Origin: Thermoproteus sp. CP80 | GTDB taxonomy: Archaea > Thermoproteota > Thermoprotei > Thermoproteales > Thermoproteaceae | NCBI RefSeq assembly: GCF_002077075.2 | Contig: NZ_LCWM02000015.1 | Coordinates: 6,288 to 38,287 of the forward strand | Direction of reading: 5' to 3' | Length of the DNA stretch: 32,000 nt | Part shown: piece after piece, positions 1-32,000 of the stretch | How the letters are laid out: each line of letters starts with the position of its first letter | Numbering within the stretch: position 1 is the first letter of the stretch | Translations under genes and position numbers: made by a program | Notes under the pieces: model-generated | Told to the model about the DNA's origin: nothing | The model's database searches: none | Seen by the model: only the letters and a program-made list of their open reading frames with translations

Positions 1-201
1 ACGGCTGCCGCAGGTATCCCGCGATATGCCCTGGCGCCCCGGGGGCCACGGAGCGCGGCGGGCTCCGCTTCGCCGAGCGCAGGCCCGCCGACATCTGTCT
101 TATCGGGCTGGACCGTATGAACGCGGAATCGGAGCAACGTGCCCGCGCGGCGTGTTTGGCTGCGGGGGCTGGCTCGTGATCTTCGTCGTTCGCCCGGCCG
201 C

Positions 202-1080
202 TCATGGCTGGGCGGCGCAGGCGTTGAGCCTCTTGACGAGGTCTGGGCCGTAGTACAACACGCCCGTCAAGACCTCGACGGCGTTTGCCAGCTTCATCGC
301 GGCCTTTGCCTGTCTGCAGCTCATGACGCCGCCTACGGCTATTATAGGCAAGTCCCCGCCGAGGTGCGCCCTGGCCTTTTCGAGCATCCTCATCATGGCT
401 GGGTAGAGCCAGAGGCCGCTTAGGCCGCCTCTGCCGACGCCTATACGGGGATCGGCGACCGGCAACGTATTGGTGATCACGAGGCCGTGTCCCCCTCTTC
501 TGGCCAGCTCGAGGTAGGCCCTGAGCTCCGACGTAGGGCCCGTCTTTATGAACAGCGGCTTTTTGGACTCGAGGAGAGGCGCGGCCTTATCCCACATGCC
601 TTTATACGTGGGGCTGGAGAGGTTGACCTCGATGGCCCTCACGTTGCTGCCGTACCTCTCAATATAGCGTATCTGCTCGAGAATCTCCCCTGCCGTGAAG
701 CCCGCGACGCTGACAAAGAGGGGGTACTCCACCTTCGATATTCTGGAGAGCACCACGGGCAGGCCCGGGCTGGGCAGGCCCATGGCGTTGACCAGAGAGC
801 GGGGCCTCAGCCTCGCCGTCAGCGGGGGCCTGTTGCCCCTCCTGGGCCGCGCGGTGGTGGAGCCCACCACGATGAAGCCCGGGCAGAAGGCCGACAGCGC
901 CCTGGTGTAGAGGCCGTCCTTGTCGAGCCCCGCGGCTATCCCCACGGGGCCGTTCGTCTCGACCGGGCCCACGCGCCACCTGACGCCCGGCCTGCAGGGA
1001 GGTAGAGGCAACGAGAAGAGCGCTCTGCCCAGCCTCCTGGTCACCTCGGACGGTATCAACTCCGTCAGGCGGGCTAGCAC
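202..1080 (-). CDS. pyrD: dihydroorotate dehydrogenase (class 1 PyrD)
   Basis: ORF 202..1221 has DHODH-type motifs (GIAAGLDKDG, VGSTT, NLSSP, ITNT, GGLSG, AVGGV). The first ~47 codons of the ORF overlap pyrE in another frame. I therefore place the start at the GTG at 1080 (VLARLTE...), which overlaps the pyrE stop by 7 nt. Confidence 0.85.
   Translation of the reverse strand: MLARLTELIPSEVTRRLGRALFSLPLPPCRPGVRWRVGPVETNGPVGIAAGLDKDGLYTRALSAFCPGFIVVGSTTARPRRGNRPPLTARLRPRSLVNAMGLPSPGLPVVLSRISKVEYPLFVSVAGFTAGEILEQIRYIERYGSNVRAIEVNLSSPTYKGMWDKAAPLLESKKPLFIKTGPTSELRAYLELARRGGHGLVITNTLPVADPRIGVGRGGLSGLWLYPAMMRMLEKARAHLGGDLPIIAVGGVMSCRQAKAAMKLANAVEVLTGVLYYGPDLVKRLNACAAQP
341..419 (-). repeat. pyrD-internal segment that is duplicated (inverted) at 4205-4283
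   Basis: It matches the reverse complement of 4205-4283 at 78 of 79 positions (by-eye alignment, single mismatch at 414). It encodes ...LYPAMMRMLEKARAHLGGDLPI... of PyrD. Confidence 0.9.
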
Positions 1081-1655
1081 TTGAACTTCTCCAGATACTC
1101 GCGTACCTCGCGGTAGCGGGTCGGCCCTATGAGGTCTCTTATGTCCTCCAGGACCTCGCCCATCCTGTAGGCCGACCTGACCTGCGTCCCGGTCTCCCGC
1201 TCGACCCTCTGGGCGCCGCACTGCTGTCTGTCGAGGAACACGGCGGCCGCGACCACGTTGGCCCCGGCCTCCTTGAGCTTACCAACAGCATCCACGATCG
1301 ACTCGCCGGTGGTTATGACGTCGTCCACCACCACTACGCGCGCGCCTTGCCAGACGGCGCCCTCTATCTCCCTCCGGGAGCCATACCACTTCTTGCTCTC
1401 TCTGACGTACGCAATAGGGCGAAACATGTTGAAGCCCAGTATCGAGGCGTAGGGTATGCCGCCGGTGGCGACCCCCACTATCACGTCGAACTCGATATCC
1501 TTCAGGAGGTTGCTGTACTTGCCGATCACCCACCTCAGGAGGTCCGGATAGGCCAGAACCTGCCTCAAGTCGACGTAGTAGGGGCTGCGGCCGCCGCTCG
1601 ACAGCTGGAAATCCCCAAATTTAATTATCTCGCGCTTGACGAATTCATCCCACAC
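1074..1655 (-). CDS. pyrE: orotate phosphoribosyltransferase
   Basis: 193 aa with a PRPP-binding motif (VVVVDDVITTGES) and GVATGGIPYA. It is adjacent to and translationally coupled with pyrD. Confidence 0.9.
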   Translation of the reverse strand: MWDEFVKREIIKFGDFQLSSGGRSPYYVDLRQVLAYPDLLRWVIGKYSNLLKDIEFDVIVGVATGGIPYASILGFNMFRPIAYVRESKKWYGSRREIEGAVWQGARVVVVDDVITTGESIVDAVGKLKEAGANVVAAAVFLDRQQCGAQRVERETGTQVRSAYRMGEVLEDIRDLIGPTRYREVREYLEKFKC

Positions 1656-1694
1656 GTCGTCCTATGTAGAGGATGTTTAAAAACAATGCGCCGG

Positions 1695-3419
1695 TTAAAG
1701 CAGGTGGCCCGCCGTCGCCGTCCTCTTCCAGCCAGTCAGCGACACGCCTGTTATCTTCGTCCACATCTTGGGGTCGATTCTGAAGGACTGCTCTATCCTC
1801 TCCCTGTGGAAGTTGTTGTAGGTGCAGAACGGTACGACCCTCCCGTCGGGAGTGGCGTAGTGTATGTCGCAACGCTGTATCCTCTCCACGTCGAAGTTCA
1901 TGACGTCCATGAAGTGCATTATGCCGAGTCCCACTATGTTGAGGAAGAACTGGCCCAACGAGCCGTAGTCTTTCTTCACCAGGAAGTCCTGTATTAGGCC
2001 TTTGATCTTTCTGTGTTTGACCGTCCTCAGGAGCCTCATGGCCTTGGTCGCGGCCACGGCTTTCCAGACGGTCCTTCCCCTCTTGGCTGTCCTGTAGACG
2101 TCCCAGGCTATCCTCTCGAAGGCGTCGACGTCGACGAGCTTCGTGATGGGGTATATCTTCTTCTCATCGTCGTCGTAGTATATGAACGTCGCGGCGCCGC
2201 AGACGGGGTTCATGGAGAAGAGGGGCTTGGGGGAGTCCGTGAGCGCCTCGACCATCTTGGCGACCGCCACGGGCCAGTTGGTGGGCCTCCAGTCCCATCT
2301 GCTTATCAAGCCTCCCGTCTGCCTCTCTACCTCTATTATGGTGTCGGGTATGGTTATTCTGAACTTCCTCAGCTCCTCCTTGCTGTAAAGCCTGGCGCGG
2401 CCGGCGAAGGAAACAGGCTGTATATTGATCCAACGTATGACGTCTCTATTCTGTATGGCGAAGTCCAGGATCTTGCCGAGGTCCTTGTCGTTGTAGCCTC
2501 TGGCGAGGGTGACCACGGGCACTATCGACCGGTGGCCGAGCTGGCGGGCCACTTCTATCAGCTTGCGCCTAACTGCGGCGTATGCCTTGGGGTTGTAGAG
2601 GCGGTGTCTCACGACGCCTTCGTTGCCCGGGTCGATCGTGTCGAACTGCAGATAGAGCGTGGATATCCCGGCGTCCAGCAAGGCCTTGTAGAACTCGGGC
2701 TCGTTGGCCAGCCTTATGCCGTTTGTGTTGACCTCTATATGCGTGAAGCCCAGCTTCTTGGCCATCCTGACTATCTCGGGCAGATCGTCCCTCAGCGTCG
2801 GCTCGCCTCCCGACAGCTGCAGGGCGTTGGGCGGCCACGGCCTCTGCGCCCTCAATGTCCTCAGCATGTACTCTATCTGCTCCAGCGTCGGCTCGTAGAC
2901 GTAGCCCGCGGCGCCGGCGTTGGCGAAGCACACGGGGCACGCCATGTTGCATCTGTTGGTGACGTCTATGATGGCGAGCACGGTATCCGACTTGTGGACG
3001 GGGCAGAGGCCGCAGCCCATGGGGCAGGACCCCATCTCCGTATAGAACTGGAGGTCTGTGTATGGGTTGGCGAGGCCCTTGGCTATATACTCCGGCGTAT
3101 CCCACTGGAGGAAGTAGTAGTACATCTCGGCGTCGCCCCAGTACAGATCCTCGAACGCCCCGTGTTCGGGGCAGACCTTCTTCAGCCATATGGCGCCGTT
3201 CTCCTCGTAGACGGCCATGGGTATCCTTCTATTGCAGACCGGACATACTGACAGGGATGTCTTTACGACCCTCGTGTGTTCGGGCAGGGCGAACTGCCTC
3301 TTGACGGCGTTCTGCCAAGCTTCGTTCAATAGGGTGGTCTTGTATCTGGTGGATAGATTAAACCTGCTTAGGTCCACGAGCCTGGCGGGCCTTGCCAGCT
3401 CTAGAACCTGTTTGCTCAT
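1695..3419 (-). CDS. radical SAM enzyme with N-terminal Cys4/rubredoxin-like ribbon; possibly tetraether lipid synthase (Tes/GDGT-MAS family)
   Basis: 574 aa with the CX3CX2C radical SAM motif (NRCNMACPVCF) and SGGEPTLR. The N-terminal CPVC...CPEHG metal-binding ribbon and the size fit the COG1964/Tes-like architecture. The radical SAM call is firm. The Tes assignment comes from remembered architecture only. Confidence 0.75.
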   Translation of the reverse strand: MSKQVLELARPARLVDLSRFNLSTRYKTTLLNEAWQNAVKRQFALPEHTRVVKTSLSVCPVCNRRIPMAVYEENGAIWLKKVCPEHGAFEDLYWGDAEMYYYFLQWDTPEYIAKGLANPYTDLQFYTEMGSCPMGCGLCPVHKSDTVLAIIDVTNRCNMACPVCFANAGAAGYVYEPTLEQIEYMLRTLRAQRPWPPNALQLSGGEPTLRDDLPEIVRMAKKLGFTHIEVNTNGIRLANEPEFYKALLDAGISTLYLQFDTIDPGNEGVVRHRLYNPKAYAAVRRKLIEVARQLGHRSIVPVVTLARGYNDKDLGKILDFAIQNRDVIRWINIQPVSFAGRARLYSKEELRKFRITIPDTIIEVERQTGGLISRWDWRPTNWPVAVAKMVEALTDSPKPLFSMNPVCGAATFIYYDDDEKKIYPITKLVDVDAFERIAWDVYRTAKRGRTVWKAVAATKAMRLLRTVKHRKIKGLIQDFLVKKDYGSLGQFFLNIVGLGIMHFMDVMNFDVERIQRCDIHYATPDGRVVPFCTYNNFHRERIEQSFRIDPKMWTKITGVSLTGWKRTATAGHLL

Positions 3420-3473
3420 TGAGCCCGCCGGCCCCTCGGTTTAAAAATTTTTTAATGGTATTCCGTTAATTTC
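3420..3473. promoter_or_regulatory. shared bidirectional promoter (radical SAM gene / trmB-like gene)
   Basis: A 54-bp spacer holds one AT-rich tract (TTTAAAAATTTTTTAAT, about 3440-3456). The tract lies ~20-30 nt from both divergent start codons (ATG at 3419 on the minus strand, GTG at 3474 on the plus strand). Confidence 0.55.
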
Positions 3474-4187
3474 GTGAAGAAGTCCGTCCTCAAGGCCCTG
3501 GGGCTGGAGGAGAGGGACCTGGCCATCTACGCGCTTTTGGTAGAGCGGGGGGCGCTCACGGCGAGGGAGATCGCCGAGATGGTCGGCATACCCTATACTA
3601 AGATATATCAACGCCTAGATGCGCTCGAGGGGCAGGGCTTCTTGGAGCGGATCGAGGGGCGGCCCGCCAGATATGCCGCCCGGCCGCCCGCCGAGGTCTA
3701 CAAGGGCTTGGTCTCCTACGCCTCGACCGCCCTCAAGGCCTTGAAGGAGCAGCTGGACCTCCTGCAGACCCTCTACGAGAGCAGATATGGGAAGGCCTCC
3801 ACTACCTTCATAGCCCTTATAAGAGGCGACAAGGTGATGGAGCTCCTCGAGGAGGTGATCAAGGCGAGCGATTCGGCCGTCTACGTGGCGTTGCCCTATC
3901 CGGAGCTCGCAACGCCGCGGGTGATGGCCGCAATCGAGGAGGAGTCCAAGCGGATCGAGGTAAAGCTCCTCTTGGCCAAGAAGATCGCTAAATATGTCTA
4001 TTCGCCTCCGCGGGTCGACGCGAGAGCGCTGGAGGATATGTTCGGCGGAGGGGCTCTGGGGAATTCGGCTCTGCTGGTGGTGAGACATGGGGAGGGGCTC
4101 CTCGGCATACATAGCAATGAGCGCTACCTCCTCGACATAGCGAAGACCTATTTCAACTATCTATGGGACAGGGCTGAGCCGGTATAG
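3474..4187 (+). CDS. TrmB-family winged-helix transcriptional regulator
   Basis: 237 aa. The N-terminus (LGLEERDLAIYALLVERGALTAREIAEMVGIPYTKIYQRLDALEGQGFLERIEGRPARY) is a typical TrmB HTH, followed by a C-terminal TrmB-like domain. GTG start. Confidence 0.8.
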   Translation: MKKSVLKALGLEERDLAIYALLVERGALTAREIAEMVGIPYTKIYQRLDALEGQGFLERIEGRPARYAARPPAEVYKGLVSYASTALKALKEQLDLLQTLYESRYGKASTTFIALIRGDKVMELLEEVIKASDSAVYVALPYPELATPRVMAAIEEESKRIEVKLLLAKKIAKYVYSPPRVDARALEDMFGGGALGNSALLVVRHGEGLLGIHSNERYLLDIAKTYFNYLWDRAEPV

Positions 4188-4204
4188 CGTAGCCAGGAGG
4201 CCTT

Positions 4205-4283
4205 GCGGCGTCTGGCTCTACCCAGCCATGATGAGGATGCTCGAAAAGGCCAGGGCGCACCTCGGCGGGGACTTGCCTATAAT
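4205..4283 (+). pseudogene. orphan 79-bp fragment of pyrD (inverted duplicate of 341-419)
   Basis: Same match as above. The fragment starts 18 nt after the trmB-like stop. It explains the spurious ORFs 4228..4416(+) and 4153..4431(-), which carry PyrD-like or anti-PyrD peptides. Confidence 0.9.
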
Positions 4284-4306
4284 GTTCGAACACGCAATCC
4301 TTAGAC

Positions 4307-4400
4307 GGTGCGTCGATTCCACTTGCGCCCGCCGCCGTCCGGACGCCCGGCGCGTCGGTTCCAAATGTCCGATCGGCCGATTCGAAATGCCAATTTTTCG
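4307..4400 (+). repeat. GC-rich module copies upstream of tnpB (about 1.5 units plus a GGCCGAT tail)
   Basis: GGTGCGTCGATTCCACT (4307-4326) and GCCGCCGTCCGGACGCCCGGCGCGTCGGTTCCAAATG (4331-4367) are followed by TCCGATCGGCCGATTCGAAATGCCAATTTTT. Homologous to 5676-5726 (+), 5959-5991 (-), 6001-6033 (-) and 24615-24671 (+). Confidence 0.75.
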
Positions 4401-4406
4401 GCGTTT

Positions 4407-4460
4407 CCCTCCCTAATTTGAACCGGCTCACAAAGGTTTTTAGTTCAACATAAGGGAGGC
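4407..4460 (+). other. imperfect hairpin just upstream of tnpB (possible left-end structure)
   Basis: CCCTCCCTaatTTGAAC-(20 nt)-GTTCAAcataAGGGAGG. The arms are complementary: TTGAAC/GTTCAA, and CCCTCC(C)T/AGGGAGG with one unpaired C. The function is inferred only. Confidence 0.35.
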
Positions 4461-4473
4461 CGAGGGATGGGAT

Positions 4474-5649
4474 ATGGGAAAGTACAGAGCGTTGGTGTTG
4501 AAATATAATCTGCTACGGCTCCCGCCGGAGGTCGCCGAAAAGATCCCGGCGCTCCTCCGGGTACAAGAGGAGTTCAGAAAATGGGCGGCGGAATGGGCCA
4601 AAAGCGGGGGCTCTTTGCCCCCGCCGGAACGTCCGCTGAAATATTTCGCCGAAGAGTTTCTCCATGCGGGTAATGCGCTAGGGCTCAAAGGCTTAAAGAA
4701 AAACGGCATAGAGGTAAGGGGCGCAAGGCCCCCGCTGATCTTCGACGCCCAGTTGCGGTTAAGCAAAGAAAGAGATAAAAGTAGGGGCATCCTTGTCGAT
4801 ATACCGAGGAGGGGGGTGAGGATCAGGAAGTGGAATAACGGTAACACGATCACGCTTCCGCTTACAGATAAGGCTGTAGAGTTGATATTGGAGAGAACAA
4901 GGGAGGGTGGAAAGCTCGTGATGGCTGCCGTCTGGATCGGGAGAAGCAGGAGAAGTCGCGCCGTGAAGTTGTACGTAGCCCTCACGTTCAGGCGCGAGAT
5001 CGCACCGATGGAGGCCGAGAGGCTTCTCGTCGTCGACGTGAACGCCCTCCACAACGGCCTCGCGTGGGCCGTGGTGGAGGGGGAGAGGATAGTGGAAAAG
5101 GGAGTGTTGAAGCCCAACATATCCAAAATCCTACATCTACAGAAGGTGATCGCCAGGCTCGATAGTGTATGCGCCGAGAAGGACGAGAGGTGCGGCGAGG
5201 CCATGGCCGTGAAGAGCCGCATCTGGCGGCTCTTGCGCGAGTGGGAGGACGAGGCGGCGAAGAAAATCGTCGGCCTCGCCAGGCAGTACAAAGCCGCGGT
5301 TGTCGTCGATATGCCAAACGACGAGTCCATGAGAGAACTGAAAGAGGGCGGCTACGCCTCCGAGAAGAAAGTCTTTCTAAACTTCGGCCGTATAAGGAGG
5401 AGGCTCAGAGGCCTCGCGGAGTGGTACGGCGTGCCGTACCGCGAGGAGAGGCTGTATTCGACTGTTTGCCCCCGCTGTGGGAGAAAGATGGAGGAGTTGC
5501 CGAATAGGCGCGTGAAGTGTCAATGCGGCTTCGAGGCCCATAGGGATGAGGTGCCCATATACTGGGCTCAAAGGCGGTTTCCCGACCTGATAACCCCCTC
5601 TTTTTCTTCCTCCTCCGCCGTCCTACGCATTACGGCGCCGGCCGCCTAG
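4474..5649 (+). CDS. tnpB: TnpB (IS200/IS605-family OrfB, RNA-guided nuclease-like); no tnpA nearby
   Basis: 391 aa with a RuvC-I-like LLVVDVNALHNG. The C-terminal zinc ribbon CPRCGRKM...VKCQCGFEAHRD is followed by a RuvC-III-like HRD. The RuvC-II position reads VVVDM rather than the usual hhhEDL. The low-complexity tail (SFSSSSAVLRITAPAA) may be translation of an RNA-coding region. Confidence 0.85.
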   Translation: MGKYRALVLKYNLLRLPPEVAEKIPALLRVQEEFRKWAAEWAKSGGSLPPPERPLKYFAEEFLHAGNALGLKGLKKNGIEVRGARPPLIFDAQLRLSKERDKSRGILVDIPRRGVRIRKWNNGNTITLPLTDKAVELILERTREGGKLVMAAVWIGRSRRSRAVKLYVALTFRREIAPMEAERLLVVDVNALHNGLAWAVVEGERIVEKGVLKPNISKILHLQKVIARLDSVCAEKDERCGEAMAVKSRIWRLLREWEDEAAKKIVGLARQYKAAVVVDMPNDESMRELKEGGYASEKKVFLNFGRIRRRLRGLAEWYGVPYREERLYSTVCPRCGRKMEELPNRRVKCQCGFEAHRDEVPIYWAQRRFPDLITPSFSSSSAVLRITAPAA

Positions 5650-5675
5650 AGCCGCATGGGGGGCGTCCGGCGGAT

Positions 5676-5726
5676 CCGCCGTCCGGGCCGGCCCCTCCGC
5701 CGCCTTCACGGCGCGTCGGATCGGCC
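5676..5726 (+). repeat. GC-rich module copy immediately downstream of tnpB
   Basis: CCGCCGTCCGGGCCGG...CACGGCGCGTCGGATCGGCC. It shares GCCGTCC and CGGCGCGTCGG...ATCGGCC with 4331-4378 and lacks the TTCCAAATGTCCG segment. Confidence 0.6.
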
Positions 5727-5769
5727 GCACCTCCGCGGGCCCTGTCCGCCCTCGGCCACGCGTCTGAGC

Positions 5770-5856
5770 CATGCCGACAGGGAATACCTAGAGGGCGAAA
5801 CCAACAGGGGTGTACCCCCTGACAACCCCGCCTTCAGACTACTCCCTGTCGGCATG
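5770..5856 (+). ncRNA. 87-nt nested hairpin downstream of tnpB (candidate omega-RNA / right-end structure)
   Basis: Perfect 14-bp outer stem CATGCCGACAGGGA (5770-5783) / TCCCTGTCGGCATG (5843-5856). Inner 7-bp stem GAGGGCG (5791-5797) / CGCCTTC (5829-5835, one G-U pair). Apical GGGG-TGTA-CCCC (5807-5818). The strand and the RNA nature are inferred. Confidence 0.45.
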
Positions 5857-5949
5857 AGAATCCACCGAGGGGGCAGAATCGGGGTCGATTCGCGCCGACG
5901 AGGTGCCGCCCCGCCGGCCCTAAGCGGAACCGAGAAGGCGGAGGAGGAA

Positions 5950-6285
5950 GGCCGCGAGTGGAACCGACACGCCGAGAGAGGGGTCGGCGGCGAAGGCAAG
6001 TTGAACCGACGCGCCGATCCCCATGGACGGCGCGATAAATCGTTATATAGGGTAGCGCGTCTTCTCTCATGGAGAGGCGCCCCCGCGGGCCCGAGGGGCA
6101 GGGCCCGGGTCTGCCGTTTCGCCGCTTGGGTTGGGGCCGGAGAGCCCCGCCCAAACGCTTATGCGCGTAGAGGAGGAGGGGGCGCGCTCCCTACCCGGCC
6201 GGCGCCCCAGCCCGGGGGGCCTTGCGCCTCCCGGGCTCGAGAGCCCCCCTCGTCCGGCCGGAGTTGAAAGGGGGGCATCTGATGC
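5950..6285 (-). repeat. GC-rich structured element, copy B (homologous to 24421-24680 in reverse orientation)
   Basis: The reverse complement aligns colinearly with 24421-24680 through these blocks: CTCCGGCC, CCCGGGC(T/G)GGGG, GGGCTCTCCGGCCC, GCGGCGA, CTCTCCATG and GCGCCGTCCAT(G/A)G(G/A)GATCGGCG. It is dense in GC hairpins and has no credible ORF. Confidence 0.8.
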
Positions 6286-6320
6286 GAAGAGATTTTGATG
6301 GCGAAGAGATTTATAGATGG
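6284..6320 (+). repeat. tandem direct repeat at the outer edge of copy B
   Basis: GCGAAGAGATTTTGATG (6284-6300) is followed directly by GCGAAGAGATTTATAGATGG (6301-6320). Confidence 0.8.
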
Positions 6321-6422
6321 GTGCCTCGATCCCCTTCGTGATGACTAGAGGGTGAGCCCTCCGATGGGTGAGGCTGGTCTGGAGCGCTGATAAAGACGGC
6401 GTGGGCTCCGTCCTGGGGCTGG

Positions 6423-7088
6423 CTACAGATATACGTACTCCATCCAGCCCAGTTGAGGCAGGGAGGAAACGAGGCCGCCTATTATGCGTCTGTACAAGGT
6501 CTCCGTCTCGACCACCTTGGCCTTGGCGGACGTGGCGTCTCCTCCAGCTATCCTTATAAACGCTCTGTACCTTTCGCCGGAGAGCCGGCGGGCCGCGATG
6601 GAGACCTCCTCGACGTTAGAGGGCAGGACGAACGGGGGAGGCCTCTTCGCTACGTACTGCGGGGGAATGGGGCTCGACCTGGCTATTATCTTGCCTATCC
6701 CCTGGGCCGGGCGCTTCCGGCGCCCTCTACCGCCGACCACATGTATCAACGAGGGGCGGGACTTAAGGGCCAGCAGGTACAGCAACGTCGTGTAGTCGAG
6801 CGCCTTCTGGAGCGCCTGTATGGACTCCAGCTTTATCTCCTTGGCGTCTATCTCCAGCGTAAGCCTTCTGCATCCGTTTAACTCCCTCGATATAAACTCC
6901 ATCAAGTTCTCGTAGAGATTGACTGCGTCGTACAACACGACGACCTTGCCGTAGTCGTTAAACGCCAGGCCGTAGGGTTCCACCTTGGCCACCACGTAGT
7001 TGTCGCCTCTATAGACGCCGACCTCGCCGAGGTCTGAGACCACGAAAACGCCGCAGTTCTCCTGCATCGCCTCAATCCTTCCTCGCAA
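6423..7088 (-). CDS. hypothetical protein, last gene of the crenactin/arcadin operon (possible arcadin)
   Basis: 221 aa. Its start overlaps the stop of the SMC-like gene by 17 nt (an alternative Met at 7067 lies 5 nt after that stop). No motif recognised. It has a basic linker (GGRGRRKRPAQG). Confidence 0.6.
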   Translation of the reverse strand: MRGRIEAMQENCGVFVVSDLGEVGVYRGDNYVVAKVEPYGLAFNDYGKVVVLYDAVNLYENLMEFISRELNGCRRLTLEIDAKEIKLESIQALQKALDYTTLLYLLALKSRPSLIHVVGGRGRRKRPAQGIGKIIARSSPIPPQYVAKRPPPFVLPSNVEEVSIAARRLSGERYRAFIRIAGGDATSAKAKVVETETLYRRIIGGLVSSLPQLGWMEYVYL

Positions 7089-9474
7089 ATATATCTTTAG
7101 TTGTTGCTTCGGGTCTCCCCGAGCCGCGCAGCAACTCTATTACCTTCACGTCGACGCCGTTAGCCGCTATCTCCTTGGGCAGATCCTCGGTCTGTGTGGC
7201 CACCACCACTTGGTATTCAGCCGCGAGCGAAGCTATGAGGCCCGCCAGAGACGCCCTGACGCTGGGATCCACGTAGGGCAGAGGGTCGTCCAGCAGAAGG
7301 AAGCCCAGCCTAGGGCCTAACAGCCTGCGCATCGATATCACGAGCGAGAGCGCCACCGCCAACCGTTGCCCATCGCTAAGCTTGGAGATGCCCACGACGT
7401 TTCCATCCGCCAATCTCGCCTCCACCTCGTACGCCTTTTCCCTCAGCGTCAACCCCAACGACGCGATGTCCCTATATGGGTATATCTTTGAGAAATTCCT
7501 CCAGAGCTCATCCTCTATCTCCCCAATTATTCTAGATCTAACATTATATTTTAATATATCTATCTTATTTGATATTTCAGAAAATCTATTGTATGCATAC
7601 ATATACTTCTCCAGCCTCGACCTCAACATATCCAGCTCCTCGTCGACGTTGGCCAAGACCTCCGACAACTTCCTCAACTCGTCGTTAACATCCGCCTTTC
7701 TCCTCCTAATTCTGTCCAGCTCCTCGGAGATCGCCCGGAACTCCTCCTCGGCCTCCAGAGCCGCGCCGCTCAGGCCCAGATTCTTGAGCTCACGCTCCAA
7801 GCCCTCAAGCTCCTCGCGGAGTTGACGCGCCCTGAGCGCCCTGTTGTACCTCCTCAACATCTCCTCTACGGCCTCAGGCGTTACGCTACTCAAGAAGCCG
7901 GCCAACAGCTCGAGACGCCGCGAGATCTGGGAGTAGGACTTAGCCGCTTGGTCCAGCCTCGCCCTGGTCTTCTCCTCCTCGCCGGCCAGCCTCTCCAGCT
8001 CCTCCCTTGCCTTGAGGTACTCAGACACCGTCCCCAGGAGGGACGACAACTCCCTATAGGCGTCCTCCAGGGCCTCCAGCTCCTCCCTCGCCTTCTCCAG
8101 CTGGGCCAGCTCCTGCGAGTACTCCCTCTCTATATCCTTCAGTCTGCTCGACGCGGCGTCTCTGTCCAGCCTGCCGCCGCATACGGGGCACCTCTCGGCG
8201 CCGGTCTCCAGCGCGTATAAGATTATATACCTCAACGACGACGCGTAATGAGTCCTCTTCTCCAGCTCCTTGACCTTTTCCCTCGCCTCGTCCAGCCTCC
8301 TTCTGACCTCCTCGGGAGATCCGTAACGCGCGGAAACCTCCTTGAACCTCCTGTAGGCTCCCTCGAGCTGGTCGACCCTAGCCCTAAGCCTGGAAATCTC
8401 GGTTCTCAGCTCGTCCAGTCTAGCCGCCAGCGACCTCCTCTGGGCGTCGGCCGCCGAGAGGGCCTCCTCCAGGGAGCCTTTTATCTTGGCCAACTCCATA
8501 TAGGCCTCCTGCAGAAGTTCGGCGAGCTTCGCGGCGTCGGGCTCCCTCGATATTTTCTCGAGCATCTGCGGGTCGAGCATGTGCTCGAACTCGGCCATAA
8601 CTCCCACGAACCTATCTCTGAGCTCCTCTATGCGCCCCAGCTCCGAGATATACGCCTCGCGGCCCGACTCCTCCAGCAACTCCAGCTCGGACTTGGCCCT
8701 GTAGTAGGCGTTTATCTTGTCTTGAAGGGCCGATATTTTGTCCATATACCTCCTCCTCTCCTCTAGGAGCTCTCTGTATCTAGCAGATAGATCCGCCTCC
8801 CGGCGCGTGAGGTCCTCGAGCTCTCTCTCCAGCGATGCCTTTACGCCCTTCAGCTTGGACAGACTTCCGTATTTCTCTATCGTGTCTCTATATTTCTCAT
8901 AATACGATATTTTAATTCTAATTTTTTCTATTTCCTTCATTATATTTTTTAATGTAATATTTATTATTTTCTGAATATTATCTAATATATCTATTTGAAG
9001 TATTTTATCTATTAACGAAGTCCTCTTGAGCCTATCGCCGTGTATGAAGTCCTCCAACGCGTAGTGGGATATATAGATCACTCTGTCGTAGTCGTCGCCC
9101 GTTATGCCCGTCATCTCGGCGAGCGCCCCCTCGGCGGCTTCGTCCAGATATCTGCGGTCGTCGAGCTTGAGCTCCAGGCGGCTCCGGCCCCCCCTCCCCA
9201 CCGACCGCCTCACCAGGGCCTTCCTGGTCCCGTCGGCTAGCTCCAGCTCCACCAGGGCGCTGTCGGAGCTCAAGTTGACCAGATCCGCGAGCCTCGCTAT
9301 CCTCTGCCTGACCTCCATCTCCCGCCCGAACAAGGCGAACTCGATTGCCTGGAGCAACGAGGATTTGCCGGCGCCTACCCTGCCGACGATGGCCGTCACC
9401 GGCGATAGCTGGAACTCGTATTCTCCCGAGTAGACCTTGAAGTCCCTCAGCCTAATCCTCGAGATCCTCCACAT
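7072..9474 (-). CDS. SMC/Rad50-like coiled-coil ATPase (arcadin-4-like)
   Basis: 800 aa with Walker A GRVGAGKSS, long coiled coils and a central CxxC hook (ERCPVCGG). The signature is LSDGQRLAVAL and Walker B is FLLLDDP. It lies downstream of crenactin, as in the arcade cluster. Confidence 0.8.
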   Translation of the reverse strand: MWRISRIRLRDFKVYSGEYEFQLSPVTAIVGRVGAGKSSLLQAIEFALFGREMEVRQRIARLADLVNLSSDSALVELELADGTRKALVRRSVGRGGRSRLELKLDDRRYLDEAAEGALAEMTGITGDDYDRVIYISHYALEDFIHGDRLKRTSLIDKILQIDILDNIQKIINITLKNIMKEIEKIRIKISYYEKYRDTIEKYGSLSKLKGVKASLERELEDLTRREADLSARYRELLEERRRYMDKISALQDKINAYYRAKSELELLEESGREAYISELGRIEELRDRFVGVMAEFEHMLDPQMLEKISREPDAAKLAELLQEAYMELAKIKGSLEEALSAADAQRRSLAARLDELRTEISRLRARVDQLEGAYRRFKEVSARYGSPEEVRRRLDEAREKVKELEKRTHYASSLRYIILYALETGAERCPVCGGRLDRDAASSRLKDIEREYSQELAQLEKAREELEALEDAYRELSSLLGTVSEYLKAREELERLAGEEEKTRARLDQAAKSYSQISRRLELLAGFLSSVTPEAVEEMLRRYNRALRARQLREELEGLERELKNLGLSGAALEAEEEFRAISEELDRIRRRKADVNDELRKLSEVLANVDEELDMLRSRLEKYMYAYNRFSEISNKIDILKYNVRSRIIGEIEDELWRNFSKIYPYRDIASLGLTLREKAYEVEARLADGNVVGISKLSDGQRLAVALSLVISMRRLLGPRLGFLLLDDPLPYVDPSVRASLAGLIASLAAEYQVVVATQTEDLPKEIAANGVDVKVIELLRGSGRPEATTKDIFARKD

Positions 9475-9628
9475 GAACTCCCCACTGCGAGAGGAGACTC
9501 CTCACCTTCTCCCGAGCTCCCTTCGGGCCCGAGGATCTATACGCCTTGACCAGATCCAGCATTATATCTATATCGGAGCCCTCAAGGACCTTCCTAGCCT
9601 CCTCCTCCACTATTTTGAAGATATCCAC
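9452..9628 (-). CDS. unlisted 58-aa ORF between the arcadin-2-like and SMC-like genes
   Basis: My own translation from the GTG at 9628: VDIFKIVEEEARKVLEGSDIDIMLDLVKAYRSSGPKGAREKVRSLLSQWGVHVEDLED, with stop TAG at 9452-9454. It fills the 9475-9652 gap and overlaps the SMC-like start by 23 nt. It is below the 60-aa cutoff of the ORF track. Confidence 0.4.
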   Translation of the reverse strand: MDIFKIVEEEARKVLEGSDIDIMLDLVKAYRSSGPKGAREKVRSLLSQWGVHVEDLED

Positions 9629-9652
9629 AGCAGTGCCGCGTCCTGTTTATAT

Positions 9653-11546
<1,894 letters not shown>

Positions 11547-11882
11547 TCAGCTGGGCCTTATTTTTATTACTCCCTGGTCGATCTCTATATCGACGCTGTC
11601 GCCGACGTCGATATCGCCGAGGGACTCCACCTCCTCGTCTGTCAGCCAGACGGTAAGACGCGGCACGGCGATCTTGTTGAGGGAAAACGGCAACGACTTT
11701 ATTATCTGCGACACAAGCGGCATTATCTCCCTCGCCACGGGGACGGACTGCTCATCGGGCGGGGCCATCACCAGGGGGCCTGGGATATCCTTCTCCTCCA
11801 CCACGTCGATCTTCACGTAGCGCGTGCCGGTAGGGTCTGCGACCAGCTGTTTGCTCACCACAACGCCCTTTACCACCACCAC
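11547..11882 (-). CDS. arcadin-1-like small protein
   Basis: 111 aa, immediately upstream of crenactin in the same orientation, with a GTG start and a TATA-like TTTAATTAC about 20-30 nt upstream. Assigned from position and size. Confidence 0.55.
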
Positions 11883-11979
11883 GGGGCTCCATCTAAACCT
11901 GTAATTAAACTTAACCGCATCGGCAGAGGACAGGCGGCGGGCGCCGAGATCGCAACGGCCCGCCTACTCCTCTAAAAAA

Positions 11980-12261
11980 TTACGCCATTTCGAGGATTAC
12001 CTCGACAGCAGCCACCGTCCTCTCCCTTCCGCCTTGGCCCTGGACCTTGTCGCTGAGCAGCTTGACTTCCCTTATGTTGACCTTGCCGGGGAGGAACCTA
12101 TCGCGCACCATCACGGCGGCCGCCACAGCCTTAGATATAGCGGCTCCTCTAGCCTTCAGCACCACCTTCCTCGTGCCGGCGTTGAACGCCATCACCGTGG
12201 CTATTATGTAGTTCGTAGTGGGTTTTTTGCCCACCAATATTGTTTGTTCTGTCGCTGCCAT
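11980..12261 (-). CDS. albA: chromatin protein Alba
   Basis: 93 aa. The sequence (ILVGKKPTTNYIIATVMAFNAG...VVLKARGAAISKAVAAAVMVRDRF) is typical of the Alba/Sac10b family. Confidence 0.9.
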   Translation of the reverse strand: MAATEQTILVGKKPTTNYIIATVMAFNAGTRKVVLKARGAAISKAVAAAVMVRDRFLPGKVNIREVKLLSDKVQGQGGRERTVAAVEVILEMA

Positions 12262-12336
12262 GAACCGCCACGCTATAGACCTTTTTTAAATATTGCCCCC
12301 GCACAGCCGCCGCGCGGATATCTTTAATTAAACTCG

Positions 12337-13092
12337 GTGGATTTGCGCGACGTGGAGGACTTAATATATAAGGCCGCCTACGGCCGACGGCGCGAGATCT
12401 TGCTCACGCTATATAGCGAGGGCACGACCAGTTTAAATAGGCTCAGGAATAAGCTGGGCATCTCGTCGTCGGCGCTTCTATTCGATATCTCCGCGCTGGA
12501 GGCGCTGGGGCTCATCAAGAGAGATGGGGGCTTCGTCGAGCTGACCGACAAAGGGGCCAAGGTGGCCTCTATCCTATCGTCCATAGCCCCTCTGAAGAAC
12601 TTGTCCATGTTGGAGGCGCTGGGGCTACGCCCCTTCGTCGTCCCCATGCTCGCGTCGCCGTACCTCAACGCCGTAGCCGCGTTGCTCCTGGCTATTTGGA
12701 TCGCGTCGATATACATTTCCAGGTCCGCATTAATAGGAGTTATATACAGTTATATTTTTACTAACATTTATTATATTTTATTTGTATCAATTTTATCACT
12801 GACTACTATATTAATATCTATTTATTTTGCTACACGTAGAAAAGTCCATATAACTAATATAATAATCGGGTTATTTCCATTATTAATATATCCATCAATT
12901 TCTATTATAATAAATAATTATAATATTATTTATACATTGAAATTTATATTGTTATTACTATCATGCGGCACTCTATCCACTGCGACATCCTATGACGTGG
13001 GCTCCAAATACGAGACGGCGCTGTTGGCCTATCTCTCTGGCATGTTCATATTTCCTATACTTATCTATTTAATGCTACATGTTTATATATAG
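12337..13092 (+). CDS. membrane protein with N-terminal winged-helix (ArsR-like) domain
   Basis: The N-terminal ~85 aa are HTH-like (RRREILLTLYSEGTTSLNRLRNKLGISSSALLFDISALEALGLI). They are followed by about 5-6 hydrophobic segments. The start may be the in-frame GTG at 12352, given the TATA-like TCTTTAATTAAAC at 12320-12332. Confidence 0.6.
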   Translation: MDLRDVEDLIYKAAYGRRREILLTLYSEGTTSLNRLRNKLGISSSALLFDISALEALGLIKRDGGFVELTDKGAKVASILSSIAPLKNLSMLEALGLRPFVVPMLASPYLNAVAALLLAIWIASIYISRSALIGVIYSYIFTNIYYILFVSILSLTTILISIYFATRRKVHITNIIIGLFPLLIYPSISIIINNYNIIYTLKFILLLLSCGTLSTATSYDVGSKYETALLAYLSGMFIFPILIYLMLHVYI

Positions 13093-13603
13093 ACCTCAGG
13101 AGGATAGTTATGCCACATTAAGTTTACTATCTAGAATAAATAATAGATTCAATATATGTATTGATGTGGGCGCCGGCTCGTGCATACTTACGCGTGAATT
13201 GAGTAGATTCTGTAGACACGTCGTAGCTGTGGACATAAACCCCTACGCCTGCGCCGAATGCAGAAAGTACGACGTGCTGTGCGCCCACGGGCTCTCGGCC
13301 ATATCTAGAGCCGACTTGGTAGTCAGCAATCCGCCCTATCTGCCGCCCGAGGAGCCGCCCAGCGATATGGAGGCCCTAGCTATCTACGACTACGGGCTCA
13401 TCGACCACATATTGAGGTGGGCCTTCGCCTATAGGCCGCGCCTATTGGTGCTGACGTATAGTACTCTCGGGAGGGCCGACCTAATCGAGGAGGCAGCCTA
13501 CGCCCTAGGCAGAATAGTGGATAGGGAGGTAGTCCACCGCTTCTTTGAGGATATAGTCTCTATTGCTGTTGAGCCTCTGGGCCCAGTCTCTGGAAGTTCT
13601 TGA
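13079..13603 (+). CDS. HemK/Mtq2-like SAM-dependent methyltransferase (NPPY class)
   Basis: 174 aa with YRPQEDSY near the N-terminus, SAM motif I DVGAGSC and the catalytic motif VSNPPYLP. Confidence 0.75.
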   Translation: MFIYRPQEDSYATLSLLSRINNRFNICIDVGAGSCILTRELSRFCRHVVAVDINPYACAECRKYDVLCAHGLSAISRADLVVSNPPYLPPEEPPSDMEALAIYDYGLIDHILRWAFAYRPRLLVLTYSTLGRADLIEEAAYALGRIVDREVVHRFFEDIVSIAVEPLGPVSGSS

Positions 13604-14567
13604 GCCTTATATGCAACAACGACTCCAGTATATCGCTTATGTATTCATTTATCCTCACGGCGCTATCTCTGGCCAGCGAGGTGGCCGGATCGGACAGGAT
13701 CACCTCCTTCCTCATCTTGAGGGCCCAGTCCGTTAGGTCCCTATATAGGGCGGTGAGCTTCATGTCGTCGACATTTCCGCCGAAGAAGTCCATCAAGGCG
13801 CCCATGTGCTCCGCAGCTCTCTCCAATATCGGCCTGACAACTCTCAAGTCCAGTTTTTCCTCTTGGTTTATATATGCTATTTTGCATATATGGTCGGCGA
13901 TTCTCTCTATGGACTTGGCAATTATCGTATATTCGACCAAGTCCCGGGGATCCTCGACTTTCAGCTCCAGCATTATGTAGCGCGACATGGCGGCCCTCTT
14001 CAGCTGACGTTCGACCAGCCAGTAGAGCCTGTCCACCTCGTCGTCGCGCTCCGTGACGTCCCTCAGCAGCTCCATGTTGTCGGCCTCCAGGCCCCTTATC
14101 AAGTCGAGCAACATGTTGTCCGTCAGCTTCAACATCTTCAGAGCTACGTCGCCTATGGCCAGCTCGGTCGCCGCCACCATGGCTTGGACGACCAGCTTGT
14201 CGCTGGACTCCTCCGTTATCTCCATATCTATAACCCTCCTCCTCACGAAGTCCTTGAGGTGCTTCCTATACTGTGTAGCCCCGGGGGCGAACCTCATCGT
14301 TATGACCTCGGCCCCTGCTATATAGATCGACATGAATATCTTCTCGAGCTCCTCCAAGCTGGCCCTCTCGCCGATCTGGAGCTCGACGGACAGATATGTG
14401 CGTTTGCCCAATTTACGCGGTATAAGGACCAGCGTGTTGTCCGGCTGAGGCACTATGAGCACCTCGTCTCCTGGCGACAAGTTGGTTCGTCGCGCCCATT
14501 CCTTCGGCAGGCTGACTATGAGGGTGGCTCCGCCCGTCAACTGTACCCTACGCACTTCGCCTTCCAT
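13560..14567 (-). CDS. AbrB/SpoVT-domain plus PhoU-domain protein (phosphate-uptake-regulator-like)
   Basis: 335 aa. The N-terminal swapped-hairpin motif is VQLTGGATLIVSLPKEWARRTNLSPGDEVLIVP. Two helical PhoU-like repeats follow (ERDDEVDRLYW..., IAKSIERIADHICKIA). Confidence 0.7.
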   Translation of the reverse strand: MEGEVRRVQLTGGATLIVSLPKEWARRTNLSPGDEVLIVPQPDNTLVLIPRKLGKRTYLSVELQIGERASLEELEKIFMSIYIAGAEVITMRFAPGATQYRKHLKDFVRRRVIDMEITEESSDKLVVQAMVAATELAIGDVALKMLKLTDNMLLDLIRGLEADNMELLRDVTERDDEVDRLYWLVERQLKRAAMSRYIMLELKVEDPRDLVEYTIIAKSIERIADHICKIAYINQEEKLDLRVVRPILERAAEHMGALMDFFGGNVDDMKLTALYRDLTDWALKMRKEVILSDPATSLARDSAVRINEYISDILESLLHIRLKNFQRLGPEAQQQ

Positions 14568-14678
14568 GTGCTATCTTGAACAGCTATATATAACTATTTA
14601 TTGCATATACTTACTCCCTGTATATATATACAATATAAATAATATGATTAATAATAATTTTTAATATAAATTATATAT

Positions 14679-15824
14679 TTAATCTATAAATTTATTGTTT
14701 TTGATTTTATCTTTTATATAGTCGTGAAGATATTTTAATCCATGTGCCGACAAGGCCTCTATCTCCACCTTCTTCTTGCTCTTCAGGAAGTACTCTAGCT
14801 CTTTCCTCCACACGTCGTTCTGGAACCAGGGATATTTCAGGAGCTCCTGCGCCCTCTTCACGTCTCTGTCGGTAGCTTTTATCACGAATTGATCGGGTAT
14901 CTTGTACCTCTCTATATCTAGGGGCGCCACCCCGAGGAATTTAGCGTTGGGAGTCGCCAGCCTTTCGCTCTCGTAGCTGAGCTTTATAGAGCCGCTCTTA
15001 TATACCGAATAGATGTAGATCCCGTAGGGGTCGCCGTCCGTCAACACGTAGACCGGCAACTTGTACTCCTCGTTGAGCCTTTTGACGAATCTCCTAGTTG
15101 CTCTATCGGGCATGCCCTTGGCCGTTATCAAAACGGCGTTCTCCTGCGACCAGAACTTCTCCCTAACTAGGCGCTGGAAGATGGCGTCCTTCTCTATGAC
15201 CAAGACGTAGGAGGCCTCCACCTTGATTATCTCCAGCGCGTCGACGTTGACGGGAAGGCTCAGGGCTGTCTCGCCGAATTTAGACGCGTCGAGCTCGTAG
15301 CCCTGAGAACGGACGACTATGGGCCCCACCACCTTTCCCTTCACGTCGGCGCTGACGCCCATCTCTTCCCTCAATATATTCGTCGCTACCTCTATGTCCT
15401 CTATAACTCCATTGGACTCCGCTTGTTCATCCCAGGTATTCTCCCTATGGACTCTGCCCAGAGGGTCCTTGAAGACTATAGTGTGCTTTCCGTTGTAGTA
15501 GAGGTCGCGTATCGTGGGGAACACGTCGGCCCTCATGGCCTCCACTATGAGGCTGAGCATCAACACGGTCTGCATGAACCTCCTGGACTCCTTGACGTCG
15601 AGGAACCTCCTGCGTATCTTCTCGGGACCCAGCTTCAACATCCTCGCCCTCTCGTCCCACACAGTGTTGCCTAGAGTGCGGGCCGGTATCTCCATCACGG
15701 GCTCCCTCAAGCTCAACGCGGATTTCGCCAGCTCGGCCCCCCATTCCTCCAACTGCTTCAAAAACCTAGCCCGCTCACCCATGCCCCGCCTCGTACTAGA
15801 TGCTATATATTCTTGAGGGCCCAC
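14679..15824 (-). CDS. top6A: DNA topoisomerase VI subunit A (Spo11 homologue)
   Basis: 381 aa with the Spo11/TopVIA 5Y-CAP region (IRDLYYNGK) and a Toprim region (VLVIEKDAIF, LTDGDPYGIYI). Confidence 0.9.
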   Translation of the reverse strand: MGPQEYIASSTRRGMGERARFLKQLEEWGAELAKSALSLREPVMEIPARTLGNTVWDERARMLKLGPEKIRRRFLDVKESRRFMQTVLMLSLIVEAMRADVFPTIRDLYYNGKHTIVFKDPLGRVHRENTWDEQAESNGVIEDIEVATNILREEMGVSADVKGKVVGPIVVRSQGYELDASKFGETALSLPVNVDALEIIKVEASYVLVIEKDAIFQRLVREKFWSQENAVLITAKGMPDRATRRFVKRLNEEYKLPVYVLTDGDPYGIYIYSVYKSGSIKLSYESERLATPNAKFLGVAPLDIERYKIPDQFVIKATDRDVKRAQELLKYPWFQNDVWRKELEYFLKSKKKVEIEALSAHGLKYLHDYIKDKIKNNKFID

Positions 15825-16041
15825 ACCTCAGAGAGGAGGGCAGATAAAGATGTCATAGTGCAGTATGTGAACAGATGTGCCGTCGCCTCACCGCTGTAGG
15901 CACTCTGTGCGCCGACTTATGGACCGGGCCTCAGGACCTCCGTCCCGGCCGCCATCGAGGGGCCGACCTCTGGCAGGGGCGCCGCTCTGCTGCCGAGAGG
16001 CGGCTGTGGGGCTAGGTCGGCTATCTGCCTAGGGCCGGGGC

Positions 16042-17628
16042 CTACGGAGCCGCCTCGGCCTCCTCCTTAATCGAGGAGCTCATGGACAGGACGTGTTTGG
16101 CGAGCTCCTCCGCGGTGAGGCCCAGCTTGTTCTCTATCAGTTTGTATAGGCTGTTCGCCAGCGCCTCCCTATCCAGACCTGTCACTATGGACATGTCGCG
16201 GGCTATCTCGTCCACGTATTTCGCCAGCGATGTATATCTGTTGAGCATCTCCATTTCTTTCTCCTTCCGGGATAGGTAGATCCTTAACTTCCTCGCGGCG
16301 TCTCTCAACGCGAGCTTCATCTCCTCCTCTATCTCTTGGATCTCCGCTATAGCCTCCTTGCCGGCCGAGGCGTAGGGAATTTTCGTGGAGCAGACGTGGA
16401 TTATTACGGCGACGGGGGCAGGGAACTTCACCTTATAGCTGTCCCAATGGAATTCGTCCACCACCTTCCTCGCCACGTCGGCCCCCTCGTCGTATAGCAA
16501 CGGGATTTTGTTGGCATAGCGCAACAGAATCGGCTTGTCCACCGGCGCTATCTGGCCGCCCCAAGCTATTGCGGCTTCGACTATGAAGGGATACCCCGAG
16601 TAGCTGCTGGGCTTCCTGGTCACGGCGAAGACGGCCTCGGCCCCTAGGATGGACTTCGCGCCCACCTCTAGGAGCTCTTGACCTGCGGGCGAGAGCCAGT
16701 CTGCCCTGGGCCTCCTCCAGCCCTCGTAGGCCTTCATCTTCTCGACGAGGAGGACTATTTCGTCCTGCGTGAGAGAGCCCACGGATCTGTTGGGATCGAG
16801 CGCGGCCCACTCCAGGAAGGACCTCGCCAGACCTTCCCCGACGCCGTCGAAGTTCTTGGCTAAAAACTCGGCTAAAGTCGCCGTCTTGCTCTCCAATATC
16901 ATCTGCTTCACGGTATCCACGTCGACGCTCTTGGGGTGAGGAAGGCCTTCCTTCGGCGGCGTGGGCATCTTGATCGTGCGCCTCTTTAATACCATCTCCA
17001 TATCGGGTCCCTTGAAATATATCTCTGAATATGGGGAAATTATCGCAGTTCTTCTTAGGTATTCCTCTATCCTTTTCTTCGAATTTAGCCAATTGCCTTC
17101 TATGACTACCTTCACGGCGGTGCCGTGCCATTTATATTTATTATTATATTCCTTCATGTCAACTATTATAGGTTCATTTTTCGTCGTATCTATCATTATT
17201 CTATATTCATATATCTTGTCCGAGCGAACAGCCGCCGATCTTACCAAAAGCGGTCGGTTGGTGGTGCTCTGGGCGTATAGAACAACCATCTTGAGGCCGA
17301 GCCCGAAGACGCCCCTGTGCTGTTTTATCTTGTACTTGCTGCTGTAGAAAACACGGCCGAAGACGTTAGGTATCTCCTGGCCGGGTATCCCCACTCCGTT
17401 ATCCTCTACATATATCGAATACCAGCCCTTGGCCTCGTCCACAGGCCTTATCGAGACCGTTATATTCGGCAATATGCCGTAGGGCTCCGTGGCGTCGAAG
17501 CTATTCTCGACGAGCTCCCTGACGGTCTGGTACATCGCCCTCGCGGGGTTTTGGAACCCCGCTATCTCTCTATTCCTCCTGAACCATTCCGCTACAGGAA
17601 GGGCCTCGTAGGCATAGGTAATAGCCAC
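16042..17628 (-). CDS. top6B: DNA topoisomerase VI subunit B (GHKL ATPase)
   Basis: 528 aa with a Bergerat fold (ELVENSFDA, DNGVGIP, GVFGLGLK). GTG start, with the TATA-like GCTTTAAATCGCC about 20-30 nt upstream. Confidence 0.9.
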   Translation of the reverse strand: MAITYAYEALPVAEWFRRNREIAGFQNPARAMYQTVRELVENSFDATEPYGILPNITVSIRPVDEAKGWYSIYVEDNGVGIPGQEIPNVFGRVFYSSKYKIKQHRGVFGLGLKMVVLYAQSTTNRPLLVRSAAVRSDKIYEYRIMIDTTKNEPIIVDMKEYNNKYKWHGTAVKVVIEGNWLNSKKRIEEYLRRTAIISPYSEIYFKGPDMEMVLKRRTIKMPTPPKEGLPHPKSVDVDTVKQMILESKTATLAEFLAKNFDGVGEGLARSFLEWAALDPNRSVGSLTQDEIVLLVEKMKAYEGWRRPRADWLSPAGQELLEVGAKSILGAEAVFAVTRKPSSYSGYPFIVEAAIAWGGQIAPVDKPILLRYANKIPLLYDEGADVARKVVDEFHWDSYKVKFPAPVAVIIHVCSTKIPYASAGKEAIAEIQEIEEEMKLALRDAARKLRIYLSRKEKEMEMLNRYTSLAKYVDEIARDMSIVTGLDREALANSLYKLIENKLGLTAEELAKHVLSMSSSIKEEAEAAP

Positions 17629-17737
17629 GTGGGGGGTAATATGGGCGATTTAAAGCTTTGTCGCCAGCCGCCGACGCCGGGGGCGGCCCAACGACGGCTC
17701 CGCCCGGCGCGGTGCGCGTCGGACCGGGCGCGGGCCT

Positions 17738-18601
17738 CTACCTCTGGGCGCCCGCCCCACATTGGGCTATTTTCAGTATCTTGGCTGCGGCATCGGGTGC
17801 ATCGAAGCCGAAGACGTAGCCGTTGGCCTCTATGCCGACGCCGCCTCTGTCCAGCACCACGTCGTAGCTACGGACGCGCATGGCGGCCGTTATGTTTTCG
17901 ATGGTTTCCTCCTCTGTGTTGCTGGGACCTACAATTACATATTCGTAATTATACTTTTTAATACAATTTATTATATTTTCATCATATCTTATATTTATAA
18001 CTGCTTTTATATTTCTATGGATATTATTTATATTTAATATAAGCTTGCCCAGAAATTTGGCACCCCACAGCTGGGGCTCAGACGTGGTGACCAGCGATTC
18101 TCCCACCACCGAGATGCGGCCGGGATACCCGATCGGCCCCTCGCCGCCGAGCTCCACTATATTCATCAACACCTTTGGAACTAGATTTATTACATATTTA
18201 TTGCTTTTAAGCATATTAAAACTTGTTATAATTCTATTTTTAACCTCATTTACAATAGATATGTTTTTACATATATCGCAATTCCTTAGGTAGGGCGCCG
18301 CGTGTCTATGCACATCGCAAAACCTCAGAGAAGATAGGAGAGATAACACAAAGTTGTTCAGATATTCGATGGCCTCAGGATAGTTCTGTTGATCCACCGC
18401 CATGACGACGACGTCCAAAAGCCTGTTGACCTCCTCCTTGGATAGCCCCACATCGGCCAGCCTCCGCTCGTAGTGCTCCCTGTCCAGCTTCAAATAGGCG
18501 CTTACGGCCGGCTGCGATATGCCGAGTATCTGGCCCACCTTGCTCTGCGAAAGGCCGCGGCGCGACAGCTCGTGGGCGATCAGCCCCTTAAGCGGCTGCA
18601 T
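17738..18601 (-). CDS. XRE-type HTH regulator fused to a ThiN-like domain (ThiR-like)
   Basis: The ORF extends to 18802, but its N-terminal 67 aa are implausible. I start at Met 18601 (MQPLKGLIAHELSRRGLSQSKVGQILGISQPAVSAYLK). The C-terminal ~200 aa resemble the ThiN/ThiD-associated domain seen in archaeal ThiR. The domain call is from memory, not a search. Confidence 0.55.
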   Translation of the reverse strand: MQPLKGLIAHELSRRGLSQSKVGQILGISQPAVSAYLKLDREHYERRLADVGLSKEEVNRLLDVVVMAVDQQNYPEAIEYLNNFVLSLLSSLRFCDVHRHAAPYLRNCDICKNISIVNEVKNRIITSFNMLKSNKYVINLVPKVLMNIVELGGEGPIGYPGRISVVGESLVTTSEPQLWGAKFLGKLILNINNIHRNIKAVINIRYDENIINCIKKYNYEYVIVGPSNTEEETIENITAAMRVRSYDVVLDRGGVGIEANGYVFGFDAPDAAAKILKIAQCGAGAQR

Positions 18602-18735
18602 GACCTTTTCCGACAAGAGCTCCAGGGGGAACACAGTCCATAGAAATATCAATAAAATATTTACCCAATAGGCCTTCGGCGACGGGGCAGCCGCCGCGGC
18701 GCGAAACCTTATTATTTGACCCAGACGGCTGGCGC

Positions 18736-19671
18736 GTGATAGACCATATAGAGCTGCAGTTAGGCGAGCGTAAAATATCCGGCGAGCTGACGCCGTTGAC
18801 ATTTATAGTAGGTTCAGGTAAAAGCGTCTTTATAAATTCTATATATTTAGTTTTATCAAATATAGGATTGAAAATACCAAAAATATATTATAATAAATTT
18901 AATATATCTATAAAAATAAATAATAAAATTTTTTCTTTACAAAAAAACGGGAAGATATATAGACAGATATTCGACGAAGGGGGCAGAAAGGTCGCGATAG
19001 AGTATGGCGCCTTGGACGGCTCCCGCATCAGCAGGATCGTGGAGCCGTTCGAGCTCGCGATCAAGAACGCAGATATCTTGATGCCCCAGATAGATGTAGC
19101 CGAACACGTCTCCATATTGGCCGACGAGGAGATAGAGGAGGTGAATAGGCTCATAGGCGAGTTCAGAAAGGCCTTCTCGCTGAAGGTGACCTCCCTGGGC
19201 CCGTATATAGACCCCAGGACCTTCCACGACCCGACCAAGGCCGCGGGCTCCCTCAAACCTGACGGCAGTAATCTGGTCGGCGTGTTGGCCAGGTTAGCTC
19301 TCGAAAACCCAGACGCCTACGATAGGCTGAGGACGTCCTTCAGGAAAAAGGGAGTCAAGCTCGCCGTAGGGCTTGCGAAAAGGGGCGTCCTGGCCGGCGT
19401 GGCCCACATCGGAGGGGCCAAGATGCCTATCTCCAGGTTGCCCTGCAGCTTAAAGACGGCGTTGGTGTTCGCCGCGGCCGTCGCGACCAAGCCAGATCTG
19501 CTACTCATCGAAAATTTTGATTGCTGCTTCAACGAGGGCCTGGTCGATATATTGACAAGCTATTTTAACGAGCAAATATCGAGGGGCCAAATAGTCGTGG
19601 AAATACATAGGCCCGACGTAGCCGATCTATTCAAGATACAGTACAAATCGATAGTTTCGGTGGCGCTCTGA
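18736..19671 (+). CDS. divergent ABC/AAA_21-like ATPase with degenerate motifs
   Basis: 311 aa with a shortened P-loop FIVGSGKSVF, a signature-like LKPDGSNLVGVLARLAL and a Walker-B-like DLLLIENFD (no DE pair). GTG start, with TTATTATTTG about 20-29 nt upstream. Confidence 0.6.
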   Translation: MIDHIELQLGERKISGELTPLTFIVGSGKSVFINSIYLVLSNIGLKIPKIYYNKFNISIKINNKIFSLQKNGKIYRQIFDEGGRKVAIEYGALDGSRISRIVEPFELAIKNADILMPQIDVAEHVSILADEEIEEVNRLIGEFRKAFSLKVTSLGPYIDPRTFHDPTKAAGSLKPDGSNLVGVLARLALENPDAYDRLRTSFRKKGVKLAVGLAKRGVLAGVAHIGGAKMPISRLPCSLKTALVFAAAVATKPDLLLIENFDCCFNEGLVDILTSYFNEQISRGQIVVEIHRPDVADLFKIQYKSIVSVAL

Positions 19672-19680
19672 TTACGTGTA

Positions 19681-19887
19681 CTATACGTATACCTTCAGCT
19701 CCTGCAAGATCTTTATAACCTTCTGGAGCTCCTTGATCTCCTTCTGGGCTATCTTGAGGGCCTCCTCGACCACATCGCGCGAGGGCCCTCCCACGTTGAA
19801 CTCATACGCGACGTAGTTCAGGACGGCCCTAGCCCCCAAGCCCTCCACGTCCTTCAGGCTATTCCTGACGATTTCGGCGGGATCCAC
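19681..19887 (-). CDS. small helical hypothetical protein
   Basis: 68 aa with a GTG start that overlaps the end of the upstream DUF54-like gene by 29 nt. No motif recognised. Confidence 0.45.
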   Translation of the reverse strand: MDPAEIVRNSLKDVEGLGARAVLNYVAYEFNVGGPSRDVVEEALKIAQKEIKELQKVIKILQELKVYV

Positions 19888-20296
19888 GTAGCTTCCTCAG
19901 CTCCTCTATTAAGCTATTCGCCGACGCCTGCGGTATTCTGATCTCCACATGTATCACGTCGTCGCCGCTGTCGAGCCGCAGAATGCCGCGCAGAGCCTTC
20001 TGTTTATTCAATCTAATAAATAACTTGTTTTTATATATAGTTAATTCATTTAATAAAATCTCAAAATCTAAATCATCTATTAATTTAATTATATTGGCAA
20101 AAATCTCCGAGGCGCGGCAGCCCTCGGCCTCTGCGTACAGCGCAGTTATGGCGTTGCCGTAATACCCCGCTATCCGGTCCATACGCACCTCGCCGGGCAC
20201 GACGTTCCTCAAGGCCTTGGCCACCTTGCCGCAGTCCTCGGTGGAGTGGCAGTAGGCAGTCGCCCTTATCAGCCTGACGGGACAAGGCCTCTGCAC
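19859..20296 (-). CDS. DUF54/COG1325-like RNA-binding protein (predicted exosome-associated)
   Basis: 145 aa. The pattern (IRATAYCHSTED...VAKALRNV...GYYGNAI...LFIRLNKQKA..G...L..GDDVIHVEI) matches my memory of the COG1325 family. It is divergent from psmA, as in the exosome superoperon. Confidence 0.6.
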   Translation of the reverse strand: MQRPCPVRLIRATAYCHSTEDCGKVAKALRNVVPGEVRMDRIAGYYGNAITALYAEAEGCRASEIFANIIKLIDDLDFEILLNELTIYKNKLFIRLNKQKALRGILRLDSGDDVIHVEIRIPQASANSLIEELRKLRGSRRNRQE

Positions 20297-20344
20297 GGCC
20301 GTAGCCGCATGCTAATATTTAAATTGGAGAAAGAGAGGGCCTTC
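20297..20344. promoter_or_regulatory. single shared TATA element for divergent DUF54-like gene and psmA
   Basis: A 48-bp spacer contains CTAATATTTAAATTGG (about 20311-20326). This lies ~15-30 nt from the GTG at 20296 (minus strand) and ~20-34 nt from the ATG at 20345 (plus strand). Confidence 0.55.
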
Positions 20345-21064
20345 ATGTTCCCGCCCTCAATGGCAGGCTACGACAGAGCCATAACCATATTCTCGCCCGA
20401 GGGGAAGCTCTACCAGGTGGAGTACGCGGGCGAGGCGGTGAAGAGGGGCTGGCCGACGGTCGGCGTCAAGTGCTCCTCCGGAGTCGTGCTGGCCGCCGAG
20501 AAGAGGAAGATATCAGCGTTGTTCGACCCCACGTCCCTGGAGAAGATATATATCGTGGACGACCACGTGGCCATATCGCCGTCGGGCCTGCTGGCCGACG
20601 CAAGGGTGCTCGTCGACTACGCCAGATCGGTTGCGTTGACGCACAGATTCCTCTACGACGAGCCCATAGACGTCGAGGTGTTGACCAAAGACATATGCAA
20701 CTTAAAGCAGCAGTACACCCAGTTCGGGGGCGCTAGGCCCTTCGGCGTGGCCCTGTTGGTCGCCGGCATCGACAGGCAGGGCCCCAAGCTCTTCCAGACC
20801 GATCCAGGCGGCGTATACCTCGGCTACTACGCCACGGCGATAGGGGCCGAATCCACAGCTATAGTCGAGTTCCTCGAGAAAAACTACAGCCAGGAGATGG
20901 ATACGCCTCAGTGCGTCGAGCTGGCGCTGAGGGCCCTCAGCACAGCCATGGAGTCCATTGACGTCGACAGGATAGAGGTCGCATACGGCGACGTCAAGAG
21001 CAAGGCCATGAGGAAGATGTCCAAGGAGGAGCTCGCGCCCATTCTGGCCAGGATCAAGAAGTAG
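20345..21064 (+). CDS. psmA: proteasome alpha subunit
   Basis: YDRAITIFSPEGKLYQVEYA is the canonical alpha-subunit N-terminus. I start at the ATG at 20345 because the upstream part of ORF 20246.. runs through the promoter. Confidence 0.92.
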   Translation: MFPPSMAGYDRAITIFSPEGKLYQVEYAGEAVKRGWPTVGVKCSSGVVLAAEKRKISALFDPTSLEKIYIVDDHVAISPSGLLADARVLVDYARSVALTHRFLYDEPIDVEVLTKDICNLKQQYTQFGGARPFGVALLVAGIDRQGPKLFQTDPGGVYLGYYATAIGAESTAIVEFLEKNYSQEMDTPQCVELALRALSTAMESIDVDRIEVAYGDVKSKAMRKMSKEELAPILARIKK

Positions 21065-21380
21065 TAGCCCTCCGGGCGCAGAGCTCGGCTATAATCAACA
21101 TCTGCTTCACGAGCTCGCCGGGCGTCACGCCTCTGGATATGCACCTAGCCACGTCTATAATGGCCTCGAGCCCCCCTCCCCCCTCCTTCCCACATATCTT
21201 CACCAGCTCCGTCTCTACACAGATGCCTCTAGATGCGCCGAGGCCGTCGGCCAGACACTCCAGGGAGACAGGACCCTCTATCTCGCACGGCACGTAGTAG
21301 CCTCCCTCGCCTCTGTATTTGGTGTAGGCCATGTCGCACTCCATATGTACGGCGCCTCTATCGGCCACGTAGACGCTCAC
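21054..21380 (-). CDS. Cys-rich hypothetical protein (possible TSCPD-like segment)
   Basis: 108 aa with 7 Cys, GTG start and a TATA-like TTAAATAG about 20 nt upstream. The segment GLEAIIDVARCISRGVTPGELVKQM weakly resembles TSCPD-domain proteins. It lies antisense between psmA and SBDS. Confidence 0.5.
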   Translation of the reverse strand: MSVYVADRGAVHMECDMAYTKYRGEGGYYVPCEIEGPVSLECLADGLGASRGICVETELVKICGKEGGGGLEAIIDVARCISRGVTPGELVKQMLIIAELCARRATTS

Positions 21381-21461
21381 GGCCCCTCGACCGCATCGCT
21401 ATTTAAGCCTGAACAGCCCAGTCTCGATAAATTTTATTTCCCATGTTTTATAGGTGCTCGT
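21381..21461. promoter_or_regulatory. divergent promoter region (Cys-rich gene / SBDS)
   Basis: CGCTATTTAAG (21395-21405) serves the minus-strand gene. ATAAATTTTATTTCC (about 21426-21440) lies ~25 nt upstream of the SBDS ATG at 21462. Confidence 0.5.
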
Positions 21462-22157
21462 ATGACGAAGGTTGCCATAGCGAAGTTGGATCGGGCTGGC
21501 GAACACTTCGAGATCCTGGTCGATCCCGACGCCGCGTTGGAGCTCAAGATGGGGAAGTCCATAGGCTTGGACAAGGTGTTGGTCCACGAAGAGATCTACA
21601 AGGACGCCCGCAAGGGCCTTAGGGCCTCTGAGCAGGCGTTGAGGAAGGCGTTTGGGACGACAGACGTCCACAAGGTGGCGGAGGCCATCATCAGGGAGGG
21701 GGAGATACCGATAACCGCCGAACAGAGGCGCAAGATGGTTGAGGACAAGAGAAGGCAGGTTGTCGAGTGGATATCGCGCAACTGCATCGATGTGAGGACC
21801 AAGACCCCCGTGCCGCCCCAGAGGGTGGAGAACGCCTTGGAGCAGGTGCGCGCCGCCATAGATCTCTTCAAGCCGGTGGAGGAGCAGATAAACTATATAC
21901 TGAAGGACCTCCAGAGGGTCCTTCCCATAAAGGTCGCCACGGTCAGAATAGCGCTGAGCGTGTCCTCGCAGTACGCCCAGAAGGTGAAGGGCTTTGTGGG
22001 CAAGTCGGCGAAGATAGTCAACGAGAAGTTCAGAAGCGACGGGTCTTGGGAGGCCATCGTCGAGGCGCCCGCCGGTCTTCAAGACATGATAATAGGAAGA
22101 GTCAACGATATAACTCATGGAGAGGGCGACGTGAAAATATTGGAGATAGTATACTGA
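21462..22157 (+). CDS. SBDS-family ribosome maturation protein
   Basis: Starts MTKVAIAKLDRAGEHFEILVDPDAALELKMGK, a typical archaeal SBDS N-terminus. It sits between psmA and rrp4. Confidence 0.88.
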   Translation: MTKVAIAKLDRAGEHFEILVDPDAALELKMGKSIGLDKVLVHEEIYKDARKGLRASEQALRKAFGTTDVHKVAEAIIREGEIPITAEQRRKMVEDKRRQVVEWISRNCIDVRTKTPVPPQRVENALEQVRAAIDLFKPVEEQINYILKDLQRVLPIKVATVRIALSVSSQYAQKVKGFVGKSAKIVNEKFRSDGSWEAIVEAPAGLQDMIIGRVNDITHGEGDVKILEIVY

Positions 22158-22864
22158 TGAAGTACGTATCCCCTAGACAGGTAATATTTCCCGGCGATCC
22201 GGTGGCCACCTCAGACGAGAGCGTGGAGGGCGCCGTGTATATCGACGAGGGGAAGTACAGAGCTTCGTCCATAGGCTTGGTCGAGTTCAGAGACAACAAG
22301 ATAGTGGTGGTGCCTCTAGAGGGCTCCTACAGGCCCAAGCCAGGCGACGTGGTGATCGGCTACGTCACCGACGTCCTGGCGTCGGGCTGGGAGGTCGACG
22401 TGAGGGCGCCGCTGGCCGCGTGGCTGCCGGTAAACGAGGCCACGGCCAAATACATAGACCTGGAAAAGACCAGCTTGACAAGCCTCCTCAACGTGGGCGA
22501 CGCGGTGATAGCCGCGGTGAAAGACGTGGATCTGACCGACGAGTTCCCCGTGATGTTGACGCTCAGAGAGGGGGAGAGGCTGGGCAAGATAGAGAGCGGG
22601 CTGGTCGTCGAGCTCTCGCCGGTTAAGGTGCCGCGCGTGATAGGGAAGAAGGGCACCATGATATCAACGATCTCGGAGCTGGGCTGCGACGTGATAGTGG
22701 GCCAGAACGGGAGGATCTGGGCCAAATGCCCGGGGCCCGAGGCCGAGCTCGCGTTGTTGCAGGTGATAGAGAAAATAGACAGGGAGAGCCACGTCGCCGG
22801 TCTCACCGACAGAGTGAGGGCGTTAATTGAAAGATATAAAGGTGGGGGCTCGGCTAGGCCATGA
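22157..22864 (+). CDS. rrp4: exosome complex RNA-binding subunit Rrp4 (S1 + KH)
   Basis: The ATG overlaps the SBDS stop by 1 nt. The S1-like region is PKPGDVVIGYVTDVLASGWEVDV and the KH-like region is VPRVIGKKGTMISTI. Confidence 0.88.
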   Translation: MKYVSPRQVIFPGDPVATSDESVEGAVYIDEGKYRASSIGLVEFRDNKIVVVPLEGSYRPKPGDVVIGYVTDVLASGWEVDVRAPLAAWLPVNEATAKYIDLEKTSLTSLLNVGDAVIAAVKDVDLTDEFPVMLTLREGERLGKIESGLVVELSPVKVPRVIGKKGTMISTISELGCDVIVGQNGRIWAKCPGPEAELALLQVIEKIDRESHVAGLTDRVRALIERYKGGGSARP

Positions 22865-23598
22865 AACAACCGCCTGTGCCTCTGCTGGTAGAGGGCAGAA
22901 GGGCCGACGGGAGGGCGCCGGACCAGATGCGCGACGTGAGGATCTCCGTCGGCGTTATCTCCAACGCAGACGGCTCCGCCATGGTGTCCTACGGCAACAC
23001 CACCGCCGTGGCCGCCGTCTACGGCCCGCGCGAGATGCACCCCAGACATCTGAGCTTGCCGGATAAGGCCGTCATGAGGGTCAGGTACCACATGGCGCCG
23101 TTCAGCACCAAGGATGAGCGTAAGAACCCGGCGCCGTCGCGTCGCGAGATCGAGATAAGCAAGGTCTTGAGGGAGGCCCTTGAGCCCGCCATATTCCTTG
23201 AGCAGTTCCCGCGTTCCCGTATAGACGTATTCGTCGAGATAGTCCAGGCGGACGGATCCACGCGGGTGGCCTCGCTGACCGCGGCGTCTCTCGCGCTTGC
23301 GGATGCCGGGGTGCCCATGAGGGATTTGGTGATAGGCGTGTCCGTCGGCCTGGTCAACGGCGTCGTCGTGCTGGACCTAAACGGGCTGGAGGACAACTAC
23401 GGCGAGGGCGACATGCCTGTGGGCTATATGCCGAACCTGGGCAGGATAACCCTCCTGCAGCTCGACGGCGCATGGAGCAGGGATAGATTCGCCGAGGCCG
23501 TAAAGCTCGCCGTAAAGGGCGCCGAGTACGTCTACGGCAAGGCCCGCGAGGCGCTTAAGGCCAAATACTTCGAGATAGCCGAGGAGGTGGCGAAATAA
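22861..23598 (+). CDS. rrp41: exosome RNase PH subunit Rrp41
   Basis: 245 aa with RNase PH-fold motifs (RADGRAPDQMRDV, ADGSAMVSYGNT, ADGSTRVASLTAASLALADAG). ATGA overlap with rrp4. Confidence 0.9.
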   Translation: MKQPPVPLLVEGRRADGRAPDQMRDVRISVGVISNADGSAMVSYGNTTAVAAVYGPREMHPRHLSLPDKAVMRVRYHMAPFSTKDERKNPAPSRREIEISKVLREALEPAIFLEQFPRSRIDVFVEIVQADGSTRVASLTAASLALADAGVPMRDLVIGVSVGLVNGVVVLDLNGLEDNYGEGDMPVGYMPNLGRITLLQLDGAWSRDRFAEAVKLAVKGAEYVYGKAREALKAKYFEIAEEVAK

Positions 23599-24419
23599 TG
23601 GCGTCCATATCCCCCTACGGAAAGCGCTTCATCTCGTACATAAGGCAGAGCCAGATAAGGAGGCTCGTGGGGTCCGGCGTCAGGATAGACGGGAGGACGC
23701 CCCACCAGCTGAGGGACGTGTCCATCAGGACCAACGTGGTCAATACCGCGGATGGGTCGGCCGAGGCGCTGTTGGGGAAGACCAGAGTGGTGGCGGGAGT
23801 CAAGGTGGGCCTGGGCCAGCCGTTCCCGGACACGCCCGACGAGGGCGTGTTGATAGTGAACGCCGAGATTCTGCCGCATGCCTCCCCCTACAGCGAGATA
23901 GGGCCTCCGGACGAGACGGCCATAGAGCTCGCCCGCGTGGTGGACCGCGGCATACGCCACAGCGGCTTCGTGGACTTCAAGAAGCTGGCGATAGACCAGA
24001 ACAAGGTCTACGTGCTCTGGGTAGATCTCTACGTCCTGAACGACGACGGCAATCTGGTCGACGCGGCGAATCTCGCCGCCCTGGCGGCTCTACGGTCCAC
24101 CATGTTGCCGTCGGCCGTCAAGGACGAGGCGGGGGTTAAGCTGGATCGGAACAACAAGACGGCGCTTCCGTCCGACCTCTCCAAGGCGCCGATAGCGGTT
24201 TCGATAGGTAAGATAGATTCCCGCATTATAGTGGATCCCAACCTCGAGGAGGAGCTCTCGCTGGATGGACGGATAACCATAACCATAGCTCAGGACTCCA
24301 TCGTATCCATGCAGAAGACAGCCGGCTATTTCACCGAGCAGGAGCTCTGGCAGGCCGTGGACCTCGCCTACTCGATCAGGGACAAGCTCAGGGATGTTCT
24401 GCTGAAGAGCCTGGTCTGA
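23598..24419 (+). CDS. rrp42: exosome RNase PH-like subunit Rrp42
   Basis: 273 aa (RIDGRTPHQLRDV, ADGSAEALLGKTRVVAGV, VLNDDGNLVDAANLAALAAL). It overlaps the rrp41 stop by 1 nt. Confidence 0.9.
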   Translation: MASISPYGKRFISYIRQSQIRRLVGSGVRIDGRTPHQLRDVSIRTNVVNTADGSAEALLGKTRVVAGVKVGLGQPFPDTPDEGVLIVNAEILPHASPYSEIGPPDETAIELARVVDRGIRHSGFVDFKKLAIDQNKVYVLWVDLYVLNDDGNLVDAANLAALAALRSTMLPSAVKDEAGVKLDRNNKTALPSDLSKAPIAVSIGKIDSRIIVDPNLEEELSLDGRITITIAQDSIVSMQKTAGYFTEQELWQAVDLAYSIRDKLRDVLLKSLV

Positions 24420-24420
24420 G

Positions 24421-24680
24421 GCATCCCCTCTTCATCTCCGGCCAGGCGATGGGACTCGGGAACCCTCCCGGGCGGGGGCCCCAGCCGGTCGGGGCTCCCT
24501 CTTCGTCGTGAGGCATTTGGACGGGCTCTCCGGCCCGTGCGGCGAGCGGCCGGCCCTCGGCCGGCGGAGTCTCTCCATGGTGATACGTTACGTCTCTCCG
24601 TACGATGATCTGTTGCGCCGTCCATAGAGATCGGCGTGTGATTCCAAATGGCCGATAGGCCAATTTAAAATATCGATTTT
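24421..24680 (+). repeat. GC-rich structured element, copy A (homologous to the reverse complement of 5950-6285)
   Basis: It begins 2 nt after the rrp42 stop. It shares the colinear blocks listed for copy B, and its 3' part (24615-24671) carries the module GCGCCGTCCATAGAGATCGGCGTGTGATTCCAAATGGCCGATAGGCCAATTT. The ORFs listed here (24368..24625, 24388..24663) are Arg/Pro/Gly-rich artefacts. Confidence 0.8.
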
Positions 24681-24785
24681 ATTATAAGGCCAGTGGGCAC
24701 ATACCCAATTATGTGCAACAACGCTTGGAGGCGTGGTGCCAGCCTCATAGCAACAAAGACTTATAGATAGGTTGCTTCGGCGGCC

Positions 24786-25604
24786 GTGAGAGGTCTGTGG
24801 GTGGTGTTAGTTGCGGCGGCTTTGGCCACCGTGGCGGCCTTGACGGCCGTGGTAGCTGCGCAGAGGGCCTTAGTATACATTGTGCCGCTGTATTCCTACC
24901 CGTGTTGCGGCTACGAGCAGGAATGGGGGAAGTTGCTCAACCTCCACACAGACAAGGAGGTGTGGGTGGTGGTCAACGTGGACGACGGGCCCGGCTCTTC
25001 GGTGGACTCCACATACGTCTCTGTCATCAGCGGGCTTAAGCAGAGGGGCTTCAAGGTGCTGGGTTACATATACAGCTCCTACGGAAGGAGAAGCCTGGAG
25101 ACGGTATACTCAGAGATGGACAGGTGGATAAGGTTCTACAACGTAGACGGCTTCTTCATAGACGAGGTGTCCACGAGCCTGGAGACCTATAGCTACTACT
25201 CTTCGATATACAGCAGAGCCAAGAGCCTTGGCAAATACGTCGTGCTGAACCCCGGCACCAACATAGACCCGAGGTTCTTCAACATTGCGGATAAGATAGT
25301 GGTGTTCGAGTCGCCTCTGGAGGAGTACGTAAACTTCAGCTACCTGGACTACTCCTCTGCGGCGCCCGACAGGGTGTGTACAATTGTTCTAAACACGCCG
25401 CCGGACAAGGTGGACTACGTCGTACAGAAGGCCGTCGCAAACGGCAGCAGGTGCGTCTACGTACACGACAGAGCCGACAAGTGGCAAACTGGCGACTCGG
25501 CCTACTTCTACCTGAGCCCCTATTTGAGTTGGCTCTCACTCCCGTTTTTGTTAATACAGATATGCGTCGACGAGCAGGTCGGCCGGGGCCGTCGCGGGGC
25601 GTAG
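24786..25604 (+). CDS. secreted spherulin-4 / GH135 (Sph3)-like protein
   Basis: 272 aa with an N-terminal signal/TM (LWVVLVAAALATVAALTAVVAA). The following pattern (YIVPLYSYP...W..L......VWVVVNVDDGPG, GYIYSSYGRR, VDGFFIDEV, VVLNPG) matches my memory of the spherulation-specific family 4. GTG start, with CTTATAGATAGG about 24-35 nt upstream. Confidence 0.65.
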   Translation: MRGLWVVLVAAALATVAALTAVVAAQRALVYIVPLYSYPCCGYEQEWGKLLNLHTDKEVWVVVNVDDGPGSSVDSTYVSVISGLKQRGFKVLGYIYSSYGRRSLETVYSEMDRWIRFYNVDGFFIDEVSTSLETYSYYSSIYSRAKSLGKYVVLNPGTNIDPRFFNIADKIVVFESPLEEYVNFSYLDYSSAAPDRVCTIVLNTPPDKVDYVVQKAVANGSRCVYVHDRADKWQTGDSAYFYLSPYLSWLSLPFLLIQICVDEQVGRGRRGA

Positions 25605-25728
25605 GACGCGGGCCTGGCGGCGTGCCCTAGGCGCATGGCCACGCCGAACACGGCGCCGAGGGTTGTCCCAGTCTGAAGGGCCGCTACCGCGCTGGCGAAA
25701 TTTTATATAGCCCAGATCATTGTGGCGC

Positions 25729-26043
25729 ATGCCGTTTAGCCACACCAAGGTGGTGGGGCCTGCCGGGAGGTACGGCGCCCGGTACGGCATGGGCATCAGG
25801 AGGAAGATAACCGCCGTTGAGGTCAAGCAGAGGGGCCTCCACCGCTGTCCCAACTGCAGGTCGCTGGTGAGGCTGAGGCGGCTCGCCTTCGGCATCTGGC
25901 AATGCCCCAAATGCGGCTTCACCTTCGCGGGCGGCGCCTGGATCCCGCAGACCATACTCGGCAGAACTCTGACGCCCGAGGAGCTTAAACAAGTGGAGAT
26001 ACAGAAAGCCAGATGGAGGGGGGCCTCGCAGGAGCCCAGCTAG
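25729..26043 (+). CDS. rpl37ae: ribosomal protein L37Ae (eL43)
   Basis: GPAGRYGARYG plus the zinc ribbon CPNC...CPKCG. I start at the ATG at 25729, about 20-28 nt downstream of TTTTATATAG (25701-25710). Confidence 0.9.
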   Translation: MPFSHTKVVGPAGRYGARYGMGIRRKITAVEVKQRGLHRCPNCRSLVRLRRLAFGIWQCPKCGFTFAGGAWIPQTILGRTLTPEELKQVEIQKARWRGASQEPS

Positions 26044-26591
26044 CGGCGAAAATACTGGCGACCACCTCCAGATTCTACTCGAAAAAAATCAACGAATTCC
26101 TCAACGAGCTCTCGACCGCGTTGCCCGGCGTGGAGAAGATAGTCAGGGGGAAGCGGTCGTATCGGGCTCTGCTGGAGGAGGCCGTCGCCAGGCGCGCCGA
26201 CTATATCGCGCTAGTCAGATCCCGACGGGGCAACCCCGCCTCCCTGGAGTTCATAGACGTGGCGAGGCGCCGCTGGCTCCCCTACTCCATCCCCATATCC
26301 GGCGTGAAGATGCGGGAGGATCTCCAGGTATATGTGGCCAGAAAGCCCAAGGCCCGGCGCGCGGCCATCGTCGACTACACGGCGAGCGAGCTGGCGGACG
26401 TGTTCCTGGAGATCTTCAGATACCCTCTGTTTTACTCGATAGATCTGGAGGAGGTCAGAGGCCGCTACGACACGCTGCTCTTAATCAGGGGGAAGCCGGG
26501 GGGCTACTCCCTGGAGCTTATCGACGGAAGGGATCTGGGGCCGCGGGGCCTTGTTATTAAAGTTAAGGGAATAAAGATTAAATATGTATAA
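26013..26591 (+). CDS. Brix-domain (Imp4-like) ribosome biogenesis protein
   Basis: ILATTSRFYSKKINEFLNELS... is typical of archaeal Brix proteins, and the gene follows L37Ae. The start is uncertain because the listed Met overlaps L37Ae by 31 nt. Confidence 0.7.
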   Translation: MEGGLAGAQLAAKILATTSRFYSKKINEFLNELSTALPGVEKIVRGKRSYRALLEEAVARRADYIALVRSRRGNPASLEFIDVARRRWLPYSIPISGVKMREDLQVYVARKPKARRAAIVDYTASELADVFLEIFRYPLFYSIDLEEVRGRYDTLLLIRGKPGGYSLELIDGRDLGPRGLVIKVKGIKIKYV

Positions 26592-26805
26592 AATATCTGT
26601 TAAAATTAAAAAAGATAAAATTGTCGAAGAAACCTTTAAATCATTGGAAAAAGAGGTGGTATTCCGTAGAGGAAAGATCAAGGTATTTGTCGAGGGGGAT
26701 TGGCTCGAGGTGGTGGGATATGCGGCGGACGTCGCCAGCGCCAGGAGTCTGGCCAACACGATCCTGAGGGCCCTCTACGTGATCGAGGGCGTGGAGGAGC
26801 TCTAG
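26584..26805 (+). CDS. KEOPS subunit Pcc1-like protein
   Basis: 73 aa. The size, the pattern (...LEVVGYAADVASARSLANTILRALYVIEG) and the position between Brix and prefoldin beta fit Pcc1/COG2892. Confidence 0.6.
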   Translation: MYKISVKIKKDKIVEETFKSLEKEVVFRRGKIKVFVEGDWLEVVGYAADVASARSLANTILRALYVIEGVEEL

Positions 26806-27002
26806 CGGGCGTGATACGGGCGGCGGCCATGCCTACGGCGACCGCGAAAGCCCCGCCCTAGGGCTGTCCCAGATGCCTGGAGGGCCCAATGCGCCCGACC
26901 CCCGCCCTAGGGGGCAGGCCTTCCGTCCTTTGCAGGGAGCCGCATGGGGCCGATAATTGAATGTTATGGGAAAAGTATTAAAGGGGGGCCGACCTCATCC
27001 AT

Positions 27003-27398
27003 ATGGCTCAACTCCCGCCGTCGCTTCAGGACTTGGTGAATAGGCTCCAGCAGGCGCAGAGCCAGCTGCAGAGCGTCTTGCTGAGAAAGCAGAACTACGA
27101 GGCGGAGCTGCGGGACGTGGAGAAGGCTATGGGCGAGATAGAGAAGTTGCCGCAGGACGCCAAGATCTACAAGTCTGTGGGGAACTTCCTGCTTCAGACC
27201 AGCAGGGACGTTGCGCTTCAAGAGCTGAAGGAAAGGAAGGAGCTCCTCGAGCTCCACATAAAGACGCTCTCGAGGCAGGAGTCCATGTTGAGGGAGCAGC
27301 TGGACAAACTGCGGGACGACATTAATAAGGAGCTGGCGCGGATTAGGGGAGGTGGAGAGAAGCAACAAACAGGCGCGGCCGCAAAGGGAGGAGGTTGA
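27003..27398 (+). CDS. pfdB: prefoldin beta subunit
   Basis: 131 aa with two coiled-coil arms around a central beta hairpin (KIYKSVGNFLLQTSRDVA). The TATA-like AAAAGTATTAAAGG lies about 19-32 nt upstream. Confidence 0.88.
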   Translation: MAQLPPSLQDLVNRLQQAQSQLQSVLLRKQNYEAELRDVEKAMGEIEKLPQDAKIYKSVGNFLLQTSRDVALQELKERKELLELHIKTLSRQESMLREQLDKLRDDINKELARIRGGGEKQQTGAAAKGGG

Positions 27399-27690
27399 CG
27401 TAGCCGAGCTCATCTCCGAGGTGGTGTACGAGTACATATCTAGGGAGCTTGGCGAGGACTTTCTGGAGGCCGAGATCGAGGTGGCGTTCGACGGCCGCTC
27501 CGTGGAGGTGTCGGTGGACGCCGGCGCGAGCGCCCTCGTCGAGGAGGAGAGGCTGAGGGAGGTCGTCGATAGGGCAGCGGAGCTCGGAGTAGCGGTCGCG
27601 GATTTAATAAAGGAGGGGAAGATACAGCCCGGCGGAGACAGGAGACATGTACTTAAAGAGGCTCTTAGGCGTATTGGGGGATCGGCGTAG
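27352..27690 (+). CDS. small acidic protein, DUF3194-like (prefoldin-linked)
   Basis: 112 aa, following pfdB as the MTH677/DUF3194 family does in other archaea. The assignment is by context and size. It overlaps both neighbours (47 nt and 44 nt), so the true start may be internal. Confidence 0.45.
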   Translation: MERSNKQARPQREEVDVAELISEVVYEYISRELGEDFLEAEIEVAFDGRSVEVSVDAGASALVEEERLREVVDRAAELGVAVADLIKEGKIQPGGDRRHVLKEALRRIGGSA

Positions 27691-28558
27691 GATCGCCGTA
27701 GTTACCCACAGACATGCGGATCTCGACGCCTTAGGCTGCGCCCTGGTGCTCCGCGACGTCCTGGAGGGCCTGGGCCGCGAGCCCGTCGTGGTGTGTCCCG
27801 ACGGCGTGGCCAAGGACGCGAGGCCCTACGCCAGATGTTCCGAGGAGATGCCGACCGACGCGGAGATGGCGATACTGGTCGACGTGGCCTCTCTGGCGCA
27901 GGTCCCCCCTGTGGACATACCGCTGGCGGTCTTCGACCACCATGCGGTCGGCGACGCGTTGCCCGGCGTAAGGGAGGAGAGGCCCAGCTGTAGCGAGATG
28001 GCGCTGGAGCTGGCGCTGGAGGCCGGCGTGAAGCCGAGGCGGGAGTCGTTAATAGCGGCGGCTCTGGGCATCTACGCGGATACGGCTAGGCTGTCGAGAG
28101 CGGACGGGAGGACTCTGGCCGCCATCTCCGCCGCGATCTCGGAGATAGGCCCGCTTGAGAGGTATATAGCCCAGCAGGAGGAGGATCGGGCCCTCAAGAT
28201 GGCTAAGGCGAAGGCGCTGGCGCGCCTCGCGGTATACGAGACCAAGGTGGGGATAGTCTGCGCCACGCATGTGGACGCCTACGAGTCCGACGTAGCCGCC
28301 ATGCTGGTCTCCGCCGGATGCGACGTGGCCATCGCGGCGTCCCGCCACGGCGGCGAGGTGAGGCTCGTGTATAGATCCCATAGGGTCGACGTCGGCGAGG
28401 TGGCGGCGAGGATGGGCGAGCTTCTGGGAGGGAGCGGGGGAGGCCATAGGGGCGCGTCGGTGACCACCGTCAAGATGAGGGCGACGAAGGCCGATCTGCC
28501 GGCGCTGTTGATGCAGGCGGTCCGCGCCCTGGATCCCGACCCGAGACCGCTCAGGTGA
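27647..28558 (+). CDS. DHH/DHHA1-family phosphoesterase (NrnA-like)
   Basis: Motifs VVTHRHADLDALGCA, VFDHHAV and GGSGGGHRGASV. Confidence 0.85.
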   Translation: MYLKRLLGVLGDRRRIAVVTHRHADLDALGCALVLRDVLEGLGREPVVVCPDGVAKDARPYARCSEEMPTDAEMAILVDVASLAQVPPVDIPLAVFDHHAVGDALPGVREERPSCSEMALELALEAGVKPRRESLIAAALGIYADTARLSRADGRTLAAISAAISEIGPLERYIAQQEEDRALKMAKAKALARLAVYETKVGIVCATHVDAYESDVAAMLVSAGCDVAIAASRHGGEVRLVYRSHRVDVGEVAARMGELLGGSGGGHRGASVTTVKMRATKADLPALLMQAVRALDPDPRPLR

Positions 28559-29090
28559 GCTCTATCCTCAAGATCCTGAGCCCGCACGAGGGGCAGCCCA
28601 TCACGACGTAGCTGACCAGCGACCTATATTTCGCCGAGAAGACCCTCTCGGACGCGTATATCCGCATCCGCGCCTTGGCGCAATTGGGACACAGATCGCC
28701 GTCGCCCAGACCCCGGCCTATCTTAAACGGCCTGAAGGCCATGGCGCGCCCGACGGCCTCCTCCAAGCCCTCCTCGGCGTCCGCCGCGTTGACGCCGATA
28801 AGCTTGACGCCGAGATCTCTCCCGTACCACCTGTTGATCCTGTCGGCGACGCTCTGGAGCTCGTCTATCACGAGGTAGGGCCTGTAGGCCACCACCACAA
28901 GGGCGTCGGAATTGAACAGCTTCAGGTAGTCGGCCAGCTCCAGCGGATCTGCGTCGAATATGTGGCTCTTCTCCGGGCACCAGAACGATACATAGAGGTC
29001 GCCGAGAGCCGCATATACGAGGTCGGACTTGCGCTCCACTATCCTGAACCCCCTGCCGGCCACATACTCCTCTACCTTCTGGCAGCTCAC
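28551..29090 (-). CDS. hypothetical protein: possible endonuclease-like N-terminal domain plus C-terminal Cys4 zinc ribbon
   Basis: 179 aa with C-terminal CPNC...(27 aa)...CPSC. The N-terminus (GRGFRIVERKSDLVYAALGDLYVSFWCPEK) loosely resembles Hjc/PD-(D/E)xK folds, which is weak evidence. GTG start, with GGCTTTAAATCC about 20-30 nt upstream. Confidence 0.5.
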   Translation of the reverse strand: MSCQKVEEYVAGRGFRIVERKSDLVYAALGDLYVSFWCPEKSHIFDADPLELADYLKLFNSDALVVVAYRPYLVIDELQSVADRINRWYGRDLGVKLIGVNAADAEEGLEEAVGRAMAFRPFKIGRGLGDGDLCPNCAKARMRIYASERVFSAKYRSLVSYVVMGCPSCGLRILRIELT

Positions 29091-29120
29091 AAGGCTTTAA
29101 TCCCCTCCGGATTTAAAGCC
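29091..29120. promoter_or_regulatory. 30-bp divergent promoter spacer
   Basis: It contains CTTTAAT (29094-29100) and ATTTAAAG (29111-29118). These lie at TATA-like distances from the ATG at 29121 (plus strand) and the GTG at 29090 (minus strand) respectively. Confidence 0.4.
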
Positions 29121-29285
29121 ATGCGCTGCCCCATGTACAGACCCACCGCCGACGGGCCCCGGTGCATATTGATCCCCCCCGAGGAGTGGCGTATGAGCAG
29201 AGCGCAGCTGGAGAAGTACTGCAACAACGGGGGGTCCGGATGCTCCATATACGCCCGGTATATGTCCGTCAAGGGCAAGTCCTAG
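29121..29285 (+). CDS. 54-aa four-cysteine protein
   Basis: MRCPMYRPTADGPRCILIPPEEWRMSRAQLEKYCNNGGSGCSIYARYMSVKGKS. This is the part of ORF 28962..29285 that does not overlap the antisense gene. Its coding status is not proven. Confidence 0.4.
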   Translation: MRCPMYRPTADGPRCILIPPEEWRMSRAQLEKYCNNGGSGCSIYARYMSVKGKS

Positions 29286-31123
29286 CGCCTCAGTTTTAGG
29301 TAGGCCGTCGAGAAGGCCGCCAGGATCCCCGCGATGGCCGCAACTAGCGCAGGGGATGCGTTGTCCGACCTGCGGGCCGTGGTGGTGGAGGTGGTCAGGC
29401 TGAGGGCGAAGGAGGTCGGGTTGACCGCCGTGGGCAGCGTCAGAGTGAATTCATATCTCACCAGCCCTGTTCCATATATTTTTTTATATGTTTCGGCAAT
29501 AGAACTAAAATATTTATATCTTTCTATTGTCTTTGTAATATTATATCTATAGTTAGATACTATGGAGCTCACCAGGCCGAGGTAGGGGAGCTCTCCCTCC
29601 AACGCCGTGGAGAGGGCCTTGATCTGGCTTGCGCCGTGCCTCAAGGAGTCCGAGGCCGAGATCAGGTAGGACACGCCGTTGTTGATAGGCGCCGTGAGCC
29701 GGCCTATCTGGCTCGCCGCCGCGGATAGATTGCCGGCTATGCCCGCCAGAGACCTAGACGCGTTTATTATTATCGGCGGCACCTCGTTCAACATGGCTGT
29801 GGCGTTCTGCCTGGTGGCCGCCGCCGTTTGGTTCAACACGCCCTCCACCTGGCCCAGCTGGCCGCCGATAGACGCCAGGGTGCCTCTTGTCGCGGAGACT
29901 ATGCCGATAAGGGCGCCCACGGAGGCCTCGGCGGAATTCACCGCGGACCGCAGGCCCTGGATCAGACCTATCGCGTAGTCCAGCTCCCGACTAAGCTCCC
30001 TTGTCGCGTTTTCTACCAACGTATTGTTCGAATTTATCTCATTTATTTTTTGTTTTATATCAATAAGATTCAAATATATTCTATTAATAGAATATTCGGT
30101 GTTTTGTAGATTGGAATAAATAACATATAGATTTCCCTCTATGGAGTCGAGGGCCTGCACGGAGGTCGAGAGGGAGCTCTCGTAGGCTCTTATCGCCATC
30201 GCCTGGGTCTCCAACGCGTTCGAAAGCGTGGTTAGGTACGCATATTCGTACTGCACGAGCAGGAGCGATCTATTTAGGGTGGACGCCACGCCGAGAAGAG
30301 ACGCCGACATGGCGTCCAGTTGCGAGTTGAGGGCCTTTACGGCGTATTGCGATGCGTTCAAGCCTCTGGCCCCTTCCCTAAACGCGGCGGAGCTCAGATT
30401 CAGTACATAGACTAAGTTATTTAGATTATTGGTAACATTATATATTAAATCATTAAATATATTAACAGCATATGTTAAATTATTTAAATAATTATATGTA
30501 TTATTTAATATATTTATTGAGCTGTTGGCCTGCTCTATATATCCGCCGAGATCTATGTCCGATATTATCTCAACGGAGGGGAGATCGACGGCGCCGAAAT
30601 CGCCGAAGTTCGCAACCCTATAGGAGATCGAGAACGCCCTCTCGTTGCTGACCAGGAAGGTCCACTGGTATACGGTCGCGCCCCCTATGTTCTCAACCCC
30701 GGAGGGCGGCGTATCGCTTATTATCTCGACGCCGGACGGCCTCTGAACCAAGACTGTCACAGGTACGCCGAAAGGCATATAGTTTTTTATTATAAAGTTT
30801 ATTTTAATTAATGTATTGTTTGAACAATATAATATATTGTTTATAAATGATGCATTAATATATGTTACATTATAGAAGATAACCAAAGGAGGAGGGTAGG
30901 ATCCATTAACCGAGGCGTAGATGACCGAGGCGCTGAAGGGAGGCACAACGCGGCCCAAGTACTCCATGGGCTTCGAGGAGTTGTTGACGACGAAGTACTG
31001 ATATTGATATGTAGTGGATATAGCGCCGCTATACGCGGCGCTTGTAGATATTATCAAAGTGGGCTCTATGGCCCACGCCACGGAGGCCAGCATGAGCAAC
31101 GGCAGGGCTTTAGCTATCTCCAC
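29282..31123 (-). CDS. large surface-anchored protein (signal peptide, coiled-coil/N-glycosylation-sequon rich, C-terminal TM anchor)
   Basis: 613 aa with an N-terminal hydrophobic signal (LPLLMLASVAWA) and many N-x-S/T sequons. Long Asn/Leu/Ser-rich helical repeats follow, then a C-terminal TM plus basic tail (LVAAIAGILAAFSTAYLKLRR). Its start overlaps the ABC ATPase stop. Confidence 0.7.
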   Translation of the reverse strand: MEIAKALPLLMLASVAWAIEPTLIISTSAAYSGAISTTYQYQYFVVNNSSKPMEYLGRVVPPFSASVIYASVNGSYPPPLVIFYNVTYINASFINNILYCSNNTLIKINFIIKNYMPFGVPVTVLVQRPSGVEIISDTPPSGVENIGGATVYQWTFLVSNERAFSISYRVANFGDFGAVDLPSVEIISDIDLGGYIEQANSSINILNNTYNYLNNLTYAVNIFNDLIYNVTNNLNNLVYVLNLSSAAFREGARGLNASQYAVKALNSQLDAMSASLLGVASTLNRSLLLVQYEYAYLTTLSNALETQAMAIRAYESSLSTSVQALDSIEGNLYVIYSNLQNTEYSINRIYLNLIDIKQKINEINSNNTLVENATRELSRELDYAIGLIQGLRSAVNSAEASVGALIGIVSATRGTLASIGGQLGQVEGVLNQTAAATRQNATAMLNEVPPIIINASRSLAGIAGNLSAAASQIGRLTAPINNGVSYLISASDSLRHGASQIKALSTALEGELPYLGLVSSIVSNYRYNITKTIERYKYFSSIAETYKKIYGTGLVRYEFTLTLPTAVNPTSFALSLTTSTTTARRSDNASPALVAAIAGILAAFSTAYLKLRR

Positions 31124-31878
31124 GTGGAGTCTATTGCTCTTATCTTTTCATATATCTCTTTTGCCCTCTCCAAGTCGATCCTTATCTCGCCTTTGGGGAT
31201 CTCGCCGTCCACCACGTATCCGCCTCTAACCGTGTAGACCTTGTCGGCTATCGCCGCGACGTCGGGATCGTGCGTGGCTATGATGACGGTGGTCCTCCAC
31301 GCCTTGTTTAGGGCCAGGATCAGGCTGAGTATGGCGGAGGCGCTCTCCAGATCGACGTTGGAGGTGGGCTCGTCGAGGATCAAAAGCTCGGGGCTGTTGG
31401 CCAGAGCGCGCGCCAGCGCCGCGCGTTGTTGCATGCCTCCCGACAGCTGGATGGGGTACCTCTCGGCGGAGTCCTCAAGCCCCACCAGCCTCAGCAGAAG
31501 TTTTGCCTTGGCCTTGGCCAGATCTCTCGGCATGCCCGCGGCAAGCATGGGCAACATCACGTTCTGCAGCGCCGTGAGGTACGGAACCAGGTTGTAGGAC
31601 TGGAATAGATAGCCTATCTTTAGGAGCCTGAACCGCTCCAGCCTCCTCTCGTCGAGGTTCGTCACGTCGGTCCCCAGGACCACGACGGTCCCGCTGGTCG
31701 GCCTGTCCAAGGTCGACATTATGTTCAGCAGAGTGGTCTTGCCGGAGCCCGAGGGGCCTATGAGGACCGTCGCCGTGGCGCTCGGTATTTTGAGCGTCAC
31801 GCCCCTCAACGCGTGCACCTCGCCGGCGGCCGTTCTGTATATCTTGTGGACGCCCTCCAGATATACCGCCTCGCTCAT
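31114..31878 (-). CDS. ABC transporter ATP-binding protein (MacB/LolD-type)
   Basis: Walker A GPSGSGKTT, signature LSGGMQQR, Walker B LLILDEPTS and an H-loop in ATHDP. Confidence 0.9.
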   Translation of the reverse strand: MSEAVYLEGVHKIYRTAAGEVHALRGVTLKIPSATATVLIGPSGSGKTTLLNIMSTLDRPTSGTVVVLGTDVTNLDERRLERFRLLKIGYLFQSYNLVPYLTALQNVMLPMLAAGMPRDLAKAKAKLLLRLVGLEDSAERYPIQLSGGMQQRAALARALANSPELLILDEPTSNVDLESASAILSLILALNKAWRTTVIIATHDPDVAAIADKVYTVRGGYVVDGEIPKGEIRIDLERAKEIYEKIRAIDSTWR

Positions 31879-32000
31879 CTCAATATCTCCAGAGGCCTCA
31901 GCGTCACGGCTCTATACACAGGCATGAGGGCGCCCGCCAGAGCCACCAGGAGGGATAGGACGACGCCCAGCGCGAATATGGACGGGATGAACGGTACAGG
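31875..32000 (-). CDS. FtsX-like ABC permease, C-terminal fragment (runs off the window)
   Basis: My translation is ...PVPFIPSIFALGVVLSLLVALAGALMPVYRAVTLRPLEILR*. This is a typical FtsX/MacB last TM helix and tail. There is an ATGA overlap with the ATPase start. Confidence 0.7.
   Translation of the reverse strand, partial: PVPFIPSIFALGVVLSLLVALAGALMPVYRAVTLRPLEILR

Follow-up and report, generated by a model that had tools for sequence, protein, structure and literature searches.

The tnpB gene in a 32,000-nt stretch of DNA from Thermoproteus sp. CP80 (referred to here as the window) is bracketed by short GC-rich modules in opposite orientations, which raises the question of what these modules are and to what unit they belong. 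The initial annotation of the window treated them as imperfect inverted repeats about 1.65 kb apart and offered four options: binding sites for a transposase, binding sites for a regulator, recombination scars, or parts of RNA stems. On balance, and with slightly more than even confidence, we think that the modules are helically phased DNA boxes that form the promoter-proximal section of a guide-RNA cassette complete in itself. The features on which the analysis is based are as follows.

4306..4321, plus strand: left box a (CGGTGCGTCGATTCCA), a core match that aligns with complete left cassettes.
4331..4363, plus strand: left module b, complete (GCCGCCG, 10 nt, CGGCGCGTCGGTTCCA), from core match and alignment.
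4373..4398, plus strand: degenerate innermost left box (TCGGCCGATTCGAAATG) and conserved spacer, aligned with GCATGCCGATTCCAAATG of the paralogues and homologous to 24650-24680.
4399..4473, plus strand: tnpB-proximal control region (TTTGAACCG...TTCAACATAAGGGAGG), conserved among paralogues; promoter and Shine-Dalgarno-like motifs within it were assigned by eye.
4474..5649, plus strand: tnpB, 391 aa (Pfam PF07282; 290 homologues).
5770..5856, no strand assigned: nested palindrome with four GACAGGG motifs, from the inverted-repeat search, in a conserved block behind tnpB.
5926..5942, minus strand: degenerate inner box of the right array (GGAACCGAGAAGGCGG), equivalent to AGCCGCCTCGGTTCCA of the paralogues, read by eye in the window and leaning on the right-array pattern in loci L029, L036, L037, and L043.
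5959..5991, minus strand: right module c, box CGGCGTGTCGGTTCCA, box start 108 nt upstream of the RNA start on the RNA strand.
6001..6033, minus strand: right module d, box CGGCGCGTCGGTTCAA, box start 66 nt upstream of the RNA start.
6036..6054, plus strand: BRE/TATA-like element of the RNA gene (GATAAATCGTTATATAGGG), at a position conserved in alignment A3.
6066..6276, plus strand: scaffold of a probable TnpB guide RNA (ωRNA), ending GAGUUGAAAGGGGGG (covariance-model match, 194.6 bits).
6279..6298, plus strand: putative guide segment (CTGATGCGAAGAGATTTTGA), flanking DNA read through from the scaffold, placed from the loss of conservation and from filled/empty junctions; its length is provisional.
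24425..24581, minus strand: degenerate solo RNA (copy A) with internal deletions (covariance model, 51.8 bits, E = 5e-10; nhmmer; alignment A3).
24616..24680, plus strand: single module of copy A (GCGCCGTCC...TCGGCGTGTGATTCCA) and tnpB-proximal spacer, from inverted-repeat search, self-BLAST, and alignment.

The GC-rich repeat family proposed initially is real. The core CGGCGYGTCGGTTCCA was matched with up to three mismatches at five places in the window (4306-4321, 4348-4363, and 5709-5724 on the plus strand; 5959-5974 and 6001-6016 on the minus strand), compared to 0.58 expected, and none of 100 shuffled sequences reached five. All five copies adjoin tnpB. The inverted bracketing of tnpB was also confirmed, with a repeat search returning 4306-4363 and 5959-6016 as an imperfect inverted repeat (58 nt, 78%; self-BLAST E = 1.6e-8). 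The core TCGGCGYGTYGGTTCCA is conserved in the boxes, which recur with a period of 42 to 43 bp, or about four helical turns; left box a and module b are spaced 42 bp apart. Left box a is without a 5′ arm, the promoter and RNA further out are also missing, and nhmmer and covariance-model searches found no RNA to the left of this box at 4306. The GC arm of right module d abuts the TATA-like box.

Some of the proposed members require revision. The sequence at 5676-5726, listed as an internally deleted copy, matches only CGGCGCGTCGG (three mismatches), is without the TTCCA end, breaks the orientation rule described below, and is part of a different conserved block behind tnpB. The distant copy at 24615-24650 was upheld by homology to both the left and the right tnpB-flanking modules, with 24607-24653 homologous to 5995-6041 on the minus strand and to 4348-4397 on the plus strand in the repeat search and self-BLAST. 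The adjoining tail GGCCGAT(N)AATT held at 4375-4398 and 24650-24671, which are homologous and each consist of the degenerate innermost box and the tnpB-adjacent spacer, but not at 26948-26962, which has no detectable similarity and was rejected as a chance match. The tail pattern itself occurs at chance level (three matches in the window versus 0.75 expected; 4 of 100 shuffles reached three).

The modules are the inner part of a cassette of ∼320 bp, in which boxes are followed by a TATA-like box and then by a GC-rich RNA of ∼210 nt. The right cassette is complete in the window (5959-6276), and the left is truncated to two boxes (4306-4363), without promoter and RNA. The region 5950-6285, initially described as a separate element, dissolves into this unit: its outer ∼210 nt are the RNA part of the same cassette. 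Preceded by its own TATA-like box, the RNA begins 421 nt beyond the tnpB stop and does not overlap the open reading frame; in alignment A3, the BRE/TATA-like element is followed by ∼20 nonconserved nt and then by the conserved RNA. The TATA-like box, from which the RNA would be transcribed, and the RNA start were both placed from the alignment alone. No Rfam 15 covariance model reached its gathering score anywhere in the window, a search of 4100-6500 at E ≤ 10 turned up nothing relevant, and tRNA and tmRNA searches gave no matches. A 300-bp indel relative to locus L007 (5969-6270) was considered as proof of a mobile element and rejected as an assembly artifact, as it coincides with a scaffold gap containing pUC polylinker sequence and Ns.

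The 3′ end of the copy A RNA abuts the stop codon of an Rrp42-like gene; tnpB is absent from this solo cassette, which is followed by a Spherulin4-like gene. Like PATE/MITE-like nonautonomous derivatives of IS200/IS605 elements, 24425-24680 is an end-only remnant without tnpB, but unlike those derivatives it is one degenerate copy with internal deletions. No independent amplification of the solo cassette was found in the 32-kb window and 307 kb of related loci.

The product of tnpB matches the NCBIfam model guided_TnpB with a score below the cutoff of that model, and its profile was compared with those of TnpB-like nucleases in the PDB. RuvC-I (D188), RuvC-III (HRDE, D358), and the zinc ribbon are present, and the RuvC-II glutamate is replaced (VVDVP, in which D279 is invariant). 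An exact-protein look-up returned no record of this TnpB. The palindrome behind the gene (DNA fold z = −7.2) was found in ∼30 related loci and could serve as a terminator or as a site for a protein.

More than 40 loci share a homologous ∼320-bp cassette. A hidden Markov model located the RNA next to tnpB in 51 of 92 sources, the covariance model added 16 basal loci, and most sources without an RNA match have <260 nt of upstream flank; location next to tnpB is therefore a property of the RNA across the family. A scan of the genome collection gave only 6 distant loci, all of them outside the source genome. In a viral collection, the box pattern had 28 mostly single matches, none with the RNA or tnpB nearby, which we judge to be no more than chance for a collection of such size, and the RNA 3′ end had 0 matches. 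The association of boxes with tnpB that the initial annotation proposed checking was borne out in 91 related loci, in which boxes (≤2 mismatches) upstream of tnpB are all on the plus strand and those downstream are all on the minus strand, without exception. Association with the RNA was similarly close, with at least one box in 38 of 42 nonredundant RNA cassettes (1 to 6 boxes per cassette). Boxes stand in fixed register to the RNA start, at −66, −108, and −150: in 22 of the 38 units the first box starts 65 to 69 nt ahead of the RNA, in 14 it starts 101 to 114 nt ahead, and spacings between boxes are 42 (25 times), 43 (4 times), or 33 bp (6 times). The distance from the box array to the tnpB ATG is variable (59 to 153 nt).

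Three layouts were found. In 18 basal loci, including one Thermoproteaceae metagenome-assembled genome, the RNA follows tnpB on the same strand after 17 to 100 nt, and boxes are absent. In Pyrobaculum oguniense TE7, the RNA is also downstream on the same strand, ∼550 nt away, again without boxes. In a derived Thermoproteaceae clade (∼30 loci), the RNA is upstream of and divergent from tnpB, with the boxes between the promoters, and the subclade of the window has a second, mirror-image cassette downstream of tnpB. In a neighbor-joining tree, the canonical layout is basal, the divergent layout is a derived clade, and the mirrored layout is nested within the divergent clade. A position directly at the tnpB 3′ end, downstream and on the same strand, is thus confined to basal relatives. 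In L025 and L040, the element stops at the right box array and the RNA is missing, which counts against the main reading; these arrays and the left boxes of the window, also without RNA, indicate that box arrays persist at junctions independently of the RNA, a behavior expected of end-binding sites.

The RNA has a conserved secondary structure. Compensatory changes were found in 16 of its 44 pairs, 96.8% of cells in the alignment were paired versus 91.0% in shuffles, and there were 96 double-change cells versus 34; slid controls were 37 to 60% paired. The many G-U pairs fix the transcribed strand. The fold of the single sequence is no better than that of shuffles (z = −0.68), which counts against the main reading; the structural case rests on covariation. 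Thermodynamic stability is uninformative for the RNA in this GC-rich sequence. A proposed pseudoknot between loop CCCCC and 3′ GGGGG is invariant in the alignment and gives no covariation signal.

The 3′ end of the RNA is sharp, with conservation ending after GAAAGGGGG-YR(Y). Empty sites in relatives, which had been suggested as a check, were found in three filled/empty comparisons (L054/L042, L042/L054, and L057/L051), and the junctions lie 2 to 3 nt after GGGGG. The scaffold thus ends at the element boundary, with unique flank beyond it. The insertion boundaries map to the RNA 3′ end and to a point ∼50 nt past the tnpB stop; they do not map to the modules, which lie at the inner side of the cassette and so cannot be taken as the element ends. 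The two complete filled/empty pairs had junction ambiguities of only 4 nt (TGAG) and 2 nt (CC), no shared target motif or target-site duplication of consistent length was found in the comparisons, and the three empty sites (..ACGGCGC, ..TGGGCGG, and ..GTCGGTA) gave no clear target-adjacent motif. Because the RNA 3′ end is the end of the mobile element, transcription would run on into flanking DNA, which is the behavior of TnpB ωRNA (reRNA). The covariation, the canonical position in basal relatives, and the 3′ end at the insertion boundary together suggest that the ∼210-nt RNA is most likely the guide RNA of the neighboring TnpB.

What, then, do the boxes do? Among the options first put forward, binding of a regulator fits best: judging from sequence, the most likely role of the boxes is that of phased sites at which a protein controls transcription of the ωRNA and tnpB. 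A double-stranded DNA site is favored because the box arms decay without compensation. Parts of RNA stems are disfavored, and it is very unlikely that the modules function as hairpins of single-stranded DNA or RNA, whether like the subterminal palindromes of IS200/IS605 TnpA (Y1) or as transcript stems. Although most modules have CGCCG-N8-11-CGGCG and can fold, only the left arm changes (to CGCCA, TGCCA, CGTCA, or TACCG) against a constant CGGCG on the right, without compensation or covariation between arms. Hairpin energies are unremarkable overall (z from −0.2 to −4); module 6001-6033 folds at −12.8 kcal/mol (z = −4.05), but the remaining copies do not outdo shuffles (z = −0.2 to −1.9). TnpA acting on hairpins classically moves TnpB elements, yet neither tnpA nor any Y1_Tnp domain was seen among the called neighbors on inspected contigs. 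Furthermore, IS200/IS605 ends have hairpins on the same strand, whereas these modules are on opposite strands, upstream of the TATA-like box and outside the conserved RNA. It is also unlikely, if a little less so, that the modules are functionless, as promoter-proximal tandem duplications or as recombination scars from inversion of tnpB and the RNA gene. The 17-nt core is kept across paralogues whose TnpBs are 60 to 70% identical, while loops and spacers drift, and a strict 42-bp period and fixed distance to the RNA start are found in 36 of 38 units; against this stand the appearance of boxes together with the inversion that gives the divergent layout, a copy number of 0 to 6, and rearrangement breakpoints at array edges (4305/4306 in the window, L025, and L040).

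A more serious possibility, though still a doubtful one, is that the boxes are subterminal sites for a trans-acting transposase or recombinase, the inverted arrays being working terminal inverted repeat (TIR) ends and tnpB their cargo, in the manner of the multiple end sites of Tn7 or Mu or the IR/DR repeats of Tc1-like elements. Inverted arrays do flank tnpB in the window and in L029, L036/39, L037, and L043, with unequal copy number at the two ends (1 to 3 versus 2 to 6) and helically phased spacing, and in both L025 and L040 host genes follow directly on the right array, which closes the element. However, in ∼30 one-sided loci the boxes are internal, 220 to 450 bp from the RNA-side end, and the other end has no partner array; the mapped boundaries lie elsewhere, target-site duplication was not consistent in filled/empty pairs, and the positions of the boxes are fixed relative to the RNA start. 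None of the inspected loci showed a transposase gene, and neither the element of the window nor the complete element of L029 has a transposase ORF. With boxes away from the mapped termini, no transposase ORF, and no target-site duplication of fixed length, the element does not have the features of a TIR (DDE-type) transposon. Since the boxes of most relatives are one-sided and internal, the apparent TIRs described initially are better explained by duplication of a cassette in mirror image than by transposase TIRs.

TnpB lineages with symmetrical ends that are linked to DDE transposases are known (PMC10691335), which also speaks for transposase sites. As in those lineages (IS630-type ‘DDE-6’ and others) and in Fanzor in TIR transposons, tnpB lies between inverted terminal repeats; unlike them, the element of the window has no DDE transposase, most relatives have one cassette, and the inverted repeat is a ∼320-bp guide-RNA cassette with RNA 3′ ends as termini. 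The ends of Tn7 (TnsB sites), Mu, and Sleeping Beauty (IR/DR) have iterated direct repeats within long inverted terminal regions, in unequal numbers. The arrays here resemble them in having iterated repeats in inverted regions with differing copy number at the two ends, but the boxes occupy the inner margin of the inverted region, lie away from the ends in one-sided elements, and are in register with the RNA gene. As noted initially, the layout is not that of classical IS200/IS605 elements: the ends in the subclade of the window are mirrored cassettes, whereas IS200/IS605 ends are asymmetric, with subterminal hairpins on one strand, and without TIRs. The ends of the one-sided relatives are likewise asymmetric.

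Archaeal Lrp-type regulators bind helically phased clusters of sites next to promoters, and those of Ss-LrpB and Ptr2 are imperfect sites on one helix face, upstream of BRE/TATA and between divergent genes, much like the boxes (PMC2995911). Lrp-family arrays are spaced two or three turns apart, compared to four here, which counts against the main reading (PMC2995911), and the box is asymmetric, with a 17-nt core and a loose GC arm. The comparison is offered as an analogy of mechanism, not of membership. The element of the window encodes no candidate box-binding protein, which also counts against the main reading. A cargo ORF family of relatives (234 to 478 aa), absent from the window, gives no grounds for being called the box-binding factor; Pfam and NCBIfam returned no match for it, and its AlphaFold2 model (mean pLDDT, 70.7) had no significant Foldseek match, with weak LAGLIDADG-like resemblance.

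With regard to TnpB-ωRNA (OMEGA) systems of the IS200/IS605 type, such as ISDra2, the similarity is a nuclease gene paired with a structured RNA, the scaffold of which stops where the element does; it follows that the guide would come from flanking DNA, as in those systems. As a general rule in the descriptions available, TnpB guide RNA is tied to the tnpB 3′ end (PMC10691335), and the basal relatives, in which the RNA comes immediately after tnpB on the same strand, fit this rule. Unlike such systems, the RNA in the clade of the window has its own TATA-like promoter without ORF overlap, is upstream and divergent in sister loci or present twice in mirror image, and accompanies a TnpB with a replaced RuvC-II glutamate. 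We know of no counterpart of the phased upstream boxes in TnpB-ωRNA systems.

The order of layouts in the tree gives the following history. Ancestrally, the RNA was directly behind tnpB, without boxes. The two genes came to be divergent in the derived Thermoproteaceae clade, with boxes between their promoters, and the subclade of the window gained a mirror cassette past the 3′ side of tnpB, turning the box arrays into imperfect inverted repeats. The left cassette of the window has lost its promoter and RNA and retains two boxes. The repeat family, its register, the RNA structure, the element boundary, and this order of layouts are all seen in the data, whereas transcription from the TATA-like box, guide function, protein binding, and regulation are inferred. 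A putative DNA-binding protein would occupy the boxes, aligned on one helix face, and set transcription of the ωRNA, as well as that of tnpB where the genes are divergent. A bolder version, which we put forward tentatively and think improbable as a whole, is that in this hyperthermophilic TnpB lineage the guide RNA is an independent, promoter-driven cassette and is mirror duplicated, that both flanks guide one nuclease, that the boxes are operators, and that recombination between cassettes shuffles tnpB alleles.

Cas12 descends from TnpB-ωRNA systems, which are under development as compact genome editors. Mirrored cassettes of a probable guide RNA flanking tnpB, as in this hot-spring archaeal lineage, are an unusual layout for RNA-guided nucleases of this family, and apparent TIRs around tnpB need not mean a TIR transposase. 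The locus offers a thermostable TnpB with a ∼210-nt scaffold and a clearly delimited guide boundary, a natural setting in which to ask whether guides come from both flanks, and a DNA motif, the TCGGCGYGTYGGTTCCA core with its 42-bp period, with which a binding factor could be sought. The guide-RNA gene appears here as a separable unit with its own putative promoter, placed upstream and divergent or at both ends, and the phased box array hints at dedicated control of guide-RNA supply. If both flanks do provide guides, the element could home or be retained at two ends; in the bolder version, a dedicated factor would also coregulate RNA and nuclease through the boxes, and tnpB alleles would be exchanged among chromosomal sites.

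The window, archaeal DNA with a G+C content of ~58%, includes genes for Rad50, an exosome Rrp42-like protein, a TrmB regulator, and a radical-SAM enzyme. The GC-rich boxes lie around tnpB, and the order of the cassette to which they belong was read from an alignment of cassette copies (A3).

4474-5649: TnpB-like protein, 391 aa (Pfam PF07282; weak match to NCBIfam guided_TnpB)
6036-6054: TATA-like element, promoter assigned by eye
Cassette order in A3: boxes, TATA-like element, ~20 nonconserved nt, conserved GC-rich block

The nearest TnpB relatives (98% identity) were from Yellowstone Thermoproteus sp. metagenomes, and the 290 homologues, down to ~60% identity, were labeled Thermoproteus or Pyrobaculum. 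Alignment of the family profile to TnpB-like nucleases in the PDB indicated that RuvC-III (HRDE) was retained and that the RuvC-II glutamate was replaced (IVVDVP versus IAVEDL). The replacement is consistent with the described "RuvC-II rearranged" TnpB groups (PMC10691335), as a resemblance rather than as membership. Nine related loci (L007 to L013, L023, and L024) represent the same chromosomal locus as the window, with 98 to 99% identity. The absence of window 5969-6270 from L007, a public Thermoproteus sp. CIS_19 scaffold, was ruled out as an indel; it is a scaffold gap (L007 5398-5447) of pUC polylinker (GGGGATCCTCTAGAGTCGACCTGCAGGC) and Ns, which gives the impression that 300 bp of the RNA gene have been deleted.

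The core CGGCGYGTCGGTTCCA (≤3 mismatches) matched the window five times versus 0.58 expected, always within 4306-6016, with left copies on the + strand and right copies on the - strand. The repetition in both orientations around tnpB that the initial annotation described was thus borne out, and left and right boxes together build an inverted repeat (4306-4363/5959-6016; 58 nt, 78%). The module near 24.6 kb is homologous to the boxes on both sides. A further copy listed at 5676-5726 is doubtful, with three mismatches, no TTCCA end, and the wrong orientation. At 4375-4398 and 24650-24671, the adjoining "tail" proved to consist of a conserved spacer and the innermost box in degenerate form; its supposed short form at 26948-26962 was at chance level. 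The proposed association with tnpB held in related DNA, where dozens of paralogous tnpB genes also have boxes next to them.

A protein-profile scan provided 80 loci from metagenomes and 6 from genomes for comparison. Beside the paralogous genes, all boxes upstream of tnpB were + and all downstream were -. BLAST of window segments placed the boxes at the inner edge of a larger unit of ~320 bp, corresponding to window 5957-6274. This unit was upstream of tnpB and reversed in ~30 loci and downstream and direct in a few. The highly conserved block starts with CAUGGAGAGG and ends with GGCCGGAGUUGAAAGGGGG, beyond which similarity in A3 breaks off sharply. Another rearranged layout, in L063, has two RNA copies, 233-383(+) and 514-704(-), head-to-head upstream of a single tnpB.

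Sequence comparison identifies the conserved block as a structured RNA. RNAalifold predicted 44 pairs from 32 copies, and compensatory double changes were present at 16 of these pairs. For this structure plus a candidate pseudoknot, 96.8% of cells were paired, compared to 91.0% in shuffles and 37 to 60% in slid controls, and there were 96 double-change cells compared to 34 in shuffles. Both sides varied at 7/7 pairs of the hairpin at columns 153-159/190-196. G-U pairs were frequent, which assigns the RNA to the outward-reading strand. The single-sequence folding energy (z = -0.68) was uninformative, and the Rfam families searched gave no match. The scaffold ends, in A3 (window 6264-6276), with (A/G)(G/A)UUGAAAG-GGGGG, and its 8-mer AUUGAAAG/GUUGAAAG resembles the 8-nt crRNA 5' handle that closes Pyrobaculum CRISPR repeats (ATTGAAAG and GTTGAAAC; PMC3396285). 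This likeness may be a coincidence or a common processing signal.

Canonically, an ωRNA shares the strand of tnpB and follows it directly (PMC10691335). An HMM and the RNA covariance model R1 located the RNA downstream of tnpB in this way in 18 basal loci, among them a Thermoproteaceae MAG and, with a distance of ~550 nt, P. oguniense TE7. In three comparisons of filled and empty sites (L054 and L042, each the empty site for the other's element, and L057 versus L051), the insertion boundary was 2 to 3 nt past the terminal GGGGG of the RNA, so that a transcript reading through would include flanking DNA, in the manner of ωRNA guides. In both its place in basal loci and this boundary, the RNA behaves as a TnpB guide RNA would. 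The putative guide flank contains an imperfect tandem duplication (6282-6314; GATGCGAAGAGATTTT/GATGGCGAAGAGATTTA), also present in L036/L039. A candidate C/D-box sRNA at 6334-6392 (+), ~60 nt past the RNA 3' end, has a C box (GUGAUGA, 6339-6345) and a D box (CUGA, near 6386); its Rfam matches (sR3, sR23, and sR53; E, 0.09 to 0.7) are below gathering scores.

The boxes keep register with the RNA gene. In 22/38 units the first box began 65 to 69 nt before the RNA start, and in 14/38 it began one period farther out, with box spacings of 42 (n = 25), 43 (n = 4), and 33 (n = 6); the start codon of tnpB was 59 to 153 nt away. The GC arm of the outermost box adjoins the TATA-like element. Folding of most box copies was unremarkable, and no covariation was found in their apparent hairpin arms. 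One-sided elements have their boxes internally, at neither mapped end. The arrays are unlikely to be recombinase or transposase end sites, but that role retains some weight because in L025 and L040 a box array ends the element with no RNA behind it, the main counter-evidence to a role at promoters. Given the RNA-tied register, the lack of arm covariation, and the internal position, the best reading is that the boxes are phased double-stranded DNA sites for a protein that would act on the ωRNA promoter and, where tnpB and the RNA gene are divergent, on the tnpB promoter too. Archaeal regulators that use clusters of phased sites are known (PMC2995911).

In a neighbor-joining TnpB tree, the canonical layout without boxes (class I) was basal, the divergent layout with boxes (class II) formed a derived clade, and the mirrored layout (class III; window, L029, L036/39, L037, L043, and L014) was nested in class II. 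Class II is accounted for by one inversion, of the tnpB cassette with respect to the RNA gene; class III has in addition a second cassette beyond a block with a nested palindrome (and extra open reading frames [ORFs] in longer elements). The left cassette of the window is cut at 4305/4306, abutting a dihydroorotate-dehydrogenase-like gene fragment, and L015, L019, L032, and L039 have the same truncation. The dihydroorotate-dehydrogenase-like gene (202-1221, -) has, in its 3' part, a stretch of 79 to 90 nt with an inverted duplicate (341-430 and 4195-4283; 99% identity over 79 nt, 95.6% over 90 nt). The copy at 4195-4283 directly adjoins the truncated cassette, and the two enclose 3.8 kb with the radical-SAM and TrmB genes, which suggests an inversion or duplication tied to loss of the left RNA. 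One chromosomal site (window 4150-4473 and 6288-6450) has different tnpB alleles in different strains (window versus L019, L015, L032, and L036/L039), with flanks 90 to 99.7% identical and TnpB only 75 to 83%; in L014, tnpB is 99% identical, yet the right flank is of the L029/L043 type. This pattern points to tnpB swapping between sites, by recombination via common cassettes, or to recent movement.

The nested palindrome (5770-5856) contains four GACAGGG motifs, and its DNA fold has an energy of -27.3 kcal/mol (z = -7.2). It is kept behind tnpB in ~30 loci and may serve as a terminator or a protein site or mark the end of an inserted unit. In some loci (L017, L027, and L032) it is doubled, on both sides of an antisense cargo ORF. 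In longer elements this ORF encodes 234 to 275 aa (L036, 3189-4016[-]; L021, 2745-3479[-]; proteins P0121 to P0181). Full-length family members (440 to 478 aa) have an LTMWLGDG motif, exactly at which the short forms end. The family, restricted to Thermoproteus/Pyrobaculum, had no Pfam or NCBIfam match, and an AlphaFold2 model had only weak LAGLIDADG-like Foldseek matches (I-DmoI; probability, 0.92; 75 columns). In the longer elements of L025, L029, L030, L040, and L043, a block with a small Cys-rich ORF is found between the palindrome and the right-hand boxes. Window 1-95 is a 95-nt piece of this block, 89 to 96% identical in most loci, and therefore a second element remnant lies at the left edge of the window. 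Host genes begin right inside former cassette positions (L025, 2700-2851; window, 24680-24790): in L025 an Spt4-like gene comes after the right box array, and in the window the solo cassette is followed by a Spherulin4-like gene. Remnants of cassettes may be a source of promoter-proximal DNA for adjoining genes.

TnpBs linked to DDE transposases can have symmetrical ends (PMC10691335); the window system differs from these in having no transposase and in that the repeat is the guide cassette itself. The system appears to work like an OMEGA (TnpB-ωRNA) element; however, its RNA falls outside the position, downstream of or overlapping tnpB, by which ωRNAs are usually recognized. To the OMEGA scheme it would add a putative autonomous promoter, duplication in mirror image, and phased boxes upstream, three features of which no description was found in the searchable literature.

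Follow-up and report, generated by a model that had tools for sequence, protein, structure and literature searches.

A covarying GC-rich module at the ends of a tnpB-bearing mobile element family of Thermoproteus and Pyrobaculum, and its possible role as a guide RNA

Two GC-rich, hairpin-containing stretches lie in opposite orientation within the 32,000-nt stretch of Thermoproteus sp. DNA analysed here (the window), one close to a tnpB-like gene (copy A) and the other behind rrp42 (copy B), raising the question of whether they are related and what they might do. The reverse complement of copy A (5950-6285) was found to be colinear with copy B (24421-24680), and every conserved block listed in the initial annotation of this DNA was recovered, in order, in a MAFFT alignment of window:5950-6300(-) with 24400-24700(+), which had a column identity of 75%. 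The local alignment score of the two copies was 39, relative to 12.0 +/- 1.6 (maximum 20) for 300 dinucleotide shuffles and 18 for a same-strand control, hence the similarity, for which a comparison with shuffled sequence had been proposed, is far beyond chance (z = 16.6). An nhmmer profile built from 47 family members on other contigs, with the window and all copy-B-type sequences left out, matched copy A at 6284-5948(-) (E = 2.5e-102), copy B at 24423-24650(+) (E = 2.4e-30) and, through hairpin units only, a third region at 4277-4374(+) (E = 3.8e-11). Further members, also anticipated by that annotation, were found in 53 metagenome contigs. Judged by these comparisons, copies A and B are true relatives, being structured end pieces of one mobile-element family.

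The hairpins described previously were largely as reported. Hairpin 1 (GGGGC-CGGAGA-GCCCC) exists, though at 6133-6148 rather than 6136-6151, and extends to 6128-6152 in copy A; hairpin 2 is present at 6086-6107 of copy A with the loop GAGGGGCA, and the differences between the stems of the two copies had been given correctly.

Copy A had been placed beside tnpB, and conserved synteny without mobility had been named as the observation that would count against a mobile element. Sister strains instead hold an empty site (...GGCGTCTG|ATGCGAAGAGATTTATAG, strain contigs L009 and L010), in which 151 nt separate the TrmB gene from a 214-aa gene. Copy A must therefore lie inside an insertion that is absent from these strains, of which it forms the outermost ~250 nt and which also carries the tnpB-like ORF. 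The features of this region are as follows.

4215..6281, no strand: whole insertion relative to the empty allele of L009 and L010, ~2067 nt
4205..4283, + strand: inverted 79-nt copy of an internal DHODH segment (341-419), inverted repeat I1, 99% complementary
4284..4380, + strand: "short end" of the element, paired with 5959-6016 through inverted repeats I2 and I11, nhmmer unit match E = 3.8e-11
4474..5649, + strand: TnpB-like ORF, 391 aa, Pfam Cas12f1-like_TNB, E = 8.6e-9
5770..5856, no strand: 87-nt palindrome, inverted repeat I15
5959..6033, - strand: two tandem hairpin units, inverted relative to the left-end units, GCSCCG-N10/11-CGGCGYG then TCGGTTCMA
6043..6049, + strand: TATA-like box TTATATA (archaeal), 26 nt upstream of the conserved CATGGAGAG, outward direction
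6069..6278, + strand (the predicted RNA sense): copy A, the GC-rich module, from alignment and pair counts
6282..6312, + strand: imperfect 17/18-nt tandem flank duplication, seen in every filled strain, lacking in the empty alleles
1..204, + strand: right interior of another tnpB element belonging to this family, matching L018 3978-4176

TCTG is present at both insertion junctions (4211-4214 and 6278-6281). The DHODH copy looks like filler DNA at the left junction, where GGCSTCTG is a microhomology to the target site. The short end that follows consists, in order, of 22 nt, 1.5 hairpin units (CGGYGCGTCGRTTCCA; GCCGCCG-N10-CGGCGCG) and the start of the tnpB-upstream region (AAATGTCCGATCGGCCGA). 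The 87-nt palindrome belongs to a separate dispersed repeat family (core elsewhere ACAGGGGGCTAGCCCCCTGT) that occurs with and without tnpB (L038, L044, L047, L062, L066 and L078). On the right, the flank duplication leads to a T4-T6 run located 16-19 nt beyond the module end, and a candidate C/D-box sRNA with its promoter follows immediately after the copy A site. The second element abuts the DHODH stop codon, with its tnpB off-window; the matching part of L018 lies downstream of a TnpB that is 75% identical. An apparent loss of the module in L008 was discarded, as the sequence there is a scaffold gap of N letters and then an apparent cloning-vector polylinker.

Copy B starts at 24420-24422, directly after the rrp42 stop codon (24417-24419), as had been stated. 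Its other neighbour is not L37Ae, as was assumed, but a Spherulin4-family gene (24786-25604), with L37Ae following only at about 25720-26043. Three parts of the element can be recognized here.

24420..24579, - strand (the predicted RNA sense): copy B module, from nhmmer and alignment
24615..24649, + strand: single hairpin unit, GCGCCG-TCCATAGAGAT-CGGCGT then GTGATTCCAAAT, inverted repeat I3
24650..24680, + strand: tnpB-upstream ("left interior") remnant, matching 4364-4400 as well as the left interiors of L014 and L023; element cut short at this point

The copy B module is shortened to ~160 nt, compared with 210 nt, carries internal deletions and has no TATA box. It is kept in six strain contigs, with indels of 1, 6 and 10 nt, and in strains L003 and L005 a deletion runs from ~24650-24680 into the Spherulin4 gene. 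Neither a second terminus within the window nor a target-site duplication was found for it. On this arrangement, copy B is a one-ended, truncated and decayed solo end of the same family, and since it has deletions and no promoter it is probably inactive. The earlier suggestion of a MITE-like derivative was close to the data in recognizing a derivative of the TnpB element, but a truncated copy with one end is not an intact MITE.

Across the 53 metagenome contigs the module always formed the outer edge of the element and tnpB, if present, always lay inward. The module was found at the tnpB-upstream end, at the tnpB-downstream end or, inverted, at both, as in L064, whilst L056 consists of two facing modules with no tnpB; solo and miniature derivatives also exist. 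The order inward is module (~210 nt), 1-5 tandem hairpin units (~40 nt each) and tnpB region. In about 22 different genomic contexts the terminus ...GAGTTGAAAGGGGGC-R-Y (...GAGTTGAAAGGGGGGCAT in copy A) is followed by unrelated flank, such that the scaffold ends at the boundary with host DNA, in agreement with the empty allele. The element ends have the short motif CCCCCTTTC in common, and insertions often lie only a few bases away from a host start or stop codon. Directly downstream of tnpB is another conserved, structured stretch of non-coding sequence, which in L075 and L047 extends to the other boundary. As each copy found is a transposon end, the proposal of a free-standing ncRNA gene family was not borne out.

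The family hosts are Thermoproteus and Pyrobaculum of hot springs. No module carrier was found amongst isolate or species-representative genomes, the module being seen only in hot-spring metagenomes. In genome contigs, a TnpB peptide search yielded no relative and a DNA motif search yielded 8 unrelated-looking matches in cyanobacteria and other bacteria; two different motifs had no match in viral contigs. Rfam 15 gave nothing at gathering thresholds over the whole window and nothing at E <= 10 over either structured core, with just chance-level matches appearing near the two copies, among them one of 25 nt to GHRLOS (E = 5.6) inside copy A, and a tRNA/tmRNA scan found none.

The statement that neither copy has a believable ORF was upheld, with Pfam searches empty for 5656-6267(+) and 24388-24663(-). 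It is hardly credible that the module is a gene for a small Arg/Pro-rich protein read from a leaderless mRNA with its start at the conserved ATGGAGAG, even though this ATG is 26 nt past the TATA box and the first ~12 codons are alike in many copies. A comparison of 55 unique copies revealed no conserved reading frame: 11 of them carry a non-start codon (AAG, ACG, AGG or CTG) in place of the ATG, the frame past it differs among copies, with three different frames after ~12-20 codons, and the stop falls anywhere at 31-74 codons. The indels of copy B among strains point the same way. A protein-coding module was hence rejected on the basis of start-codon loss, frame changes and the Pfam result. 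Another candidate, a short "MREVPS..." ORF, is not conserved.

Drift in sequence with retained pairing had been taken as a sign of function, and covariation backs this, pointing to a constraint on a folded single strand and not to junk. The predicted fold has two domains, in which copy A forms the helices P1' (6077-6084/6178-6185), P5' (6186-6192/6269-6276) and P6 (6195-6202/6254-6261) together with P7a (6209-6237) and P7b (6238-6252), with a possible loop-loop pairing of 6095-6099 with 6243-6247. Paired cells amounted to 97.2%, compared with 92.8% in shuffles (reached by 0/500), twelve pairs had compensatory changes (equalled by 1/500 shuffles) and the module covariation score was 0.176, compared with 0.099 in shuffles (0/500), although the fold was derived from the same sequences as were tested and, as many of these are close relatives, the pair counts over-state independent events. 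When the 3' partners were slid, at most 58% were paired. Single-sequence folding energies were no better than those of shuffles (z = -0.78 sense, -1.07 antisense and 0.03 for copy B), so that support for the structure comes from covariation only; RNAalifold gave a weak, fragmentary consensus on the raw 55-sequence alignment.

With regard to strand, the outward-reading one had 92 G-U pairs in the family alignment versus 28 A-C mismatches, or 52 versus 0 when P1 and hairpin 1 alone were counted, and P5' varied by U-G only; consensus energies did not distinguish the two strands. By these counts the functional strand is probably the outward-reading one, in which case the fold closes with the helix AGGGGGC, 2 nt from the host flank. 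A strong TATA-like box is found at the copy A position in 25/55 unique members and is missing or weak in more than half. Between a functional RNA and a DNA-hairpin element, the two options previously offered, covariation backs a constraint on a folded strand, whose function as RNA is predicted.

A genome-wide search for target-site duplications with 10-mers returned mostly chance matches, and only two were consistent with element boundaries, both belonging to complete elements, namely 10 bp (AAAGCCATGA) in L034 and 9 bp (TCTTGCCCA) in L058. In silico removal of both elements restored an intact host gene arrangement. Duplications of 9-10 bp led us to reject a canonical IS200/IS605 model for the composite element, and literature searches turned up no account of such an element, nor of target-site duplications made by any archaeal TnpB element. 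No TAM-like motif was common to the three reconstructable target sites. No transposase gene was found in any locus; the longer elements L066 and L042 contained only helicase-like, methyltransferase-like and host genes.

Real integration machinery, as the duplications imply, works on these ends, which brings up the reading that the module is purely cis-acting end DNA, with module and units bound or folded, as dsDNA or ssDNA, for a trans-acting transposase and no RNA involved. The module is always terminal, the ends share CCCCCTTTC, the TATA box is not universal, and G-T wobble is tolerated in ssDNA too, so strand asymmetry alone is no proof of RNA. We nonetheless consider this reading unlikely, as the 210 nt are dispensable at one end: elements with one module-free short end have intact 9-10 bp duplications, and the module is thus unneeded at both ends for insertion, yet conserved. 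It is conserved, with compensatory changes, across copies whose TnpBs are 61-78% identical to that of the window, and no locus yielded a transposase gene. In addition, a multi-helix fold of ~210 nt far exceeds the end sites of known transposases.

The TnpB-like protein has a Pfam TNB domain above cut-off and an NCBIfam guided_TnpB match (E = 2.1e-8) under the curated cut-off. A PDB search with the single protein gave no match, and a profile of it matched a solved TnpB-like nuclease (E = 1.5e-4). Its homologues (n=290) are from Thermoproteus or Pyrobaculum wherever the source names one; exact-protein look-ups came back empty for both the window TnpB and the radical-SAM gene. D188, D279 and D358 are invariant in 24 homologues, and we take them, in part from alignment to the solved nuclease, to be at the RuvC motifs. 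With three invariant acidic residues so placed, the protein plausibly needs a guide.

Module divergence tracks TnpB divergence (rho = 0.68), which bears on a further reading, in which module and units are an independent, non-autonomous MITE-like carrier, IS1341-type tnpB cores have nested repeatedly in or beside it, and the link to tnpB is secondary. Such a carrier would account for solo modules and the 535-nt double-module element without tnpB, for core-only tnpB copies without a module (L018 and L023), for tnpB in both orientations relative to the module and for different interiors behind one outer junction among strains; haloarchaea provide documented cases of one mobile element targeting another (PMC3119063). 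We give it a small chance of being correct given the co-divergence, a module-units-tnpB spacing that is fixed (249-363 nt) whilst the TnpBs are 63-78% identical to that of the window, and L075-type elements, in which module, units and tnpB core have host DNA on both sides. Furthermore, most solo copies look like deletion derivatives that keep tnpB-upstream sequence or the first tnpB codons.

The reading we favour, at about an even chance, is that the module is an ωRNA-like cassette that ends at the transposon boundary and provides a guide for the element's TnpB. In TATA-bearing copies such as A, the RNA would start near CAUGGAGAG (6069), fold into the scaffold and run into the flanking DNA, gaining a flank-derived 3' tail. 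It would then guide the TnpB nuclease, as do the ωRNA/reRNA of TnpB and Fanzor elements, and cutting of unoccupied copies of the insertion site would lead to the element being retained or copied back. The initial annotation, in naming an orphan guide-RNA-like module amongst its candidates, came close to this; "orphan" gives way to the end of a TnpB element, and the RNA function is our interpretation. Linkage agrees, in that tnpB is inward when present and co-diverges with the module, with solo copies occurring too. The module does not overlap or directly follow the tnpB 3' end on the same strand, as an ωRNA would: in the window the module motif is 485 nt downstream of the tnpB stop and the module 5' end ~420 nt after it, and in about half of the tnpB-linked copies the module is upstream and divergent. 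The conserved region directly downstream of tnpB, in the canonical ωRNA position, could instead be the true guide.

An RNA or promoter-out element with a regulatory role, comparable to IS10 RNA-OUT, would also suit the outward orientation and the TATA box; the module would then block host read-through or modulate neighbours and would not be a nuclease guide. Insertions often a few bases from host stop or start codons, and the candidate C/D-box sRNA and promoter next to copy A, are in keeping with this. We regard it as decidedly unlikely: the RNA would start 250-360 nt from the tnpB ATG and read away, leaving no overlap with the tnpB mRNA and making RNA-OUT-type antisense impossible; the flanks are unrelated, hence there is no common regulatory target; and a conserved closing helix exactly at the boundary is left unexplained.

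A broader form of the guide reading, which we put forward tentatively and think doubtful as a whole, would be an archaeal cut-and-paste-type TnpB transposon with inverted ends and 9-10 bp duplications. Its guide RNA would be a self-contained, promoter-bearing terminal cassette, at either or both ends, providing guides for both flanks and surviving as an orphan guide gene or a miniature element that uses TnpB in trans. If true, prokaryotes would have an arrangement matching that of Fanzor1, and prokaryotic TnpB could no longer be assumed to be bound to IS200/IS605 and IS607 chemistry. Prokaryotic TnpB has been described as a passenger of IS200/IS605 and IS607 elements, which have no inverted ends and no target-site duplications, and its guide RNA as overlapping the 3' end of the gene. 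In contrast, this family shows duplications and ends built of several inverted units, and its structured terminal module stands apart from the gene, at one end of the element or at both. Were the module a guide, it would provide a compact hyperthermophilic RNA scaffold and an example of a guide cassette freed from its nuclease gene and turned into a module of its own. Such a step would bear on how CRISPR-type arrangements arose and on capture by other transposons as with Fanzor. Should it have no guide function, it is still a structured element absent from the catalogues and backed by covariation, and it serves as the mark of a family of mobile elements that shapes the differences among strains of hot-spring Thermoproteus.

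Compared with the ωRNA/reRNA of TnpB elements such as ISDra2, the module is likewise a structured non-coding unit of ~150-250 nt linked to tnpB, its scaffold ends at the boundary and would read into the flank to give a 3' guide, and it has a possible loop-loop (pseudoknot-like) contact. It differs in being off the tnpB 3' end, with hairpin-unit arrays and >300 nt between, in having its own TATA box, in lying at one end of the element or at both and on the tnpB strand or the opposite one, and in showing no sequence or Rfam similarity. The element resembles the IS1341 group of IS200/IS605 in encoding a TnpB (RuvC-type, with a zinc-ribbon TNB domain). IS200/IS605 elements have no terminal inverted repeats and no target-site duplication (PMC13565253), unlike the 9-10 bp duplications, inverted unit arrays and inverted modules at the ends here.

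Closer in arrangement are the Fanzor1/Fanzor2* systems (PMC10711439), in which a TnpB homologue is also the only obvious protein in a duplication-making transposon, and the guide RNA, here a predicted one, is at the very end, takes in the terminal repeat and enters the flank. Fanzor reRNAs of non-autonomous TIR/TSD transposons include the repeat and duplication and reach ~15 nt into the flank (PMC10711439). Their hosts are eukaryotic and viral non-autonomous transposons, whereas these are archaeal, and here the module stands apart from the ORF, may lie upstream of it in divergent orientation or be duplicated at both ends, is accompanied by subterminal hairpin-unit arrays and has a predicted two-domain fold in place of the three Fanzor stems. 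Archaeal MITEs and PATEs (Haloquadratum walsbyi; PMC3119063) are small mobile derivatives without coding sequence in which just the parental ends survive, a pattern that copy B, L056, the deletion derivatives of tnpB elements and the nested elements fit. Copy B, unlike these, has one end, with no detectable second terminus or target-site duplication, and the retained end is a large covarying module instead of a short terminal repeat or palindrome. L056, with two facing modules in 535 nt, agrees in size and inverted repeats with MITEs, which are bounded by two terminal inverted repeats and a target-site duplication, with no such duplication seen in L056.

IS10 RNA-OUT is a stable structured RNA of ~70 nt, made from an outward promoter in the transposon end and overlapping the start of the transposase mRNA. 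The module shares the outward-facing promoter inside a transposon end and, as predicted, a structured RNA, but is three times larger and does not overlap the tnpB mRNA. The IscB ωRNA, of ~200 nt and complex fold, is upstream of the nuclease gene, is read with the gene and has a 5' guide. Size, complex fold and, in one of the arrangements seen here, a place upstream of the nuclease gene at a transposon end are shared with it; the wobble asymmetry instead points to the opposite, outward strand, and the protein is TnpB-like, not IscB.

The two regions that the initial annotation had described are homologous and lie in inverted orientation. All of the conserved blocks it listed were recovered when 5950-6300(-) was aligned with 24400-24700(+) (MAFFT, 75% column identity), and the likeness clearly surpassed that of shuffled GC-rich sequence, with a local alignment score of 39 where dinucleotide shuffles scored 12.0 +/- 1.6 (z = 16.6). 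Further family members were also found to exist: a profile built from 47 relatives, exclusively from other contigs, matched three places in the 32-kb window searched, namely copy A at 6284-5948(-) (E = 2.5e-102), copy B at 24423-24650(+) (E = 2.4e-30) and, partially and through hairpin units only, 4277-4374(+). Rfam returned no match at gathering thresholds and nothing meaningful at E <= 10 around either copy, no tRNA was found by scanning, and the GC-rich module shared by the copies is neither in Rfam nor described in the literature that could be searched.

Around copy A lie the following features.

4474-5649(+), TnpB-like ORF with a Pfam TNB domain
4306-4363 and 5959-6016, inverted repeats either side of the TnpB-like ORF

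The ORF matched NCBIfam guided_TnpB with E = 2e-8, yet below the cut-off, and residues D188, D279 and D358 of its product were invariant across 24 homologues. The flanking repeats are built of ~40-nt units, each a hairpin GCSCCG-N10/11-CGGCGYG followed by TCGGTTCMA. On the right side of the element a pair of units precedes the GC-rich stretch, whereas copy B consists of such a stretch, one unit and ~30 nt matching the tnpB-upstream sequence 4364-4400.

The DNA comes from a Thermoproteus population of a Yellowstone hot spring, in which two empty-site contigs (L009 and L010) carry the same neighbouring genes just 151 nt apart, reading ...GGCGTCTG|ATGCGAAGAGATTTATAG. At this point the window holds 2067 extra bases (4215-6281) with TCTG at both sides, which makes copy A the outer edge of the very insertion that carries tnpB. 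No transposon end forms the left junction: between the target site and the transposon short end lies an inverted 79-nt duplicate of DHODH gene segment 341-419 (4205-4283, 99% identical), joined via the microhomology GGCSTCTG, which resembles filler DNA templated during double-strand-break repair. The right flank (6282-6312) is an imperfect 17/18-nt tandem duplication (GATGCGAAGAGATTTT / GATGGCGAAGAGATTTA), shared by all filled alleles and absent from the empty ones, which converts TTTATAG to a T4-T6 run. TTTATAG (6310-6316) lies upstream of a candidate C/D-box sRNA at 6334-6392(+), also present in empty-site strains (weak Rfam matches to sR3, sR23 and sR53, all under the gathering threshold, with E = 0.039 at best), and the transposon had inserted just upstream of this candidate's promoter. 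In other strains the outer junction and module were identical and the interiors different, with tnpB inverted and just 80% identical in L012 and L014, and with L013 and L044 differing again; the apparent absence of the module from L008 reflects a scaffold gap.

A motif scan of JGI metagenomes retrieved 53 loci, and nothing relevant was found in species-representative genomes and viral contigs. There were at least 290 TnpB homologues; wherever a source was named, it was Thermoproteus or Pyrobaculum. The module (located by nhmmer) was always at the outer edge and tnpB (located by tblastn) always inward. The gene pointed away from the module, its ATG lying at a distance of 249-363 nt, in L020, L034, L039, L047, L057, L062, L074, L075, L037 and L079, and toward it in the window, L011, L035, L043, L060, L077, L033, L036, L041, L058 and L059. 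One locus (L064) had inverted modules at both ends, and another (L056) had two facing modules within 535 nt and no tnpB. Solo or truncated copies were numerous, often retaining tnpB-upstream sequence or the first tnpB codons, and core-only tnpB copies without a module also occurred (L018, L023). Such a core-only copy abuts the DHODH gene and explains window positions 1-204; the window starts inside this second tnpB element of the family, next to the DHODH stop codon (cf. L018 3920-4176). Beyond the outer terminus, ...GAGTTGAAAGGGGGC-R-Y, unrelated sequence followed in ~22 contexts, and module identity correlated with TnpB identity (rho = 0.68). Copy B was downstream of rrp42 in 6/6 strain contigs examined. 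What is shown, then, is a module under structural constraint that forms the terminus of a family of mobile elements bearing tnpB; copy A is such an end still in place, copy B a decayed solo end.

Several further observations concern these loci. In L003 and L005 (orthologous to ~24655-25150), the sequence between the inner edge of copy B and the middle of a Spherulin4-family gene has been deleted, in the manner of an adjacent deletion that set out from the transposon remnant. This gene (24786-25604), which the exosome gene cluster holds between its rrp42 and L37Ae genes, is absent or truncated in some strains, and the rrp42-L37Ae intergenic region is therefore a hotspot of strain variation. The module flank in L073 is a chimera of two different insertion sites (GTCACTG|CGCATCAGAC|TGCCCCC), which is evidence that copies at separate loci have recombined ectopically. 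A separate dispersed ~90-nt palindromic family (outer stem ACAGGGAG/CTCCCTGT, core ACAGGGGGCTAGCCCCCTGT; window 5770-5856, also L038, L044, L047, L062, L066 and L078) occurs downstream of tnpB and alone at many sites, often with a purine-rich tail after it. Several family members (L018, L034, L064) carry downstream of tnpB a small Cys-rich ORF (MEDDAFGRCCVACMNRC...), which had no NCBIfam match and whose 3' part changes frame between copies. Strongly AT-rich low-complexity intergenic stretches (~7500-9000, 12750-14700, 17950-20100 and 30050-30800; repeat families D1-D3) contrast with the GC-rich coding sequence.

Direct repeats flank two complete elements (L034 and L058), giving the family 9-10 bp target-site duplications together with inverted ends, and excising the element with one repeat restored host genes. 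Removal in L034 (repeat AAAGCCATGA) recreated what reads by eye as neighbouring genes for two RNA polymerase subunits, rpoE'-like and spt4-like, whose stop and start codons overlap, and in L058 (repeat TCTTGCCCA) an ORF starting MKVLAQSDGE. The ends are heterogeneous, the long end being the module and the short end the last unit plus 19-22 nt; L075-type copies have a right tail ending ...GAAAAAGGGGGT, so that ACCCCCTTT is a short inverted repeat at their termini. A search for transposase genes found none at any locus.

A two-domain fold fitted the 43 module sequences other than copy B from which it was modelled (alignment A5).

6077-6084 / 6178-6185, P1', GYGCYCCC with GGGRGCGC, enclosing hairpins 2 and 1
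6086-6107, hairpin 2, invariant loop AGGGGCA
6128-6152, hairpin 1
6186-6192 / 6269-6276, P5', GCYCCCU with AGGGGGC, enclosing P6, P7a and P7b
6195-6202 / 6254-6261, P6, within P5'
6209-6237, P7a, within P5'
6238-6252, P7b, within P5'

Scored on the sequences that yielded it, many of them close relatives, the model had 97.2% of cells paired against 92.8% in shuffles (reached by 0/500), compensatory changes at 12 pairs (matched by 1/500) and a covariation score of 0.176 against 0.099 (0/500). Sliding the 3' partners left at most 58% paired, and support was slightly lower when these C- and G-runs were paired in another way. For P7a at least two distinct sequences occur, each of them able to pair (AGCCCGGG.../...CCCGGGCU and GCCUCCGC/GCGGAGGC), and P7b switches between A-U and C-G. 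A loop-loop contact of 6095-6099 with 6243-6247, positions that are essentially invariant, is possible in this model. Single-sequence folding energies were no better than those of shuffles.

At paired positions, the outward strand (+ in copy A, - in copy B) had 92 G-U pairs versus 28 A-C mismatches, and the G-U positions would be A-C mismatches on the opposite strand. Helix P1 and hairpin 1 of the first model had 52 G-U versus 0 A-C, and P5' varied to U-G only. Because of this excess, the substitution pattern points to an outward strand that acts single-stranded. A protein-coding reading was rejected: the ATG is a non-start codon in 11/55 copies, frames diverge after 12-20 codons with stops anywhere from 31 to 74 codons, and strain variants of copy B differ by 1-, 6- and 10-nt indels.

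We regard it as about an even chance that the module is a guide RNA, whose transcript is predicted. Outward transcription would produce an RNA scaffold and, because its last helix lies 2 nt from host DNA, a transcript running past the boundary would gain a flank-derived 3' tail; the copy A site has a T-run 16-19 nt past the boundary. In the same way, where non-autonomous transposons have inverted ends and make target-site duplications, their Fanzor reRNAs take in the terminal repeat and run on for ~15 nt of flank (PMC10711439). In copy A the conserved CATGGAGAG is preceded, at a distance of 26 nt, by the TATA-like box TTATATA (6043-6049); across copies the box is patchy, being strong in 25/55 unique copies, weak in ~10 and missing from copy B, which competes with the guide-RNA reading, as does the lack of any TAM derivable from three reconstructed target sites. 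The canonical guide could instead be a second conserved non-coding region directly after tnpB, in which a unit-like hairpin occurs along with one of the dispersed palindromes. Behind a guide RNA we rank a module that is purely cis-acting end DNA; below that come two further readings, as a regulatory RNA directed outward or as a carrier element in its own right.

The module should be of interest to work on TnpB/OMEGA systems and on archaeal mobile elements. IS200/IS605 and IS607 elements are without target-site duplications and inverted ends (PMC13565253); for IS200/IS605 the absence of inverted repeats and duplication is defining, and the host element of the module departs from it on both counts. 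Among the positional features that define prokaryotic ωRNAs is overlap with the tnpB 3' end, and the module has no such overlap. In its proposed way of working the module comes closest to the guide RNAs (reRNAs) of TnpB and Fanzor, whose architecture, a scaffold at the element end with a flank-derived 3' tail, resembles that of the putative module RNA.

Follow-up and report, generated by a model that had tools for sequence, protein, structure and literature searches.

Genes and features at the locus

The window (the whole 32,000-nucleotide stretch of DNA that we analyzed, C62:6288-38287) comes from a 77%-complete Thermoproteaceae MAG. It contains a tnpB gene, and the 640 nt on the 3' side of this gene are noncoding DNA of 65 to 68% GC. 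Within them, a TATA box is followed by ~210 nt of 78% GC that end in GGGGGGCA at position 6277. The main features are as follows (positions are those of the window).

~4184 to ~6296-6311, no strand: insertion block of ~2.1 kb, from collinearity with two sister genomes, G005 (L068) and G008 (L069)
4284-4363, minus strand: left arm, in which the box region ahead of the RNA promoter is repeated as a truncated mirror image; its reverse complement aligns with copies B and C2 up to "caccg"
4474-5649, plus strand: tnpB, 391 aa, Pfam PF07282 (Cas12f1-like_TNB)
5959-6036, plus strand: repeat boxes GTGGAACCGACACGCCGA / GTTGAACCGACGCGCCGA and hairpin GCGCCG-ATCCCCATGGA-CGGCGC, conserved in A, C2, G026, and L076/L079
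6043-6050, plus strand: TATA-like box TTATATAG, from the sequence and a homologous box in relatives
6069-6277, plus strand: predicted omega-RNA scaffold of ~205 to 209 nt (copy B), from covariation in 19 sequences; 100.5 bits with covariance model R1
6278-6296, plus strand: predicted guide TCTGATGCGAAGAGA with TTTT at 6293-6296, copy-specific sequence after GGGGG(C/T)A
24415-24652, minus strand: copy A, a solo cassette without tnpB; nhmmer E = 1.3e-43; R1, 55.2 bits at 24419-24494

We set the 5' end of the scaffold at 6069 from the spacing to the TATA box and from where conservation begins, and its 3' end at 6277, the point at which all copies diverge.

The TnpB protein is 98% identical to a protein labeled Thermoproteus sp. 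CIS_19. Orthologues with 51 to 63% identity are present in 11 other genomes of Thermoproteaceae, and we found 287 homologues at an E value of ≤1e-20, which are abundant in hot-spring metagenomes. A phmmer search of PDB sequences with TnpB gave zero matches. We modeled the protein with AlphaFold2 from a 34-sequence alignment (pLDDT, 81.7) and searched the model with Foldseek, which matched Cas12f complexes (E, ~7e-12) and ISDra2 TnpB (8h1j, E = 5e-8; 8exa). D188, D279, and D358 show no substitution in 34 homologues. In the model, D188 and D279 close strands 183-188 and 274-279, and D358 opens helix 357-367. The CxxC...CxC (zinc finger) motif is also invariant among homologues. RuvC motif II reads VVVD, with Asp in place of the usual Glu. 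TnpB clades with a rearranged RuvC-II, several of them archaeal, have been described and are thought to be active (PMC10691335). With this Asp, the protein is a predicted nuclease. We found no Y1 TnpA in the 77%-complete genome; the one recombinase detected was a stand-alone serine resolvase.

The initial annotation had read a TATA-like box, TTATATAG, on the tnpB strand, and the box is present at 6043-6050. In homologous cassettes of four other genomes we found the same arrangement of a TATA box, 17 to 20 nt, and CATG(G/A), which most relatives share. This spacing is kept in G026_C149, G024_C89/C3, L029/39/41/48/31up, L028/L040, and L076. The box itself reads TTATATAG in G026_C149, CTTATATT in G024 C89, CTTATTAA in G024 C3, TTCATAAAT in the Pyrobaculum cassettes, and GTTAAATA in G019. 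Conservation of the arrangement across genera argues for 6043-6050 being a promoter, as first proposed. The conserved element continues 5' of the TATA box, through the boxes at 5959-6036, so the left limit drawn in the initial annotation marks the promoter, whereas homology reaches further. The box region is also found ahead of other genes and dispersed at further sites.

The hairpins described earlier are all present at the positions given. CGGGCCC/GGGCCCG pairs at 6086-6092/6101-6107, TTGGG-TT-GGGGC CGGAGA GCCCC-G-CCCAA lies at 6126-6154, and GGGGG-CGCG-CTCCC lies at 6178-6191. The repeat CCGGCCGG stands at 6195-6202 and 6254-6261, around AGCCCGGG/CCCGGGCT at 6209-6216/6230-6237, and the terminal sequence GGGGGGCATCTGATGC is at 6270-6285. 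GGCAG/CTGCC is present at 6097-6101/6111-6115, but the other copies do not keep this stem. A 203-aa open reading frame at 5656-6267 was rejected as coding: it has no Pfam match, and the copies differ by indels whose lengths are not divisible by three.

Structure of the GC-rich stretch

The minimum free energy of 6069-6277 was -125.1 kcal/mol, against -122.2 ± 5.2 kcal/mol for dinucleotide shuffles (z = -0.56). The same comparison for the reverse strand gave z = -1.28. The initial annotation had pointed to a hairpin-dense stretch of ~210 nt; the hairpins are there, but their density is within chance for the composition. The evidence for structure is comparative: covariation exceeds chance, and folding energy does not.

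From seven copies we derived a covariance model of the 3'-terminal 92 nt (R1), with which 19 homologues (18 sources) were realigned. All helix counts were made on that alignment. RNAalifold gave a poor consensus on five MAFFT-aligned copies; in MAFFT alignments the helices were out of register, which the realignment put right. The helices, all on the plus strand, are as follows.

6195-6202 / 6254-6261: helix P_l; both sides changed in 6/8 pairs
6209-6216 / 6230-6237: helix P_v; both sides changed in 7/7 pairs
6243-6250 / 6269-6276: helix P_t; both sides changed in 2/8 pairs, plus 5 G-U variants
6077-6084 (GCGCCCCC) / 6178-6185 (GGGGGCGC): helix P1 of the 5' domain, with compensatory changes; also predicted in the minimum-free-energy fold
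6086-6107 and 6126-6154: hairpins of the 5' domain, the second with the invariant loop CGGAGA and the block GGCCGGAGAGC

Compensatory changes were found in 15 of the 23 pairs of the 3' domain. For example, in place of CCGGCCGG/CCGGCCGG, P_l has CCCCGCCGC/GCGGCGGGG in one group and CTCCGGGCG/CGCCCGGAG in a second, and P_t changes from GCCCC/GGGGC to GTCCC/GGGAC, with TGTCCCC/GGGGACA in L038. Over the 19 sequences, 87.4% of cells in these helices were paired, compared with 73.4% after shuffling. The covariation score was 0.380 (0.149 when shuffled), and 0 of 500 shuffles scored as high; sliding the partners by 1 to 3 columns gave scores of ≤0.076. The alignment was fitted by the model to both P_l and P_v, which inflates their pairing scores, and P_t lies outside the fitting model. 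P_t crosses P_l, so these covariation-supported helices make a pseudoknot. In the 5' domain, P1 is compensated as GTGCTCCC/GGGAGCGC in C2 and as GTGCCCCC/GGGGGCAT in G026_C120. This domain varies between subfamilies and is almost missing in G024_C3.

G-U pairs outnumber A-C mismatches by 21 to 6 when the plus strand is read, which favours an RNA on that strand. Together with the compensatory changes in three helices, this upholds the earlier proposal of a structured RNA on the tnpB strand. The stretch could instead work as DNA, as a long structured right end that is recognized in single-stranded form by a transposase. IS200/IS605 ends carry subterminal hairpins; the region lies at the end of an element, and its two strands fold about equally well. 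However, known end hairpins are 20 to 40 nt long and not a 210-nt multihelix pseudoknot, and the G-U excess belongs to one strand. The conserved TATA box, N17-20, and CATG ahead of the stretch, and a genome in which no Y1 transposase was detected, also speak against a DNA element, and we regard this explanation as very improbable.

Known RNA families did not account for the region. Searches of Rfam, at the gathering threshold and at E ≤ 10, gave nothing relevant, with weak C/D-box matches just outside the region, and a tRNA search of the region found none. The initial annotation had called for scans with RNase P (type T) and SRP models. Type-T RNase P RNA and SRP RNA resemble the cassette in size and in being GC-rich and multihelical, but the element in the window is multicopy and mobile. 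The type-T RNase P RNA lies elsewhere, at C16:57157-57364 (194.8 bits), with no match in the region at E ≤ 10. The archaeal SRP RNA model likewise had no match in the region at E ≤ 10, and the element has five copies. The Rfam Archaea_SRP model matched nothing anywhere in the 77%-complete assembly. Permuted SRP RNA genes occur in Thermoproteus, and the SRP RNA of this genome may be unassembled or of that kind. In the literature we found nothing specific on TnpB RNAs of Pyrobaculum or Thermoproteus, and a Pyrobaculum small-RNA survey (PMC3388794) makes no mention of such an RNA.

Copies, arrangements, and element boundaries

A profile search found five full cassettes in the genome: B, C2:875-1167, A, C38:33804-33558, and C49:15626-15865. 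BLAST found further cassettes in G026 and G024, two MAGs of a neighboring genus. In the genome-wide scan with R1, a prefilter passed 148 of ~1000 candidates on for scoring, so copy counts in other genomes are lower bounds. In a self-comparison, copy A was ~74% identical to B, with indels of 1 to 17 nt. Copy A has a shorter 5' domain and lies next to RNase PH and spherulin-4 genes, and its flanks show no synteny in relatives. As noted at the outset, it lacks the conserved TATA box: it has ATCATCGTACGG where B has AATCGTTATATAGG, the box having decayed to TCGTACGG. C2 reads TCTTATGG at this position, C49 has lost the segment, and C38 is without the 5' part. Of the five genomic copies, B alone retains a canonical and correctly spaced TATA box. 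The earlier suggestion that B is expressed and A is silent is thus consistent with the sequences and is a reasonable reading of the promoters.

In the window, the cassette starts ~400 to 420 nt 3' of the tnpB stop codon, with its own TATA box ahead. Among relatives, the distance from tnpB ranges from 0 to ~540 nt. We found the following arrangements.

Downstream of tnpB on the same strand, detected with R1: the window, L027, L028, L029, L038, L039, L040, L041, L048, L043, and L049
Downstream of tnpB on the same strand, detected with R1: L076, a metagenomic relative with 84% identity across the whole element
R1 match that starts on the final aligned codon of tnpB, immediately 3' of zinc-finger/RuvC-III coding sequence: L049 and L043 (G024 C98 and C115)
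TATA box within ~10 nt of the tnpB C-terminal coding sequence: G024 C89
Separated from tnpB by 250 to 500 nt of hairpin and box repeats: the window and Pyrobaculum-like genomes
Full cassette upstream and inverted, in three lineages: C2, L079/L080, and L031

The 3' domain thus lies downstream of tnpB on the same strand at 12 loci from several genera; R1 did not detect it in L077 and listed no match in L030. L049 and L043, on Pyrobaculum-like contigs, have the classical overlapping omega-RNA layout. The scaffold does not overlap the 3' end of the tnpB open reading frame in the window, and such an overlap was found only in G024 C98 and C115. Overlap is typical of the omega-RNA family and is not mechanistically essential. 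The initial annotation had observed that the cassette is oriented as a TnpB guide scaffold would need to be. The same-strand position behind tnpB, abutting the coding end in two loci, bears this out.

In the spacer 3' of tnpB in the window, a long near-perfect hairpin, CCGACAGGG...CCCTGTCGG, occupies 5770-5856. It is conserved behind tnpB in L075, L077, L078, and L079, including copies without the RNA cassette. Separately, the first 110 nt past the tnpB stop codon (5653-5762) resemble the upstream region of a family of ~395-aa genes (MERKFSVDELRRRLEP...), possibly PaREP2-like, with at least 11 copies in the genome (C62:4498-5682, C31, C35, C38, C45, C65, C67, C68, C80, and others).

In the sister genomes G005 and G008, the segment collinear with window 3001-4183 is followed, after just 60 and 37 nt, respectively, by a segment collinear with window 6337-7200 and 6312-7200. 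This identifies ~4184-6296 as an insertion. The block comprises the pyrD filler, the TnpB element and its cassette, and the first unit of a 17-nt tandem repeat. Its right edge is ≤18 nt from the last base of the scaffold, 6277, and 20 of 20 copies diverge directly after GGGGG(C/T)A. The scaffold therefore ends where homology and the insertion end, and unrelated sequence follows every copy, which further supports a guide scaffold.

The copies can also be explained without a functional link to tnpB, as an independent mobile noncoding element (MITE- or SINE-like) or a stand-alone cellular sRNA gene, with TnpB elements just inserting beside it or sharing its boxes. In accord with that, three of the five copies in this genome (A, C38, and C49) have no tnpB nearby, cassette orientation relative to tnpB varies, and the box region alone is found 5' of unrelated genes, such as the spherulin-4 gene in G017. 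Such an element, however, would not be expected to have its 3' domain fused to the 3' coding end of tnpB, as in G024 C98 and C115, to lie behind tnpB on the same strand at 12 loci in several genera, or to end at the edge of the tnpB-carrying insertion. The promoters of the solo copies are decayed or deleted, or their 5' domains are truncated, as would be expected of relics. We consider a tnpB-independent origin improbable and favor a cassette that belongs to the TnpB element.

At the left end, 4306-4363 is 78% complementary to 5959-6016. The mirror copy is cut at the TATA position in the window and about two-thirds of the way through the cassette in L039; the arm is longer in L076 and L039 and of full length in C2, L079, and L031. 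The left arm of L076 (2273-2398, minus strand) holds ~18 nt of the RNA and an intact, outward-facing TATA box. This box faces the 3' end of an RsmB-like gene and may be an outward promoter. From the left ends of relatives, which are truncated mirror cassettes of differing lengths, we could read no shared motif as a TAM.

The left flank in the window is pyrD filler ending in CCTATAAT. Positions 4199-4283 are an 85-nt copy (96 to 99% identity) of an internal pyrD (DHO_dh) fragment, 341-419, which sits between the trmB stop codon and the left arm. Its junctions show microhomology (AGGCC and TTATAGG), and TTATAGG stands where the mirror TATA box has been lost. These sequences suggest templated filler from break repair. 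In L077, a tnpB of the same family stands beside pyrD.

On the right, a tandem near-duplicate starts 2 nt past A6277: TGATGCGAAGAGATTT at 6280-6296 is followed by TGATGGCGAAGAGATTT at 6297-6314. The second copy corresponds to the ancestral sRNA promoter region of G005 and G008, and the first is the predicted guide. The sRNA is a C/D-box candidate (GTGATGA ... CTGA) at 6334-6392 (plus strand), with weak Rfam matches to sR3/sR23 and a promoter at ~6311-6318. It is conserved, directly behind a trmB-like gene, in 7 of 8 other genomes of the genus that were searched. The TnpB element is inserted just 5' of its TATA box.

These flanks raise a further explanation, a domesticated or inactive system: either a TldR-like RNA-guided repressor of the adjacent C/D-box sRNA promoter or, for B, a dead relic. 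The predicted guide TGATGCGAAGAGATTT nearly duplicates the next 17 nt, TGATGGCGAAGAGATTT, which run into the sRNA TATA box, and RuvC-II is VVVD and not the Glu motif. On the other hand, guide and near-duplicate differ by an indel, the acidic triad is unchanged across 34 homologues, and clades with a rearranged RuvC-II are considered active (PMC10691335). The family is also multicopy and mobile across genomes. We therefore think domestication or decay very unlikely.

A predicted guide-RNA cassette and its relation to known systems

Taking these data together, we propose that 6043-6296 is the cassette for the guide RNA (omega-RNA / reRNA) of a Thermoproteaceae TnpB insertion element ~2 kb long, at whose right end it lies, a reading to which we give a probability of about 0.8 on the sequence evidence. 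On this interpretation, the guide system is a known one, that of TnpB; the variant features are the cassette's own promoter, the long spacer, the mirrored arms, and the variable orientation.

According to this model, transcription would start near 6069-6073 from the TATA box at 6043-6050, and with a promoter of its own the cassette would be independent of tnpB transcription. The transcript would consist of a ~205-nt scaffold, in which a variable 5' domain closed by P1 is followed by the P_l/P_v/P_t pseudoknot. Transcription would then pass A6277 and run ~16 to 19 nt into the flank (TCTGATGCGAAGAGA) as far as the TTTT, and this flank would be the guide. The 18 nt 3' of the scaffold occur once in the genome. 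TTTT at 6293-6296 is a plausible archaeal terminator and would give a guide of 16 to 19 nt. By analogy with other TnpB systems, TnpB would bind the cassette RNA and cut DNA that matches the guide and lies beside a transposon-adjacent motif, chiefly the site left empty by excision. Cleavage of that site would drive recopying of the element, as in those systems.

The cassettes that are upstream and inverted might arise by flipping of the tnpB segment between the mirrored box repeats. A full cassette, a truncated mirror, and tnpB in either direction are what inversion between mirrored boxes would give. Both orientations occur in three separate lineages, and some left arms carry an outward promoter (L076) or a full second cassette. 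A tentative extension is a two-faced, invertible TnpB transposon, in which the mirrored boxes let tnpB flip relative to a self-promoted guide cassette; we consider it unlikely. If it were true, either end could read a guide from its flank, and the element would be partway to guide genes that have their own promoters, act in trans, and are no longer coupled to the nuclease, as with tracrRNA or CRISPR.

The locus resembles the TnpB-omega-RNA systems of IS200/IS605 and IS607 (ISDra2, 8h1j, 8exa) in its TnpB/Cas12f-fold protein and in a ~200-nt structured RNA on the tnpB strand at the transposon right end. The pseudoknot scaffold ends at the element boundary and is followed by variable flank sequence, and the relatives in G024 C98/C115 have the classical overlap with the 3' end of tnpB. 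The solo copies resemble omega-RNA-bearing PATEs, solo elements that have been described (doi 10.1101/2023.03.14.532601). In contrast to those systems, the cassette in the window has its own TATA box and lies ~420 nt past the tnpB stop codon, behind a repeat-box spacer, and the left arm of the element is a truncated mirror of the cassette's upstream part. In this family, tnpB stands either way round relative to the RNA, and RuvC-II has Asp for Glu. The RNA does not resemble described omega-RNAs in sequence and lacks an Rfam model, and no tnpA lies near the element. Cas12f sgRNA/tracrRNA offers a second comparison: the best structural matches of the TnpB model are Cas12f complexes, and both have a long, GC-rich, multistem guide scaffold. 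The window, however, has no CRISPR array, repeat, or separate tracrRNA, and the predicted guide is a fixed flank and not a spacer.

For the predicted guide RNA of a TnpB clade of hyperthermophilic Crenarchaeota, the analysis yields a scaffold model supported by covariation, together with a boundary and a predicted promoter. Within one family, the predicted guide overlaps tnpB, abuts it with its own promoter, lies hundreds of bases apart, is inverted, or stands alone. This natural series bears on how guide genes became independent of the nuclease gene on the way to Cas12 systems. The system is also a compact, thermostable candidate for genome editing. For annotation, the cassette accounts for a GC-rich repeat that recurs between genes in Thermoproteus and Pyrobaculum genomes.

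The boxes also occur by themselves. In G017 (L057), from another genus, a box/hairpin region that has no RNA cassette precedes a spherulin-4-like gene with 86% identity; its counterpart in the window is at 24653-24785. Possibly the boxes form a module of their own, for regulation or recombination, and the spherulin-4-like gene may have been transferred horizontally.
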